DNA from: Macrostomum lignano
Taxonomy: Eukaryota
DNA length: 64,000 nucleotides
Direction of reading: 5' to 3'
Assembly (NCBI GenBank): GCA_002269645.1
Contig: NIVC01001895.1
Location: 60,772-124,771 of the forward strand
Part shown: positions 1 through 64,000 of the stretch, in pieces
Numbering within the stretch: position 1 is the stretch's first letter
How the letters are laid out: each line of letters starts with the position of its first letter
Translations under genes and position numbers: made by a program
Notes under the pieces: generated by a model
Seen by the model: the letters and a program-made list of their open reading frames with translations, nothing else
What the model was told of the DNA's origin: nothing
The model's database searches: none

Positions 1-517
1 TGAAATTCGATGATATCCGAATCATTCCAATGCATGCACAGACGTTGCAAATTCCTGCGGCTAACACATGTAAAAATAAGTACTCATAATTTCTATTTAA
101 TAGCAGAGTATAAGTTAGAATATTAAAACAATCAGCCTGAGAATTGGCATTCTAATCAAGGCCGGACCTCATTCAACTGCTCATTTTTGCCAGGCTGGCC
201 AGAGAAAATCAATCTGTTTAACCCTTTCGACCCTGGCCAAGCCTGCAAAGCAATCCCCTCTTATCCCCATTTTTGTTTCGACGAAATTCCCTGTCATCAC
301 TTAGGAAGGGGATTAAAGAATATTTTAAATGAATTCTCCATAGGATTAATGATATCTGCTCCATAGTGGGAAATTGCTGTTGAAATATTTTCTATGACGA
401 ATATGCAAGTTGAACTACAAAGGGGATTCGTATAGCTGAGGACTATAAAACGAATTTTTCTGTATTGCAAACCTTTCCTGCAGGTACAAATACATTGGGT
501 TTCTATTGATCTAATTC

Positions 518-2960
518 ATTGATTCCTAGAAACCTCGTCATCCACTGATTCTTAGAAATCTCATCATCCCCTGATTCTTAGAAACCTCATCATCCACTGC
601 TGATTCTTAGAAATCTCATCATCCCCTGATTCTTAGAAATCTCATCATCCCCTGATTCTTAGAAACCTCATCATCCACTGATTCTTAGAAATCTCATCAT
701 CCCCTGATTCTTAGAAACCTCATCATCCACTGATTCTTAGAAATCTCATCATCCCTGATTCTTAGAAATCACATCATCCCCTGATTCTTAGAAACCTCAT
801 CATCCACTGATTCTTAGAAATCTCATCATCCCCTAATTCTTAGAAATCTAATCATCCCCTGATTCTTAAAAATCGCATTATCCCCTGATTCCTAAAAATC
901 GCATCATCCACTGATTCTTAGAAATATCATCATCCACTGATTCTTAGAAATCTCATCATCCACTGATTCTAAGAAATCTCATCATCCCTTATTCTTAAAA
1001 ATCGCATCATCCACTGATTCTTAGAAATATCATCATCCACTGATTCTTAGAAATCTCATCATCCACTGATTCTAAGAAATCTCATCATCCCTTATTCTTA
1101 GAAATCTCATCATCCCCTGATTCTTAGAAATCTCATCATCCCTGATTCTTAGAAATCTCATCATCCCCTGATTCTCAGAAATCTCATCATCCCCTGATTC
1201 TTAGAAATCTCATCATCCACTGATTCTAAGAAATCGCATCATCTTCTAATTCTTAGAAATCTCATCATCCACTAATTCTTAGAAATCTTATCATCCCCAA
1301 TTCTTAGAAATCTCATCATCCCCCGATTCTTAGAAATCTCATCATCCCCTGATTCTTAGAAATCTCATCATCCCCTGATTCTTAGAAATCTCATCCCCTG
1401 ATTCCTAAAAATCTCATCATCCCCTGATTCTTAAAAATCGCATCATCCACTGATTCTTAGAAATCTCATCATCCACTGATTCTTAGAAATCTCATCATCC
1501 CCTGATTCTTAGAAATCTCATCATTCCCTGATTCTTAGAAATCTCATCATCCCCTGATTCTTAGAAATGTCATCATCCACTGATTCCTAAAAATCTCATC
1601 ATCCACTGCTTCTTAAAAATCGCATCATCCACTGATTCTTAGAAATCCAATCATCCTCTGATTCTTAGAAATCTCATCATCCCCTGATTCTTAGAAATCT
1701 CATCACCCACAGATTCTTAGAAATCGCATCATCCACCGATTCTTAGAAATCGCATCATCCACTGATTCTAAGAAATCGCATCATCTTCTAATTCTTAGAA
1801 ATCTCATCATCCACTGATTCTTAGAAATCTCATCATCCCCTGATTCTTAGAAACCTCATCATCCACTGATTCTTAGAAATCTCATCATCCCCTGATTCTT
1901 AGAAACCTCATCATCCACTGATTCTTAGAAATCTCATCATCCCCTGATTCTTAGAAATCTCATCATCCCCTGATTCTTAGAAACCTCATCATCCACTGAT
2001 TCTTAGAAATCTCATCATCCCTGATTCTTAGAAATCACATCATCCCCTGATTCTTAGAAACCTCATCATCCACTGATTCTTAGAAATCTCATCATCCCCT
2101 GATTCTTAGAAATCATCATCCCTGATTCTTAGAAATCTCATCATCCCCTGATTCTAAAAATCGCATCATCCACTGATTCTTAGAAATCTCATCATCCACT
2201 GATTCTTAGAAATCTCATCATCCCCTGATTCTAGAAATCTCATCATCCCTGATTCTTAGAAATCTCATCATCCCCTGATTCTTAGAAATCTCATCATCCC
2301 CTGATTCTTAGAAATCTCATCATCCCCTGATTCTTAGAAATCTCATCATCCCCTGATTCTTAGAAATCTCATCATCCCCTGATTCTTAGAAATCTCATCA
2401 TCCCCTGATTCTTAGAAATCTCATCATCCCCTGATTCTTAGAAATCTCATCATCCCCTGATTCTTAGAAATCTCATCATCCCTGATTCTTAGAAATCTCA
2501 TCATCCCCTGATTCTTAGAAATCTCATCATCCCCTGATTCTTAGAAATCTCATCATCCCTGATTCTTAGAAATCTCATCATCCCCTGATTCTTAGAAATC
2601 ATCATCCACTGATTCTTAGAAATCTCATCATCCACTGATTCTTAGAAAATCGCATCATCCACTGATTCTTAGAAATCCAATCATCCTCTGATTCTTAGAA
2701 ATCTCATCATCCCCTGATTCTTAGAAATCTCATCATCCCACAGATTCTTAGAAATCGCATCATCCACCGATTCTTAGAAATCGCATCATCCACTGATTCT
2801 AAGAAATCGCATCATCTTCTAATTCTTAGAAATCTCATCATCCACTGATTCTTAGAAATCTCATCATCCCTGATTCTTAGAAATCTCATCATCCACTGAT
2901 TCTTAGAAATCCCATCATCCTCTGATTCTTAGAAATATCATCATCCCCTGATTATTAGAA
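518..2960. repeat. 26-bp tandem satellite (CTGATTCTTAGAAATCTCATCATCCC), roughly 90 copies
   Basis: Unit read directly; the period is 26, e.g. 2281-2460. Confidence 0.95.
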
Positions 2961-3749
2961 GTCTTACAATACCACCCACTGAGCCTTCCTCATGCCAAAT
3001 CCTCAAAATTTAAAATTAAAAAATTTCAATCCCTTACCCTGGTTTATGGAAATCTCATCTAACACACAACGGAATGCTCTATCCCTAAATCTGTGGTCTC
3101 AAATACATAGGTTTATAGGTTATACACATAGGTTATAGGTTTGCATAACTAAAACTTATAAGTTTTCAGGACTTTAACAGTGTTAACCTATGGATGACTA
3201 TTTATAATTCATTGAAAACACTGCTGATCGATTAAGTCTCAACAGAACTACATGTATCCCAAGTGTGCCCTGCTTTATCCCATAGTTATAAGTTACAACC
3301 CTCCACACGTTAATCCTCCTTGTAATTGCTCTTATCAGAGGGTCTCCAACCCGCGGAAGAAAATGATTGACAACACAGCTGGATCCATTTTGCCCGAGAT
3401 CAGTAAGTGGCATAAAAAGTCAATCTCTTAGACCCTGGCAAGCTCCTTTGCCACCCTAATCCAGTTCCGTGACGAGAATAACGGTAGTAATAAAATTAAT
3501 CAAACAAGGGCATAGAAACACACAATTACTGTTGCATTTGAAGCACGCAGTCTCAAGCAGAAAGAAGCCATAATAGCTCAAGTAATATAGTGTCTTCTAT
3601 TCAGATTATATGACCATTTTATATTCCAAGCAAGTTAACAAACAAATCGCTGCAAATTTGACAAAAAAAATTAACAAGTTGGGAGAAATCCTTTTAATTG
3701 GCGACAATACTTTGCGACACGTGTGCAGAGATGGGAGAGACTGGCACAG

Positions 3750-4200
3750 ATGAGAGGGTGAGAGGGTGATAGAGGGTGAGAGAGTGATATAGAGGGTGAG
3801 AGGATGATAGAGAGGGTGAGAGGGTGATAGAGAGGGTGAGAGGGTGATAGAGAGGGTGAGGGTGATATAGAGGGTGAGAGGGTGATAGAGAGGGTGAGAG
3901 GGTGATAGAGAGGGTGAGAGGGTGATAGAGAGGGTGAGAGGGTGATATAGAGGGTAAGAGGGTGATAGAGAGGGTGAGAGGGTGATAGAGAGGGTGAGAG
4001 GGTGATAGAGAGGGTGAGAGGGTGATAGAGAGGGTGAGAGGGTGATAGAGAGGGTGAGAGGGTGATAGAGAGGGTGAGAGGGTAATATAGAGGGTGAGAG
4101 GGTGATAGAGAGGGTGATAGAGAGGGTGAGAGGGTGATAGAGAGGGTGAGAGGGTGATAGAGAGGGTGAGAGGGTGATAGAGAGGGTGAGAGGGTGATGG
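3750..4200. repeat. 22-bp purine-rich minisatellite (GAGGGTGAGAGGGTGATAGAGA)
   Basis: Direct reading; it generates the spurious ORFs at 3606-4301. Confidence 0.95.
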
Positions 4201-4392
4201 TGCCAAGGCAGCACACAGAGCCAATACGAGAACCAGTGACAGGAGCAGCATTCGCAACTCACGCAAACAGAAAAATGGCAGCCAAAATAAAAAATGCTCA
4301 TAGGAAATCTAATCAGCTTTAGATTTGGGGGAGTCTCTCAAATCCTCTGAAGCACTTAATCCGATTTTTAGCAAACTTTTATAGTAATCAGC

Positions 4393-4705
4393 GGCTTCCC
4401 CAATAGAATGGGATATTTATGAAATGACCGCTTCCCCAATAGAATGGGATATTTATGAAATGACCGCTTCCCCAATAGAATGGGATATTTATGAAATGAC
4501 CGCTTCCCCAATAGAATGGGATATTTATGAAATGACCGCTTCCCCAATAGAATGGGATATTTATGAGATGACCGCTTCCCCCAATAGAATGGGATATTTA
4601 TGAAATGACCGCCTCCCCAATAGAATGGGATATTTATGAAATGACCGCTTCTCCAATAGAATGGGATATTTATGAAATGCCCGCTTCCCCAATAGAATGG
4701 GACAT
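4393..4705. repeat. 36-bp minisatellite (ATGACCGCTTCCCCAATAGAATGGGATATTTATGAA), about 8.5 copies
   Basis: Direct reading; lies just downstream of the DTWD2 stop codon. Confidence 0.95.
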
Positions 4706-4743
4706 TAATTTGCTAAAAACAGAACAGCCCAGCCTCTGCCCCA

Positions 4744-7700
4744 TCACAATCCGGCCCCAGTCTGATTGTCCTCCTCAGCCGCAGCTGCCAGCACCGCAGC
4801 CTCAGCTTCAAGCCGTTTCTTAGTCCGCTTGTCAGCGTGCGGCACGGCGCCCCAGGCCAGCTGGTGTCGGCACAGGGCCTCGATGGGACCCAGCACGGCG
4901 GGAAGGCAGTCTGACCGGTGCTCCAACGCATCGACAGCCAAGGCGGCAGCCTCAGCGGTGCACAGACAGCCGACATCTGGCTGTGTTCGAATCACGTAAG
5001 CTGACGGGGTGTTGGGCGCGGCAACCCGGATATGGGGCAGCTTGTGCAGGAAGTCGTTGTGAAAGTGCAGCCCGCTGGCCTGCTGCCAGGTGCCGTCGAG
5101 GACCACCAGAGTGGTCACGCTGCCGCGGGGCAGAGACTCCGCTAGCACCGAGTCGCTGCTGGGATACAGCACAGCGCAGCCGGGGGAATCGAGCTCGCGA
5201 CGTCGCTTGTGGCTGGCGAAATGACGGCCGCGCCAGATTTCAACTCGACCGGGCGCCGCGGCCAGCTGCAGCATGCGGGCCGTCTGCAGCTTGCGATGCT
5301 CCTGCCAGGGGGGGGGGATTTGTCCTCATTTGTAGGTTTGTAGGAACAATAGAGCAAGGTACTGCTGCTTTGCATTCCGGTCCAATGTTCACTCTACTGA
5401 TTCTTAGAAATCGTTTCTTTCCAGTGACTCTTAGAAACCCATGAACTGATTCTTAGAAATCTCATCAACCATATATTCTTAGAAATCTCGTTATACTGAT
5501 TCTTAGGAATCTCATCATCCCCTGATTCTTAGAAATCTCATCATCCCCTGATTCTTAGAAATCTCATCATCCCCTGATTCTTAGAAACCTCATCATTCAC
5601 TGTTTCTTAGAAATCGTTTCTTTCCAGTGACTCTTAAAAACCCATTAACTGATTCTTAGAAATCACAGCATCCAGAGTTTTCAAGAAATCACATTGACTG
5701 ACTCTTAGAAATCAAATCCTCTGATTCTTTAAAATCTCATTCACTGATTCCCAGAAATTTCAACCAAACATTCTCAGAAATCTCATTTACTGATTCTCAA
5801 AAATCTCATCATCCAAAATCACATCCTCAGATTCTCAGAACTCTCATCCTCAAATTCTCAGAAATCTCATCTGCTGATTCTCAGAAATCTCATCCACTGA
5901 TTCTTAGAAATCTTATCATCCACTGATTCTTAGAAACCTCATTCATTCACTGATTCTTAGAAACCTTATTCATTCACTGATTCTTAGAAACCTCATTAAT
6001 TCACTGATTCTTAGAAATATCATCATCCACTGATTCTCAGAAACCTCATTAATTCACTGATTCTTAGAAATATCATCATCCACTGATTCTCAGAAACCTC
6101 ATTAATTCACTGATTCTTAGAAATATCATCATCCACTGATTCTCAGAAACCTCATTAATTCACTGATTCTTAGAAATATCATCATCCACTGATTCTCAGA
6201 AGTCTCATTACATACTGAATTTTAGATATCCAGAAATTTCTTAGATTTCCCTTATTTTAGTCGGTAAAACTTGTTGGTACATGTGCGAGCACCCTTTCTC
6301 CCTACAGAACAGGCCCCAGCCTTAGTTTTCATCTTAGGCTTTCCGTGCATTTTTTAGAACATTCTATTTTTTCCGCACACACCTCAGACAGCTCAAAATG
6401 CAAATATGAACGTGATTAAAAAATGCAGCCCTCCAAACTCTACCAAAAATGAAGAAATTCAAGCCAACACATTAAATAGCAGCTAACTAGCATGCTCCAA
6501 GTCTGCAAACTTTGCGTACGTGTAGGGAGCTCTGTGAACCAACACGTTAGTAAAATACGAACCAATGTCTGCATAGCTAACACCAAAGCAGGTGAAAAAA
6601 GTTTGCATGACTGCACGTGTGACGGTTAACTTTTTATTAGAGACCCAACATCATTTTTATGCGGTATTTACTCGGGGGAGGGGGTAGATGGCTGCTGAGG
6701 TGAAGGAACTTCAGCACTGGACTGAGATGCTTCAGGAAGGGGGATAGCCGGTCCTCAGGGTGACTGGAGGTGCTGCTTCAGGAAGGGGGATAGCCGGTCC
6801 TCAGGGTGACTGGAGGTGCTGCTTCAGGAAGGGGGATAGCCGGTCCTCAGGGTGACTGGAGGTGCTGCTTCAGGAAGGGGGATAGCCGGTCCTCAGGGTG
6901 ACTGGGATGCTTCAGGAAGGGGGATAGCCGGTCCTCAGGGTGACTGAGATGCTTCAGGAAGGGGGATGGCCGGTCCTCAGGGTGACTGAGATGCTTCAGG
7001 AAGGGGGATAGCCGGTCCTCAGGGTGACTGGAGGTGCTGCTTCAGGAAGAGGGATAGCCGGTCCTCAGGGTGACTGAGATGCTTCAGGAAGGGGGATAGC
7101 GGTCCTCGGGGTGACTGGGATGCTTCAGGAAGGGGGATAGCCGGTCCTCAGGGTGACTGGGATGCTTCAGGAAGGGGGATAGCCGGTCCTCAGGGTGACT
7201 GGAGGTGCTGCTTCAGGAAGGGGGATAGCCGGTCCTCAGGGTGACTGAGATGCTTCAGGAAGGGGGATAGCGGTCCTCAGGGTGACTGGGGTGCTTCAGG
7301 AAGGGGGATAGCCGGTCCTCAGGGTGACTGAGATGCTTCAGGAAGGGGGATGGCAGTTTAAAGTAGCAGCAGAATATCGAACTAAAGCTTCAGAATTGCA
7401 TAAAACCATCTGAATTTGCCTTTTAGTTTCTCAAAAATTTCAGCTAACAGAAAAGGTCGAATGGCATATAAAACCAAAAGCAGACTGGGCAGGAAACTCT
7501 TGCCGATTCCAAATTAAGTCGGGTCTGCAACCCCGGCTATTCCCTAGGGAAATCTGTCCTAAGGCAGATAACGACACACGACGCAGGCAAAGGCGGACAA
7601 TACGAGTATCTGTGGGACAACCTAGAGGCGTGAAAACTGTTATTCCCGCAGTAACAACCGAGCCCACAGCGGATTATCCTAGAGTTCTCTAGTTCGAAAA

Positions 7701-9020
7701 TTACAGAGCGTGGCATAATGAAAACTCGGGAATCGTGAAAAGGAGAACAATTTTCGTTTCACAGTGAAGTCCTACAGCAGACAGGATTTTAGCGCCACAT
7801 TGGAGATTTTAGCGCCACTTTAGCGCCACACTTGAGATTTTAAGCTCTGCAGTTAAAATTTAAGCGCCCTATTCTAGATTTCAGCGCCACAATCTATATT
7901 TTAGCGCCATATTATAGATTTCAGCACCACATTCTATATTTTAGCGCCATATTATAGATTTCAGCACCACATTCTATATTTTAGCGCCATATTATAGATT
8001 TCAGCGCCACATTCTATATTTTAGCGCCATATTATAGATTTCAGCGCCACATTCTATATTTTAGCGCCATATTATAGATTTCAGCACCACATTCTATATT
8101 TTAGCGCCATATTATAGATTTCAGCGCCACATTCTATATTTTAGCGCCATATTATAGATTTCAGCGCCACATTCTATATTTTAGCGCCATATTATAGATT
8201 TCAGCACCACATTCTATATTTTAGCGCCATATTATAGATTTCAGCGCCACATTCTATATTTTAGCGCCATATTATAGATTTCAGCGCCACATTCTATATT
8301 TTAGCGCCATATTATAGATTTCAGCGCCACATTCTATATTTTAGCGCCATATTATAGATTTCAGCACCACATTCTATATTTTAGCGCCATATTATAGATT
8401 TCAGCGCCACATTCTATATTTTAGCGCCATATTATAGATTTCAGCACCACATTCTATATTTTAGCGCCTTATTCTAGATTTCAGCGCCATATTCTATATT
8501 TTAGCGCCACATTATAGATTTCAGCGCCATATTATAGATTTTAGCACCACAGTCAAGATTTTAGCGCATTATTATAGATTTCAGCGCCATATTCTAGAGT
8601 TCAGCACCATATTATAGATTTTAGCGCCACAGTCAAGATTTTAGCGCATTATTATACATTTTAGAGCCACATTCTAGATTTCAGCGCCACATTTAGACTT
8701 TAGCGCTACGGTCAAGACCAAGATTTTATTGCTGTAGTCTAGATTTAAGCGCCATATTGAAGGTTTTTGCGCCAATTTAGCGCGCATTTGATGCCATCAT
8801 AAAGCTACACATTCAATTTAAGAGTGTATAGAAGACTGACATTCACCTCAAACGGATGCTGCAGTATGATCACTTTGGTGGCAATGTCAACTGGCACTCG
8901 GGGCAGCGAGGGGCACCAGCAGGTGGGGCTGGGTCGGCCGCACCTGCCGCAGGTGGCCCGTTTGATGTGTACCGCCTCCTGCATGTCGAACAGCTGACTG
9001 AGATCGTTGAAATTGTCCAT
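4744..9020 (-). CDS. DTWD2: DTW-domain tRNA-uridine aminocarboxypropyltransferase, 243 aa, two exons: 9020-8847 and 5301-4744
   Basis: Exon 1 has CxxCxRPxxxCWC and IILQHPFE, then a GT donor at 8846. Exon 2 follows a polypyrimidine-CAG acceptor, joins in phase 0 (HPFE|EHRKLQTARML), and carries the LVVLDGTW, YVIRTQP and LCTAEAAA motifs of DTWD2. Confidence 0.92.
5395..6230. repeat. Degenerate second block of the 26-bp satellite, inside the DTWD2 intron
   Basis: Same CTGATTCTTAGAAATCTCATC core as 518-2960. Confidence 0.9.
6715..7352. repeat. 42/46-bp minisatellite (GCTTCAGGAAGGGGGATAGCCGGTCCTCAGGGTGACT core)
   Basis: Direct reading; two length variants are interspersed. Confidence 0.93.
7785..8780. 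repeat. 20-bp satellite with a 40-bp dimeric higher-order unit (ATTATAGATTTCAGCGCCAC/ATTCTATATTTTAGCGCCAT)
   Basis: Two 20-mers alternate strictly over about 7900-8460. Confidence 0.93.
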
Positions 9021-9569
9021 TTAATAGAAATATTTATAATCTAATGATTCTGGAATGTTGAATACAGATTAGGCTAACTTCTATCTCTAAGATAAACATC
9101 GATTCTTAAGATGGAAACTTTAATAACTAATATTGATCGTTTAATCAATCATCAATATTACTATTTTTAAGAGATACTGCTAAAATTAGCCATTATCAAT
9201 CAAGATACACTACTTATTAGTGGTGTTATATAAAGTAGCTATATATGAGTATAAATATGAAAAGTCTGCTTATAATAAAACGACTCTGAAAGCCCCATAC
9301 AGTACAAATAAGTAGGCTATTTGGCATTTGCCTTTTTTGGCATAACTGATAAATTTAATAAGTCCAAATAATATTGATTGTCCCAGAAGTCTCAAATCTT
9401 AAAAATTAAATATTAGAATTCTAGCCTTTAACTCCATTTTTGTGGTTCATTCTCATATAGTTTTCATTGATAATAAAAACTAGATCAAAGTCTTGGCAAA
9501 TAAATGCTTGATCTAGCTTGATCCAACTTGAGGGGCAGATATAGAATCTAGCACTTGACGAACAATCAG

Positions 9570-9845
9570 AGGGAAGATAAGGAAAAGAGATGAGAAAGAA
9601 AATAAAAGGTAAAACAAGAAAGGAAAGGATAACAAGAGGGGAAAAAGGGAGAGGAGATGATAAGGAGAGGAGATATGAGAGATAAGAGAAAAGAAATAAG
9701 AAAAGGAAAAAGAAGTTAAAATGTAAAAGGAAAAGGAGAAAAGAGAGAAAATAAGAAAAGAAAGTGAAGACAAAGAAGATGGAGAAAATAAAATCAATAA
9801 TGAAGAGAGGTAAAAAAATAAAAAATAACTAAGAAAATGCAAATG
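9570..9845. repeat. A/G-rich low-complexity tract
   Basis: Almost pure purine on the + strand. Confidence 0.7.
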
Positions 9846-10556
9846 TTGAGCAAGCTAAATTATTATTAGGCCCTATGATATGAAGTTTCAAAGGACCCAA
9901 AGGCCTAATAGAAAGGCTATATAAGCTGCATATAGGCCTAGCCTTGTATTAGTTTTACAATCTAGTTTTTTATTAGGGCCAATTGCCATCTAAGTTTTAA
10001 AGCCAAATAAGATAGAGTAAAGCTTAGAATTTTTTATTTCTAGATCTTTATGTTATATTATATTAGGCCTATGCTTTATACTTTTAGATCTTTACATTAA
10101 TAATCCTAATAAAATAGAAGCACTTTTATTTTTAATGAATCTTGTTTTTTATATAATGGAAAATCATTCATAGGCCTATAAAGTCTAAAGACTAGGCAAT
10201 AGGCATTGCCGCATTAGGCCCTATTTAAAAAAATTAGTTGAAGTCTATTATGTTCAAGGCCAAAGGGTAAGGGTAATATTAGATATTTTTAATAAATGTA
10301 TTATAAACTAAGTTGCAAAAATGTATTAGCAAACAAAGCTAGCCTTTTTTTCTTTATTAAGGTAAATATATTTGATGATTTCAATTAATTGAACTTAACA
10401 TATAAAAGTTTTTTTTAATTCTGTTTATAGTATAAGTTATACTATATTCTATAATTATATACCAAGTATTGATACTAAATACTTTTATCTTGACTTTATC
10501 AAGTAGGCCTATTTTAGCTAAAGCAAGCTAACTTTTGTTAAGAAAGTTAGTTAACA

Positions 10557-10848
10557 TACATGCACAACAGTTGGCTAAGTCAGCCAATCTGGCGGACCGA
10601 TTCGGTGGCCAACCAAGGAAGTCGCAAAAATGCCCACCTGAAAAATACCAAAGTAGTAGTACTAAGTAGCTGACGAGGCATTTTGACTTAATAAGACAGT
10701 CATAGTTACTCCTGCCGTTTACCCAAAGTTGCGTTAATTTTGCGTTAGGTTTTTTTACATGTAAGTCACATTTTTGGCCAAAAACTACGTCGCATTTTTG
10801 TTAAAACTAAGTCGCATGGCCGACCCAATTTTGGAGGTTGCGCATGTA
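10557..10848. mobile_element. Putative 292-bp MITE with imperfect 12-bp terminal inverted repeats, carrying a 63-bp 28S rRNA-like segment (10662-10724, minus strand)
   Basis: TACATGCACAAC (10557) pairs with GTTGCGCATGTA (ending 10848), 11/12 match. The internal segment matches the recalled conserved 28S core at 52/63 without gaps. Confidence 0.6.
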
Positions 10849-10990
10849 CGTTAGTTAAGTTAGTGAAGTTAGAATTTTAGCTAACTTTTTTTTAACCTTG
10901 GGCTTGGGCTTGTTGAAAGCCTTTTATAAATTTGATTAAAACAATACACAATTTAGAAACAAAGGGCATATACAAGGCAGGCTTAGTAGT

Positions 10991-11386
10991 AGGGTTGTTT
11001 TCATAAACCCTAAATTTCACAATGTTGCAAGACACAAACTTTCATAAGATTAGGCCTAAGCTCTAAATTTCATAAACCCTAATTTTCACAATGTTGAAAG
11101 CAAAACTTGTATCAGATTGCATAAACTATAAATTTCACAAGCCTTAAATTTCACAATGCCTAAAAACACTATGGAGATACAGAAGAATTGTAGAAGAAAG
11201 ATTGTATCTCCGGTGCTGTATCTGTATCTCCATAGTGTTTTTAGCCATTGTGAAATTTAGGTGTTGTGAAATCTGCTGCATTGCTTATTTTCACCATTGT
11301 AAAAATTAGGCCTAGGGTTTATGAAATATAGGTCTTATGAAAGGTTCTGGTTTTGACATGAAAATTAGGGTTTGTGAAACGACCCT
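10991..11386. mobile_element. Foldback/MITE element with long inverted arms
   Basis: Ends AGGGTTGTTTTCATAAACCCTAAATTT and AAATTAGGGTTTGTGAAACGACCCT. Inner arms CTAAAAACACTATGGAGATACAGA (11160) and TCTGTATCTCCATAGTGTTTTTAG (11221) are complementary. Flanks TTAGTAGT/CTAGCAGT may be a decayed TSD. Confidence 0.75.
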
Positions 11387-14300
11387 CTAGCAGTAGGTAG
11401 GGCCTAGCCCAGTATAAAAGTGGCAAAGGCTACAAATTTTATCAGTGATACTAGGCCTACCTAGTTTTGATCAAAATTATAATTTATAAATGCAAACAAA
11501 TTAGGCCTACTTCAGTATTTATTTTCCATTGGCCTACTATGGCATAAATTAGGATTGATAAAATTGCTTTGTATTTTTATAGCCCAAGTATATGAATTAT
11601 GATTTATGAACCATTAGGCTAAGTCCAAGTGTTAATGACAATGAAAATGCAATGACGATGTACAGTTAAACTAAAGCTGTTTAATTTTAAGCAAGTGAAA
11701 AACTTTAAATAAACTATGGCTATGCCTAGATGAAACAGTCCAACAAATTTATTTAGAAATACGTAGGTCAGGTGTATAAGTACAATAGACAATTGTTGGA
11801 TATTTAGAATAGGTTAGCAGATAATCTACATAACAGTAATATATAGTGGGTGGGGGTTCTTGGAACTGTTGCTTTTGAAAATTTGCAGACACCAGTTGAG
11901 GTGGGGCGGGTTCCTCGTTTGAATAGCAGCTGGCGTTGAGTTCGCACGAATAAAGCCGGAAAAATCGCGCAGGTGAATCTCAACGAATTTCTTCTCCTTT
12001 TACTCCGACAGCCGGGGTCCTCAAATTCCGGGGGGAGGGTAGTTGCAATCGTAGCGGAGCGGTCGTAAGCGGCGCGGTCGTTCAAATGGTAGACGTCGAA
12101 GATTTCGTCACGTAGGCTGGTTGGTCGATTTGTTGCACAGATTACTTTTAGTAGGGTAGAGCTGCCACCACCGTAATTCTCGTATTACGGAACGATTATG
12201 TCTCAGAGCTTTCTTCGAGTTGAGACCTTTGGTAATTTTACGCCCCACGGGCAAATAACTCAAGATGGGCTATGGGCTTAACGAAGTAGTTACGAAACAG
12301 TGTTATCGATTATTATTATTATTTATTATTTATTAACTGAATGATTATAGTTTAGCAGGCAGGTAAAAGTTATTTAGGTACGACGGAAATAATTTCTCGA
12401 GCAGAGCCGCGGTGCACTAAGAGATTAAAATGCGGCTTGTACGCCTTATAAGGTTACTTACTTGAGACTTAATATACTAAGGGGTAGGAGAGGGGAGGTC
12501 TAGAGAGGAAAAAGGAGGGGGGGTGGTTAACAGCAGCGCTTGAAATTACAGGCAAATAAATAGATAGCAAAAAGAATCAACAACAGGGGCGAAACTTGGA
12601 CGGACAGCTGGGCAGCAGGTTGGGCAAAGGAGTGCATGGGCACAAGGTTGGGCAGAGGCGGACAACGCAGAAATAAACCAGAAAAATAACAAGACAAGAG
12701 TGGGGAAACATCGCTTCAAAGGTGGGACAAATGGGAGGAACAAAAATTGGAACGAGAGGACAACCTATGAACAAAATGACGAAATAACAACCATTGACAA
12801 AATTACGCAAAAAATTCCGGGAGTTGGGGCACATAATTAATTTTCAAAACTTAGTAAATTAAAAAAAGAATATTGAACGAACTCATATACTAAAGTGGCA
12901 ACCCGACTGCCACAATAGTTACACAGATACATAATACCCAGACCCGCGACGACGCGCGCGCCGCGCGCGCCGCGCGGCCCGAGTATACATCGGGATCAGT
13001 ATTGCGTTGTAACTTAGTGTATTTAAAGAAAACAGTAAGTACTGCAGCAAAAAATAATGTTACATTGCACTTTTTTTACTTTAGAAGGGGCTAGTATCTT
13101 CGCTGGGTTAGAGCTAGGGTTTGTTATATTCAAGTAACTTTAATTCTAAACATTTTGAATTAAATTACACTGCATAATCTGATCTCGATTGGCGACGATT
13201 AGTTAAAATATATGGTTTGTTTAACGCTGAGTTGCAAGTAGCCTTGGATGAGGTACGTTTATAAGAGTTAGAAATCTGAAGTTAATTTACCCTAAGTTAG
13301 AAGATAGGTAGAAACGTATTTAAGAAGATAGGCGCAGTGAAGGGCGAATAGAAGAGCAAAGGAACCCCTAGATAGCTACGCCTACATGTATTAGAAGGGC
13401 AAACAAAAGCAGCAACAAAAGTCAATTCGATATGAATGACCGAATCTAATAAAGCCTCTTTTCATTCCAGTGAGTAGCAACACCAACCCAACACCCCGCC
13501 GCAGGCACAATGGCGCCGGCTGGAGAAGCAAACCGAGGATCGAGAGGTCCGATCTCAGGCAGCAATGACGTCAAAAAGAGCAATCGGTCCGTGGGCACGC
13601 GTCAGAACCTGGCGAACTTTGGGGGAGAATCGCACGGCCGGCCCGCCCACGGACTTCTATCCAACCCGAAGCTACCCAAGAAGGCGAGATCAACCCCAAG
13701 TTTGACAACCGAGAGAGAGAGAGGACTGTGTAATCATCTATGGCAGAGTTAAGAGAAGGAAAACTATAAGCTCTTTTTCTGTAATCTTTCTATCCCAAAA
13801 TTTCCAACTCAACGCATAGATTTGCAAAACCCCGAATAAACTCTAACCCACACACTTAGCAACAAGGGGACTGAGTCCCAGATTTTTATTGCTTAAGCCC
13901 CCCGCCGTTGCTAACCACGCGAAGACACCCCACCGGCGGCGGGGGAGGTCAAAAATGCAGGCCCAATCTGTATAAAATGGACGCCCATCTCAAACTGGTT
14001 TTTCTGCTTTTTCCGCTTTGCGCAATCTCAGATCCTAACCGCTCTATTTGTATTGGTCTCTGGACTATCCAGTTGGCTCAAATCTAAGTCTTAAAATCAA
14101 TTATTTGTCTTAAAAGTTACGCAGAGCGAAATATTCGGGTAATTCAAATTCAGCCTAGATACCATTCCTCTGTTGTAATGTGTAATGTAAAATTGTAATT
14201 CATACATACGTCATAATATAATATGTACACGTACTATGTACATGTGCAAATATAAATGGGTCGACGTGTAATGTAAATATATTATGTACAGTTGTCCTCA

Positions 14301-14975
14301 TTATAGATTCTAATAGATTCTTGTCTAATTCACTAATTCTACACTGCTAGAGTATAATTGCACTTTATTCCACGTGGTCCGATTCAGGCCATTAAATTCC
14401 TATTCCGAATACTGAATACTGACATCCGCAAAGTATTTATTCATCTTGCAGATCATTTAATTATCTTAAACTTTACCATGAGCATCGCTTCTATAGAGAG
14501 ACAACCAGTTAGCAAGCGAGTCTGGGTTTGCATTGAGAATTTGTATCTGCACCGATCGCTTTTTAAAGCCTCTATTCCTCTTTTTGTCCTCCTTTTTTCA
14601 GCTGCCGATTGCATGCGAATGCTTTGAAAAAAACCACACGTTTAGAAATTGCAACAATTGAAACAGTTTTTGTCTCTGCATTTGTTGATTTGCTAATAGG
14701 ATGAAAAGCTTTTTGTGTGCATGGTCTTCTAGCGGAGGTTTAAAGCTATGGATGCAGTTAAAAGTACATAGCTACAGCTTTATGTCAGCGTATGGCAGGC
14801 CAGTCCAAACCAGATCGCGTCAGTAAAGTAGCCATCACAAAAATCCTTATTTACTTCTCCTTGTACTTCTGAATCAGCCGTACGTGTAATTAGATAGATT
14901 GCAAAACAGTGCGTAAATAGCCGTAAAAGAGTCCTATACGAATTTCTGTAGTAATTAAATTAATTAAATTAATGC

Positions 14976-17900
14976 TTAGACAGCCACACGAGCATGAGTA
15001 GACTCATTCAGATGCTCATCAACCGCATTAATCTCGTCCAGATAGACCTGCGGATTCTGCCCGCCGTCATTGCCAGACTGCTCAGCAATCTCCTTTATCA
15101 TGGCTTGCATTGACCGCTGACGGTGCTGCTGGCTTCTCTGACGTCGGTCTCGAGTTCGCTTGAGTCTGCGCACGTTGCCAGCCGCCAGGCTGTAGCCCTT
15201 GTGCAGGGTGAGCAGCACGCCGCACAGAGAGGCGCCGACGCTCCAAACGGATTGAGTTCGAACGACATGCGACTCAGCCAGAATGCCGCTCTTCCATTCG
15301 AAGAAGAGAAAGAACTGCTTCTTCAGTCTTGTGTCCGCAGTTGGTCGCATCGGCCCTGCCTGAGTTCGCTTCATGCGCCGCCGTCTCCGCCGCCTCCGGC
15401 CGTCTGTTGCGTTGTCCGACTTGATCGGCGCTTCTGGCGCGTTTTCTATGAAATACGAAGCCGCCAGGCTGCTCTGCGCGTTGTTGAAGGATGATTTGAA
15501 CAAACTTTTATTATGAAAATTCAAGCAATATGCTGAAGAAGAAGAAATTGTAGAAGAAATATTGTATCGCCATATAGTGTCTTTAGGCGTTGTGAAATTT
15601 AGGTCTTGTGAAATTTAGGGCTTGTGAAATTTAAGGCTTGTGAAATTTAGGTCTTGTGAAATTTAGGTCTTGTGAAATTTAGGTCTTGTGAAATTTAGGG
15701 CTTGTGAAATTTAGGTATTGTGAAATTTAGGTCTTGTGAAATTTAGGTATTGTGAAATTTAGGGCTTGTGAAATTTAGGTATTGTGAAATTTAGGGCTTG
15801 TGAAATTTAGGTCTTGTGAAATTTAGGTCTTGTGAAATTTAGGTCTTGTGAAATTTAGGTCTTGTGAAATTTAGGGCATGTTAAATTTAGGTCTTGTGAA
15901 ATTTAGGTCTTGTGAAATTTAGGGCATGTTAAATTTAGGTCTTGTGAAATTTTAGGTCTTGTGAAAATTAGGTCTTGTGAAATTTAGGTCTTGTGAAATT
16001 TAGGTATTGTGAAATTTAGGTCTTGTGAAATTTAGGGCTTGTTAAATTTAGGTCTTGTGAAATTTAGGTCTTGTGAAATTTAGGGCTTGTTAAATTTATA
16101 GTTTATGCAGTCTGATGCAAGTTTTGTTTCCGACGTTGTGAAATTTAGGGTTTGGGAAAGCTCTGCCCCCTGACACTCTGAAAATATATTAGGCAACCAA
16201 TATTTGGATCCGAGAAAGCCCCGCTGACCTCCATATCTAGAATGGTCCTAGCTGGTCCTTCTCCATCTTCCAGGTGCAGCTGGGTCATGCTGATCTTGCC
16301 CCACAGGCGCAGGCCTGCCGACGCAGCGTGCAAGGACTCCTGGGCGTGAGCTCGGGCTATGCGGTCTAGTCTGAGTTGGTCCGGTCTGAAAACATGATCA
16401 GTACGCTTTTTGGAGTGCTTTTTGGTTGAATTATTTATTAAAACATAATGATCATATTACAGAAATGAGCACATCAATAGCTCACTCAGGTGACAATCAT
16501 ATTACAGAAATGAGCACATCAATAGCTCACTCAGGTGACAATCATATTACAGAAATGAGCACATCAATAGCTCACTCAGGTGACAATCATATTACAGAAA
16601 TGAGCACATCAATAGCTCACTCAGGTGACAATCATATTACAGAAATGAGCACATCAATAGCTTACTCAGGTGACAATCATATTACAGAAATGAGCACATC
16701 AATAGCTCACTCAGGTGACAATCATATTACAGAAATGAGCACATCAATAGCCCACTCAGGTGACAATCATATTACAGATATCAGCACATCAATAGCTCAC
16801 TCAGGTGACAATCATATTACAGAAATGAGCACATCAATAGCTCACTCAGGTGACAATCATATTACAGAAACCAGCACATCAATAGCTCACTCAGGTGACA
16901 ATCATATTACAGAAATGAGCACATCAATAGCTCACTCAGGTGACAATCATATTACAGAAATGAGCACATCAATAGCTCACTCAGGTGACAATCATATTAC
17001 AGAAATGAGCACATCAATAGCTCACTCAGGTGACAATCATATTACAGAAATGAGCACATCAATAGCTCACTCAGGTGACAATCATATTACAGAAATGAGC
17101 ACATCAATAGCTCACTCAGGTGACAATCATATTACAGAAATGAGCACATCAATAGCTCACTCAGGTGACAATCATATTACAGAAATGAGCACATCAATAG
17201 CTCACTCAGGTGACAATCATATTACAGAAATGAGCACATCAATAGCTCACTCAGGTGACAATCATATTACAGAAATGAGCACATCAATAGCTCACTCAGG
17301 TGACAATCATATTACAGAAATGAGCACATCAATAGCTCACTCAGGTGACAATCATATTACAGAAATGAGCACATCAATAGCCCACTCAGGTGACAATCAT
17401 ATTACAGATATCAGCACATCAATAGCTCACTCAGGTGACAATCATATTACAGAAATGAGCACATCAATAGCTCACTCAGGTGACAATCATATTACAGAAA
17501 CCAGTACATCAATAGCTCACTCAGGTGACAATCATATTACAGAAATGAGCACATCAATAGCCCACTCAGGTGACAATCATATTACAGAAATGAGCACATC
17601 AATAGCTCACTCAGGTGACAATCATATTACAGAAATGAGCACATCAATAGCTCACTCAGGTGACAATCATATTACAGAAACCAGTACATCAATAGCTCAC
17701 TCAGGTGACAATCATATTACAGAAATGAGCACATCAATAGCCCACTCAGGTGACAATCATATTACAGATATCAGCACATCAATAGCTCACTCAGGTGACA
17801 ATCATATTACAGAAATGAGCACATCAATAGCTCACTCAGGTGACAATCATATTACAGAAACCAGTACATCAATAGCTCACTCAGGTGACAATCATATTAC

Positions 17901-19110
17901 AGAAACCAGTACATCAATAGCTCACTCAGGTGACAATCATATTACAGAAATGAGCACATCAATAGCTCACTCAGGTGACAATCATATTACAGAAACCAGC
18001 ACATCAATAGCTCACTCAGGTGACAATCATATTACAGAAATGAGCACATCAATAGCTCACTCAGGTGACAATCATATTACAGAAATGAGCACATCAATAG
18101 CTCACTCAGGTGACAAATCAGCATCGAATTCCAAACTCACAGCGCACTGAACTCGGAGAAGTTGTGCATCAGCAGAAACGACATGGTGTAAAAGTCCTGA
18201 CTGTGACTGTGGGTGACAAAGTGCAGAGACACGGTCTCCTTCTCCTTGACCCTTCTCGGTCCCCGAAAAACTATTACGAAATGGGAGTCGTTCAACCGGA
18301 GTGAGTAAGGGTCATTGTACTCCACTGAGATGAAGGTGCAGTTTATTGTTTGCAGATTCCAGTCCGTGGCATTGTCTGCAATGAAGACGGTCAATCATGA
18401 ATTACTTTAATAGGTAAATATCTATTTAATCCCAGCACACAAGACAGAAGTATCAAAGGTGTTGATTTCTTCAAAGGATAAAAATATTGAAACTTGCAGA
18501 ATCTTTCATATAGGAGCATACAAGCTGGAGTCGTTTTGCGATCCTGATTTCGGTGAATCCTAAAGGAAAAGAGGATTACGATACTAGGATTGCAACAATG
18601 ACGACAGCAGCAACAACAAAATCAACAAAAAATGTTGTAATATCAACAACAACGGAGGAACAACAAAAACATCATCATCAACAACAACAACAACAACAAC
18701 AACAACAAAAACAACAACAACATAGAAACAACAGCAACAACAATAGAAACAATAACAATAACAGTAGAAACAACAACAATATAAACAATAACAATAACAG
18801 TAGAAACAACAACAATATAAACAACAACAATAACAGTAGAAACAACAACAACAAAAACAACAAAAACAGCAACAACAATAACCAGTAGCAACAGCAATAA
18901 CAACAACAATAACAACAACAACAACATCAACAAAAAAACAACAATAAAAATAACAGCAACAATAAAAATATATCAACAACAACAACAACAACATGAACAA
19001 TAAAAATTTATCAACAACAACAACAACAACAACAACAACATGAACAATAAAAATTTATCAACAACAACAACAACAACAACAACAACAGCAGCAACAATAA
19101 CAACAACAAT

Positions 19111-19156
<46 letters not shown>

Positions 19157-22100
19157 TCAACAATAACAGCAACAATAAAAATAATATCAACAACAACAAC
19201 CGAACAGCAAGATCAAATAAACAAATCACAAACATGGATTTCACTAGCAAACATGTGCAAATCTAAATCAGCATCGTTGAATCAGTCGCTATTTCGGTTA
19301 GAAACCCACTGTACGAGCGTACAGTAAAAAAATACAACTTTAGATCATGAAAAAATGATAAAAGTAAAACTCACTCCAGAATTCCATCTGCAGCTCATTG
19401 AAATGATTGCAGGACTCGAGGTGCGCCTTCTCCGGGAAAATCACGATGGCTGATTGGAAACATATTCAAGTGCGAAAAAATATTGATTAAGTTTTCTTGC
19501 TTCATAAACCTTAGCCTATCTGGTAATTAGATTAAGCTGTCAGTTGATTAATTGAACAGAAATCAGTCTTTTCGAGTCAACCAACAACAATATACGAGCC
19601 ATTGTCTGGGGTTGTCAAACAATGGAGCTTAGATCGCATGGGATATCAGTTCCAGGCAATTGTTTTTCCCATAGATCTACTCCATTCTCCCAGTTTTTCT
19701 CTGTATGATAAAAATGGGTGCATGGGCGATCAGAGATTTTGTCTGCTTACATCATGACACGGAGTATTTTATATCAGATGTTTGGTTTGATTGATGTGTG
19801 CCTCTGATATTTTGCTTTTTTGACAGGCTGACAACACAGTTGACAATCAAGGGCGCCGCTAACTACTGAAGGATCTGAGAGAGACAGCGGCGCCACTACT
19901 GAAGGATCTGAGAGAGACAGCGGCGCCAGTACTGAAGGATCTGAGGGAGATAGTGGTGCCACTACTGAAGGATCTGAGGGAGACAGTAGCGCCACTACTG
20001 AAGGATCTGAGGGAGACAGTAGCGCCACTACTGAAGGATCTGAGGGAGACAGCGGCGCCACTACTGAAGGATCTGAGGGAGACAGCGGCGCCACTACTGA
20101 AGGATCTGAGGAGACGGTGGCGCCACTACTGAAGGATCTGAGGGAGACAGTAGCGCCACTACTGAAGGATCTGAGGGAGACAGTAGCGCCACTACTGAAG
20201 GATCTGAGGGAGACAGTAGCGCCACTACTGAAGGACCTGAAGGGTCTGAGAAAAATAGTGGCGCCACTCCTGAAGGGTCTGAGAGAAATACTACTGAAGA
20301 ATCTGAAAGAGATAGTGGCGCCACTCTGAAGAATCTGAAAGAGATAGTGGCGCCACTCCTGAAGGGTCTGAGAGAAATACTACTGAAGAATCTGAAAGAG
20401 ATAGTGGCGCCACTCTGAAGAATCTGAGGGAGACGGTAGCGCCACTACTGAAGGATCTGAGGAGACGGTGGCGCCACTACTGAAGGATCTGAGGAGACGG
20501 TGGCGCCACTACTGAAGGATCTGAGAAAGACAGCGGCGCCACTCCTGAAGGATCTGAGGGAGACAGTGGCGCCACTACTGAAGGACCTGAAGTGACAATC
20601 AGCTGAGTAAGCATCTGGTGGACAGTTTTTGAGGCAGAAAAAATTGAATTGACAACATGACTGACAGGCTGTTAGATAGGCTTCGAAGCAATCTTTTTCA
20701 AAGCCTGCCTTTCATCCAACCCACTAGAGTGCACCAGTGCATCCCTAAGCCTGAAATCCCGGAAGCGCAGTCAGTGTGCCGCGCTGTCTGTTATTAATTA
20801 TAAACTGCAGTAGCAACGGAGGCCCTGATGGGACGGGAGGGCTCAGACAGACTCCCTGTGTATCAATATTTATATAGAATTCATTTATGACGAGGCCACA
20901 TCAGCAATAAAGGATGTCTGTGAGATCTCAGCCTCTAGGAAAGATATTGTTGTCATGCTCATTGAGAAGGGATAGGTGGGGATGGGATAGATTGGGATGG
21001 GATAGATTGGGATGGGAGAGATAGGGATGGGATGAATATAAAGCAAAAAGCATCGGTCAGAAGCTGCTCATAAAGCATCAGTCAGAAGCTGCTCATAAAA
21101 CATCAGTCAGAAGCTGCTCATAAAGCATCAGTCAGAAGCTGCTCATAAAACATCAGTCAGAAGCTGCTCATAAAGCATCGGTCAGAAGCTGCTCATAAAG
21201 CATCGGTCAGAAGCTGCTCATGAAGCATCAGTCAGAAGCTGCTCATAAAGCATCAGTCAGAAGCTGTGCATAAAGCATCGGTCAGAAGCTGCTCATAAAG
21301 CAGTCAGAAGCTGCTCATAAAGCATCGGTCAGAAGCTGCTCATAAAGCATCAGTCAGAAGCTGTGCATAAAGCATCGGTCAGAAGCTGCTCATAAAGCAG
21401 TCAGAAGCTGCTCATAAAGCATCGGTCAGAAGCTGCTCATAAAGCATCGGTTAGAAGCTGCTCATAAAGCATCAGTCAGAAGCTGCTCATAAAGCATCAG
21501 TCAGAAGCTGCTCATAAAGCATCGGTCAGAAGCTGCTCATAAAGCATCAGTCAGAAGCTGCTCATAAAGCATCGGTCAGAAGCTGCTCATAAAGCAGTCA
21601 GAAGCTGCTCATAAAGCAGTCAGAAGCTGCTCATAAAGCATCGGTTAGAAGCTGCTCATAAAGCATCGGTCAGAAGCTGCTCATAAAGCATCGGTCAGAA
21701 GCTGCTCATAAAGCATCAGTCAGAAGCTGCTCATAAAGCAGTCAGAAGCTGCTCATAAAGCAGTCAGAAGCTGCTCATAAAGCATCGGTTAGAAGCTGCT
21801 CATAAAGCATCAGTCAGAAGCTGTTCATGAAGCATCGGTCAGAAGCTGCTCATAAAGCAGTCAGAAGCTGCTCATAAAGCATCGGTCAGAAGCTGCTCAT
21901 AAAGCATCGGTCAGAAGCTGCTCATAAAGCATCGGTCAGAAGCTGCTCATAAAGCATCGGTCAGAAGCTGCTCATAAAGCATCGGTCAGAAGCTGCTCAT
22001 AAAGCATCGGTCAGAAGCTGCTCATAAAGCATCGGTCAGAAGCTGCTCATAAAGCATCGGTCAGAAGCTGCTCATAAAGCATCGGTCAGAAGCTGCTCAT

Positions 22101-25100
22101 AAAGCATCGGTCAGAAGCTGTTCATGAAGCATCGGTCAGAAGCTGCTCATAAAGCATCGGTCAGAAGCTGCTCATAAAGCATCGGTCAGAAGCTGCTCAT
22201 AAAGCATCGGTCAGAAGCTGCTCATAAAGCATCGGTCAGAAGCTGCTCATAAAGCATCAGTCAGAAGCTGCTCATAAAGCATCAGTCAGAAGCTGCTCAT
22301 AAAGCATCGGTCAGAAGCTGCTCATAAAGCATCGGTCAGAAGCTGCTCATAAAGCATCAGTCAGAAGCTGCTCATAAAGCATCGGTCAGAAGCTGCTCAT
22401 AAAGCATCAGTCAGAAGCTGCTCATAAAGCATCGGTCAGAAGCTGCTCATAAAGCATCGGTCAGAAGCTGTTCATGAAGCATCAGTCAGAAGCTGCTCAT
22501 AAAGCATCAGTCAGAAGCTGCTCATAAAGCATCGGTCAGAAGCTGCTCATAAAGCATCAGTCAGAAGCTGTTCATGAAGCATCAGTCAGAAGCTGCTCAT
22601 AAAGCATCAGTCAGAAGCTGCTCATAAAGCATCAGTCAGAAGCTGCTCATAAAGCATCAGTCAGAAGCTGCTCATGAAGCATCAGTCAGAAGCTGCTCAT
22701 AAAGCATCGGTCAGAAGCTGCTCATAAAGCATCGGTCAGAAGCTGCTCATAAAGCATCGGTCAGAAGCTGCTCATAAAGCATCGGTCAGAAGCTGCTCAT
22801 AAAGCATCGGTCAGAAGCTGCTCATAAAGCATCGGTCAGAAGCTGTTCATACAGCATCGGTCAGAAGCTGCTCATAAAGCATCGGTCAGAAGCTGCTCAT
22901 AAAGCATCGGTCAGAAGCTGCTCATAAAGCATCGGTCAGAAGCTGCTCATGAAGCATCAGTCAGAAGCTGCTCATAAAGCATCGGTCAGAAGCTGCTCAT
23001 AAAGCATCGGTCAGAAGCTGCTCATAAAGCATCGGTCAGAAGCTGTTCATGAAGCATCAGTCAGAAGCTGCTCATAAAGCATCAGTCAGAAGCTGCTCAT
23101 AAAGCATCAGTCAGAAGCTGCTCATAAAGCATCAGTCAGAAGCTGCTCATGAAGCATCAGTCAGAAGCTGCTCATAAAGCATCGGTCAGAAGCTGCTCAT
23201 AAAGCATCGGTCAGAAGCTGCTCATAAAGCATCGGTCAGAAGCTGCTCATAAAGCATCGGTCAGAAGCTGCTCATACGCACCAGGGGCCTCAAATTCTTC
23301 CACCGGTCGGTGCTTGAGCGACCGAACCGGGAACCGCAGCGCCAGCAGCAGCTCCTCGAGCAGCTGCACGGCGAACAGACAGGCAGCCAAGCCGAAGGCG
23401 GTGAGCACTGCGGTGCAGACCAGTCTGCACACGTACTCGCTGCGGGTCATGTGCCGCTCCGCAGTCGGCGCTGCTGTCACCGAAGCCGCATCCGACGACG
23501 TTGATCGACGCTTTTTTCTTTGTCTTGTCCGGCCGTTTATCGGCGCGAATTGGATCAGTGCGCGACGCTTTTGTAGCCAAGTTCGCTGGCGGAGTGACGG
23601 CTGGGCGGCTGGGCTGCAATGCGATGGCGTGGGAGCGTAGATATCTAATCTAATCTAATCTAATCTAATCTAATCTAATCTAATCTAATCTAATCTAATC
23701 TAGTCTAATCTAATCTAGTCTAATCTAGTCTAATCTAGTCTAATCTAATCTAATCTAGTCTAGTCTAGTCTAGTCTAATCTAATCTAGTCTAGTCTAGTC
23801 TAGTCTAATCTAGTCTAATCTAATCTAATCTAATCTAGTCTAGTCTAGTCTAGTCTAATCTAATCTAGTCTAGTCTAGTCTAGTCTAATCTAATCTAGTC
23901 TAATCTAATTTAATCCAGTCTAATCTAGTCTAATCTAATCTAGTTTAATATAATCTAGTCTAGTTTTATCTAATCTAATATCCGTCTTTTTCACACTAGT
24001 TTTTCATAATAAATTTCCTCCCAAGTTTCTGCATTAACAATGTATCTCGATAGATTTTGCATACTTCGCTGGAACAACCGAAATCCGAGCCTGCTGCTGC
24101 TGCTGTTGCTCCAGCCTAGGGGTGTTCGGGGTTCGGGGTCGGGTCGGGTTTCGGGTCGGGTTTTGGTACCGGGTTCGGGGTTCGGGGTAGGTGTTCCGGG
24201 TCGGGTTCGGGGTTCGGGGTAGGGGTACCGGGTTCGGGGTTCGGGTCGGGTTTGGCCACCGGGTTTTCGGGGTTTTGAACAATTATCATTCTCAATAGTA
24301 TTTTCAAGCACTTTTTACTCCTTATGCAAAATCCACAATGCGAAAGATATGCATTGAGTTTCAGGTACAACTTAAGTTATATTTTACATACAATTTGAAA
24401 CGGAAATAGCAGATAGAACCATGGATTCATTTACACTTTCTGGTAAATAACGATTGTCGTTTTTCGACCCATTCAGTCTTGCAGTTGATGATTTAAAAAA
24501 TTACGTTCAGTAATAATTTTACATGTGCTACGTGTAACATGGTCTGAACTTCTGGATTGGATGAGGAAGCTTAAAATTTATAAATACACTATTATTCTCC
24601 ACGCATCAGTCGCCAATAATCAATTATCACAATGATTACCTACTCATATCAGCATACAATTTTATGTAAAGACGTCACTTTAGTTTTTACATAGCAATTC
24701 TGTTATACCACTACTGACTTACTGTTAACTGTAGTCAAAAGTAAAAATAAATATATATTTGTGATTAACTCTCCTGTTTCATTGTATCATTGTTTTATCT
24801 GTGCTATCTCTTTATCGCTCTAGTTCTATCTCTACTGATATCTACACTACAGGGTATAATCTAATTTTATTGTACTCTATTTTTGCAGCTTAAATAAACT
24901 CATAGATGTAATATACCTTTTAACAGTGTTGTTGGGCATAAGTGAAATTTATTTAGTCCAAGTGTTCCTACCACTGAGTGAAGTGAGTTTGATTTAGTCT
25001 AGCTGTTGATTTTGGCCATAGACGATTGATGAAAAGTGAAATATATTTGGTCGCTCTTGCTTAGCGCTGAGCTTACCGTGACTTAAAGTTAGTCGTAGTG

Positions 25101-26239
25101 AAATTTATTTAGTCCGCTTAGAGTTCTTGTTTGGCTATAGAATTTGCTGAATCATAGAATTCTTTCCATGGAGGCTCCAGCAGCACAGAGACGAGTCGCT
25201 GTTTCGCAGCAAGACAGGCGAAGGCTGGTCAATGCCTTTGTTCTCAACGAGGACTGGCTCAATCTGGCAAAACAGCTCAACATACCGCGCCAGTCTGCAA
25301 GGAATGTTATCGTTAAGTTTGAGCGAACTGGTCGTGTCGAGGCGGAAAAGCGAGGAGGCAACAAGCCGAAAGCTCTGAGTGATGAGATGATCGAGGCTCT
25401 CGTGGGATTTGTGGCGGACACGCCAGCTGCGACACTACAAGACATGCGGAGACATCTTATGTGTTTTTGCGCCTTTTTGAAAGTTTACGATCTCGTTGAC
25501 CATATTCATTTCACTTTGACTAAATAAAAGTCACGATCTCGTTGCGCGCGCTAAAAACGACTATATTGAATTCACCGTCTATGGCTGCAAGCTAATTGAA
25601 GCGACTAAATCAAACTCACTTCGCTCAGTGGTAGGAGCACTTGGACTAGATAAATTTCACTTATGCCCAACAACACTGTTAAAAGGTATATTACTATTAT
25701 TATTCATTTACTTTGTCTATGAGCCCAGTATGTAGTCTACTATCTAGCATCTACTGAAAATAAATGACAAAGGACCGAATTAACTAACATTGTAACTAAC
25801 AATCACAGTTTGAATTTCCTGAAGCTGAAGGATTGGAATTGTGCAATGTAATTTACACTTATACAACAAATATAAACTGTGTTTGTCCCAAGTCATTCAT
25901 GAGCTAACGTCGCGCCCAAAAGGCTTACAATTGAAGTGAAGTACAAATGAATATTGTACCTTTATCGGTGGAAAAAGTGTATTAATTTATTAAAATGATT
26001 GACCAAAATAAGCGTGAAAATGTTCGGGGTTACGTTCGGGGTCGGGTCGGGTTTTGGTACCGGGTTCGGGGTTCGGGGTTGGAAGAAATGTTCGGGACGG
26101 GGTTCGGGGTTCGGGGTAGGGGTACCGGGTTCGGGGTAAACCCCGAACCCCGAAAAAATGGCCGACCCGAACACCCCTACTCCAGCCTCTCACCGACATC
26201 GCCGGAGTTCTGCAGTCGATCATCTGCATCCAACTCCAT
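14976..26239 (-). CDS. PACC1: Proton-activated chloride channel (PAC/TMEM206) homologue. Exons: 26239-26180 plus 24108-24065 (split by the hAT insertion), 23613-23282, 19449-19375, 18375-18141, 16385-16229, 15473-14976. 466 aa if restored; 377 aa from the ATG at 23450
   Basis: All five introns are GT-AG with consistent phases. Gapless motif matches to recalled human PAC: LRFPVRSLKHRPVEEFEAP vs LKHPVMSVSYKEVDRYDAP; IFPEKAHLESCNH vs LYPGQAQLLSCKH; GPRRVKEKETVSLHF vs GPREVKKRELVFLQF; SAGLRLWGKISM vs SGGFRTWVKMSL; FFLFFEWK and WSVGASLCGVLLTLHK vs FFVVFEWK and WNTIALLCGAFLALFK. Two predicted TM helices. Confidence 0.88.
15590..16145. repeat. 16-bp minisatellite (TTGTGAAATTTAGGTC) embedded in a copy of the foldback-element arm
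   Basis: Direct reading; both flanks match the reverse complement of 11085-11180. Confidence 0.92.
16448..18118. repeat. 45-bp satellite, about 37 copies, filling a PACC1 intron
   Basis: Period 45; it generates the spurious 574-aa ORF (HITEMSTSIAHSGDN)n. Confidence 0.96.
18590..19205. repeat. Degenerate (CAA/AAC)n microsatellite region
   Basis: Direct reading. Confidence 0.92.
19850..20590. repeat. About 33-bp minisatellite (GCGCCACTACTGAAGGATCTGAGGGAGACAGTA)
   Basis: Direct reading. Confidence 0.92.
21046..23277. repeat. 25-bp satellite (AAAGCATCGGTCAGAAGCTGCTCAT), about 89 copies
   Basis: Period 25; runs up to the PACC1 donor site at 23281. Confidence 0.96.
23644..23975. repeat. (TCTAA/TCTAG)n pentanucleotide microsatellite
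   Basis: Direct reading. Confidence 0.95.
24117..26179. mobile_element. Non-autonomous hAT-type DNA transposon, 2063 bp
   Basis: Perfect 14-bp TIR TAGGGGTGTTCGGG. Perfect 8-bp TSD CTCCAGCC at 24109-24116 and 26180-26187. Subterminal TTCGGG(G) repeats at both ends. Confidence 0.92.
24914..25688 (+). mobile_element. Internally deleted Tc1/mariner (IS630-Tc1-mariner) element nested in the hAT
   Basis: About 85-bp near-perfect inverted termini flanked by TA. ORF 25168-25527 encodes a paired-type HTH, an RGGNKPK linker and a second HTH; no DDE domain. Confidence 0.82.
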
Positions 26240-26619
26240 CTTGTTGGCAATTCGATATTTCGTTCAATATTTTACCTATTTAGACAAACATATAGGTGCT
26301 CTGAAGCTCAGATAAAATGATTAAAAATATGAGAAGCCAAATCAAAAACCATCGTAGGTCTTGCAGGCAAACTAAATTATTTAATCCCCTCGCATCCTCA
26401 TCCTGCACGTGATGAAACTGGGAGGCAAAATCGCTGATTGGCTGGACTCGCGCACCCCTCCATCAGAGCGCCCCGCTAACCGAATGGGCATCTGGAAGTC
26501 CACGCAAAGGGGGAAGAGGAGCAAAACTTGGGGGCGTACAAGGACTACTTGAGATTTCTATCTGGAATAGAAACTTCAATTTTTGAATTTTCAAAAATTC
26601 TGTCATTGCTCAGAGAATT

Positions 26620-26985
26620 TTTATTTCCAGGCCGAGGAGGCTGTGTTTACCAGCTGGCGCACTCTAAGCGACATTGTCACACAACCGGCGAGAGGCATTA
26701 CTGCCCATTCTGCCGACTCCCCTGAGCAGGCACACAAGCGCGCGGATACGTACGCAGTCATAGGCACAGGCACTCACACAGGAGAGTACAGTGGCCCTAA
26801 CTTTATTTATCGTTAGGCATGTACACTTCACTGTGCCTTGGGGGTTGGCCCTCAATAGCGTTAATTGCACGAGCAGAGCCGAGCCGAGATTCCAATTTAG
26901 CACCAAAAAATTAATGTGACTGCACCTGGAATCGAGCCTGGGCCGCTGGCTTATCAGAGCGCTTCACTGGACCACTGGGCTACGG
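26620..26985 (-). mobile_element. tRNA-derived SINE, family 2
   Basis: Head has an A box TAGCCCAGTGG and a B-box-like GGCTCGATTCC. The 3' part recurs at 56723-56820. Confidence 0.6.
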
Positions 26986-27454
26986 TTCTTGCATAGAATT
27001 TGAATATATTTCAGTGAAATATGACTCAGAAATCTAGGACTTCAAGGAAGTAGAATTAATCGTCCAAGTTCTGAATACTGGAGTCCTTGAGCCTGACTAG
27101 CCGACCAACCACGCCGGTGTCCCAGCTGTCAGGGAGTGGCTATGGTTATTGCTAAAAAAGGGATATGGCAATAGAGGCCGAAAAGTACACAGCCGCATGC
27201 CATTTCCGACTAGTAAATTTGGTCGCAGCATCCAGGCGGATTCTTGGGGGCGTCTTTCTTCAGTTGAAAATTTCATCACACCAGGAATTTAATTAAATTA
27301 GCTCTAGCACTAGGTTAGCTGACAAAGTAGAATTCTAGTAATGCGCAGGAAGTTCAAAGTTGAAAAAATGTTTAAAAATCAAGACCATGAAACGAAGTAC
27401 AAGGCTAATAAATAAGCATAAAAACTTTTTAACGGTTTGCCCATTGCGTTAGCT

Positions 27455-27882
27455 TGGTAGTTGTAGAAAATGTTCCAGAACACGCCGAAAAGAAACATGC
27501 ATGCCAGCACAACCCAGCACACAATCGACACCTTGCTCTCCCACGGTTTCTTGTCGATGTTTCGTAGAATGGGAACTCCAGCAAAGAACCCAGCCAGCAG
27601 GCCTCCGACGTGAGCAGCAACGCTCACAGGGAGGGTTTGAGTTCCGGAGTAGCGTCCATAGAAACTAATGCCAAAGTCCAGGATGAGCAAGAGGGTCAGA
27701 TAGACAAGGCGCATGATCCCACTCAGAAGGAATTTCAGCGGATTTGCTCTGATATCCAGCCAGTCATCCTGCAGCTCCTCCCAGTTCATGAGCACTGTGG
27801 CATAGTGGGCTCCGAACAAAGCGTACACCCCACCGGAGGCTCCGATCAGCATGGTGTTGTGGTCTGCGATGCTGCTAGCCAT
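27455..27882 (-). pseudogene. 5'-truncated rhomboid copy (from just before the GASGG helix to the C-terminal TM helix)
   Basis: Near-identical to copies A and B from MASSIADH to FWNIFY. No homology upstream; 3-nt deletion then an unrelated C-terminus. Confidence 0.85.
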
Positions 27883-28947
27883 GGATTTTTCCGCTATTGT
27901 TGTCAATAGAAATTCAAAGCTTCACAATATCAGAACAACCCTTAGGCTGCACCGTGTATAGTATCCATGGTTGTCCATCGCTGTATGCGTTTATCAGGAG
28001 CTGACATACTCAATTAATATTATACTCAATCTCCAAGTAGGCTTGGAGATCAAAATATCTATATTTCTTTATGCGCGAGAAATCTTCGAAAGAGTCAGCC
28101 GCCATCTTCGTCCATTTGGCCGACCCTTAACTGCCTTGAGCTCCATATTTTGCCTGAAGTTTTTAAATGCTAGAGGGCTTCTGGGGTTGCTCAGAACCTT
28201 GGAGACAAGGCTTATACAGGATCTGGTATCTAAGTTTAGATAGCTGGCTTTCGGTCTAATGCTGTTTTGCTTTAAACACCATCTTCCTTAGTAAATTTAC
28301 TTCACAATAGTGTGACTCCACAAAGTCAAAACCTACATGTAGTCGATTCAAAAATCTTTATTCCTTTCTTTTGTTGCCTCCCCAGAGGGGGGCGCAGATC
28401 GCTAGTCCATACACTATTTATCCAGGCGTAGCCTTTAAAGTTGGATATGCAACTAGCTTAACCACTGCACCGTCTGTCCAAGTTGTTTATTATTGTGAGA
28501 CATTTTCAGGCTGCGAAAGCCCAACATCATGAGCATGAAGATAGAATGTGAGATAGAGAGAGCTGGGGGCGCTCTATCGCTTCGTTTGCTGTCCGTCTAT
28601 TCAGTTTTTTTCTATATAGAAGTAACTGAGAAAGTAAGAAGCTTCTAACTAAAATATGGACGGAAAGTAAGGGTTCTAACGGACAAGAGCAGTTTGTTTT
28701 CAAAATTTTGACAAAAGAGACTTAATTAATATTGTCCTTTTTTCGTAAAACAAGATGACAAATTTTTTTTTGTTTTTCGATCGAATTAACTTCTTATGCC
28801 AGGATTGCGATGACCAAGTTGCTGCAGAAACTCAATTTCATTCATTTTATAGAATATCGAGCGCTCGATATTCTCTGATTCATTTCTAAACCGCTAATTT
28901 CTTCCTCTAGTATTGATCGATCAAGATGCCACAAACATCTAGCTACA

Positions 28948-30072
28948 TGCTTTCAACCATAGACAGTCTCTGCTGAGCCCTAAATCGCCACAAAGCATAC
29001 AAGCGCATAGCTAAACGTTTTTCAACCATAGACAGTCTCTGCTGAGCCCTAAATTGCCACAAAGCATACAAGCGCATAGCTAAACGTTTTTCAACCATAG
29101 ACAGTCTCTGCTGAGCCCTAAATTGCCACAAAGCATACAAGCGTATAGCTAAACGTTTTTCAACCATAGACAGTCTCTGCTGAGCCCTAAATCGCCACAA
29201 AGCATACAAGCGCATAGCTAAACGTTTTTCAACCATAGACAGTCTCTGCTGAGCCCTAAATCGCCACAAAGCATACAAGCGCATAGCTAAACGTTTTTCA
29301 ACCATAGACAGTCTCTGCTGAGCCCTAAATCGCCACAAAGCATACAAGCGCATAGCTAAACGTTTTTCAACCATAGACAGTCTCTGCTGAGCCCTAAATT
29401 GCCACAAAGCATACAAGCGCATAGCTAAACGTTTTTCAACCATAGACAGTCTCTGCTGAGCCCTAAATCGCCACAAAGCATACAAGCGCATAGCTAAACG
29501 TTTTTCAACCATAGACAGTCTCTGCTGAGCCCTAAATCGCCACAAAGCATACAAGCGCATAGCTAAACGTTTTTCAACCATAGACAGTCTCTGCTGAGCC
29601 CTAAATCGCCACAAAGCATACAAGCGCATAGCTAAACGTTTTTCAACCATAGACAGTCTCTGCTGAGCCCTAAATCGCCACAAAGCATACAAGCGCATAG
29701 CTAAACGTTTTTCAACCATAGACAGTCTCTGCTGAGCCCTAAATCGCCACAAAGCATACAAGCGTATAGCTAAACGTTTTTCAACCATAGACAGTCTCTG
29801 CTGAGCCCTAAATCGCCACAAAGCATACAAGCGCATAGCTAAACGTTTTTCAACTATAGACAGTCTCTGCTGAGCCCTAAATCGCCACAAAGCATACAAG
29901 CGCATAGCTAAACGTTTTTCAACCATAGACAGTCTCTGCTGAGCCCTAAATCGCCACAAAGCATACAAGCGCATAGCTAAACGTTTTTCAACCATAGACA
30001 GTCTCTGCTGAGCCCTAAATCGCCACAAAGCATACAAGCGTATAGCTAAACGTTTTTCAACCATAGACAGTC
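28948..30072. repeat. 69-bp satellite, about 16 copies
   Basis: Period 69; it generates the spurious 388-aa ORF. Confidence 0.95.
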
Positions 30073-31224
30073 TCGGCGCAGAAATGAAACCACGTTTGAA
30101 ATTTTTCAATTAACGACAAGACAAGACATTTCAATTTAGCCTGGACCGAGGGGAAGGGTTTCTGGGGCAGAGGGTCCGATGGGTAACTTTAGACTCTCGT
30201 TCGGGAAATCGTCCATGAATTTCATTTCGCCCCACTGGTGGGGGTTTGCTTAACCATACTTCTATTATTCGCTGTCGTCTCTCTCAATTGTCAAACAGAG
30301 AGGTAAGGGCTGCTGCGTTTCTGCTAACTTTGCCATATACTTGGTTTGTATTATAATTGAATTATGTATCGTATGCTGTATGCTATATTTACCAACTAGA
30401 ACTGGCACACACCTATAAGGGCGAGCCACCACACTTCGGACAAACATAGGGAGATATCTAAATATAGCACAATACGTATTGCTTTCAGCTAGCACAGAGA
30501 TGACCTCAAAATCTTAGTACGGTCCTAACCCTCTGCAAGACACCAGTGTGTTGTAGAGATTTCTACTCAAAAAACTGAGTAACGTTCAGACTGGTTGCTC
30601 AGAGGGATTTTTTAAAAAAATTGGACAGATTTTTACAGCCTAACGATTTCTTGTTCTCAAGCGATTAATTATAGGGTTTTTTATCGAAATAATATAAGCA
30701 TGAGCTGATCCGGGGCAGATTGCAGTAAGCAATGCTGCTTGCTTCTATAAGCAGAGAGCAGGAAAAATATCGCTTATTCGTGACAACACTGCTCTCGAAC
30801 GCTGACGATTGGGTGACACGCACTAAAACCGCAGATTAGAGTGGGCAATGATTTATTGAATTCACGAGCCATGCACAAACTATTGGCATATATGGCTGAG
30901 GACCATATTAATTAAAGCGTACTAAAAATTGAGAATTTAATGAGCTTGCCCCAGCAGACCAGGTGGCCAATTAAAGAAACTAATTTAATTATAGTTGCAG
31001 GTGACAGCTGCGCAGGAAAGCAAGTCATTATTTCAGTAGCTATAGGAAATGATTCACTTATTATCATTCACATACTGCAACCATTATGAATCGTAATTCA
31101 ATTAATTCTCTGCCATATTCCAGCTACACTTTTCTACGTTTGCACATGCCCCAGTGCGTGACATTCCATCATATCTCGTATAGGTAGTTAGTCAGTTTTA
31201 GGCACTTTTAAAAAGTTCAGGGGG

Positions 31225-32258
31225 CACCAAGGGGCTTTAGCACCAAGGGGCTTTAGCACCAAGGGGCTTTAGCACCAAGGGGCTTTAGCACCAAGGGGCT
31301 TTAGCACCAAGGGGCTTTAGCACCAAGGGGCTTTAGCACCAAGGGGCTTTAGCACCAAGGGGCTTTAGCACCAAGGGGCTTTAGCACCAAGGGGCTTTAG
31401 CACCAAGGGGCTTTAGCACCAAGGGGCTTTAGCACCAAGGGGCTTTAGCACCAAGGGGCTTTAGCACCAAGGGGCTTTAGCACCAAGGGGCTTTAGCACC
31501 AAGGGGCTTTAGCACCAAGGGGCTTTAGCACCAAGGGGCTTTAGCACCAAGGGGCTTTAGCACCAAGGGGCTTTAGCACCAAGGGGCTTTAGCACCAAGG
31601 GGCTTTAGCACCAAGGGGCTTTAGCACCAAGGGGCTTTAGCACCAAGGGGCTTTAGCACCAAGGGGCTTTAGCACCAAGGGGCTTTAGCACCAAGGGGCT
31701 TTAGCACCAAGGGGCTTTAGCACCAAGGGGCTTTAGCACCAAGGGGCTTTAGCACCAAGGGGCTTTAGCACCAAGGGGCTTTAGCACCAAGGGGCTTTAG
31801 CACCAAGGGGCTTTAGCACCAAGGGGCTTTAGCACCAAGGGGCTTTAGCACCAAGGGGCTTTAGCACCAAGGGGCTTTAGCACCAAGGGGCTTTAGCACC
31901 AAGGGGCTTTAGCACCAAGGGGCTTTAGCACCAAGGGGCTTTAGCACCAAGGGGCTTTAGCACCAAGGGGCTTTAGCACCAAGGGGCTTTAGCACCAAGG
32001 GGCTTTAGCACCAAGGGGCTTTAGCACCAAGGGGCTTTAGCACCAAGGGGCTTTAGCACCAAGGGGCTTTAGCACCAAGGGGCTTTAGCACCAAGGGGCT
32101 TTAGCACCAAGGGGCTTTAGCACCAAGGGGCTTTAGCACCAAGGGGCTTTAGCACCAAGGGGCTTTAGCACCAAGGGGCTTTAGCACCAAGGGGCTTTAG
32201 CACCAAGGGGCTTTAGCACCAAGGGGCTTTAGCACCAAGGGGCTTTAGCACCAAGGGG
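31225..32258. repeat. Perfect 16-bp minisatellite (CACCAAGGGGCTTTAG), about 65 copies
   Basis: No variant unit seen. Confidence 0.97.
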
Positions 32259-32862
32259 CGCCACCCAGCATTAAATGAAGCTCCATAAGATATTCCATAA
32301 TCTGTAAATTTTTGAATCGGATAGCTATAGAGCAGCATCTACCAAGTAAAAATAAACTGATCGAAGTATGAACTTTTTTATTCGATGTTAATAACAAGAC
32401 AGGCCTGCTGGTTACAGTGACGCAACAATATCATGAGGAAAAGTAGTTAGGAATTATAAGTAAGACACAATTTTTAAGCTTGTACGGCTTTTCAGACAAC
32501 TTCCCCAAATTTTTACTGAAAAAATTGAACTGGAAGTTGCTAAAAGCGATAGCTAAGGCTTCCTAGTAATGCGCTCGTAGGGAAATGAGAAAATTTTGGC
32601 AGAAATTATACGAAAATTTACACCAGGTAAAAGCAGTTTACGTCAGCCGAGATGATTCTGACGAGGAAATATTTGCTTAGATTACAATTTATAATATGGT
32701 ACACGAGGAAACCTCGATCATTAGATTGCTACTTACAGCAAAAGTGTACATGTTATTGATATCTACTTAGAAAACTGATGAAAACTGACAAAAAACACTT
32801 TTTGGAAGCAAAAAGTCAAAAAACAGATTTGGCAAATTGACTGTCAGTTTCACCTCAAACTC

Positions 32863-34488
32863 TTATCCTTTCGAGTCGGCTAGCGCTGTGTTGGAGCAGA
32901 TGATGCTGTCAGCTGCTGGGTAGTTCTTGTAGAAAATGTTCCAGAACACGCCGAAAAGAAACATGCAAGCCAGCACAACCCAGCACACGATCGATACCTT
33001 GCTCTCCCACGGTTTCTTGTCGATGTTTCGTAGAATGGGAACTCCAGCAAAGAAGCCAGCCAGCAGGCCTCCGACGTGAGCAGCAACGCTCACAGGGAGG
33101 GTTTGAGTTCCGGAGTAGCGTCCATAGAAACTGATGCCAAAGTCCAGGATGAGCAAGAGGGTCAGATAGACAAGGCGCATGATCCCACTCAGAAGGAATT
33201 TCAGCGGATTTGCTCTGATATCCAGCCAGTCATCCTGCAGCTCCTCCCAGTTCATGAGCACCGTGGCATAGTGGGCTCCGAACAAAGCGTACACCCCACC
33301 GGAGGCTCCGATCAGCATTGTGTTATGGTCTGCGATGCTGCTGGCCATGGCACCAATAATGACGCCGATGAAGAAGACTGGTGCAACACGCCAAGCCTTG
33401 TGAACAGTCTCAAGAGGCACACCTAGAAGGAACGACAGGATCGTGTTGAAGACGACGTGGTGGTAGCCATTGTGCAGAAACATGTAGGACACGAAGCGCC
33501 AAGCTTCTTGTCGGAGACTCGGACAGAAGACCAGCGGGCTGTAGTACGGGAATCCTTTTTCCCATCCCACCTTGTTCCACTCGGGTCCCTTGGACAGCTC
33601 AACCGTGTAGATGATGAAGAAGATCCAAACGGCTACATAGAACAGCGGAATGAAGAGCGGCGGCGGCCTGCAGTTGTACGCCTCAAGGTAGCTCTCTTCC
33701 GGGATCGGCTCTCCGGCTTGAGCTGCCTGGATCTTCTCTTTGCGAAGCTTCTTCTGCGCTGCAGGCGTCATGCTCTCGATGAACGAGTTGATGACTCTCT
33801 TCGATCGAGACACCTCCGACTTTTTCGTGTACTTCATTCCGTTAAAGAACTCGTCCCAAGACACTCGTTGGTTTCCGTCCTTGTCCAGCCTCTTAAACAG
33901 TCCCTGAAGGTTTCGAGACCGGTTAAAGTTGACAGACTCTGCCATCTCCATGAACTCCTTGAGCGGCATGCCTCCAGCAGTCACGTACGGATCGAAGCGG
34001 TACTTAAAGTTCTTGGTGAGCCACTCTCTGTACTGGTCTTCGTTTATGTGCTCAGAGTTGTCGCAGTTCGATGAAGCGCACACACTGATTGCGGCACTTC
34101 CGCCTCCGTGACCTCCGTCAGGCTTGTCGTGTCCGGAGACGCTGAGGAAGTTTCTGTTTGTGTTCGACGCAGTGACAGTCGGATGCTGCATCTCGAACTG
34201 CTGGTTCGCGAACTGGGCCTTGAGCGAGTGGCTCGTTCCGTTTCCGTTGGCTGCGGTCCCGCCGCCGATACTTTGCGAGTATTCGTATCGTCCGGTAGCT
34301 GAGGCAGGATACTGCTGGCGGGTGTCCAGCTCCACCCGAACTTCCGGGACAGAGTAGCCATACTGGAGCTGCCGCTGGCCGGACGATGTGGTTGTGGCGA
34401 CTCTCTGCTGCGTCTGGGACTGGTAACTTTGGGACTGGTTGGACTGCTGAGCCTGGGGCTGCATGGTGTAGTAGCCGCGATTGTCCAT
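32863..34488 (-). CDS. Intronless EF-hand-containing rhomboid intramembrane serine protease (Rhomboid-4/RHBDL-like), copy A, 541 aa
   Basis: EF hand DKDGNQRVSWDEF, WR motif, HVVFN, catalytic GASGG and AAHVGG. The ATG at 34488 matches the start of copy B. Confidence 0.93.
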   Translation of the reverse strand: MDNRGYYTMQPQAQQSNQSQSYQSQTQQRVATTTSSGQRQLQYGYSVPEVRVELDTRQQYPASATGRYEYSQSIGGGTAANGNGTSHSLKAQFANQQFEMQHPTVTASNTNRNFLSVSGHDKPDGGHGGGSAAISVCASSNCDNSEHINEDQYREWLTKNFKYRFDPYVTAGGMPLKEFMEMAESVNFNRSRNLQGLFKRLDKDGNQRVSWDEFFNGMKYTKKSEVSRSKRVINSFIESMTPAAQKKLRKEKIQAAQAGEPIPEESYLEAYNCRPPPLFIPLFYVAVWIFFIIYTVELSKGPEWNKVGWEKGFPYYSPLVFCPSLRQEAWRFVSYMFLHNGYHHVVFNTILSFLLGVPLETVHKAWRVAPVFFIGVIIGAMASSIADHNTMLIGASGGVYALFGAHYATVLMNWEELQDDWLDIRANPLKFLLSGIMRLVYLTLLLILDFGISFYGRYSGTQTLPVSVAAHVGGLLAGFFAGVPILRNIDKKPWESKVSIVCWVVLACMFLFGVFWNIFYKNYPAADSIICSNTALADSKG

Positions 34489-35399
34489 CTCTGTTCGGTC
34501 AGTTTTCCAATTTTCTGTTAGACTTTCTTTGCTCAAGTGTTCAGTGAGCTGACTCAGTTCGTTCCTGCCCAACATTTGTATACCATTGAGTGCAACAAAG
34601 CAAGTCACGAAGCCCTCCCCCATTCCCTGGCAGCCAATTCGCTCATGCTAGAAGCATGCTTGCTTCACGCCCTCTACTTCTGCCGAATGAGCGTTTTGCA
34701 TTTGCAGCCTGTAGTAAATGTAGCTCTTTACCAACGCCTTTCGTAATTGAATGCTGTAACACGCTTGGCTAGCTGTGTGCTAAGAATATCATTCTATTTA
34801 CCTGAAATATTTTGTGAAGCGGCAAAATAAGATATTTATTATAAGCCTGCGCTTCAACTCAATACTTTATCGGCGTATTCACTTGGAGCAATGGGTTTAC
34901 TAAAGGGTGTTTACGCGTCTTCGGCTTTGCTTTAATTTTTTGCAGTGGCACGTATAAAACACTTTGTAGCTGCTGGAAACTTCTGAGGAGGTTGCGATGC
35001 ATTTCATTAGTTTATATCGTCTTTTATCATGTTATGCATTGTTCTTCTATTTACTGATCACTAGCGATATGTTCGCTACATTCGCTTGTGAAGTGTATAA
35101 TGTATGTAAAGATTAGCTTCATCGTTTTATTGAATTTTGCTTCGGAAGCCTTTCATTTCAACCTCGTGAAGACGAATCGCATGCTTAGCCATTGTTCAAT
35201 AGATTGACCAGGTAAATCTCTACAATTACCGCTCCTACAATAAATGCAAACGTACCTGCTTAAACGGAACTGATTAATATACCAGGTAGGAAGTCAAATG
35301 CGACTATAACCCAAATAACGTCAAATAATGTACAATCATACAATCATATAATTTCGCGTACATTTCTAGTCGGGGTTGCTGCATACTTTGCGTCTTGCA

Positions 35400-37295
35400 T
35401 GACATTTTTGTTAAGTCGCGGGCGTAGTGGGTCGATGAGAGTGCTCTAGCAATGGCTGGGTGGCGCGGTACACAGAGTTGTGTCCGAGGGTCGCATTGCT
35501 AAACTAGCAGCGGTTTTACGAACAATCCAGTTGGCTCGTTCTAGAAGAGTGGGCAGACTTTCGGGCATTTGCCTCAAGTTGTAAAACCCTTCCGCATACT
35601 GCATGAGTCTACTCCCGAGCTCAGGGCTACCCACTTGTGGAGCAATATTAGCCACAATACACAGCAACAGGTCTGCCCTGTAAGCACATTTTGGCCTGGG
35701 GTCTGTACACTCGCCATTCTCTTAGCTTTTTAGCTAGCTATAGCTCTTAGCCTCTTGGCTATGAATGTATTGCTTAAATGGAAATAATGAAAATAAGAAA
35801 TGGGTGCGCTTGGAGAGCCTTTTGTCGGTAGAAACTCTGAGAATAAATCAAATTTAATGGGAAGAGCTAGTAGGTACGAGAGCACACAGGATTCGAGTTT
35901 GATGCAGTGCACTTTTTAATTGCTAAATAGCAACCTTAAGCTTCTACAGGCTAAGATCTGTCACGATTTGTTTTTTCATTAGGTGCTGGCGCGTGTGGGG
36001 CTGCATGGTGTAGTAGGCACGGTTGTCCGTCGTTTGCAAAGACTTCAAGGAAATTCTGCGAACTATAAATCTGGGTTTGCTAATGCTACAGTTTTTGCTT
36101 CAAAGAGTGTTTTTTTCGCTGTTTTAGACTCCTAAGATTGATCAGAAACATCGTCTTTTATAGCGGTAGAGGGTTTGTCGACCATTCTCCAATGGTTGGA
36201 GTTTGTCATTTTCGGTGTGAAAATCGTCATTATTGCATTTGAGTTTGTCAAAATAGGTTGAACATTTCTCAAGCGATACCACAGACTGTCAAAATTGAAT
36301 GCAAATATGTCAATATTGAGTGCAGCTTTTTCAAAATAGAAAGTAAAAAGGTGTAGCAGGATGAGACAGAGCTCTGCACGCCTTCTGGTATTCGAGGGCA
36401 CCATGCAGACGCATCTGGGGCAATCTTTTCACTGTTTTCGTCATTCTCATATACCCCTTGTGCGCCGTCGTAGCATTTTTGCTCTCGAATACTGAGGAAT
36501 TACCAAGCGATCAAGTTGCATTAAAGTTTCATTTATTCCTGACAGATTGTTTATTCGCACAGCAACCTTTTTAACTGGAAGCAGCAGGGCTCTTTGGCTA
36601 GTGCCAAAGATTGTGATGTCAGATAAAATCAACAAGACCATTTGTAGACCTGCTGTTAGGCTTTCAAAATAATTGTGCAAGAGAAATGAGCGATAGATGA
36701 CAAAAAAATTTTTTGCAACGTTTAGACGTCAAGTTGTTTCAAGATTGTTCGTTTATTAATTCTCGAAGCTGTGCATATAGTCTCTGCATTTGGCGGTACA
36801 TTTTGTTAAGTCGCGGGGTGTCGTGGGTCGATGAGGTGTTCTGGCAAGGGCTTGAGTGGCGCGGTATGCAGTTTTGTCTGAGAGAGCTCGTAGGCTATAT
36901 TATCCAGCAGATTTGACGAACAATCGAGTTGTCTCGCTCTGAGACTCCTGCTGTCTCCAGAAGAGTGAGAAGACTTTCGGGCACTACCTCAAGCAGTAAA
37001 ACCCTTCCTCGTACTGAGTCCATATACAGCATATGGTATGCCCTGCCAGCATGTTTTATTTTGGTCTCAGGTCTTTGCCCACTCGCCATTCTCTAGCTTT
37101 TCAGCCAGCTATAGCTCTTGGCTATGAAGTTTTGTTTAAATAAAATTTAATGGGCAGAGCTCGTAGATGCAAGCGTAAAACGGGGTTCGAGTTTGATGCA
37201 GTGTACTTTATAGCTGCTAAACAGCAACCGTGAGCTTCCACAGGCTAAGATTTGTCTCGATTTATTATTTCATTACATTTCAGCAGGTGCTGGCG
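35400..37295. repeat. Two diverged direct copies of an approximately 0.5-0.6 kb segment (35400-35990 and 36795-37295)
   Basis: Shared blocks in the same order, e.g. TTTTGTTAAGTCGCGGG, AGACTTTCGGGCA, CACTCGCCATTCTC, TTCGAGTTTGATGCAGTG, AGGTGCTGGCGC. Confidence 0.75.
35993..36180 (-). pseudogene. Relic 5' end of a further rhomboid copy
   Basis: Aligns with 39780-39960; reads ACG GAC AAC CGT GCC TAC TAC ACC ATG CAG CCC, so the start ATG is replaced by ACG. Confidence 0.72.
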
Positions 37296-37673
37296 CATAG
37301 CTCATAAGCAGAATTCTTTATCGTTACAAAGCGTCGAAATCGCTAGAAGTAGGCTCAAATATTTATTCAACAAAGCGCTTTAACATTTCTTAATTTTGCT
37401 TATGATAAACGACATGAGGACATAAAGTCACATGGTTTGCGCGATAAACAAGAATCAATATAAAATCGTTCATAATATAGACACGTCAAACGACCACAGG
37501 CTATGGAGATGGAGAAAAACCTTCGAATTGAATTCCGCTTTAAGAATATATAGTCAAAAATACAAATTTAAGTGTATGGAGGATTTATGCGATGACAAAT
37601 ATGTAAGTTAAAATGGATTTTTAGTTCAATATTGACTTCTGTTTGTACAGCGGGATAATATAATGGTAATATT

Positions 37674-37975
37674 GGGGGTTGTAGCCTAGTGATTGGAGCG
37701 TCGGACTCACGACTTGAAGGTCAGGGGTTCGATTCCCGATCCTACTGGAACAATTTGTGTCCTTGAGTAAGACACCTAACTCTGTATTTCTTCAGTTCAC
37801 CCAGCTGTAAAATGGGTGCCAGCATTATCTGGGGCATTTGAGGATGTGTGGCGACTCCCCAGTCATTGGACTGAACAGCCGTACGCAGCCTTCAGATGCG
37901 GCACGCAATAGCTGCGGCTGAGCTGCCGGTTGTCCATCTGCCGTTAGGGCAGGTGTAAACAATTATTATTATGAT
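37674..37975 (+). mobile_element. tRNA-derived SINE, family 1
   Basis: A box TAGCCTAGTG, B box GGTTCGATTCC, central CACCCAGCTGTAAAATGGG block, (ATT)n tail. Three copies in the window. Confidence 0.88.
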
Positions 37976-38191
37976 ATTACACGATCGTATTATAAAGCTT
38001 TTGACACTATCAACTGACGCAGACATATAACTTATTTAACGTCTGAATGTTTGAAATCGCATAGCTCGTATAAATGTACGCAATCTAGTAATTTCACAAA
38101 ATTTCATCATTTCTCTTATTAATAAAGAGGCAAGCCTAAATATAAACGTTATACTCTGAAGCGTTCGTCTCACTTCGCGATTCCAAGGCGT

Positions 38192-39814
38192 TCATCCCAA
38201 CGAGTCGGCCAGCGCTGTATTGGAGCAGACGATGCTGTCAGCTGCTGGGTAGTTCTTGTAGAAAATGTTCCAGAACACGCCGAAAAGAAACATGCATGCC
38301 AGCACAACCCAGCACACAATCGACACCTTGCTCTCCCACGGTTTCTTGTCGATGTTTCGTAGAATGGGAACTCCAGCAAAGAAGCCAGCCAGCAGGCCTC
38401 CGACGTGAGCAGCAACGCTCACAGGGAGGGTTTGAGTTCCGGAGTAGCGTCCATAGAAACTGATGCCAAAGTCCAGGATGAGCAAGAGGGTCAGATAGAC
38501 AAGGCGCATGATCCCACTCAGAAGGAATTTCAGCGGATTTGCTCTGATATCCAGCCAGTCATCCTGCAGCTCCTCCCAGTTCATGAGCACCGTGGCATAG
38601 TGGGCTCCGAACAAAGCGTACACCCCACCGGAGGCTCCGATCAGCATTGTGTTATGGTCTGCGATGCTGCTGGCCATGGCACCAATGGTTACACCGATTA
38701 GAAACACTGGACCTACTCGCCAAGCTTTGTGGACACTTTCCAGCGGGATTCCTAGAAGGAACGACAGGATCGTGTTGAAGACGACGTGGTGGTAGCCATT
38801 GTGCAGGAACATGTAGGACACGAAGCGCCAAGCTTCTTGTCGGAGACTCGGACAGAAGACCAGCGGGCTGTAGTACGGGAATCCTTTTTCCCATCCCACC
38901 TTGTTCCACTCGGGTCCCTTGGACAGCTCAACCGTGTAGATGATGAAGAAGATCCAAACGGCTACATAGAACAGCGGAATGAAGAGCGGCGGCGGCCTGC
39001 AGTTGTACGCCTCAAGGTAGCTCTCTTCCGGGATCGGCTCTCCGGCTTGAGCTGCCTGGATCTTCTCTTTGCGAAGCTTCTTCTGCGCTGCAGGCGTCAT
39101 GCTCTCGATGAACGAGTTGATGACTCTCTTCGATCGAGACACCTCCGACTTTTTCGTGTACTTCATTCCGGTAAAGAACTCGTCCCAAGACACTCGTTGA
39201 TTTCCGTCTTTGTCCAGCCTCTTAAACAGTCCCTGTAGGTTTCGAGACCGGTTAAAGTTGACAGACTCTGCCATCTCCATGAACTCCTTGAGCGGCATGC
39301 CTCCAGTAGTCACGTACGGATCGAAGCGGTACTTGAAGTTCTTGGTGAGCCACTCTCTGTACTGGTCTTCGTTCATGTGCTCAGAGTTGTCGCAGTTCGA
39401 CGAAGCGCATACACTGATTGCGGCACTTCCGCCTCCGGGACCTCCGTCAGGCTTGTCGTGTCCGGAGACGCTGAGGAAGTTTCTGTTTGTGTTTGACGCA
39501 GTGACAGTCGGATGCTGCATCTCGAACTGCTGGTTCGCGAACTGGGCCTTGAGCGAGTGGCTCGTTCCGTTTCCGTTGGCTGCGGTCCCGCCGCCGATAC
39601 TTTGCGAGTATTCGTATCGTCCGGTAGAGGCAGGATACTGCTGGCGGGTGTCCAGCTCCACCCGAACTTCCGGGACAGAGTAGCCATACTGGAGCTGCCG
39701 CTGGCCGGACGATGTGGTTGTGGCGACTCTCTGCTGCGTCTGGGACTGGTAACTTTGGGACTGGTTGGACTGCTGAGCCTGGGGCTGCATCGTGTAGTAG
39801 CCGCGGTTGTCCAT
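38192..39814 (-). CDS. Intronless EF-hand rhomboid protease, copy B, 540 aa
   Basis: Same motifs as copy A; intact ORF. Confidence 0.93.
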   Translation of the reverse strand: MDNRGYYTMQPQAQQSNQSQSYQSQTQQRVATTTSSGQRQLQYGYSVPEVRVELDTRQQYPASTGRYEYSQSIGGGTAANGNGTSHSLKAQFANQQFEMQHPTVTASNTNRNFLSVSGHDKPDGGPGGGSAAISVCASSNCDNSEHMNEDQYREWLTKNFKYRFDPYVTTGGMPLKEFMEMAESVNFNRSRNLQGLFKRLDKDGNQRVSWDEFFTGMKYTKKSEVSRSKRVINSFIESMTPAAQKKLRKEKIQAAQAGEPIPEESYLEAYNCRPPPLFIPLFYVAVWIFFIIYTVELSKGPEWNKVGWEKGFPYYSPLVFCPSLRQEAWRFVSYMFLHNGYHHVVFNTILSFLLGIPLESVHKAWRVGPVFLIGVTIGAMASSIADHNTMLIGASGGVYALFGAHYATVLMNWEELQDDWLDIRANPLKFLLSGIMRLVYLTLLLILDFGISFYGRYSGTQTLPVSVAAHVGGLLAGFFAGVPILRNIDKKPWESKVSIVCWVVLACMFLFGVFWNIFYKNYPAADSIVCSNTALADSLG

Positions 39815-40967
39815 TGTTTTCGAAGACTTTCAAGGAAATCCTATAAACTAATTAGGGTTAAGCTAATGCTACAGTTTTTTGCTTTAAAGATTATTTTTTG
39901 CGTTGTTTTGAATTCCTATGCTTGATCAAAAGCATCGCCTTTTATACCCAGGGAGCGTTCGTTTACCACTGTCCGTTCGTTCTTTAAAGTGCCCCACCCC
40001 AAACCTGTCTGGCTGACCGCTCCGTAGACGCTTGTATCCAGCGAACGCAAACCACGCCGCTTCGTTCCCTTACCTACCTCTAGCCTTTCAAAATATTGTT
40101 TACTGCTCAATTGTTATCAATCTTAAATGGTTGCTCTATAAGTTTCAAGCATTTCCTAAACTCTTTTGCTAAGCAATTTTAGCTGGCAAATTTATTAGGT
40201 TTGCTACCTTGCGTCTACTGCTGCACTGGCCCAACAGACACTTTAGAGCACGCGCTGTCTCTCGCGGTGCTTTCTACATTCGCCCTGAGGCACTAAAGTC
40301 TGTCCTTCTTGGCAGAACCCCTCGTAGAGCTCAAAGTGAGATTTCTATCGAAGCGACGCACAATAGCCTTCTTTTTATTAGTATGGTCAAACAATATGAA
40401 AACCCCTGGAGAGGGCTTTCGAATCAGGGCTGATATTGCAGCTGCTTCTGTTGGGAGGTAAAAGCAGATCGGGCTCCATTGCTATTGTGCTTCTCGGCGT
40501 GTGACCAGTTGAGATGAAAGTAAATAAGAGCTAGCTACTGAATTAAAATGGGTGGACGATTGCTTAAACTAAACTGTGTTAGTCTTACCACAGGCTCTGC
40601 TTTAGAGGCTTGAGAATAGCTTATTTTGCATGCGAGCTATGCTTTTGTGCAGGAAAAAACTACGTTTTCTATGCCCCGCATTAGTTCAACATATTATTTT
40701 AGAGAGCTTCTAGCCAAGTAATAAAAGTTGGAACTGCCTGTAGGCAGAATTTTTTCATACTCATTCTCGAGTCTTTAATGTTGGTTATGAGCCTGCATAT
40801 GCATGTCACCCACGTATGCGACAGATACAGGTCACCAATACATCTACCCGATGCATGTTACTGGTGCATGTTCAAGGACCACTAGAAACTAGAAACTTAG
40901 GAAACCTAGAAAATTGCACTTCTGCATGCCTAAGACGCAGAGGGAGTGGAATGACACGTGGTAATTG

Positions 40968-41700
40968 AGCTACACATCAGGGAGTGGAGTGACGCATAGG
41001 GGAGTGGAGTGACGCATAGGGGAGTGGAGTGACGCATAGGGGAGTGGAGTGACGCATAGGGGAGTGGAGTGACGCATAGGGGAGTGGAGTGACGCATAGG
41101 GGAGTGGAGTGACGCATAGGGGAGTGGAGTGACGTATAAGGGAGTGGAGTGACTGATAAAGGAGTGGAGTGACGCATAGGGGAGTGGAGTGACGCATAGG
41201 GGAGTGGAGTGACGCATAGGGGAGTGGAGTGACGTATAAGGGAGTGGAGCGACGCATAAGGGAGTTGAGTGACGCATAGGGGAGTTGAGTGACGCATAGG
41301 GGAGTGGAGTGACGCATAAGGGAGTTGAGTGACGCATAAGGGAGTGGAGTGACGCATAAGGGAGTTAAGTGACGCATAAGGGAGTTGAGTGACGCATAAG
41401 GGAGTTGAGTGACGCATAGGGGAGTGGAGTGACGCATAAGGGAGTTGAGTGACGCATAGGGGAGTTGAGTGACGCATAAGGGAGTGGAGTGACGCATTGG
41501 GGAGTTGAGTGACGCATAGGGGAGTGGAGTGACGTATAAGAGAGTGGAGTGACGCATAGGGGAGTGGAGTGACGCATAAGGGAGTTGAGTGACGCATAGG
41601 GGAGTGGAGTGACGCATAGGGGAGTGGAGTGACGCATAAGGGAGTTGAGTGACGCATAGGGGAGTGGAGCAACGCATACGCATAGGGAAACGGAGCGACA
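40968..41700. repeat. 20-bp minisatellite (GGAGTGGAGTGACGCATAGG)
   Basis: Direct reading. Confidence 0.95.
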
Positions 41701-41989
41701 CAGGAGGGAGTGGAGTGACGGATAATGCAGTGGAGTAATACAGGAGAAAGTGGAGAGACTACAGACAGTTACTTCGTCTTGGTTTGCTTGGTTACTGCTC
41801 CAGAGATCAGTATTTTTACTGATCTCAAAATACAAACTACATGTTATAGTACGAGCTATAACCAGATGAAACATGCAGCCAGTTTTGTCGTTGGATATCA
41901 CTTTCCAAAGAAATTGTTTTGGCAGTTTGTAACGCTATAGGCAGTCTTCACGCAGTCTTCATCAAACTAGTCATTCCTTACTAGCCACC

Positions 41990-43450
41990 TCGGATCAGTA
42001 GTGATAACTGCGTCTGACCCAAGCATTAGGCCAGTAAATCAAACCTTGGTCTTCATCCAATATTTCCGTTGTTTTCGTCATTGCCGTTGAAACGATGAAG
42101 GTACATTAGAGTTTTATTCCGTTCAAACGTATTCATCTGAGCGCGCCGTCGACCACTGCTAGTTGAAACCTTTCGAGGCCGTTTTCTGAATCGGCTGGAA
42201 ATAGGTGCCAGATTCGGTATGAATCGATTCAAAAATTGACCTAATCCCACGAAGTATCTCAACTCAAGTGAGTTTATCGGCTGCTTGAATGTTTGTGAAA
42301 GCTTTTATCATAGCATCTTGATACGAGCTATCATCATGGATGTTTAGCACTCCTGTTAGGCCTGCCAATATTCTTTTACATCGCCGATTGGCATGCAAAA
42401 CAACAACAACAACAACAAAAAATTACACAGCCTCGCTGTTTGCTAGCCACGCAGGGCGCGTCAGATGGCACGCCGCAGAGCCTGAGAGTGGACGAAGTCC
42501 GCCCCGTTGGCAGTGTCGGGCACCCCGGCGTCGCGTAGGAGGCAGCTCACGTATCGACAGGTTTGGGCCTGACCCCGCCTCTAACTGGCCCTGCAAGGTG
42601 AGCAGCAGGACGTCCTGAACAGGTTGGGGGCAGTAGCCCTCGGCCCGGATCACGTGGCCGCCCGCCAGTTGAAGTCGCCGCCGGCGCAGGATGGTGGACG
42701 GGCGCTGCAGCTTGGCCCGATCGTACAGGGCCTCGGTCCCGACGCTCTCGTCAGCTCGAAAGGCCGCACGGAGCAGCCCTGAGTGCGCCGAGTCCAGCTG
42801 CCGCTCCAGCGTAGCCGTCAGCGTTCGTCTCAGCGTTGTAGAGCAGGACGGTTTCGACCACCGCCTGCCACAGCCGAGCCCTCTGGCGGTCGGGCAGCGC
42901 TTCGGACTGGAGGATGCCCAGATCGAAGGAGGGCCGCCCAGGCAAGTCCTCTGCGCCACCGGAGGCCTTCCTCCACGTGGGGGCACCAGACCGCCGGGGT
43001 ACATGTAGGTGAACCGCTGCCAGCGTGCGAGCTTGGTAGTCTGCCCGGCTGTGCCGCGGCACATCAGGTCCGCTGGGATGTCGGCCGGCACACAAAAGAA
43101 GAGTTAAACCCAACCCATTGATACGCGCTTGTAACGCATGAGTGGTCAGTAGACAAATGAAAATTATTGAAAGCTTGCACGACTTCTCGCGCAATTCTAA
43201 TTGAAGAAAAATTTCACCTGCATTAACCGGTTGATTAGCCGATGCTGGGCAGAGGTTGGTACTCTCTTTGCATCGCCTCATTGAAGTCTCTCAGATTGAA
43301 TCTTGCCAAGCTATCATCAACCGTGACATCCAATCCGATGTGAATTTTACACGCTCGGTGATGCCTTCTTTCATGCGCCTTAAGTTCTTCGGACAGCTTG
43401 TCCGAAGACTATGGATTCGATTCCATCATTTACCTACCGATTCCTTGAAT
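41990..43450 (-). mobile_element. Decayed Ty3/Gypsy reverse transcriptase remnant, interrupted by a LINE
   Basis: Fragments DFNEAMQREYQPLPSI (about 43250), LTGVLNIHDD (about 42350) and LRYFVGLGQFLNRFIPNLAPI (42262) occur in Gypsy RT order, with stops and frameshifts. Confidence 0.55.
42395..43092 (-). mobile_element. 5'-truncated RTE-like non-LTR retrotransposon 3' end
   Basis: LWQAVVETVLLYNAET and TLTATLERQLDSAHSGLLR...RRRRLQLAG.HVIR, with frameshifts; (TTG)n tail at about 42395-42420. Confidence 0.75.
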
Positions 43451-44189
43451 GATTTTGTTAACAATGAACACCAGCATTGCCTTTTTCAACGATTAATTTT
43501 TTATCATTCAAGTAAAAGCTGCTTTCTTATCACATGTTAGTATTTAGCGCCTTGAATCCTCGGTTGCATTTTCTCTGGATTCAGAGTTCACCCCGCGTTT
43601 CAACATAGAGACAAGGATGTAGTCTACTACAGTACATTGGTCTTTGCATCGATATAGGCCGCGTTTTGTCATTGGATACGAGCACTTCGTGGTTTTGCGA
43701 GATTGTACTCGTGTAACTAAGTAGAAACCGGTCAGAGAAATCTTCTATTCCTGATGATAATTGCTGGTCACGTTAGACGTGCAAAAGAAAATGAGCTCGA
43801 AATGTTGATTGTTATCAATTTTAGCTACGAGTACTAAAATTTGCAAGGCACCGCGTTTACTGCTACAGTTTTGTATGCAGTTTTGTCGTTTATTCAAGAA
43901 CAAAAAGCAAAAATAATTTGCCAAAATATGGGCCTAGAAGCAGAAGTCTTGAAAATACACTTACAAATAGTGTCTTGTTAGACCTTCTACTAGTACAGTG
44001 TGTATACTCGTACGTATTCAGACGCAGTGTTGTGCAAGTGCAATCAGCATAGGTGCAACGTCATGGATTTAACCTTTGCGAAACCATGACGGCACCAGAA
44101 GATGGGATACTCGGTTTAATGCCCTGCACCTTGGCTGCTGAAAAATAGTGGAGATTGTAAACAAAATGAGGTAACCGAACTTGATGTGT

Positions 44190-44530
44190 CAGTTGATGTG
44201 TCAGATGGTGCGTCAGGTGAGTGGTGTATCAGGTGATTAGTGTGTCAGATCAGGTAAGTGGTGTGTCAGGTAATTGGTGTGACAGGTGAGTGGTGTGTCA
44301 GGTGAGTGGTGTGTCAGGTGAGTGGTGTGTCAGGTGAGTGGTGTGTCAGGTGAGTGGTGTGTCAGGTGAGTGGTGTGTCAGGTGAGTGGTGTGTCAGGTG
44401 AGTGGTGTGTCAGGTAAGTGGTGTGTCAGGTAAGTGATGTGTCAGGTAAGTGATGTGCCATGTGAGTGGTGTGTCAGGTGAGTGGTGTGTCAGGTGAGTG
44501 GTGTGAGTGGTGTGTCACTTGATAGGTGTG
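44190..44530. repeat. 16-bp minisatellite (GTGAGTGGTGTGTCAG)
   Basis: Direct reading. Confidence 0.93.
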
Positions 44531-44847
44531 TCAGTGGTAGGGGGTGTGTAAGAAACTCACGCTTTTGAGTAAGCTGTTTTCTCGAAGCTTTCATGGAATC
44601 CATCTTTTGCTGAGCTGCAAGCGGAATAATAGGGAGTTGAATTGATGTGCAGTAGTTGGCAGTTGATAGAGGCTGATATTCGCGATAAAATTCACAAAAC
44701 TGATTCCGTACAGACCTTTTGCCACAATGACCTTTTCTCGGTTCTTTTCCTCTTTATGGATCTTGTCTGCAAAAATGAAAAATCGATTTCTTAATTCCAA
44801 TCTTGATTCACGGATAAGGTGGCACAGAAGCAAGGAGTGACGTATGT

Positions 44848-45430
44848 TTGTAGAGTGACACAGAATGCAGTAGAGTGACACAGAATGCAGTAGAATGACA
44901 CAGAATGCAGTAGAGTGACACAGAATGCAGTAGAGTGCCACAGAATGCAGTAGAGTAACACAGAATGCAGTAGAGTAACACAGAATGCAGTAGAGTGACA
45001 CAGAATGCAGTAGAGTAACACAGAATGCAGTAGAGTAACACAAGATGCAGTAGAGTAACACAGAATGCAGTAGAGTAACACAAAATGCAGTAGAGTAACA
45101 CAAAATGCATTAGAATGACACAATATGCGTTAGAGTGACACAATATGCGTTAGAGTGACAAAAAATGCGTTAGAGTGACACAGAATGCAGTAGAGTGACA
45201 CACAATGCAGTAGAGTGACACACAATCCAGTAGAGGGACACAGAATGCAGTAGAGTGACACAGAATGCAGTAGAGTAACACAGAATGCAGTAGAGGGACA
45301 CAGAATGCAGTAGAGTGACACAGAATGCAGTAGAGTGACACACAATGCAGTAGAGTGACACACATTGCAGTAGAGGGACACAGAATGCAGTAGAGTAACA
45401 CAGAATGCAGTAGAGTGACACAATGCAGTA
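44848..45430. repeat. 20-bp minisatellite (TAGAGTGACACAGAATGCAG)
   Basis: Direct reading. Confidence 0.94.
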
Positions 45431-45804
45431 GCAAAGAATCTAGTAGGTAAAACAGATACAAGCTGAGCGTTTAATCGAATGCAGGGCTGTCTACTTACAT
45501 CGCCTGTAACCGTCATAGTATGCATAGTACGGATTTAGGACGCATCCTAGTGATTCATGTACCAACTGAGACAGCAAAATGATGCACAGTGGTAGCAAAA
45601 TAAAATTCCAAACTTTTTGATACATTTTGCTCACTAGCGAATAAACAATTGTGTGCTCAATGATCTCTTTCAGAATTCAATGAAAAATTTCCTTTATTTT
45701 TGTAGATTTGCTACTCACATGTACATATTAGTACTATGCCATAGACATAAGTGCGATAATCTGATTCCAGGCCTAGAAAGGAACTTTAACAAATCCATAT
45801 GACA

Positions 45805-46110
45805 GATTAGATTGTGGAGTGTCAGATGAGATTGTGGAGTGTCAGATGAGATTGTGCAGTGTCAGATGAGATTGTGGAGTGTCAGATGAGATTGTGGAGT
45901 GTCAGATGAGATTTTGGAGTGTCAGATGAGATTGTGCAGTGTCAGATGAGATTGTGGAGTGTCAGATGAGATTGTGGAGTGTCAGATGAGATTGTGGAGT
46001 GTCAGATGAGATTGTGGAGTGTCAGATGAGATTGTGGAGTGTCAGATGAGATTGTGCAGTGTCAGATGAGATTGTGGAGTGTCAGATGAGATTGTGGAGT
46101 GTCAGATGAC
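45805..46110. repeat. 20-bp minisatellite (GTCAGATGAGATTGTGGAGT)
   Basis: Direct reading. Confidence 0.95.
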
Positions 46111-46304
46111 CCCTGAGCTCGCAGGTTGTACAGCTTCCCTGACTCTCAAATCGGCGGGCATGTACAGCCTGTGTGCCTTGGAGTTTATAAAGTAAAGCTA
46201 AAGAAAATAAACTTGTTAATACGCTCGTAGATAAGAAAATTATGATTCGTTTAGAAAAGTTTAAGCGTTAAGTCAGTTGAAGATTCTCATCCAGAAATCT
46301 CATC

Positions 46305-48136
46305 CAGGCCTGTGCTGCAGCCATACAGTCTGGAAAAAGAGGCCACTCTAACCACTGACGCCTCCAAAGGTGCGCTTGCGGCTGTTTTGACCCAGGACGG
46401 GCACCCCGTGATTTACATCTCCAGGACTCTCTCATCCGCAGAAGCTAACTACTCAAACATCGAACGAGAGGCCCTGGCGATTTTCTGGGCAATCCATAGG
46501 CTGACACACTATCTGCACTATCTGTAGGGCCGAAAATTCACATTCCATTGCGCACCTCTTCCAGAATCAGCCGATGGGCGTTGTTTCTAATGCAATTCGA
46601 CTTCACTCTGGAATACGTACAAGGGACAAAAATTCCGCATGCCGACGCGCTCTCCCGACTCCGGTTCGAAAACGCGGATCTTGAGCCTAGCAGTACCTTT
46701 TGGGCGATAAACTGCGTTGCCTTTGAATCCCCAACCATCGATCCACACAGAATAATATCCGAAATTGAGTCAGACTGGTGACTGGCGAGACTGCACACAA
46801 GCAGAGGCAGCCTTTAAGAAAGTCGCGGAAAACCTGACCCTAGAGAATGGCCTGATCTACATGCGCCGCCGAGCATTCATTCCGCCAAGGCTCAGACGAG
46901 AGGCCTTCGACGCAGTGCATGACACTCATACGGGTTCTAACGCAGCGCACAAGTTGCTTGCACAGACCTGTTGGTGGCCCGGTATGCAGAGGGACGTGGA
47001 GCGATTCGTTCATCAATGCCAGGCACGCACTCAGTTAAGACCTCGTCTACAAAAAACTCGGGACACTTGGCCACCTGCCACCGCTCCATTTCAAAGAGTG
47101 CACATGGACTGGGCTTTTGTACCAGCCGTTGGCAACATTCTCATCGTGGTTGATGCGTACTCGGGCTGGATAGAAGCTCTCCCCACAAAGGACAGATCAG
47201 CAGACAGCGTCATCAACTCGCTGCAAACGGTTTTTACTCGCTTTGGTGTTCCGGAGCTGGTTGTTTCGGACCAGCTTGTTCACCTCAGCTCCACTACTGG
47301 CCTGGTTGGAAAAGAATGGTGCTCGTAAGATGGAGAGCCCTCCATATTCCCCTCAATCTAATGGTGCAGCTGAGCGAGCTGTCCAGACTGTCAAGAAAGC
47401 CTTGCAGGCATGGACCCAGCGTCTAACACATGGCAGCTTTATCGCTTTTTTGCAGAGGGCTCTGCTACATCATCGCAATTCTTTAACTTCACGCGGACGA
47501 ACCCCTGCCGAGCTCGTGCTAGGACGGCGACTTCGGGTTCCGGTGGTCTCCACCTTCCAGCAGGGCGACCCGGTGCAGTTCAAGGCCAACGGTGACACCA
47601 CCAGCTCTCGAGCTGATGTCTCGAGCTGATGTCGCAAGGGCGCAACACCTCCTGGCTACTGACGGGCGCCAAACTACACCTGGCTTCAAACAATCAATTC
47701 GGCCCGCTGGCTCCTGCCTCTGAAGCCGATGAGGAAGAAGAGGAAGTTCACCAATAACCACAAACTAATATGCCTGAGATTCCCCCAGAGATCGCTCCGA
47801 CAAGAAGAAGCACTAGGCCCTAGGGTGAGGAATCCCCCAAATCACCTTGTGCCGTAGGCTCAGACTGACTTTGCGAAGTTTACTAGCTAGTTCTTAAAGT
47901 TTGTTTGTTTGACTGTCTTGCGGACGTCGTTATCCATCGTCTTCCGTTGCAGACGGGGACATGTGGTATTATAGTGGCTGCTAGCTAGAGCTAGCGTTGT
48001 TGCACTTTACCCAATCATATCCTTTTTATGTCTATGGTAGCAACCAGCTATACGCTTTCGTTCTCAGCCTCTCACTTATGTTATAATTTCCTATGCTTGA
48101 ATAAACTCTGCCGACAGCCTCGTTCAAACTACGACA
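46305..48136 (+). mobile_element. 5'-truncated Ty3/Gypsy retrotransposon: RNase H, integrase, PPT and a short 3' LTR (about 47962-48136)
   Basis: RNase H motif TTDASK...NYSNIEREALA. Integrase motifs WWPGMQRDVERFV, RVHMDWA, VVDAYS, FGVPELVVSD, PQSNGAAERAVQ, with frameshifts. PPT AGACGGGGAC followed by TGT...AATAAA...ACA. Confidence 0.87.
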
Positions 48137-48454
48137 GTTGTTAATACGCTTGTAGATAACAAAAGTATGATTCGTTGAGAAACGTTAAAGCGTCAAGTCA
48201 GTTGAAGATTATCTGTTTATTAATTCTCGGAGGCTGTGTATAACATATAGTAGGCACATAGCAAAGATAAGGAAGTATGTGGTTAACAGATAGGTCCATA
48301 CATATCGCGCAAGAGTGTGTCAGAAAAACTCTGTGACTTAAGAGAAGCTACGTAAGCATAAGTTGTTTATTTATTCACGAGTGTTGTTGCGTACACAAAT
48401 TTCAAAGAAATTCTGCAGTTTTGAAAAAATCATAAGGCGCTCCAAGAAGCAGTT

Positions 48455-51400
48455 TCAAGGAAGCTCAAAACTGCGCTGTCGAAGTCGTCCGCCGCCGGAC
48501 TTGCCAACCACCGGATCGCCCTGCCTGCCGTCCGTGGCCGTCACCACGATGCGCGGTTGGTCAGCGGCGGATGCCGCTGCAGCCACGCCGCCACCGAGGC
48601 GATCGCGTCGACGACTGTCGAAATCGGCGCCGCTCCGACCTCTGCTCAAGTCCGACCTGTCGAAGTCGGCTCCGCTCCGGCCTCTGCTCAAGTCCGACCT
48701 GTCGAAATCGGCTCCGCTCCGACCTCTGCTCAAGTCCGACCTGTCGAAATCGGCTCCGCTCCGACCTCTGCTCAAGTCCGACCTGTCGAAATCGGCTCCG
48801 CTCCGACCTCTTCTACTCAAGTCCGACCTGTCGAAGTCGGCTCCGCTCCGACCTCTGCTCAAGTCCGACCTGTCGAAATCGGCGCCGCTCCGACCTCTGC
48901 TCAAATCCGACCTGTCGAAGTCGGCTCCGCTCCGGCCTCTGCTCAAGCCCGACCTATCGAACTCGGCTCCGCTCCGGCCTCTGCTCAAGTCCGACCTGTC
49001 GAAGTCGGCTCCGCTCCGACCTCTGCTCGATTCTGGCCCATCAAAGTCTCTGCTCAAGCGACTACGACCAGTCTCAAGATCTAGCGGGCTCTTCCTCTCT
49101 TGGGCCTTGTCGGAAGCGCCGAGGCCACTCAGCCGATCAAACTCTCGAGGGCTCCTTTTCAGATCTTTTTCGGGGTCCTGCTCGGCGGTCCGATCTTTGC
49201 CGGAGTCAAGGTTGCGGCCCAGTCGCCTGGCGGAATCTGACGCAGGACTTTTGTCTTTGCTCCTGTTGAACTCGTCCGTTTGCAACCTGTCGGCACGTCT
49301 GATGTTGAAGCTTCCACCAAACTTCTTCTCTGGCGGCGGCGCTGATGGCTTTTTTTCTGCTCCTTGGAGCCCGCGGCGATCCGACTGGCTTTTGTCGCTG
49401 TTTAGAGTTCTTGGACTGCGCTTCTGGTCCTCGGATGATTTGGTAGGTCGTTTTGAGGAGTCGTCCAACCCCTTGCCAGTCCTCTTCTCCTCGCCTGTCA
49501 GCTTCTTGTAGCTCTCTGCAGCCTTCGAGCGCAGCTTCGGCTTGCCGAACGCGTCCAGCGAGCTCTCGCTATCGGAGCTCGCTGGCCGGCCCGCCTGACG
49601 GCCTGGCGATGCAACCTTTCGGCTGGCGCCGCTCGGCGGAGTCTTGCCAACCGGACGTCTTTTCTTGCTGCGCTCGTCGTCTGAAGACGAAGTTGACGAA
49701 CTCGAGGAGTCCGAGGAAGCAGCGCGGCCTCGAGCTGACTTTGACTTCTTCTTGGCAGCCGCAGCAGCTCGGCTCTGCTTCTGCTGCTCCTCCAATCGTT
49801 TTCGTTTCTTCTCCTGCTGCTTCTTTTTCTTCTCCTCTTCGGCTTTCTGCTTCTCGAGCAGCTCTTTGCGGATTCGTTCGAAATTCTCATTGTCACTGCA
49901 CAATCGCAGCTGACGGTAAAGCAGCTTGCCGGAGTCCGACGCAGGCAGCTCCACCGTCTTGTCCTTCTTCAGCCAGGCCTGGTCCTTGGACTGCGGCACG
50001 AATGTCACCTGCACGGCGTAGGGCAGCTTCACCGAGCCGTGGTTCGGATCGAAGTCGTCGTGCGACTTCACGGAGTCCACCGACTCGCCGTCGGACGCTG
50101 AGCTAGTCTTATCGGAGCCCGTTGCGTCGCTGTCCTCGCTGTCGCTGGGCTGATCCGAGCTCTTCAGGCTGGCGCGGCGGCGGCTGCGACCGAAAAACCC
50201 GGCGCTGGCATCGACGGAGTCCTCGGCCTCTTCGTCCGACCGCTTCCGCTTGCCCTTCTTGGCGCCGCTCCTGTCCTCCAGTCTCTGCTTTTTACGTTGC
50301 TTCTCTCTTGCGTCGGCGTTCTCGAACAGGATTTTGCCCTTGTCCTGGGTCAGCCCGTCTGGCATCTTGTTGGAGAACTGCAGCCGCTGCAGGTGCTGCA
50401 GAATCTCCTCCATCACCAGGTACTTGGTCACTACGATCTGGGAGTTTCAGGATTTGGGGGGATAATATTTCGTAAAATGCATCATTATCGCAATAACAAT
50501 TGATTACACCTGCCGTAATGGGAAGATGTGCAACCGACAGCTCAGCCGCAGCTATTTGCGCGGCGCATCTGAAGGCTGCGTACGGCTGTTCAGTCCAAGG
50601 ACTGGGGGGTCGCCACACACAGCCTCAATTACCCCCAGCTAATGCTGGCACCCATTTTACAGCAGAGTCAAGTGTCTTGCTCAAGGACACAAATTGTTCC
50701 TGACCTTTCAGTCATGAGTCCGACTCTCTCAGTACTGGGCTACAACCCCACAACAACATTGACAGAGATATGAAAATGAAAAGCAAGAGAAGCAAGGGCA
50801 GCTTTCTTCTTTTTTCAAATGATCTGGGTGATTTACAACATTTTCTAAAACACAATGTCTAGTTTAAATACGATAAAAAACAGCGGCTTATCAAGAAAAA
50901 TTTTGCTTCTTAAAAATTGCTACTGGGTCCACCTGTGCAGCACTACGGATGTTACCTGTTTTTCTCTATCAATAAAGTCTTCTGTTTTAAGCTGGAGCTG
51001 TTCGGATGGTTGATTTAATTGATAAGTGGCTCTGCCAATGTCTGAGGTTTTTTAGGCTACTAAAAGCACAGATACTATAAACACTAGATAGGCCACTCCA
51101 GCTAATTTTCACAACACGACAGTTTACTCTACTTTCTGCTTAGTAGTAGTAAAAACATTTTAGCGTTATTTATATTTTTTTAAAATAAAAAAACAGATGA
51201 ATGCAATGCAGCAATTGTATTGATTTTTTGCAAAAAGAAACTTATAATTATACTTTCCACAATTCAAAGCAACATTGTGAATGCTTTAGATTGCATAGAA
51301 GGCTATATTATTGCAGTCTACTATTGTATATTTAGCAAATACGAGCTATATCATATACTCCATAATCCATATTCGTGAAGCAAAATAGAAAGATTTCTCA

Positions 51401-54400
51401 TCTTAATCAGCTCATCTGTTTGTGAAACTCGCAGCGTGCTGTCGAAGAACAGGGTCGCCAGTCGCCCTTGTTCAGAGGCAGCATTCAGAACGGCCCAACA
51501 GATGAAAAAAACTGGCGAATGCGCCACTTCAAGGTCCAGGGATGTATCCGATGGAGCCAATCCTCAGTGGTTTCGTAACAGGCAGCCGATAAGCAGCAGG
51601 ACTTTTGTGGTGCAGCTGCAATGAGCTGCTGATGAGATGACATCCTTTGACCAGAGCACCCCTGACTGCGAGCGCCCTGCCGCCCAGTCGACCGCTGGAA
51701 GCTGCGCTAGCCACGCCTCCACAGTCCATGGATGCACGACTGCGCTGCACTTGCCTTGACCATCGAGAGTTGCCGCTGCAGCCGCTTGATTTGCCTGTCG
51801 CTTTCGGGATTGCCGCTGCAGCCGCTTGATTTGCCTGTCGCTTTCGGGATTGCCGCTGCAGCCGCTTGATTTGCCTGTCGCTTTCGGGATTGCCGCTGCA
51901 GCCGCTTGATTTGCCTGTCGCTTTCGGGATTGCCGCTGCAGCCGCTTGATTCGCCTGTCACTTTCGGGATTGCCGCTGCAGCCGCTTGATTCGCCTGTCA
52001 CTTTCGGGATCGTTGCTGCAGCCGCTTGATCTTTGCCTCTAGCGCTTGGAACCCGCGAATCGGCTGCAGAGGTGAGAGCTTTCAGCCGCAACAGCTGTTC
52101 TCGGCGCAGAAACTGGTAGCCGAAGGTTGCTCTGCCACAGCACTGGCAGCAGGCAAGTCGCAGGCTCGGCTGCAGATAGATTGCTAATTGGCCCCAGCAC
52201 TGGAGGGTACATGTCGTCTGCCTCTTCATCGTTTATCAGTCCTTTGCACAGAGGGTAGCTGGTCTATTTGAACGAGCCGAGGCAGCATCAACTCTTGGTG
52301 TGGGATTGCGTCCCAGCGAAAACAGATGTCTTGCACATCCGTGGCACTTTGTAAGGCAGCAGTAGGCCTCGTCCATAAAGTGCAAGCTGAACACACGGAG
52401 GCCCCGTGATTTAATTGTTTATAAAGATCAATATCCACGCTCCTGTAGTAGCTGCTGCCAGCGCTTCGCCAGTGTCATCTTTTGGTAATTTATGCATTCG
52501 CAACGGATTTTTCTTTCTCGGATGTTAATAGCACTAGTACAAAGCTCGTGCAAGTGGGAGCACAGCAGTGGTTCGAATCAAAACATTTCTCGAGTACAAG
52601 ATTAGATAGAAAAGCTAGTATGCACTCGAACTTTCTTTAACTCTGACTCTTGTCCTGTTCATCTATATAAGCTTGTATTTAAGCACGATTCGCCACCCCC
52701 AAATTTTCTAACCCACAACCTCTCAACCCCCACCCCACCCCTAACCCAGGCTAGCTATGTGCAGTCCTTTATTTTCTATCCCACCACCAGTAGGCCTAAA
52801 TTATCGATCCACTCACCCTGCCTTATACGAAACTGATATTAACCCTATTCCAGACTACCCCCCTTCCTCCACTTTGAAAGATAGCGGCATTGCACACTGT
52901 CTGTCGCGTCTTAATGTACACCATTACTGCACAAAACAAGTTAGTTGTTTATGGCGTTAGCAAAACGATGTCTTAAAAACAGTCACTCGATTTGTCTAAT
53001 TTAGCAAATAATACTGTTGCTTCCTTTCATTGCTACTAAGCAGAAAGTAGAATAAAAAACTTGCCCAGAAAATTAGCCTGAGTGGCCTATCTAGTGTTTA
53101 TAGTATCTGTGACTAAAAGTAGACATTCTACGTGTAAATAGAGAGGAAAAATTTTAAATTCTACAAAATTCTTTGTCGCTGCTAATCCAACTGCAGAATT
53201 AATTTACTTTTGGCTAGGGTTCGGGTTCGGGTTCGGGTTCGGGTTCGGGTTCGGGTTCGGGTTCGGGTTCGGGTTCGGGTTCGGGTTTGTGTTCGGGTTC
53301 GGGTTCGGGTTCGGGTTCGGGTTCGGGTTCGGGTTCGGGTTCGGGTTCGGGTTCGGGTTCGGGTTCGGGTTCGGGTTCGGGTTCGGGTTCGGGTTCGGGT
53401 TCGGGTTCGGGTTCGGGTTCGGGTTTGTGTTCGGGTTTGTGTTCGGGTTCGGGTTCGGGTTCGGGTTCGGGTTTGTGTTCGGGTTCGGGTTCGGGTTCGG
53501 GTTCGGGTTCGGGTTCGGGTTTGTGTTCGGGTTCGGGTTCGGGTTTGGGTTCGAATTCGGGTTCAGGTTCGGGTTGAGATTCGGGTTCGGGTTTGTGTTC
53601 GGGTCCGGGTTTGGGTTCGGGTTTGGGTTCGAGTTCGGGTTCGGGTTTGGGTTGAGGTTCGGGTTCGAGTTCGGGTTTGGGTTCGAATTCGGGTTCAGGT
53701 TCGGGTTGAGATTCGGGTTCGGGTTTGTGTTCGGGTCCGGGTTTGGGTTCGGGTTCGGGTTCGGGTTCGGGTTTGTGTTCGGGTTCGGGTTCGGGTTCGG
53801 GTTTGGGTTCGAATTCGGGTTCAGGTTCGGGTTGAGATTCGGTTTCGGGTTTGTGTTCGGGTTCGGGTTTGGGTTCGGGTTTGGGTTCGAGTTCGGGTTC
53901 GGGTTCGGGTTCGGGTTCGGGTTCGGGTTCGGGTTCGGGTTCGGGTTCGGGTTCGGGTTCGGGTTCAGGTTCGGGTTCGGGTTCGGGTTTGTGTTCGGGT
54001 TCGGGTTCGGGTTCGGGTTCGGGTTCGGGTTCGGGTTCGGGTTCGGGTTCGGGTTCGGGTTCGGGTTCGGGTTCGGGTTCGGGTTCGGGTTCGGGTTCGG
54101 GTTCGGGTTCGGGTTCGGGTTCGGGTTCGGGTTCGGGTTCGGGTTCGGGTTCGGGTTCGGGTTCGGGTTCGGGTTTGTGTTCGGGTTTGTGTTCGGGTTC
54201 GGGTTCGGGTTCGGGTTCGGGTTTGTGTTCGGGTTCGGGTTCGGGTTCGGGTTCGGGTTCGGGTTCGGGTTTGTGTTCGGGTTCGGGTTCGGGTTTGGGT
54301 TCGAATTCGGGTTCAGGTTCGGGTTGAGATTCGGGTTCGGGTTTGTGTTCGGGTCCGGGTTTGGGTTCGGGTTTGGGTTCGAGTTCGGGTTCGGGTTTGG

Positions 54401-57400
54401 GTTGAGGTTCGGGTTCGAGTTCGGGTTTGGGTTCGAATTCGGGTTCAGGTTCGGGTTGAGATTCGGGTTCGGGTTTGTGTTCGGGTCCGGGTTTGGGTTC
54501 GGGTTTGGGTTCGAGTTCGGGTTCGGGTTTGGGTTGAGGTTCGGGTTCGAGTTCGGGTTTGGGTTCGAATTCGGGTTCAGGTTCGGGTTGAGATTCGGGT
54601 TCGGGTTTGTGTTCGGGTCCGGGTTTGGGTTCGGGTTCGGGTTCGGGTTCGGGTTTGTGTTCGGGTTCGGGTTCGGGTTCGGGTTTGGGTTCGAATTCGG
54701 GTTCAGGTTCGGGTTGAGATTCGGTTTCGGGTTTGTGTTCGGGTTCGGGTTTGGGTTCGGGTTTGGGTTCGAGTTCGGGTTCGGGTTTGGGTTGAGGTTC
54801 GGGTTCGAGTTCGGGTTTGGGTTCGAATTCGGGTTCAGGTTCGGGTTGAGATTCGGGTTCGGGTTTGTGTTCGGGTCCGGGTTTGGGTTCGGGTTTGGGT
54901 TCGAGTTCGGGTTCGGGTTTGGGTTGAGGTTCGGGTTCGAGTTCGGGTTTGGGTTCGAATTCGGGTTCAGGTTCGGGTTGAGATTCGGGTTCGGGTTTGT
55001 GTTCGGGTCCGGGTTTGGGTTCGGGTTTGGGTTCGAGTTCGGGTTCGGGTTTGGGTTCGGGTTCGGGTTCGGGTTTGGGTTGAGGTTCGGGTTCGGCTTT
55101 GTGTTCGGGTTTGGGTTTAGGCTTTGTTTCGGGTTTGGGTTTGGGTTTGGGTTTGGGTTTGGGTTCGGTTTGGGTTTGGGTTTGGATTTGGTTTCGGTTT
55201 GGGTTTGGGTTTAGATTTGGTTTCGGGTTTGTGTTTGGGTTCGGGTTCGGGTTTGTGTTCGGGTTTGTGTTCGGTTTCAGGTTCGGGTTTGTGTTCGAGT
55301 TCGGGTTCGGTTTCGGTTTGGGTTTGGGTTTGGTTTCGGGTTTGTGTTCGGGTTCGGGTTTGTGTTCAGGTTCGTGTTTGGGTTTGGGTTTGGGTTTGGG
55401 TTCGGGTTCAGGTTCGGGTTCAGGTTCGTGTTTGGGTTTGTGTTCAGGTTCGTGTTTGGGTTTGGGTTTGGGTTTGGGTTCAGGTTCGGGTTCAGGTTCG
55501 TGTTTGGGTTTGTGTTCAGGTTCGTGTTTGGGTTTGGGTTTGGGTTTGGGTTCAGGTTCGGGTTCAGGTTCGTGTTTGGGTTTGTGTTCGGGTTCGGGTT
55601 CGCTTTCGGTTTGGGTTTGGGTTTGGTTTCGGTTTGGGTTTGGGGGTTTGGTTTCGGCTTTGTGTTCGGGTTCGGGTTCGGGTTTGTGTTCGGGTTCGGG
55701 TTCGGGTTTGTGTTCGGGTTCGGGTTCGGGTTCGGGTTTGTGTTCGGGTTCGGGTTCGGGTTCGGGTTTGGGTTCGGGTTTGGGTTTGGTTTCGGATTTG
55801 TGTTCGGGTTCGGGTTCGGGTTTGTGTTCGGGTTCGGGTTCGGGTTTGGGTTCGGGTGTGGGTTTGGGTTCGGGTTCGGGTTCGGGTTTGGGTTTGGGTG
55901 TGGGATTGGGTTTGGTTTCGGGTTTGGGTTTGGGTTTGGGTTCAGGTTCGGGTTCAGGTTCGTGTTTGGGTTTGGGTTTGGGTTTGGGTTCGGGTTCGGG
56001 TTCGGGTTTGGGTTTGGGTGTGGGATTGGGTTTGGTTTCGGGTTTGGGTTTGGGTTTGGGTTCGGGTTCGGTTTCAGGTTCGTGTTTGGGTTCTGGTTTG
56101 GGTTTGGGTTTGGGTTTGGGTTTGGGTTTGGGTTCGGGTTCGGGTTTGTGTTGGGGTTCGGGTTCGGGTTTGGGTTCTGCGGTTTGGGTTCGGGTTTGGA
56201 ATTACGTTTGGCAGTTAAACATCTTGGACATCTCTCAACTAACTGTGCCATTGTTCCACTGCTTCATAAAAAACAGTCTTGCATAGTGAGACAACACAAA
56301 AGAGGTAGGAAATGAGCGATTGCTTGATAGTTAAATACTTGAAAGCAGCTACTATAATAAGTAGTAAGATTGAATAGCTTAACACTTCATAGTAAAAAGT
56401 TACCTTCTGTTGAATGGCGAATATAGAAAAAGAATCGTGGTAATTCATATTTAATTTATAATAAATTGTAATTGAGGAATAATTCATAATATTCACACCT
56501 TACTGCTATAGTAAGTAAATGCATTTTTCTCACCCCGTCCATGTACCAGTCCGGAGCGATACCTTTGCCAGAGATGGACACCTTCAACTTCACTGGCGTG
56601 TCAATCACTCGAGCGGTCTGCATGGGGGGTTTAGGCAGGTGCAATAAAACCACAGAATGCGCGCACTAATGACACTTTAACTAATTTAAAATTAGCTTAT
56701 GTGATGCAACTTATGTACTTGTAAAGTCGGCGGAATGGGCAGTAATGCCTCTCGCCGGTTGTGACAATGTCGCTTAAAGTGCGCCAGGGTGCACGCAGCC
56801 CCTGCCTCTGACTAAAAAACAAGCTATTCATATGAGCGTAACTACCTAAATATTGTAATTAACATTCAAGTGACCTTGTTTTTATAATTGGTTAGATATT
56901 TATTTGCAAGGTGTTGCTAAACTTTTTGCCGCAACTGTATAGATAACTAACATTGGTAACGGTGTACTTGCATTTGAAAACAGACAACGGTTTCGAGTGT
57001 GAAAATCTGTAAGCATTTTAATTAGTTACCCTGGTTAGCTGGTGTCTCAAAGCACAAGCTGGTCCCTGCTGGTTTACGTTTAAATCCAATCGATGGTTTC
57101 AACGATAAACTTCTAGTAGTAAGACGGTAAAACACATCAGCCAAACAGGATAAATTTTCATTTACACTACTGATTAAATCATTTCTGACCTTTTTTACTT
57201 TCAGAAAAATCATTTCAAAACCACAGATGCTAAAAATCTAGATAGGCCACTCAGCACATTTGCGTGTCAGCTACTTTCAGTTGAGTAGTAAGGTAATCAG
57301 AGGCATTTTAATGTCGTATTCTAAAGCCAAGGCTCATTTATTGGTTCTCACCCCCAGCTTAAACCCTCCAACCGCGTCTTTCCACACTACCCCCGCCCCA

Positions 57401-60400
57401 CCCCAATTTTTATTACCTTTCTCGGAATTCTAGCCTAAAGCTGCCATGTACATTTCAGTGGCCAATGTACATTATGGCTGAACCAATTAGCAAGTTGTTT
57501 ACGCCTGCAAGCTTGGCCTTCTAAACTTATCAAAGTCATTTCAGCTGCCTTTACGAGCGTATGTTTATAAAAAAGCTTATGTATTCTTCTTTGCTACTGA
57601 ACTGAAAGGCCCATTAGTTATTTTAGTATCTGTGTTTCAAACCAGCGCAAATGTTGTGTTTTAATTCACACGATGAGAAATCGACAATTAAAAGCTTAAC
57701 GAAAGGAAAATTTCGACAGATCTCACCTCATTCATTGTGTCAGTTTGGCCTTTCTCGAATCTGCTTTTGTCCTCATCCCTCAGCTCGATGTCACACCTGC
57801 GACCGGCTTTGTCAAACAAAGACATGTAAATGGTAGAGTCGGTGCCCGCGAAATTCTTCTTGCCAGTCTTTGTTACAATTTGGTAAAGCGTTGTCTGGGT
57901 GTACACAGAGCCTGAAAGAGTAGAGTCAGGCAAGCGCACTTGTCCAGGTGTTGTCCACCTGCTTATCTCTCCTAGTCCAGGTGTTCTCCCACTCACCCAC
58001 TCCATCGTGAACATCTTTGACAGTCCAAACCTCCCTCATTGGCGTCTCCTCATTAAGCCACTCGGAGACAGTAAAAAGCCATTTCTGACCAGTCTTGATG
58101 TCCTTCACTATCACCTGATCGACAAACCAGGTACGAGAACTTTCGCTCGATCTTAAAAATAAAAAAGTGAACAAGAGTTTGTTCCATATGCTTTCGTTAC
58201 ATATAAACTAGCAGTCAAGTGCCCAAGTACACAAATACTCAAGTACTCAAGTAACTCACGTACCCAAGTACTTAAGTAGTAAAGTACAAAAGTACTCACG
58301 TACCTAAGTACTCAAGTACTAAAGTACAAAAATACTCACGTACCCAAGTAATCAAGTACAAAAGTACAAAAGTACTTAAGTACCTAAGTATTCAAGTACT
58401 AAAGTACAAAAGTACTCACGTACACAAGTAATCAAGTACAAAAGTACGAAAGTACTCACGTACCTAAGTATTCAAGTATTCAAGTACTTCAGTACTCACG
58501 CAAGTGTCAAGTTTAAAGCCTAACCTGTTCATCTTGTCCTTTTTATCGAACTTGTCCGACGATCGAGGATTGCGGGTGTCCAATTCCAATCTGAAAATTT
58601 AACCGAAAAAATAAGTTAAAGGAATTGCTTTGAAAGACACCTAAAGTAAAGCTGAAGGATCATAAAGACACCGGAAGTATAAAGCCGATGGGTCATATAT
58701 AAGACACCGGAAGTGTCTTTTTCTTACCTGATTCCCTTGAGATCGCCAAAGTCTTCGACGTACAATTCGAATACATCTTTGCTGCCGGGCTGAAAAATAT
58801 TGCGGCCACCGTCACTACTGCCGCCCTCTTCGACAGGTCGCCGAAGTTCGTGACGACCTCGCGACCCTTTGGCGCCCATCAGGCTGATGTACACTCGACA
58901 GTCAGTGCCGGAAGTCGCCTTCCGGCCAGTGTAAGTCGTGACCAGAATGCCGCGCCCGGCTTGAGCCAAACTTTTAGCGCTGGTTGTAGGCGGGAGTCGA
59001 ACCCGGTCCCTCCGACCAGATTTCAGCCAGTTGTTCACGTTGAAGTGGTACTCCATGCCCAGGCTGTAGTCTCTGACGCTCACCTGCGGTTAATTAGGAG
59101 TTGGCAATGGGGCGCCTTGACAAACTAAATGCTTTAAAAACTCATATTTCACAAACTGCATATTTCACAAACTACACGATTCACAAACTACACAATTCAC
59201 AAGCTACACAATGCACAAACTACACAATTAACAAAGTGCATAGTTCACAAACTACACAATTCACAAACTGCATAATTCACAAACTACACAATTCACAAAA
59301 TTTACCATTCACGAACTAAGAATTCACAAGCTAGACACTTCACAAAACAAACGCCTGAAATTATTGAAACTTTAAAATCAGAAATATTCTACTAGTTTGT
59401 AAACCAGCTTCAAAAAACAATTTACTTACCGTCTCAATTAGCCAACGATATCGATGCTTCTTTGGCTTGACCTGATCTGCAGCTGGCAGTCTACTCGAAG
59501 CTGTAGCAGCCGCTGCCGTCGCTTCTTCAGGTGGCTCAATGGCAAGCGTCATGTCCGACAGGCGGCCGATCCGGGGCCCACGGATGTGGAACACCTCCGT
59601 GCTGCCACTGTCGAAAAAGAATGCCAACGAGCCGAACTTTTTGGTGAGGCGGCTCCGGCTTAGAGTGTCATCTTCGCCGCGGAGGGTAATATAAACCTGA
59701 GGCAGAGGGGCGGTGGATGGGCAGAGAGGGGCGGCGATGGCTAGCGTACACTCGGCAGGGAAGGGTTAGAAAAGACACTGTACAGTTGGAGACGAGATTT
59801 AAGACTGTACATTTGGAGACGAGATTTAAAAGACACTGTACATTTAGAGACGAGATTTAAAAGACAGTGTACATTTGGAGACGAGATTTAAAAGATACTG
59901 TACATTTAGAGACGAGATTCAAAAGATAATGTACATTTAGAGACTAGATCTAAAAAACAGACTGACTCACTGGAGCAGAGCAGGCAGCCTTAATATCCGT
60001 GCCAGTTTTCACCATGACCCTGTAGAGGCACTCTTTGCTCTCTGGTTTTGGCGGCGGCGGTTTCGGTGGCACGAACGGGGCCGGCGCTTCATAAGGAATT
60101 CGTTTCTTTCCGTGGATTTTCTTCTGCCGAATTAGGGTAACGTGATTGGACGTGCAGTGCCGAAAATTAGCTTTTCTTATCATTCTTTTACCATAGCCCA
60201 CAACTAGCTTGATGGGGCAGAGGAGTCACGCACCCCTGAAGCTTAAGGTGCCGCCACCTTGCAGTAGCGTCCTTGGTGCTAAAGCCCTTGGTGCTAAAGC
60301 CCCTGGTGCTACGAGTATTCTAACGTCCTGAAGCAGGCACATTCCTACTTTTTACCTGCCGTTAAAAAATGAAAAAACAATAATGCAGAAATATGCTTTC

Positions 60401-61471
60401 TATCTTACCTCAGTTTTCATGATGTGTTTTTTATGCTGTTCCATTGTCGAGCAAAGATAACAGAATGGATTCTCTGAAAGGAAATATTTGGAGTCAATTT
60501 TACTTCATTTGATTCAATATGGAAATATGAAATATGGTTGTAGATGTCATTCTTAACGATAGCTTTCGCCCCCTCTGTAGCTACACCCCGTTAAATGAAA
60601 ATAAAAAAGGCATGAAAATCCCCCAGTCACCCTCGTATCGGCGCGCCGGTAGGCCGTCCTCGTACTCGCCAGGCCTGGCCGGCGCGGTGAACAGGCGGCC
60701 GTTGCTGTCGGGCTCCATACGGGTGAACATCACCGCCAAGTTTCGCGGATCGGACGACTTGGCCAGCCGGTGGATTTCTCCGTCGGCTAAAATGTTTTAT
60801 TTTGTTTTGAATGACACAAAATAAATATATTTTGATAATTGACACAAAAATTGAAAAAAATTATTATGTTTTGGCATAGCGAATAATTTATAAAAAATTA
60901 TAGATTACGAATTCATATGTAAATCAATAATGTATTTGAGTCATCTTATCTGTCATTAGTAATATTTTCAATCTCAACCAAAACAATAATTTAACTTTAT
61001 GGAACATTAAACCATTATTGAAATTCATTTTGTATTGGACAGACTAAACTGTTATTTTTTAGAGCCAAAAATAAAAATTTAATGTGAAGCTATATATCAT
61101 CATTCACACCAGTTAAGTATAATTAATTAAGGATATGCAGAAACTTCTTATTTCTCCTAAGAAATAACCTTCTTTTGAGACAAATTATAGATGATAACTA
61201 AATTTGTCAAGATGAGATTTAGGTTTATCAGTATTTGTGAAAGATTGAAAGCACCTGCAAATTCAATAAAAAATATACTACATAGCAACAGGGGAGTTAC
61301 CATTAGAAAGTACTCACTCTGAGATTGCTTAATAGTTTCGTCATATTCTTTCATCTTCTCAAGTTCGTCGACATGATCCTTCAGAAGGTCCAGATATAGC
61401 TGATTGTCTTTACAAAAATCCGTTAAATTATCTGAATATAACTGGACTTTACGCTGCCTACTAAGCTCCAT
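48455..61471 (-). CDS. Triple PLAT/LH2-domain protein (LOXHD1-like domains) with a long basic, RS-like tail, about 1207 aa. Exons: 61471-61318, 60786-60631, 60473-60409, 60123-59971, 59696-59430, 59083-58728, 58590-58525, 58151-57997, 57911-57727, 56617-56534, 50437-48455
   Basis: All ten introns are GT-AG and phase-consistent. Three PLAT starts ([35 protein letters not shown]...[13 protein letters not shown]), with WFVDQV and WYMDG|IVV strands. The 5' end could extend further upstream. Confidence 0.8.
48612..49030 (-). repeat. Coding 42-bp repeat, about 10 copies, encoding ([14 protein letters not shown])n
   Basis: In frame within the last exon of the PLAT gene. Confidence 0.9.
50489..50751 (-). 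mobile_element. tRNA-derived SINE, family 1
   Basis: Reverse complement of 37674-37975, with an internal deletion. Confidence 0.85.
51350..52590 (-). mobile_element. Degenerate THAP-domain / P-element-like transposase remnant
   Basis: Across frameshifts: CCAPTC, HKLPKD, KRW, VCS/LHF and DAIP (THAP C2CH signature), then a coiled coil, [12 protein letters not shown] and RLATLFFD. Confidence 0.55.
51768..52030. repeat. 40-bp minisatellite inside the transposase remnant
   Basis: Period 40 (GGATTGCCGCTGCAGCCGCTTGATTTGCCTGTCGCTTTCG). Confidence 0.92.
53215..56198. repeat. Telomere-like (TTCGGG)n/(TTTGGG)n array with 126/132-bp higher-order units
   Basis: Direct reading; GAATTC marks at 53553, 53685, 53811, 54303, 54435, 54567, 54693, 54825 and 54957. 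Confidence 0.96.
56723..56820 (+). mobile_element. 3' fragment of SINE family 2
   Basis: GAATGGGCAGTAATGCCTCTCGCCGGTTGTG...GTGCGCCAG matches the reverse complement of about 26650-26715. Confidence 0.7.
58230..58500. repeat. AAGTAC-based degenerate tandem repeat in a PLAT gene intron
   Basis: Direct reading. Confidence 0.85.
59140..59345. repeat. 16-bp degenerate minisatellite (TTCACAAACTACACAA)
   Basis: Direct reading. Confidence 0.85.
59790..59950. repeat. About 30-bp minisatellite (TGTACATTTAGAGACGAGATTTAAAAGACA)
   Basis: About five copies read directly. Confidence 0.85.
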
Positions 61472-62807
61472 ACTGTGACAATGTTATTTTATAATTTTAC
61501 AGAACTTAATAATTCATTTGACTATCAAATCGCGTACAGTGACAAATAGTGTAGGTAATAGCTACCGTAAAATTGGTGAATGTTTTAAAAGTTAAAACAG
61601 TGAATCAAACATTGATGTATTAGCAATGAACAAATACTTATCTGAATTAAATTTTTGTTCAAGTGAATTTCAGCTTTCAACATGATTTGTTTAGTAAAAA
61701 ATCTGTGATCAACCACAAGCAAATATATAACTGGTAACTTTTGTTAAAACTTATTTACCTGTCATGATTTTAGTGGCCCGGACAACTCTTGATGAATGGA
61801 TAGTCAAAACCTAGGAAAAATTGAATGAGTGTATATTTTATATATCAGAAGTAAGGACGTTTCTCGTCTACTAAAGTCTACCTAATAGATCGACCTAATC
61901 TTTATATTTTTACGTAGTTTTCCTTTCGGACTTCACAATATACATGTACACAGGTGCTGAAGTACAAAAGAACGCGACACAGATAAAACTCCCATTCAGT
62001 GCTATGCGTAAAATCATCTTAGAAAATGGAAACAACTCGACTCATTGATTTTGAGAGCTCATTATATCATTCTGTTACCCATTTTTTACTAGTCATCAAG
62101 CTGAGAATGATAATATAGATTCATTTAAACCAATGAGATCACCTGTGCTATTTTTATGATTTATAGGCATGTGTTATACACTGTACATGTGCAATATTGT
62201 ACGTAAATTTTTTATTATATAAACATAGAATTAGTATTTTCTATACGAAAAGCTTTATGACTATCAATATAGAGCTATAATAAAAAGTAAGTATATATAA
62301 TATCAAAAGATAAACATTGGGTCTCTTGTATTAAAAGCAATTTTTGTGTTGAAAAAGAAAAGCCTTCTACTATCTCCGTAAATGCATTTATAGTCGTTTT
62401 CACGACAAACCTCAAAAAACAAACTACACGTACATAATGTATATGAATAGCATTGGGCATAGGCTATAAGACTCATGTATATTTATTAGATTCGCCATGT
62501 TTTGTCAGTCGGCCATTACGTAACTGCAAATAAATTTAAAACAACATTCTACAGTACATGTACATACATGAAAAATGTATAAAAGTTTACACATCGATCA
62601 GTGCTTTCTCACTGAAATTGCCACCTGCTGCAAGTGTAAAAAAGTAAAACAAAATATAAAGAAAAATATAAAAAATAGAAATTGGTACACAGTATAGGTA
62701 AAATTAGTGTAATAAAGGCTAGAAAAAAGTACACACAGTACTCCTCAATTTAAGTTCTGTATAAAAGCGCCTATGTACATGCACATTGTACAGAAGGTTC
62801 CAGAGCA

Positions 62808-63029
62808 TTAAGTCTTGGCCAGCTTCATCGGCCGGGGCACGTGACCGGCTGGCGGCTGTCTCGACTTCGGCCCCATCCGAGCGGGAACCATCGGCTGTGG
62901 CGGCGGCCGCGGCTTCGGTGGCGGCGGACGCGGCGGTGGCACCCGTTTCGGCTTCGCCTTGCCTTTCAGCTTGAACCTCAGCTCTGAAGATCGATGGGTT
63001 GATACAGAGGCAGCTGCAGTGGAGATTTC
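62808..63029 (-). CDS. Probable terminal exon of an upstream gene (proline-rich, 73 aa plus stop)
   Basis: GC-rich island after a CAG acceptor, reading EISTAAA...PPPRPPPPKPRPPP...KLAKT-stop. An alternative frame is also open. Confidence 0.4.
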   Translation of the reverse strand, partial: EISTAAASVSTHRSSELRFKLKGKAKPKRVPPPRPPPPKPRPPPQPMVPARMGPKSRQPPAGHVPRPMKLAKT

Positions 63030-63107
63030 CTGATGCAGTATGACACTCGGTTGAGACTTAATTTATAACCTTTTGCATATTATTGGGGTATTATGAACCA
63101 TTGTTAT

Positions 63108-63425
63108 TGGGGTTGTAGCCAAGTGGTTTGATCGAGTGTCGGACTCACGACTGAAAGGTCGGCGGTTCGATTCTCGACCCATTTGGAACAGTTTTAGCCC
63201 TTGAGCAAGACACTTAACTCAGCATAAATATTGCTCCAGTTCACCCAGCTGTAAAATGGGTGCCAGCATTAGCTGGGGTAATTAAGGGTGTGTGAGGGGA
63301 CCCCCCCCAATCCTCCTTGGACTGAACAGCCGTACGCTGCCTTCAGATGCGCCGCGCAATAGCTGCGACTGAGCTGTCGGTTGCACATCTGCCCGTTAGG
63401 ACAGGTGTAAACAATTATTATTGGG
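63108..63425 (+). mobile_element. tRNA-derived SINE, family 1
   Basis: Full-length copy matching 37674-37975. Confidence 0.88.
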
Positions 63426-64000
63426 GAAACAGCAGGGTATTATTGGGGTATTGTGAGAAACAGCAGGGTATTATTGGGGGGTATCGAGGGAAACAGCAGG
63501 GTATTATTGGGGTATCGAGGGAAACAGCAGGGTATTATTGGGGGTATCGAGGGAAACAGCAGGGTATTATTGGGGGTATCGAGGGAAACAGCAGGGTATT
63601 ATTGGGGTATCGAGGGAAACAGCAGGGTATTATTGGGGTATCGAGGGAAACAGCAGGGTATTATTGGGGTATCGAGGGAAACAGCAGGGTATTATTGGGG
63701 GTATCGAGGGAAACAGCAGGGTATTATTGGGGGTATCGAGGGAAACAGCAGGGTATTATTGGGGGTATCGAGGGAAACAGCAGGGTATTATTGGGGGTAT
63801 CGAGGGAAACAGCAGGGTATTATTGGGGGTATCGAGGGAAACAGCAGGGTATTATTGGGGGTATCGGGGGGAACAGCAGGGTATTATTGGGGGTATCGAG
63901 GGAAACAGCAGGGTATTATTGGGGGGTATCGAGGGAAACAGCAGGGTATTATTGGGGGGTATCGGGGAGAAACAGCAGGGTATTATTGGGGTATCGAGGG
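63420..64000. repeat. About 31-32-bp minisatellite (GGGAAACAGCAGGGTATTATTGGGGGTATCGA), running off the window end
   Basis: Direct reading. Confidence 0.94.

Follow-up and report, generated by a model that had tools for sequence, protein, structure and literature searches.

Ullrich et al. (2019) reported orthologues of TMEM206, the proton-activated chloride channel PAC (also ASOR or PACC1), in vertebrates and the acorn worm, with "no homologs in simpler animals", and this founding TMEM206/ASOR paper stated that paralogues occur in no species (PMC6663466). As summarised in PMC9351481, K319 of TM2 is the anion-selectivity lysine of PAC, and H98, H130, H131, and D269 are the proton sensors of the human channel (Osei-Owusu 2022); the same source describes the ectodomain of the trimeric ASIC/ENaC channels as structurally similar to that of PAC, whereas these are cation channels. 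Our literature search turned up no publication dealing with PAC in flatworms or any other protostome. An earlier note on the DNA studied here had called characterised PAC channels essentially vertebrate, which matches the published view (PMC6663466), but NCBI and UniProt already contain PAC-like proteins from other protostomes. Those of hemichordates are likewise already annotated.

In the window, the whole stretch of 64,000 nucleotides that was analysed, five minus-strand exons (Table 1) encode a 377-amino acid protein with two transmembrane segments. We assign the locus, with a probability of about 0.9, to a protein-coding PAC/TMEM206 family gene of Macrostomum lignano or a very closely related organism; that it belongs to this family and retains an intact core coding gene is, as a joint statement, close to certain. 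The Pfam TMEM206 profile (PF15122), a search the earlier note had proposed, matched the 377-amino acid model with 120.5 bits (E 1e-34; cut-off 27), and the model matched no other Pfam family. Individual exons already exceed this cut-off, with 39.6 bits for core exon 3 alone and 32 bits for the 181-amino acid open reading frame (NFHNK… to the stop) that contains core exon 5. In phmmer searches of the PDB, the sole matches were the seven distinct PAC chain sequences of that database (best E 3.6e-30), and core exon 3 by itself also matched PAC only; the alignment runs unbroken from TM1 into the palm and includes the FEWK-TM2 block. The core exons specify a subunit composed of TM1, a β-rich ectodomain of ~250 amino acids, and TM2. 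As judged from its sequence and from the fold predicted for the modelled part, the protein resembles the solved PAC channels and nothing else, in agreement with the family assignment made in the earlier note. The locus supplies a complete core gene model of a flatworm PAC.

Table 1. Coordinates of coding, transposon, and repeat features at the locus (positions of the window).
Feature	Position	Strand	Details
Candidate first coding segment	26180..26239	-	MELDADDRLQNSGDVGERLE; ATG 26239-26237; exon 1 of 466-aa model is 26239-26198
Non-autonomous DNA transposon	24117..26179	.	2,063 bp; inside coding exon 1 of A0A1I8GKN4 model
Nested Tc1/mariner-like remnant	24908..25694	.	92-nt terminal inverted repeats (97% complementary), within larger transposon
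Ancestral exon 1, second half	24065..24108	-	QQQQQQARISVVPA + 2 nt; GT donor 24064-24063; A0A1I8GKN4 residues 33-47
Exon 2 5' extension, possibly coding or 5' UTR	23451..23613	-	frame open up to stop ~23655
Core exon 1	23282..23450	-	ATG at 23450; TM1 ~residues 8-38; ectodomain start …RFPVRSLKHRPVEEFEAP
Core exon 1 donor	23282 end	-	G|GTGCGT, phase 1
Core exon 2	19375..19449	-	75 nt, AIVIFPEKAHLESCNHFNELQMEFW; C70 (human C128) and H72 (human H130)
Core exon 2 splice sites	19375..19449	-	acceptor ttccaatcag|, donor |gtgagt
Core exon 3	18141..18375	-	NATDWNLQTINCT…GPRRVKEKE…FSEFSA; C94 (human C149) and E128 (human E181)
Core exon 4	16229..16385	-	PDQLRL…SAGLRLWGKISMTQLHLEDGEGPARTILDME; donor GAG|GTCAGC, phase 0
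Core exon 5	14976..15473	-	SSLAASYF…; eight-arginine lineage-specific loop; FFEWKS; TM2 (…WSVGASLCGVLLTLHKGY…)
Core exon 5 end	14978-14976	-	basic C-terminal tail, then stop TAA
16-mer x32 satellite	15582-16098	.	Tandem Repeats Finder
45-mer x37 satellite	16451-18116	.	Tandem Repeats Finder
AAC microsatellite	18659-19200	.	Tandem Repeats Finder
33-mer x23 satellite	19862-20597	.	Tandem Repeats Finder
25-mer x90 satellite	21047-23276	.	Tandem Repeats Finder

The window gene shares 98% identity with two M. lignano entries in UniProt, A0A1I8GFN0 ("Proton-activated chloride channel") and A0A1I8GKN4, which identifies the source as M. lignano or a very closely related organism and bears out an earlier guess of flatworm origin. 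By sequence, the entries cover the C-terminal (A0A1I8GFN0) and N-terminal (A0A1I8GKN4) parts of a second copy or haplotype of the window gene. Both are fragments that lack core exon 2, and A0A1I8GKN4 runs through the donor of the TM1 exon into satellite and carries the misnomer "TNFR-Cys domain-containing". The 2,063-bp transposon is absent from this second copy, which has seven Gln where the window has six. Flatworms have at least two PAC/TMEM206 paralogues, including the window gene. The second, A0A1I8HTS3, shows 42% identity over the stretch from TM1 through TM2, is almost the same in TM2 itself (LCGVLLTLHKGYSLAAGN), and has corresponding exon boundaries; it lacks the arginine-rich loop of the window gene and has 22 additional residues after EFWN. 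UniProt names it "Proton-activated chloride channel", and its model there is joined to a DDE transposase. The gene was less hidden from annotation than first proposed, since UniProt already names A0A1I8GFN0 and A0A1I8HTS3, but the annotation is indeed poor (split, misnamed, missing an exon, and, for the paralogue, fused to a transposase). It offers a worked example of how satellite-filled introns and a transposon left automated annotation with misnamed pieces of one gene. The advance is incremental: public databases already contain the family, its fold, and its occurrence in M. lignano, and the gene is a new member of a known family rather than a new kind of gene.

The closest non-flatworm relatives are computationally annotated PAC-like proteins, XP_074645017 from the nemertean Tubulanus polymorphus and KAK2173466 from the annelid Ridgeia piscesae (31–38% identity). 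Both share with the flatworm copies a short N-terminus and a TLHKGY signature in TM2, and both lack the arginine-rich loop. In an unbootstrapped neighbor-joining tree, the two flatworm copies grouped with these proteins and away from deuterostomes, a placement with which vertical descent is consistent. Together with the database entries, the locus represents a spiralian branch of the PAC family, with two paralogues within one species.

All core splice sites are canonical GT-AG with consistent phases, and all five core exons are open. Splice junctions were placed by homology and by automated gene models from databases, and three of them are corroborated in independent database models. Core exon 1 matches residues 79–114 of human PAC, and TM1, the sole strong hydropathy peak of the 377-amino acid model (residues 5–42), aligns with human TM1; the N-terminus of the nemertean homologue is as short as the one this start gives. 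Core exon 2 was located by enumerating phase-compatible AG…GT segments. Its inclusion raised the phmmer score against the PDB from 81.4 to 108.4 bits (E 6e-22 to 3.6e-30), and the segment also occurs in A0A1I8HTS3. Core exon 3 is found in A0A1I8GFN0, which also uses the junction between core exons 3 and 4 (FSA-L-PDQ) and has an identical junction between core exons 4 and 5 (LDME|SSLAAS). The latter has counterparts in A0A1I8HTS3 (LDLE|YSLV) and the nemertean homologue (KIE|YSVV).

The two-TM topology and ectodomain fold of vertebrate PAC (human 7JNA, 7JNC, and 7SQF-H; PF15122) are common to the flatworm protein, despite ~25% sequence identity. The vertebrate motifs GPRxVK, SxGxRxWxKxS, FEWK, and LCG recur as GPRRVK (amino acids 120–125), SAGLRLWGKIS (182–192), FEWK (270–273), and LCG/L300/K304, and these align to human PAC free of gaps, as had been proposed; TM2 (LCGVLLTLHK versus human LCGAFLALFK) places L300 and K304 at the positions of L315 and K319. 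The claim of gapless alignment does not extend to the Cys-Cys stretch, because its spacing is 24 residues as compared with 21 in human PAC, making the Cys loop three residues longer. C70 and C94 occupy invariant columns in an 11-sequence family alignment and form a putative disulfide counterpart of human C128–C149. The predicted N-glycosylation sequons are likewise present, with five N-x-S/T in the ectodomain, including NCT (93–95) opposite human N148-C149-T150. Beyond the ectodomain, the flatworm protein differs from vertebrate PAC in having a long C-terminal tail, basic then acidic, and a very short or unrelated N-terminus.

The predicted structure was examined with the AlphaFold2 monomer model of A0A1I8GFN0 (mean pLDDT 82.5), which is 98% identical to residues 83–331 of the window protein and lacks TM1 and the first strands. 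TM2 is predicted to form a long helix (A0A1I8GFN0 206–248, pLDDT >90) that aligns with human TM2. Each of the best 20 Foldseek matches to this fragment was a PAC/ASOR/TMEM206 structure, at a probability of 1.00 and with E values between 3.5e-12 and 1.4e-8, supporting a PAC fold; TM-scores of ~0.5 to PAC were reduced by the absent N-terminal part and by helix orientation. ASIC/ENaC chains were the only others to surface, without significance, the first being ASIC at E 1.6. Membership in the ASIC/ENaC (degenerin) family was rejected (Foldseek E >1, TM ~0.24; sole Pfam match PF15122).

If the flatworm protein follows the family as described by Ruan 2020 and Osei-Owusu 2022 (summarised in PMC9351481), three of its subunits would assemble into a trimer with a pore that is lined by TM2, made selective for anions by K304, and gated by the ectodomain. 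The protein probably forms an anion channel, and the chances that it would be activated by acid in the manner of vertebrate PAC appear about even. The H130–E181 pair is kept as H72 and E128, as are human E250 and E261, and D269 is probably retained as glutamate (E222), with the alignment being uncertain beside an insertion. H98 and H131 are instead phenylalanines (F40 and F73), P49 stands in place of E107 of the acidic pocket, and I208 in place of E257. The insertion, DGRRRRRRRRMKR, is a 34-residue arginine-rich loop in the distal ectodomain that is predicted to be disordered (pLDDT 49–60), bears R-x-K/R-R motifs, and has no counterpart in any homologue compared. These replacements and the loop would suit a true family member with diverged gating (pH-shifted, constitutive, or needing proteolysis of the loop) that is not proton activated like vertebrate PAC, a possibility that we consider rather unlikely given the residues that are kept. 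In addition, H98 varies even in deuterostomes, being Arg in Ptychodera (the nemertean protein has His), and acid activation was found in all tested vertebrate orthologues regardless of sequence differences (PMC6663466). We regard as unlikely the wider proposition that the PAC family exceeds published accounts in age and diversity, includes spiralian protostomes and at least two flatworm paralogues, and has here a member that may be gated differently (by shifted pH, constitutively, or through ENaC-like proteolytic priming). Other gating may apply because, of the four proton sensors mapped in the human channel, two are missing and an exposed, furin-like loop with eight arginines lies at the tip of the ectodomain. 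Were it true, divergent flatworm gating would be a natural experiment on the origin of acid sensing in PAC-class channels. The natural absence of H98 and H131 could help show which ectodomain residues acid gating needs, and as M. lignano is a laboratory model, the role of PAC in an invertebrate could be studied.

The cytoplasmic N-terminal part is tentative in the window copy, because a transposon has inserted into the exon that encodes it in the second copy. Residues 1–32 of A0A1I8GKN4 map to 26275–26180 (97% identity, tblastn) and residues 48–169 to 23615–23250 (98%). The transposon ends in perfect inverted repeats of 14 bp (TAGGGGTGTTCGGG), a pattern that occurs exactly twice, in inverted orientation, as compared with zero expected; it also carries subterminal GGGTTCG-type repeats and is flanked by an 8-bp target-site duplication (GGCTGGAG, 26187–26180 and 24116–24109). 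We take a duplication of this length to be hAT-like. Excision in silico of the element and one copy of the duplication yielded the contiguous A0A1I8GKN4 sequence, GERLE-QQQQQQARISVVPA. In the window, the first segment is followed by a TAG codon that the transposon contributes with its first three bases, and a Ser codon that A0A1I8GKN4 has shortly before the ATG is a TGA here. With the insertion in its putative first coding exon, this copy could be poorly expressed or N-terminally truncated. The in-frame TAG and the TGA, along with the redundant copies expected in M. lignano, called a hidden polyploid in PMC10468722, would accord with a duplicate that is decaying or silent after recent polyploidy, of the right family yet non-functional, but we consider this improbable: the five core exons remain open with intact canonical sites, the window protein differs from A0A1I8GFN0 at only 5 of 249 amino acids, has diagnostic substitutions such as T85 and F113, and keeps the glycosylation sequon, the ATG immediately before TM1 yields a nemertean-like short N-terminus, and the stretch that is disrupted, which may in reality be UTR or intron, is not part of the conserved domain. 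The extension upstream of core exon 1 is only putatively coding, because its GC content by codon position (0.57/0.64/0.55) lacks the pattern of the core coding sequence (0.60/0.42/0.69).

The core gene model given here differs from the six-exon, 466-amino acid model first proposed. We enumerated 540 stop-free GT-AG exon combinations on the minus strand from 26239 to 14976, and one of these reproduced the latter exactly (26239-26198 / 23585-23282 / 19449-19375 / 18375-18141 / 16385-16198 / 15532-14976). The chain therefore exists, but its exon 1 and the 5' extension of its exon 2 (starting at acceptor 23585, rather than 23613 as in the A0A1I8GKN4 model) are tentative, and its exon 5/6 junction (16198|15532, adding 30 residues) is contradicted by A0A1I8GFN0, A0A1I8HTS3, and the nemertean homologue, which all favor 16229|15473. 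That the real transcript is exactly this model is very unlikely, even though every site is GT-AG and phase compatible, its ATG is the Met of A0A1I8GKN4, the polypyrimidine tract is better at acceptor 15532 than at 15473, and Pfam is nearly even (119 versus 120.5 bits), since A0A1I8GFN0 joins 16229 to 15473, the added residues interrupt a strand that is unbroken in the paralogue, the nemertean protein, and all other homologues, the exon 5 donor (GTTGCC) is weak, the added part of exon 6 has an intron-like GC content (0.32), and the exon 1/2 junction differs from that of the A0A1I8GKN4 model without support of its own.

The introns are laden with satellites and a transposon, as originally described, with satellite arrays occupying introns across 15582..23276. 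GC content is 0.31–0.47 in introns and 0.49–0.65 in exons. Within the Tc1/mariner-like remnant, a truncated helix-turn-helix (HTH) open reading frame (25144–25527, plus strand) gave a weak match to HTH_32 (E 7.8e-4), under the Pfam cut-off.

The window is eukaryotic, with short GC-rich open reading frame (ORF) pieces lying amid AT-rich repeats. Two stop-free minus-strand segments, 18394-18140 and the terminal ORF 15524-14976, scored 39.6 and 32 bits, respectively, against the Pfam TMEM206 profile PF15122 (cut-off 27 bits); the PDB matches of both were PAC chains only, and the likeness of both to human PAC is visible by eye. From a reading of the boundary DNA and an enumeration of phase-compatible AG…GT segments, we built a five-exon core model, in which all introns start with GT and end with AG, the intron phases are 1, 1, 2, and 0, and the product is 377 amino acids in length. 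This protein scored 120.5 bits (E 1e-34) against PF15122, which bears out the assignment to the TMEM206 family proposed in the earlier note. The least obvious exon of the core model is the 75-nt second exon (AIVIFPEKAHLESCNHFNELQMEFW). When it was included, the PDB phmmer score rose from 81.4 to 108.4 bits (E 6e-22 to 3.6e-30) and the alignment with human PAC became unbroken from TM1 into the ectodomain; splicing of the TM1 exon straight to the exon at 18375, which is also phase-compatible, was dropped after this increase. Candidate exons at 20700-21050 (e.g., GVCLSPPVPSGPP, SDRCFLLYIHP) were rejected, as their phases were incompatible and they lacked homology. The GC content is 0.49-0.65 in exons versus 0.31-0.47 in introns, and by codon position the core coding sequence has a coding-type pattern (0.60/0.42/0.69). 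The window contains a single copy of the PAC gene.

Coordinates of the core gene model, the exons of the earlier note, and other features (window positions)
Feature	Position	Strand	Remarks
Core exon 1	23450-23282	-	
Core exon 2	19449-19375	-	
Core exon 3	18375-18141	-	
Core exon 4	16385-16229	-	
Core exon 5	15473-14976	-	
Earlier note, exon 1	26239-26198	-	
Earlier note, exon 2	23585-23282	-	
Earlier note, exon 3	19449-19375	-	
Earlier note, exon 4	18375-18141	-	
Earlier note, exon 5	16385-16198	-	
Earlier note, exon 6	15532-14976	-	
DNA transposon	24117-26179		Non-autonomous; 2,063 bp; between GERLE and QQQ of P0074
Tc1/mariner-like remnant	24908-25694		Nested in transposon; 92-nt inverted repeats
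Rhomboid copy	27379-27906	-	
Rhomboid copy	32863-34623	-	
Rhomboid copy	38192-39814	-	
DTW-domain ORF	4744-5274	-	74 bits
Retroelement integrase fragment	46765-47328	+	Zinc-binding domain and rve core
Ser/Arg/Asp-rich repeat ORF	48455-50431	-	658 aa; without firm family

The structure was predicted with AlphaFold (29-sequence alignment) for P0001 (UniProt A0A1I8GFN0), a database fragment named 'Proton-activated chloride channel' that is 98% identical to the spliced product of the window gene over 249 amino acids. The model has a mean pLDDT of 82.5, and an Arg-rich loop is its sole long low-confidence stretch. In a Foldseek search of the PDB, the top 20 matches were all PAC/ASOR/TMEM206 structures (probability 1.00, TM about 0.5, E 3.5e-12 to 1.4e-8), and the next match was ASIC (E 1.6). 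The predicted fold of the modelled part is that of PAC, as the earlier note had anticipated. Sequence and fold evidence together could hardly make the identification of a PAC-family subunit gene more secure.

The earlier note also offered a 466-amino acid, six-exon chain, and one chain among the enumerated alternative donors and acceptors reproduces exactly this length with its end coordinates. Its third and fourth exons are identical to exons of the core model; exons 2 and 6 share their 3' ends with the core model and exon 5 shares its 5' end, while the exon 5/6 junction and the 5' end of the gene differ. At the exon 5/6 junction, its version adds 30 residues (VSGAFSDPNIAYCLNFHNKSLFKSSFNNAQ) and is contradicted by three proteins: the equivalent of the 16229/15473 junction reads LDME|SSLAAS in the independent database model P0001, LDLE|YSLV in the paralogue P0073 (A0A1I8HTS3), and KIE|YSVV in a nemertean homologue. 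All other homologues are likewise continuous at this point in the alignment. The PF15122 scores of the two versions are nearly equal (120.5 bits for the core, 119 bits for the six-exon chain) and do not separate the junctions. We prefer the 16229/15473 junction because the homologues are continuous there, the alternative donor (GTTGCC) is weak, and the added part of exon 6 has an intron-like GC content of 0.32.

For the 5' end, a profile search found P0074 (A0A1I8GKN4), which is named 'TNFR-Cys domain-containing protein' in the database and has no Pfam match. Its sequence runs MELDADDRLQNSGDVGERLE-QQQQQQQARISVVPA-N-PAAQPSLRQRTWLQ…MTRSEYVCRLV…EEFEAP, and then reads through the donor into a 25-mer satellite. 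P0074 is 98% identical to the window gene over the shared part and is the N-terminal half of the same PAC gene from another copy. P0001 and P0074 are both Macrostomum lignano entries, and this level of identity places the window in that species or one very near to it. The tblastn matches of P0074 in the window form three segments (26275-26180, 24111-24058, and 23615-23250), so that the ATG at 26239 chosen in the earlier note coincides with the start Met of an independently made model. In the window, however, GERLE and QQQ of P0074 are split by 2,063 bp of transposon. The element has perfect 14-bp terminal inverted repeats (TAGGGGTGTTCGGG), a sequence occurring exactly twice in the window, inverted, versus 0 expected, and is flanked by 8-bp direct repeats (GGCTGGAG) marking a target duplication, which we take to be hAT-like. 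Removal of the transposon and one copy of the 8-bp repeat restores the P0074 sequence. The window and database copies further differ by five substitutions in 249 amino acids and by six versus seven Gln; T85, F113, S131, A224, and I228 are copy-specific substitutions. The window gene and the source of P0001 and P0074 are thus distinct copies or haplotypes. The transposon is present in the window copy and absent from the copy behind A0A1I8GKN4, and its insertion is therefore polymorphic among copies or haplotypes.

The first three bases of the transposon, TAG, form an in-frame stop, and there are therefore three options for the N-terminus of the window copy. Translation may begin at ATG 23450; the N-terminus of the 377-amino acid protein would then be 7 residues long, as short as that of the nemertean homologue (MSNRRRQFIG…). 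Alternatively, a donor upstream of the transposon, at 26198 or at 26194 (GTGAGA, the stronger of the two), may be spliced to an acceptor near 23585-23613. The in-frame stretch 23654-23451 is stop-free but lacks coding-type GC periodicity over its few codons. As a third option, the window copy may be damaged. Trans-splicing near 23613 is a further candidate for the 5' end.

Residues of the 377-amino acid protein were compared with those of human PAC, whose roles were taken from PMC9351481. The motifs recognized in the earlier note are retained (GPRRVK, SAGLRLWGKIS, FEWK, and LCG), as are L300 (human L315) and K304, the equivalent of the anion-selectivity lysine K319 (PMC9351481). Both members of the cysteine pair are present as well (C70 for human C128, C94 for C149), with 3 more residues in the loop between them. 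H72 and E128 correspond to H130 and E181, a pair on which assembly and function depend in human PAC (PMC9351481), and E199 (E250), E212 (E261), and W289 (W304) are conserved; D269 probably corresponds to E222. In contrast, H98, H131, E107, and E257 are replaced by F40, F73, P49, and I208, respectively. By analogy with the family, the protein would form a trimer with a TM2-lined pore and select anions via K304. Acid activation is no more than plausible, given that only half of the mapped proton sensors are present.

The distal ectodomain loop holds a 34-residue insertion (…APEAPIKSDNATDGRRRRRRRRMKRTQAGP…) that neither the paralogue nor any other homologue has and that carries R-x-K/R-R (furin-type) motifs. 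An eight-Arg run with flanking basic residues (residues 224-253, ~15390-15300, minus strand) falls in this extracellular loop and is kept in P0001. The idea that this Arg-rich part of the last exon hides an intron was rejected: its GC content is high, as in the exons, the reading frame continues through it, P0001 retains it, and it has an N-x-T sequon.

The earlier note considered this homologue hidden. The family holds, but the fragments and paralogue are already labelled PAC in public databases, as are nemertean, annelid, and hemichordate proteins. What the analysis adds is a complete core gene model with its missed 75-nt exon, the linking of two separately named database fragments as one gene, and the transposon insertion and residue-level comparison. 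The paralogue P0073, a second M. lignano protein, is 42% identical; in the database its model runs together with an HTH/DDE transposase. No exact match in the contig index was found for P0001, the rhomboid ORF, or the last-exon ORF, and a search for literature on PAC in flatworms or protostomes found no paper. Ullrich et al. (PMC6663466) reported orthologues from vertebrates and the acorn worm but none from simpler animals.

An exhaustive HMMER search with P0001 among 1.84 billion representative proteins yielded 39 clusters at E ≤ 0.001. Named members come from Tubulanus polymorphus (nemertean; XP_074645017, 'proton-activated chloride channel-like'), Ridgeia piscesae (annelid; KAK2173466), Ptychodera flava (hemichordate), and vertebrates; the remaining clusters are ENA, JGI, or Logan sequences. 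A neighbor-joining tree without bootstraps, indicative only, has three groups: both flatworm copies joined by their nemertean and annelid counterparts, the deuterostomes, and a third clade of ENA/JGI/Logan sequences. This third clade, from metagenome/SRA assemblies (P0029, P0030, P0033, P0035, P0038, and P0059-P0072), consists of PF15122 proteins of ~350-480 amino acids with a Lys/Glu-rich C-terminal tail, coiled-coil-like in appearance. At the one locus inspected (L001 3001-4152, on the 607-kb contig ENA ERZ25072196), the P0061 gene is a single uninterrupted ORF.

Five satellite arrays lie within the introns of the PAC gene. Satellites at 15582-23979 are unusually dense for one gene (16-mer x32, 45-mer x37, AAC x178, 33-mer x23, 25-mer x90, and ATCTA x67), and a 574-amino acid plus-strand ORF at 16426-18150 is an artefact of the 45-mer array. 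Two rhomboid genes, nearly identical and each a single ORF (586 and 540 amino acids) with an EF-hand region, are accompanied by a truncated third copy (175 amino acids) just upstream of the PAC gene; this third copy matches the C-terminal part of the full copies and then diverges; these are a local tandem duplication. A long repeat ORF (28943-30109) lies between rhomboid copies. A ~3 kb low-complexity repeat at 53210-56315 (GC skew 0.60 and AT skew -0.86 in 54001-56000) produces spurious long ORFs on both strands (RVRV…, GFGF…, PNPN…).

Follow-up and report, generated by a model that had tools for sequence, protein, structure and literature searches.

A hAT-type transposon in the first coding exon of a PAC/TMEM206 homologue of Macrostomum lignano

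How does a flatworm gene for a homologue of the proton-activated chloride channel PAC (PACC1/TMEM206) come to meet a stop in its first coding exon, and what becomes of its product? More than half of the Macrostomum lignano genome is made up of repeats, and there are about three near-identical copies of each gene. In the 64-kb stretch of M. lignano DNA analysed here (the window), the exon is split by a transposon (Table 1). The explanation considered probable as a whole is that a hAT-type insertion disrupted one of several redundant PAC copies. The insertion itself is an ordinary one, the genome being rich in transposons and carrying three gene sets that are nearly identical.

Table 1. Coordinates of the interrupted PAC gene and of the element within it (positions in the window; a slash marks a splice junction).
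Feature	Position	Strand	Basis
Non-autonomous hAT-type transposon, 2063 bp, within PAC exon 1	24117..26179	-	perfect TIR and TSD, no transposase ORF
TIR, gene-distal, TAGGGGTGTTCGGG on + strand	24117..24130		TAGGG start fits hAT YARNG (PMC3014272)
TIR, gene-proximal, exact reverse complement of TAGGGGTGTTCGGG (14/14)	26166..26179		sequence comparison
TSD copy 1, CTCCAGCC (= GGCTGGAG in gene orientation)	24109..24116		8/8 identical to copy 2
TSD copy 2, CTCCAGCC	26180..26187		8/8 identical to copy 1
Subterminal repeat block, 63% GC, TTCGGG/GGGTTC hexamer-type units	24117..24290		10/21 element motifs
Opposite-end subterminal repeat block, 62% GC	26020..26179		repeat and motif analysis
Nested 787-bp element, 92-nt inverted repeats, 3 mismatches	24908..25694		inverted-repeat analysis
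Remnant ORF in nested element, ATG at 25168	25144-25527	+	weak helix-turn-helix similarity
AG of likely acceptor (trans-splice or 5'-UTR) directly upstream of exon 1, ctaaatag/GTAAAATA	26276..26277	-	A0A1I8GKN4 starts at the very next base
PAC exon 1a: ATG (26239-26237) to codon 20, MELDADDRLQNSGDVGERLE	26180..26239	-	= A0A1I8GKN4 residues 13-32
PAC exon 1b: QQQQQQARISVVPA + 2 nt, donor GAA/GTATGC	24065..24108	-	= A0A1I8GKN4 residues 33-47
PAC exon 2: basic cytosolic stretch, Met90 (ATG 23450-23448), TM1	23282..23613	-	98% identical to A0A1I8GKN4
PAC exon 3: extracellular domain	18141..18375	-	Pfam TMEM206 4.5e-10, exon alone
PAC exon 4	16229..16385	-	gene-model reconstruction
PAC exon 5: TM2 with conserved Lys, C-terminus, TAA 14978-14976	14976..15473	-	alignment to human PAC structures

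The restored gene lies on the minus strand (26239 to 14976) and consists of five exons with a coding sequence of 1326 nt (441 amino acids). Its introns are canonical GT-AG and the insertion is its only defect; since the remainder of the gene is intact, the disruption should be young. The restored protein matches Pfam PF15122 (TMEM206) with a score of 86.2 bits (E = 2.8e-24), where the gathering cut-off is 27. It also matches the human PAC structures 9hqn and 7jna (E about 1e-21 to 1e-20); the alignment spans the extracellular domain and TM2, pairing query residues 155-268 and 318-387 with human 146-255 and 270-338. A TM2 lysine, presumably the pore lysine of PAC, is kept in the aligned stretch 'lcg.l.l.k'. 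These matches, together with the two-TM topology, support the identification of the host gene as a PAC/TMEM206 homologue. It differs from known PAC in its longer N-terminus (about 95 residues before TM1), which is low-complexity and lineage-specific; the C-terminal tail is also long. No Rfam family was detected at 14-28 kb, and no spliced-leader gene was found in the window.

An earlier sequence-only reading of this DNA had recognised the PAC homologue and proposed that a hAT element with perfect terminal inverted repeats (TIRs) and target-site duplication (TSD) had entered the exon. Both repeats are exact (14/14 and 8/8), and removal of 24117-26179 with one TSD copy restores the exon as proposed, giving MELDADDRLQNSGDVGERLEQQQQQQARISVVPA. 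The start ATG at 26239 lies in the good context described for it, AACAAGATGG. The GTATGC donor likewise joins the 23613 exon in frame, with exon 1 ending at 24065 in phase 2 so that AA/C encodes Asn. In the interrupted gene the frame runs ...CTG GAG TAG, and the stop, at 26179-26177, is the element's outermost three bases, directly after codon 20 as had been claimed.

The restored segment is a real first coding exon. UniProt A0A1I8GKN4 (P0001, Macrostomum lignano) has the sequence ...GERLEQQQQQQQARISVVPA/NPAAQ..., in which exon 1 runs into exon 2 just as predicted for an empty site. The uninterrupted site that the earlier reading proposed looking for exists in the species, as this protein record, and because a record of exon 1 running unbroken into exon 2 is available (albeit for a gene-model protein), the insertion is the derived state. 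When A0A1I8GKN4 was searched against 1.8 billion representative proteins, it matched only itself, with no homologue of its N-terminus outside the species. Exon 1 is therefore without support from other species, and A0A1I8GKN4 is its sole independent support. For empty-site genomic DNA, exact-protein look-ups gave no match in collections that seemingly hold no M. lignano contigs; the queries were P0001, P0002, three exon-2/exon-5 ORFs, the nested ORF and the neighbouring 586-aa rhomboid ORF.

A0A1I8GKN4 differs slightly from the window, with seven rather than six Gln, Gln in place of Glu87, and TCA in place of TGA in the leader. These small differences are taken to show that it derives from another paralogue or allele, and not from the window copy. 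In the M. lignano DV1 genome, three paralogous sets carry 2.2% SNPs (1.1% in CDS) and differ mostly by indels (PMC10733133). The differences in A0A1I8GKN4 would be in keeping with an origin from a second of the three subgenomes (S, L1, L2), which are ~98% identical, or from a different allele, and the window copy is probably its paralogue rather than its allele. The extra Gln was considered as an excision footprint and rejected, since a hAT footprint keeps duplicated target bases and not an added CAG; repeat slippage is a simpler explanation. The earlier reading had taken the perfect TIR and TSD as a sign of recent insertion. Their perfection holds, but with 22 paired positions only they make a weak clock, and a recent event is better argued from a copy of roughly 98-99% identity that lacks the element.

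The whole window was scanned for inverted termini that match perfectly over 12 or 14 bp or more, are separated by no more than 6 kb and have an exact direct repeat of 8 bp on their outer sides. Two such structures were found, the PAC exon 1 element and one at 51067-53111. None appeared in 20 first-order Markov simulations of the window, at 10 or at 12 bp, and chance origin of the exon 1 structure is excluded. No further copy of this element or its ends was found within the 64-kb window. A (GGGTTC)n array at 53.2-56.2 kb was considered as a second copy and rejected, as no matching terminus or TSD flanks it. A 20-nt element terminus has a single match in a metagenome, in an intergenic hairpin of a bacterial-looking contig, which was rejected as chance. 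(That hairpin adjoins a 577-aa ORF resembling an ATP-synthase/ATPase catalytic subunit, as judged by eye from translations.)

Within the element, TTCGGG/CCCGAA occurs 21 times (18 + 3), all in the two subterminal blocks, which take up about 170 bp at each end; in the rest of the window TTCGGG has a density of 0.2 per kb. Units in the block at 26020-26179 are mostly oriented as at the left end, and inversion is confined to the final ~40 nt. The interior is AT-rich filler with a nested second element. The remnant ORF of the latter matches Pfam HTH_32 (7e-4) and HTH_SB (0.03), all below cut-off, and a homologue search with it found nothing. The nested element's flanks show neither a clear TSD nor a TA duplication, and a Tc1/mariner-like origin is no more than a suggestion.

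The Ac-clade target consensus is nTnnnnAn, and the Ac/Ds termini are TAGGGATGAAA/CAGGGATGAAA. TAGGGATGAAA occurs once in PMC3260210, and TSDs resembling NTNNNNAN (PMC3014272) form a second basis for the consensus. The exon 1 element has the 8-bp TSD, a 14-bp TIR with the YARNG terminal motif that is a hallmark of hAT elements (TAGGG = Y-A-R-N-G; PMC3014272), and clusters of subterminal hexamers, comparable to the hexamer arrays within the terminal ~200 bp of Ac/Ds (PMC3260210). The TIR core AGGGGT is common to known hAT TIRs, e.g., CAGGGGTCCCCAAAC (PMC3014272). Membership in the hAT superfamily, which the earlier reading had assigned, is supported by this structure. By analogy with Ac/Ds the hexamers are presumably transposase-binding sites, and the element would depend on a hAT transposase, a protein marked by a BED finger, an RNase-H-like core and a hAT dimerisation domain.

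No transposase ORF is present in the element, and no hAT transposase was found among the 10 window ORFs searched with Pfam (ORFs of at least 150 aa total 34). There is very little probability that the structure is something other than hAT, whether a member of another superfamily with 8-bp TSDs (P, Merlin, Zisupton or similar), an assembly artefact or a chance repeat. This would agree with the absence of a transposase link, with the chance presence of the 20-mer terminus in a bacterial metagenome contig, and with the TSD CTCCAGCC, in which, of the two positions that the Ac-type target constrains, position 2 (T) agrees and position 7 (C) does not. However, the YARNG end, 14-bp TIR, exact 8-bp TSD, Ac-like hexamers and shared AGGGGT core all favour hAT, and the simulations speak against chance. 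A perfect TSD is not an expected product of misassembly, and an independent protein record carries the uninterrupted target.

Among known elements, the hAT-type insertion most resembles non-autonomous relatives of Ac/Ds (Ds2, Ds-like elements with filler DNA, animal hAT-N). It shares with them the 8-bp TSD, short YARNG TIR, hexamers within ~200 bp of the ends, unrelated filler, nested insertions and lack of a transposase. In contrast to Ac/Ds, its hexamer is TTCGGG/GGGTTC rather than AAACGG, units at both ends are mostly same-facing, and the fit to nTnnnnAn is partial.

The element would have integrated in codons 18-20/21 of the first coding exon, duplicating the 8-bp target GGCTGGAG. An unspliced mRNA would encode 20 residues only, and since its stop lies upstream of four exon junctions, nonsense-mediated decay is expected. 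Such decay would probably leave the copy null, a loss that may be tolerated through neopolyploid redundancy. Most likely, one of about three redundant copies no longer gives a full-length product.

The sequence-only reading had allowed for a null copy or a rescue from the ATG at 23450. That choice appears incomplete, because splicing could in principle remove the element without a frameshift. A donor, GGA/GTAGGG, arises where the final G of the upstream TSD meets the element's first T, and an acceptor, CCCCTAG/GCT, where the element's last A meets the opening G of the downstream TSD. This follows from hAT-type T...A ends in a G-N6-G target, which give GT...AG and leave 8 - 2 = 6 nt, so that the frame is preserved. 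Splicing there removes 2065 nt, and the predicted junction, GGCTGGA/GCTGGAGCAA, encodes ERLE-LE-QQQ without a stop. That the element acts as a new intron, with PAC otherwise full length but for an added Leu-Glu, in the manner of Ds or introners, seems unlikely. This pair is one of nine stop-free in-frame donor/acceptor combinations near the element and the only one to keep all native residues. The acceptor tract is 63% pyrimidine, by eye in a range similar to native PAC acceptors, and a length of 2.1 kb is within the normal range of M. lignano introns (mean 1.1-1.4 kb, PMC5730564). However, by hand count the donor fits the consensus MAG/GTRAGT at 4 of 9 positions, compared to 5-7 for the four native donors, and a stronger out-of-frame cryptic donor, TCG/GTGAGA (6/9), lies 13 nt upstream. 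Moreover, no protein with the ERLELEQQQ signature (+LE) was found in database searches, and the window shows no second copy in which the family serves as an intron. Exact restoration by splicing is also unlikely, since (as worked out by hand) it needs a GC-AG intron with a poor donor.

Precedents for such splicing are found in exonic Ds1 and in introners. Exonic Ds1 is described as supplying both donors and acceptors (Wessler 1991, as cited in PMC5432752), and introners take splice sites from the element and/or TSD, the Aureococcus type adding 12 in-frame nt with an 8-bp TSD (PMC9860276, PMC11282704). The PAC insertion is like the maize Ds/Ds1 alleles in that a hAT-type element with termini able to supply splice signals lies in a coding exon. 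In maize, however, splicing was shown by experiment and uses sites inside the element ends, whereas here it is a possibility read from sequence, with 6 nt of target kept. With the introners of Micromonas, Aureococcus, dinoflagellates and others it shares a TIR/TSD element in coding sequence and sites drawn from element plus TSD, the in-frame +6 nt being comparable to the Aureococcus-type +12 nt. Introners, in contrast, are short, high-copy (hundreds to thousands of introns) and demonstrably spliced, whereas the PAC insertion is one composite copy of 2 kb whose putative donor is weak. It is quite improbable that the element would prove to be a spliceosomal intron at the moment of its birth in an animal.

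The other route to a product is an N-terminally truncated channel, made from transcripts whose 5' end or trans-splice junction lies downstream of the element. Translation from the ATG at 23450 would leave about 7 cytosolic residues ahead of TM1. As the earlier reading had calculated, this ATG (Met90 of the restored protein) drops 89 residues; it is in frame and directly before TM1. Trans-splicing is very common in M. lignano, with 28,273 transcripts that have a single trans-splicing site (PMC5730564), and 23613 is a good acceptor. The spliced leader, however, ends in ...TTGCATG (PMC5173321), and its AUG joined at 23613 would open an out-of-frame ORF of 109 codons that overlaps and passes Met90. 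Initiation at Met90 would then depend entirely on leaky scanning, which argues against efficient use of 23450. The upstream cis donor at 24064 is also intact and would compete with trans-splicing, and from the normal 5' end a 20-codon ORF and 2 kb of ATG-rich element precede Met90. Rescue of this kind is accordingly given only a slim chance.

Disruption by the hAT-type insertion remains the preferred reading, and as such the locus is a clean, textbook case in which a Ds-like hAT element has disrupted one gene copy. Annotators should mark this copy of PAC as interrupted, and the element can seed a repeat library entry. The insertion can also serve as a presence/absence marker that distinguishes subgenomes or alleles. 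If the element were spliced in frame, the PAC paralogue would be functional with a two-residue insertion, and the locus would represent both the birth of an intron from a hAT element in an animal and an early divergence of duplicated genes after whole-genome duplication. If that were true, hAT elements would supply M. lignano, a metazoan whose three subgenomes arose by recent duplication, with new introns much as introners do.

The interrupted gene had been read from sequence as a homologue of the proton-activated chloride channel (PAC, TMEM206), correctly so: its predicted protein matches Pfam TMEM206 with 86 bits (cut-off 27) and the structures of the human channel (7jna, 9hqn and others) at E about 1e-21. 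The structure match takes in the extracellular domain and TM2 with its lysine. For the N-terminus, a protein search with UniProt A0A1I8GKN4, a protein of Macrostomum lignano, gave no homologue from other species. The gene model, built from tblastn and splice-site inspection, has five exons on the minus strand with GT-AG introns throughout. Without the element and one duplicate, the coding sequence is 1326 nt (441 aa) and otherwise free of defects. Introns 1-4 (15582-23979) consist mostly of tandem arrays.

Features of the PAC gene, its inserted element and their surroundings (window positions)
Feature	Position	Strand	Remarks
PAC exon 1	26239-26180 + 24108-24065	-	divided by the element
PAC exon 2	23613-23282	-	
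PAC exon 3	18375-18141	-	
PAC exon 4	16385-16229	-	
PAC exon 5	15473-14976	-	
ATCTA array	23643-23979		x 67
25-mer array	21047-23276		x 90, begins right at the exon 2 donor
45-mer array	16451-18116		x 37
Other PAC intron arrays	within 15582-23979		33-mer x 23; (AAC)n x 178; 16-mer x 32
Inserted element	24117-26179		2063 bp
GC-rich ends of the element	24117-24290 + 26020-26179		about 62% GC
Nested element	24908-25694		787 bp; 92-nt inverted repeats (3 mismatches, 97%) and remnant ORF
Rhomboid-domain ORFs, three in tandem	27379-27906, 32863-34623, 38192-39814	-	directly upstream of the PAC gene, same strand
Second transposon-like DNA element	51067-53111		2045 bp
GGGTTC array	53217-56196		about 3 kb, about 500 copies

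Read on the minus strand, exon 1 runs ...GGT GAG AGG CTG GAG, then TAGGGGTGTTCGGG ... CCCGAACACCCCTA, then GGCTGGAG CAA CAG.... The sequence-only reading had described a transposon here, and the element does have a perfect terminal inverted repeat (TIR) of 14 bases and a perfect target-site duplication (TSD) of 8 bp, CTCCAGCC, at 24109-24116 and 26180-26187. The empty site predicted by its removal contains GGTGAGAGGCTGGAGCAACAGCAG. The structure is real: when the whole window was scanned for inverted termini that match perfectly over at least 12-14 bp, lie no more than 6 kb apart and have an exact direct repeat of 8 bp on their outer sides, only this element and the unrelated second one came up, and 20 Markov-simulated windows held no such structure at 10 or 12 bp, which excludes chance.

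Structural hallmarks of hAT elements are an 8-bp duplication and a terminus that fits YARNG (PMC3014272), as the terminus TAGGG does. The two ends of the element carry 21 TTCGGG/CCCGAA motifs (18 + 3); the density of TTCGGG in the remaining window is 0.2 per kb. These match the hexamer arrays of Ac/Ds, which lie in the terminal 200 bp and are bound by the transposase (PMC3260210). AT-rich filler of about 31% GC makes up the interior, with a nested element that has no clear TSD. The remnant ORF of the latter shows sub-threshold, weak helix-turn-helix similarity only (HTH_32 / Sleeping-Beauty-HTH), and a database search gave no homologue. A transposase was found neither in the element nor in the large ORFs of the window that were compared with Pfam, and a second copy of the element was not found within the window. 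Given the hAT hallmarks, the hexamer arrays and the absence of a transposase in the element, it is best described as a putative non-autonomous, Ds-like hAT element, a membership that is structural.

In the second element the inverted repeat, CACAGATACTATAAACACTAGATAGGCCACTC, is perfect over 32 bp and the 8-bp duplication, ACTAAAAG, is likewise exact; the terminus, CACAG, departs from YARNG. Inside lie a tandem array (40 bp x 6.5) and an ORF of 221 aa for which Pfam gave no match. The nearby GGGTTC array, drifting to GGGTTT and with strong GC skew, shares its hexamer with the subterminal repeats of the inserted element (BLAST to the element end about 80%), and no element terminus or TSD flanks it. 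An intergenic hairpin, GGTGTTCGGGGTTCGG..., in metagenome contig Ga0136656_1008666 (2860-3030) matches the 20-nt terminus of the element exactly. That contig looks bacterial, judged by eye from ORF translations, and the match was judged a coincidence of GC-rich repeat.

A protein search gave two Macrostomum lignano UniProt entries. A0A1I8GFN0 spans PAC exons 3-5. A0A1I8GKN4 reads VKYSTKYRIANK-MELDADDRLQNSGDVGERLEQQQQQQQARISVVPA-NPAAQPSLRQ..., an uninterrupted exon 1 with exactly the exon 1/2 junction that had been predicted, so that the empty site is found in a protein record. The end of this protein runs into the 25-mer array, which may account for the split of the gene into two models in the older assembly. 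It cannot come from the window copy, since it has seven Gln rather than six (24108-24091), Gln rather than Glu87 (GAG, 23459-23457) and the leader codon TCA rather than TGA (26266-26264). The DV1 line has three subgenomes, paralogous to one another, whose SNPs amount to 2.2% (1.1% in CDS) and whose differences are mainly indels (PMC10733133); such a genome predicts a filled and an empty copy, 98-99% identical. Because a near-identical empty copy, known here from the protein record, exists beside the filled one, the insertion is apparently derived and took place after the copies had diverged. Its recency had been argued from the perfect TIR and TSD; recency stands, with absence from the near-identical copy as the stronger argument, since TIR and TSD comprise 22 paired positions only.

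With the element in place the frame reads ...CTG GAG TAG, the immediate stop foreseen after codon 20, and yields 20 residues. This TAG lies upstream of four exon junctions, so by established principles nonsense-mediated decay of the mRNA from the interrupted copy would be expected. Elsewhere the gene is undamaged, in keeping with a young lesion of a redundant copy. The best reading is that the window copy has lost its full-length product, which supports the main interpretation made from sequence.

Rescue had been proposed from Met90, the in-frame ATG at 23450 just before TM1. The Macrostomum lignano spliced leader (SL) ends ...TTGCATG (PMC5173321). If it is spliced to the 23613 acceptor, translation from its AUG would enter another frame, an ORF of 109 codons running beyond Met90, so a start at 23450 would require leaky scanning. 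A0A1I8GKN4 starts at the base directly after the AG at 26277-26276 (ctaaatag/GTA), and in a copy of its type no stop interrupts the leader in the frame set by the AUG borne by the SL. These features suggest, though only by inference, that the gene is normally trans-spliced at this acceptor. In the window copy the TGA shuts the SL-AUG frame after 4 codons (MVKY), so the two copies may use different start codons.

About 1.1 kb separates the putative acceptor from the end of the nearest rhomboid ORF, which is of 175 aa only; the other two are full length with EF-hands. Identical short motifs common to all three suggest that a local triplication produced them recently.

The element may also be considered as a new intron. 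The G that closes the upstream duplicate meets the initial T of the element, and at the other end its terminal A meets the opening G of the downstream duplicate, which creates the candidate splice sites GGA/GTAGGG ... CCCCTAG/GCT. Splicing there would take out 2065 nt and keep 6 extra nt, giving ERLE-LE-QQQ in frame across the predicted junction GGCTGGA/GCTGGAG. There are nine stop-free in-frame donor/acceptor combinations, and the GTAGGG/CCCCTAG pair alone retains all native residues. Precedents for such removal are the splicing of Ds1 and the introners, of which the Aureococcus type, with an 8-bp TSD, adds 12 in-frame nt compared with 6 here. However, the donor is weak, matching 4/9 consensus positions (5-7 in the native donors, counted by hand), and an in-frame product extended by Leu-Glu is improbable. 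Likewise, it is unlikely that an animal intron is being born here out of a hAT element; if true, this is the sole reading that lifts the interest of the insertion.
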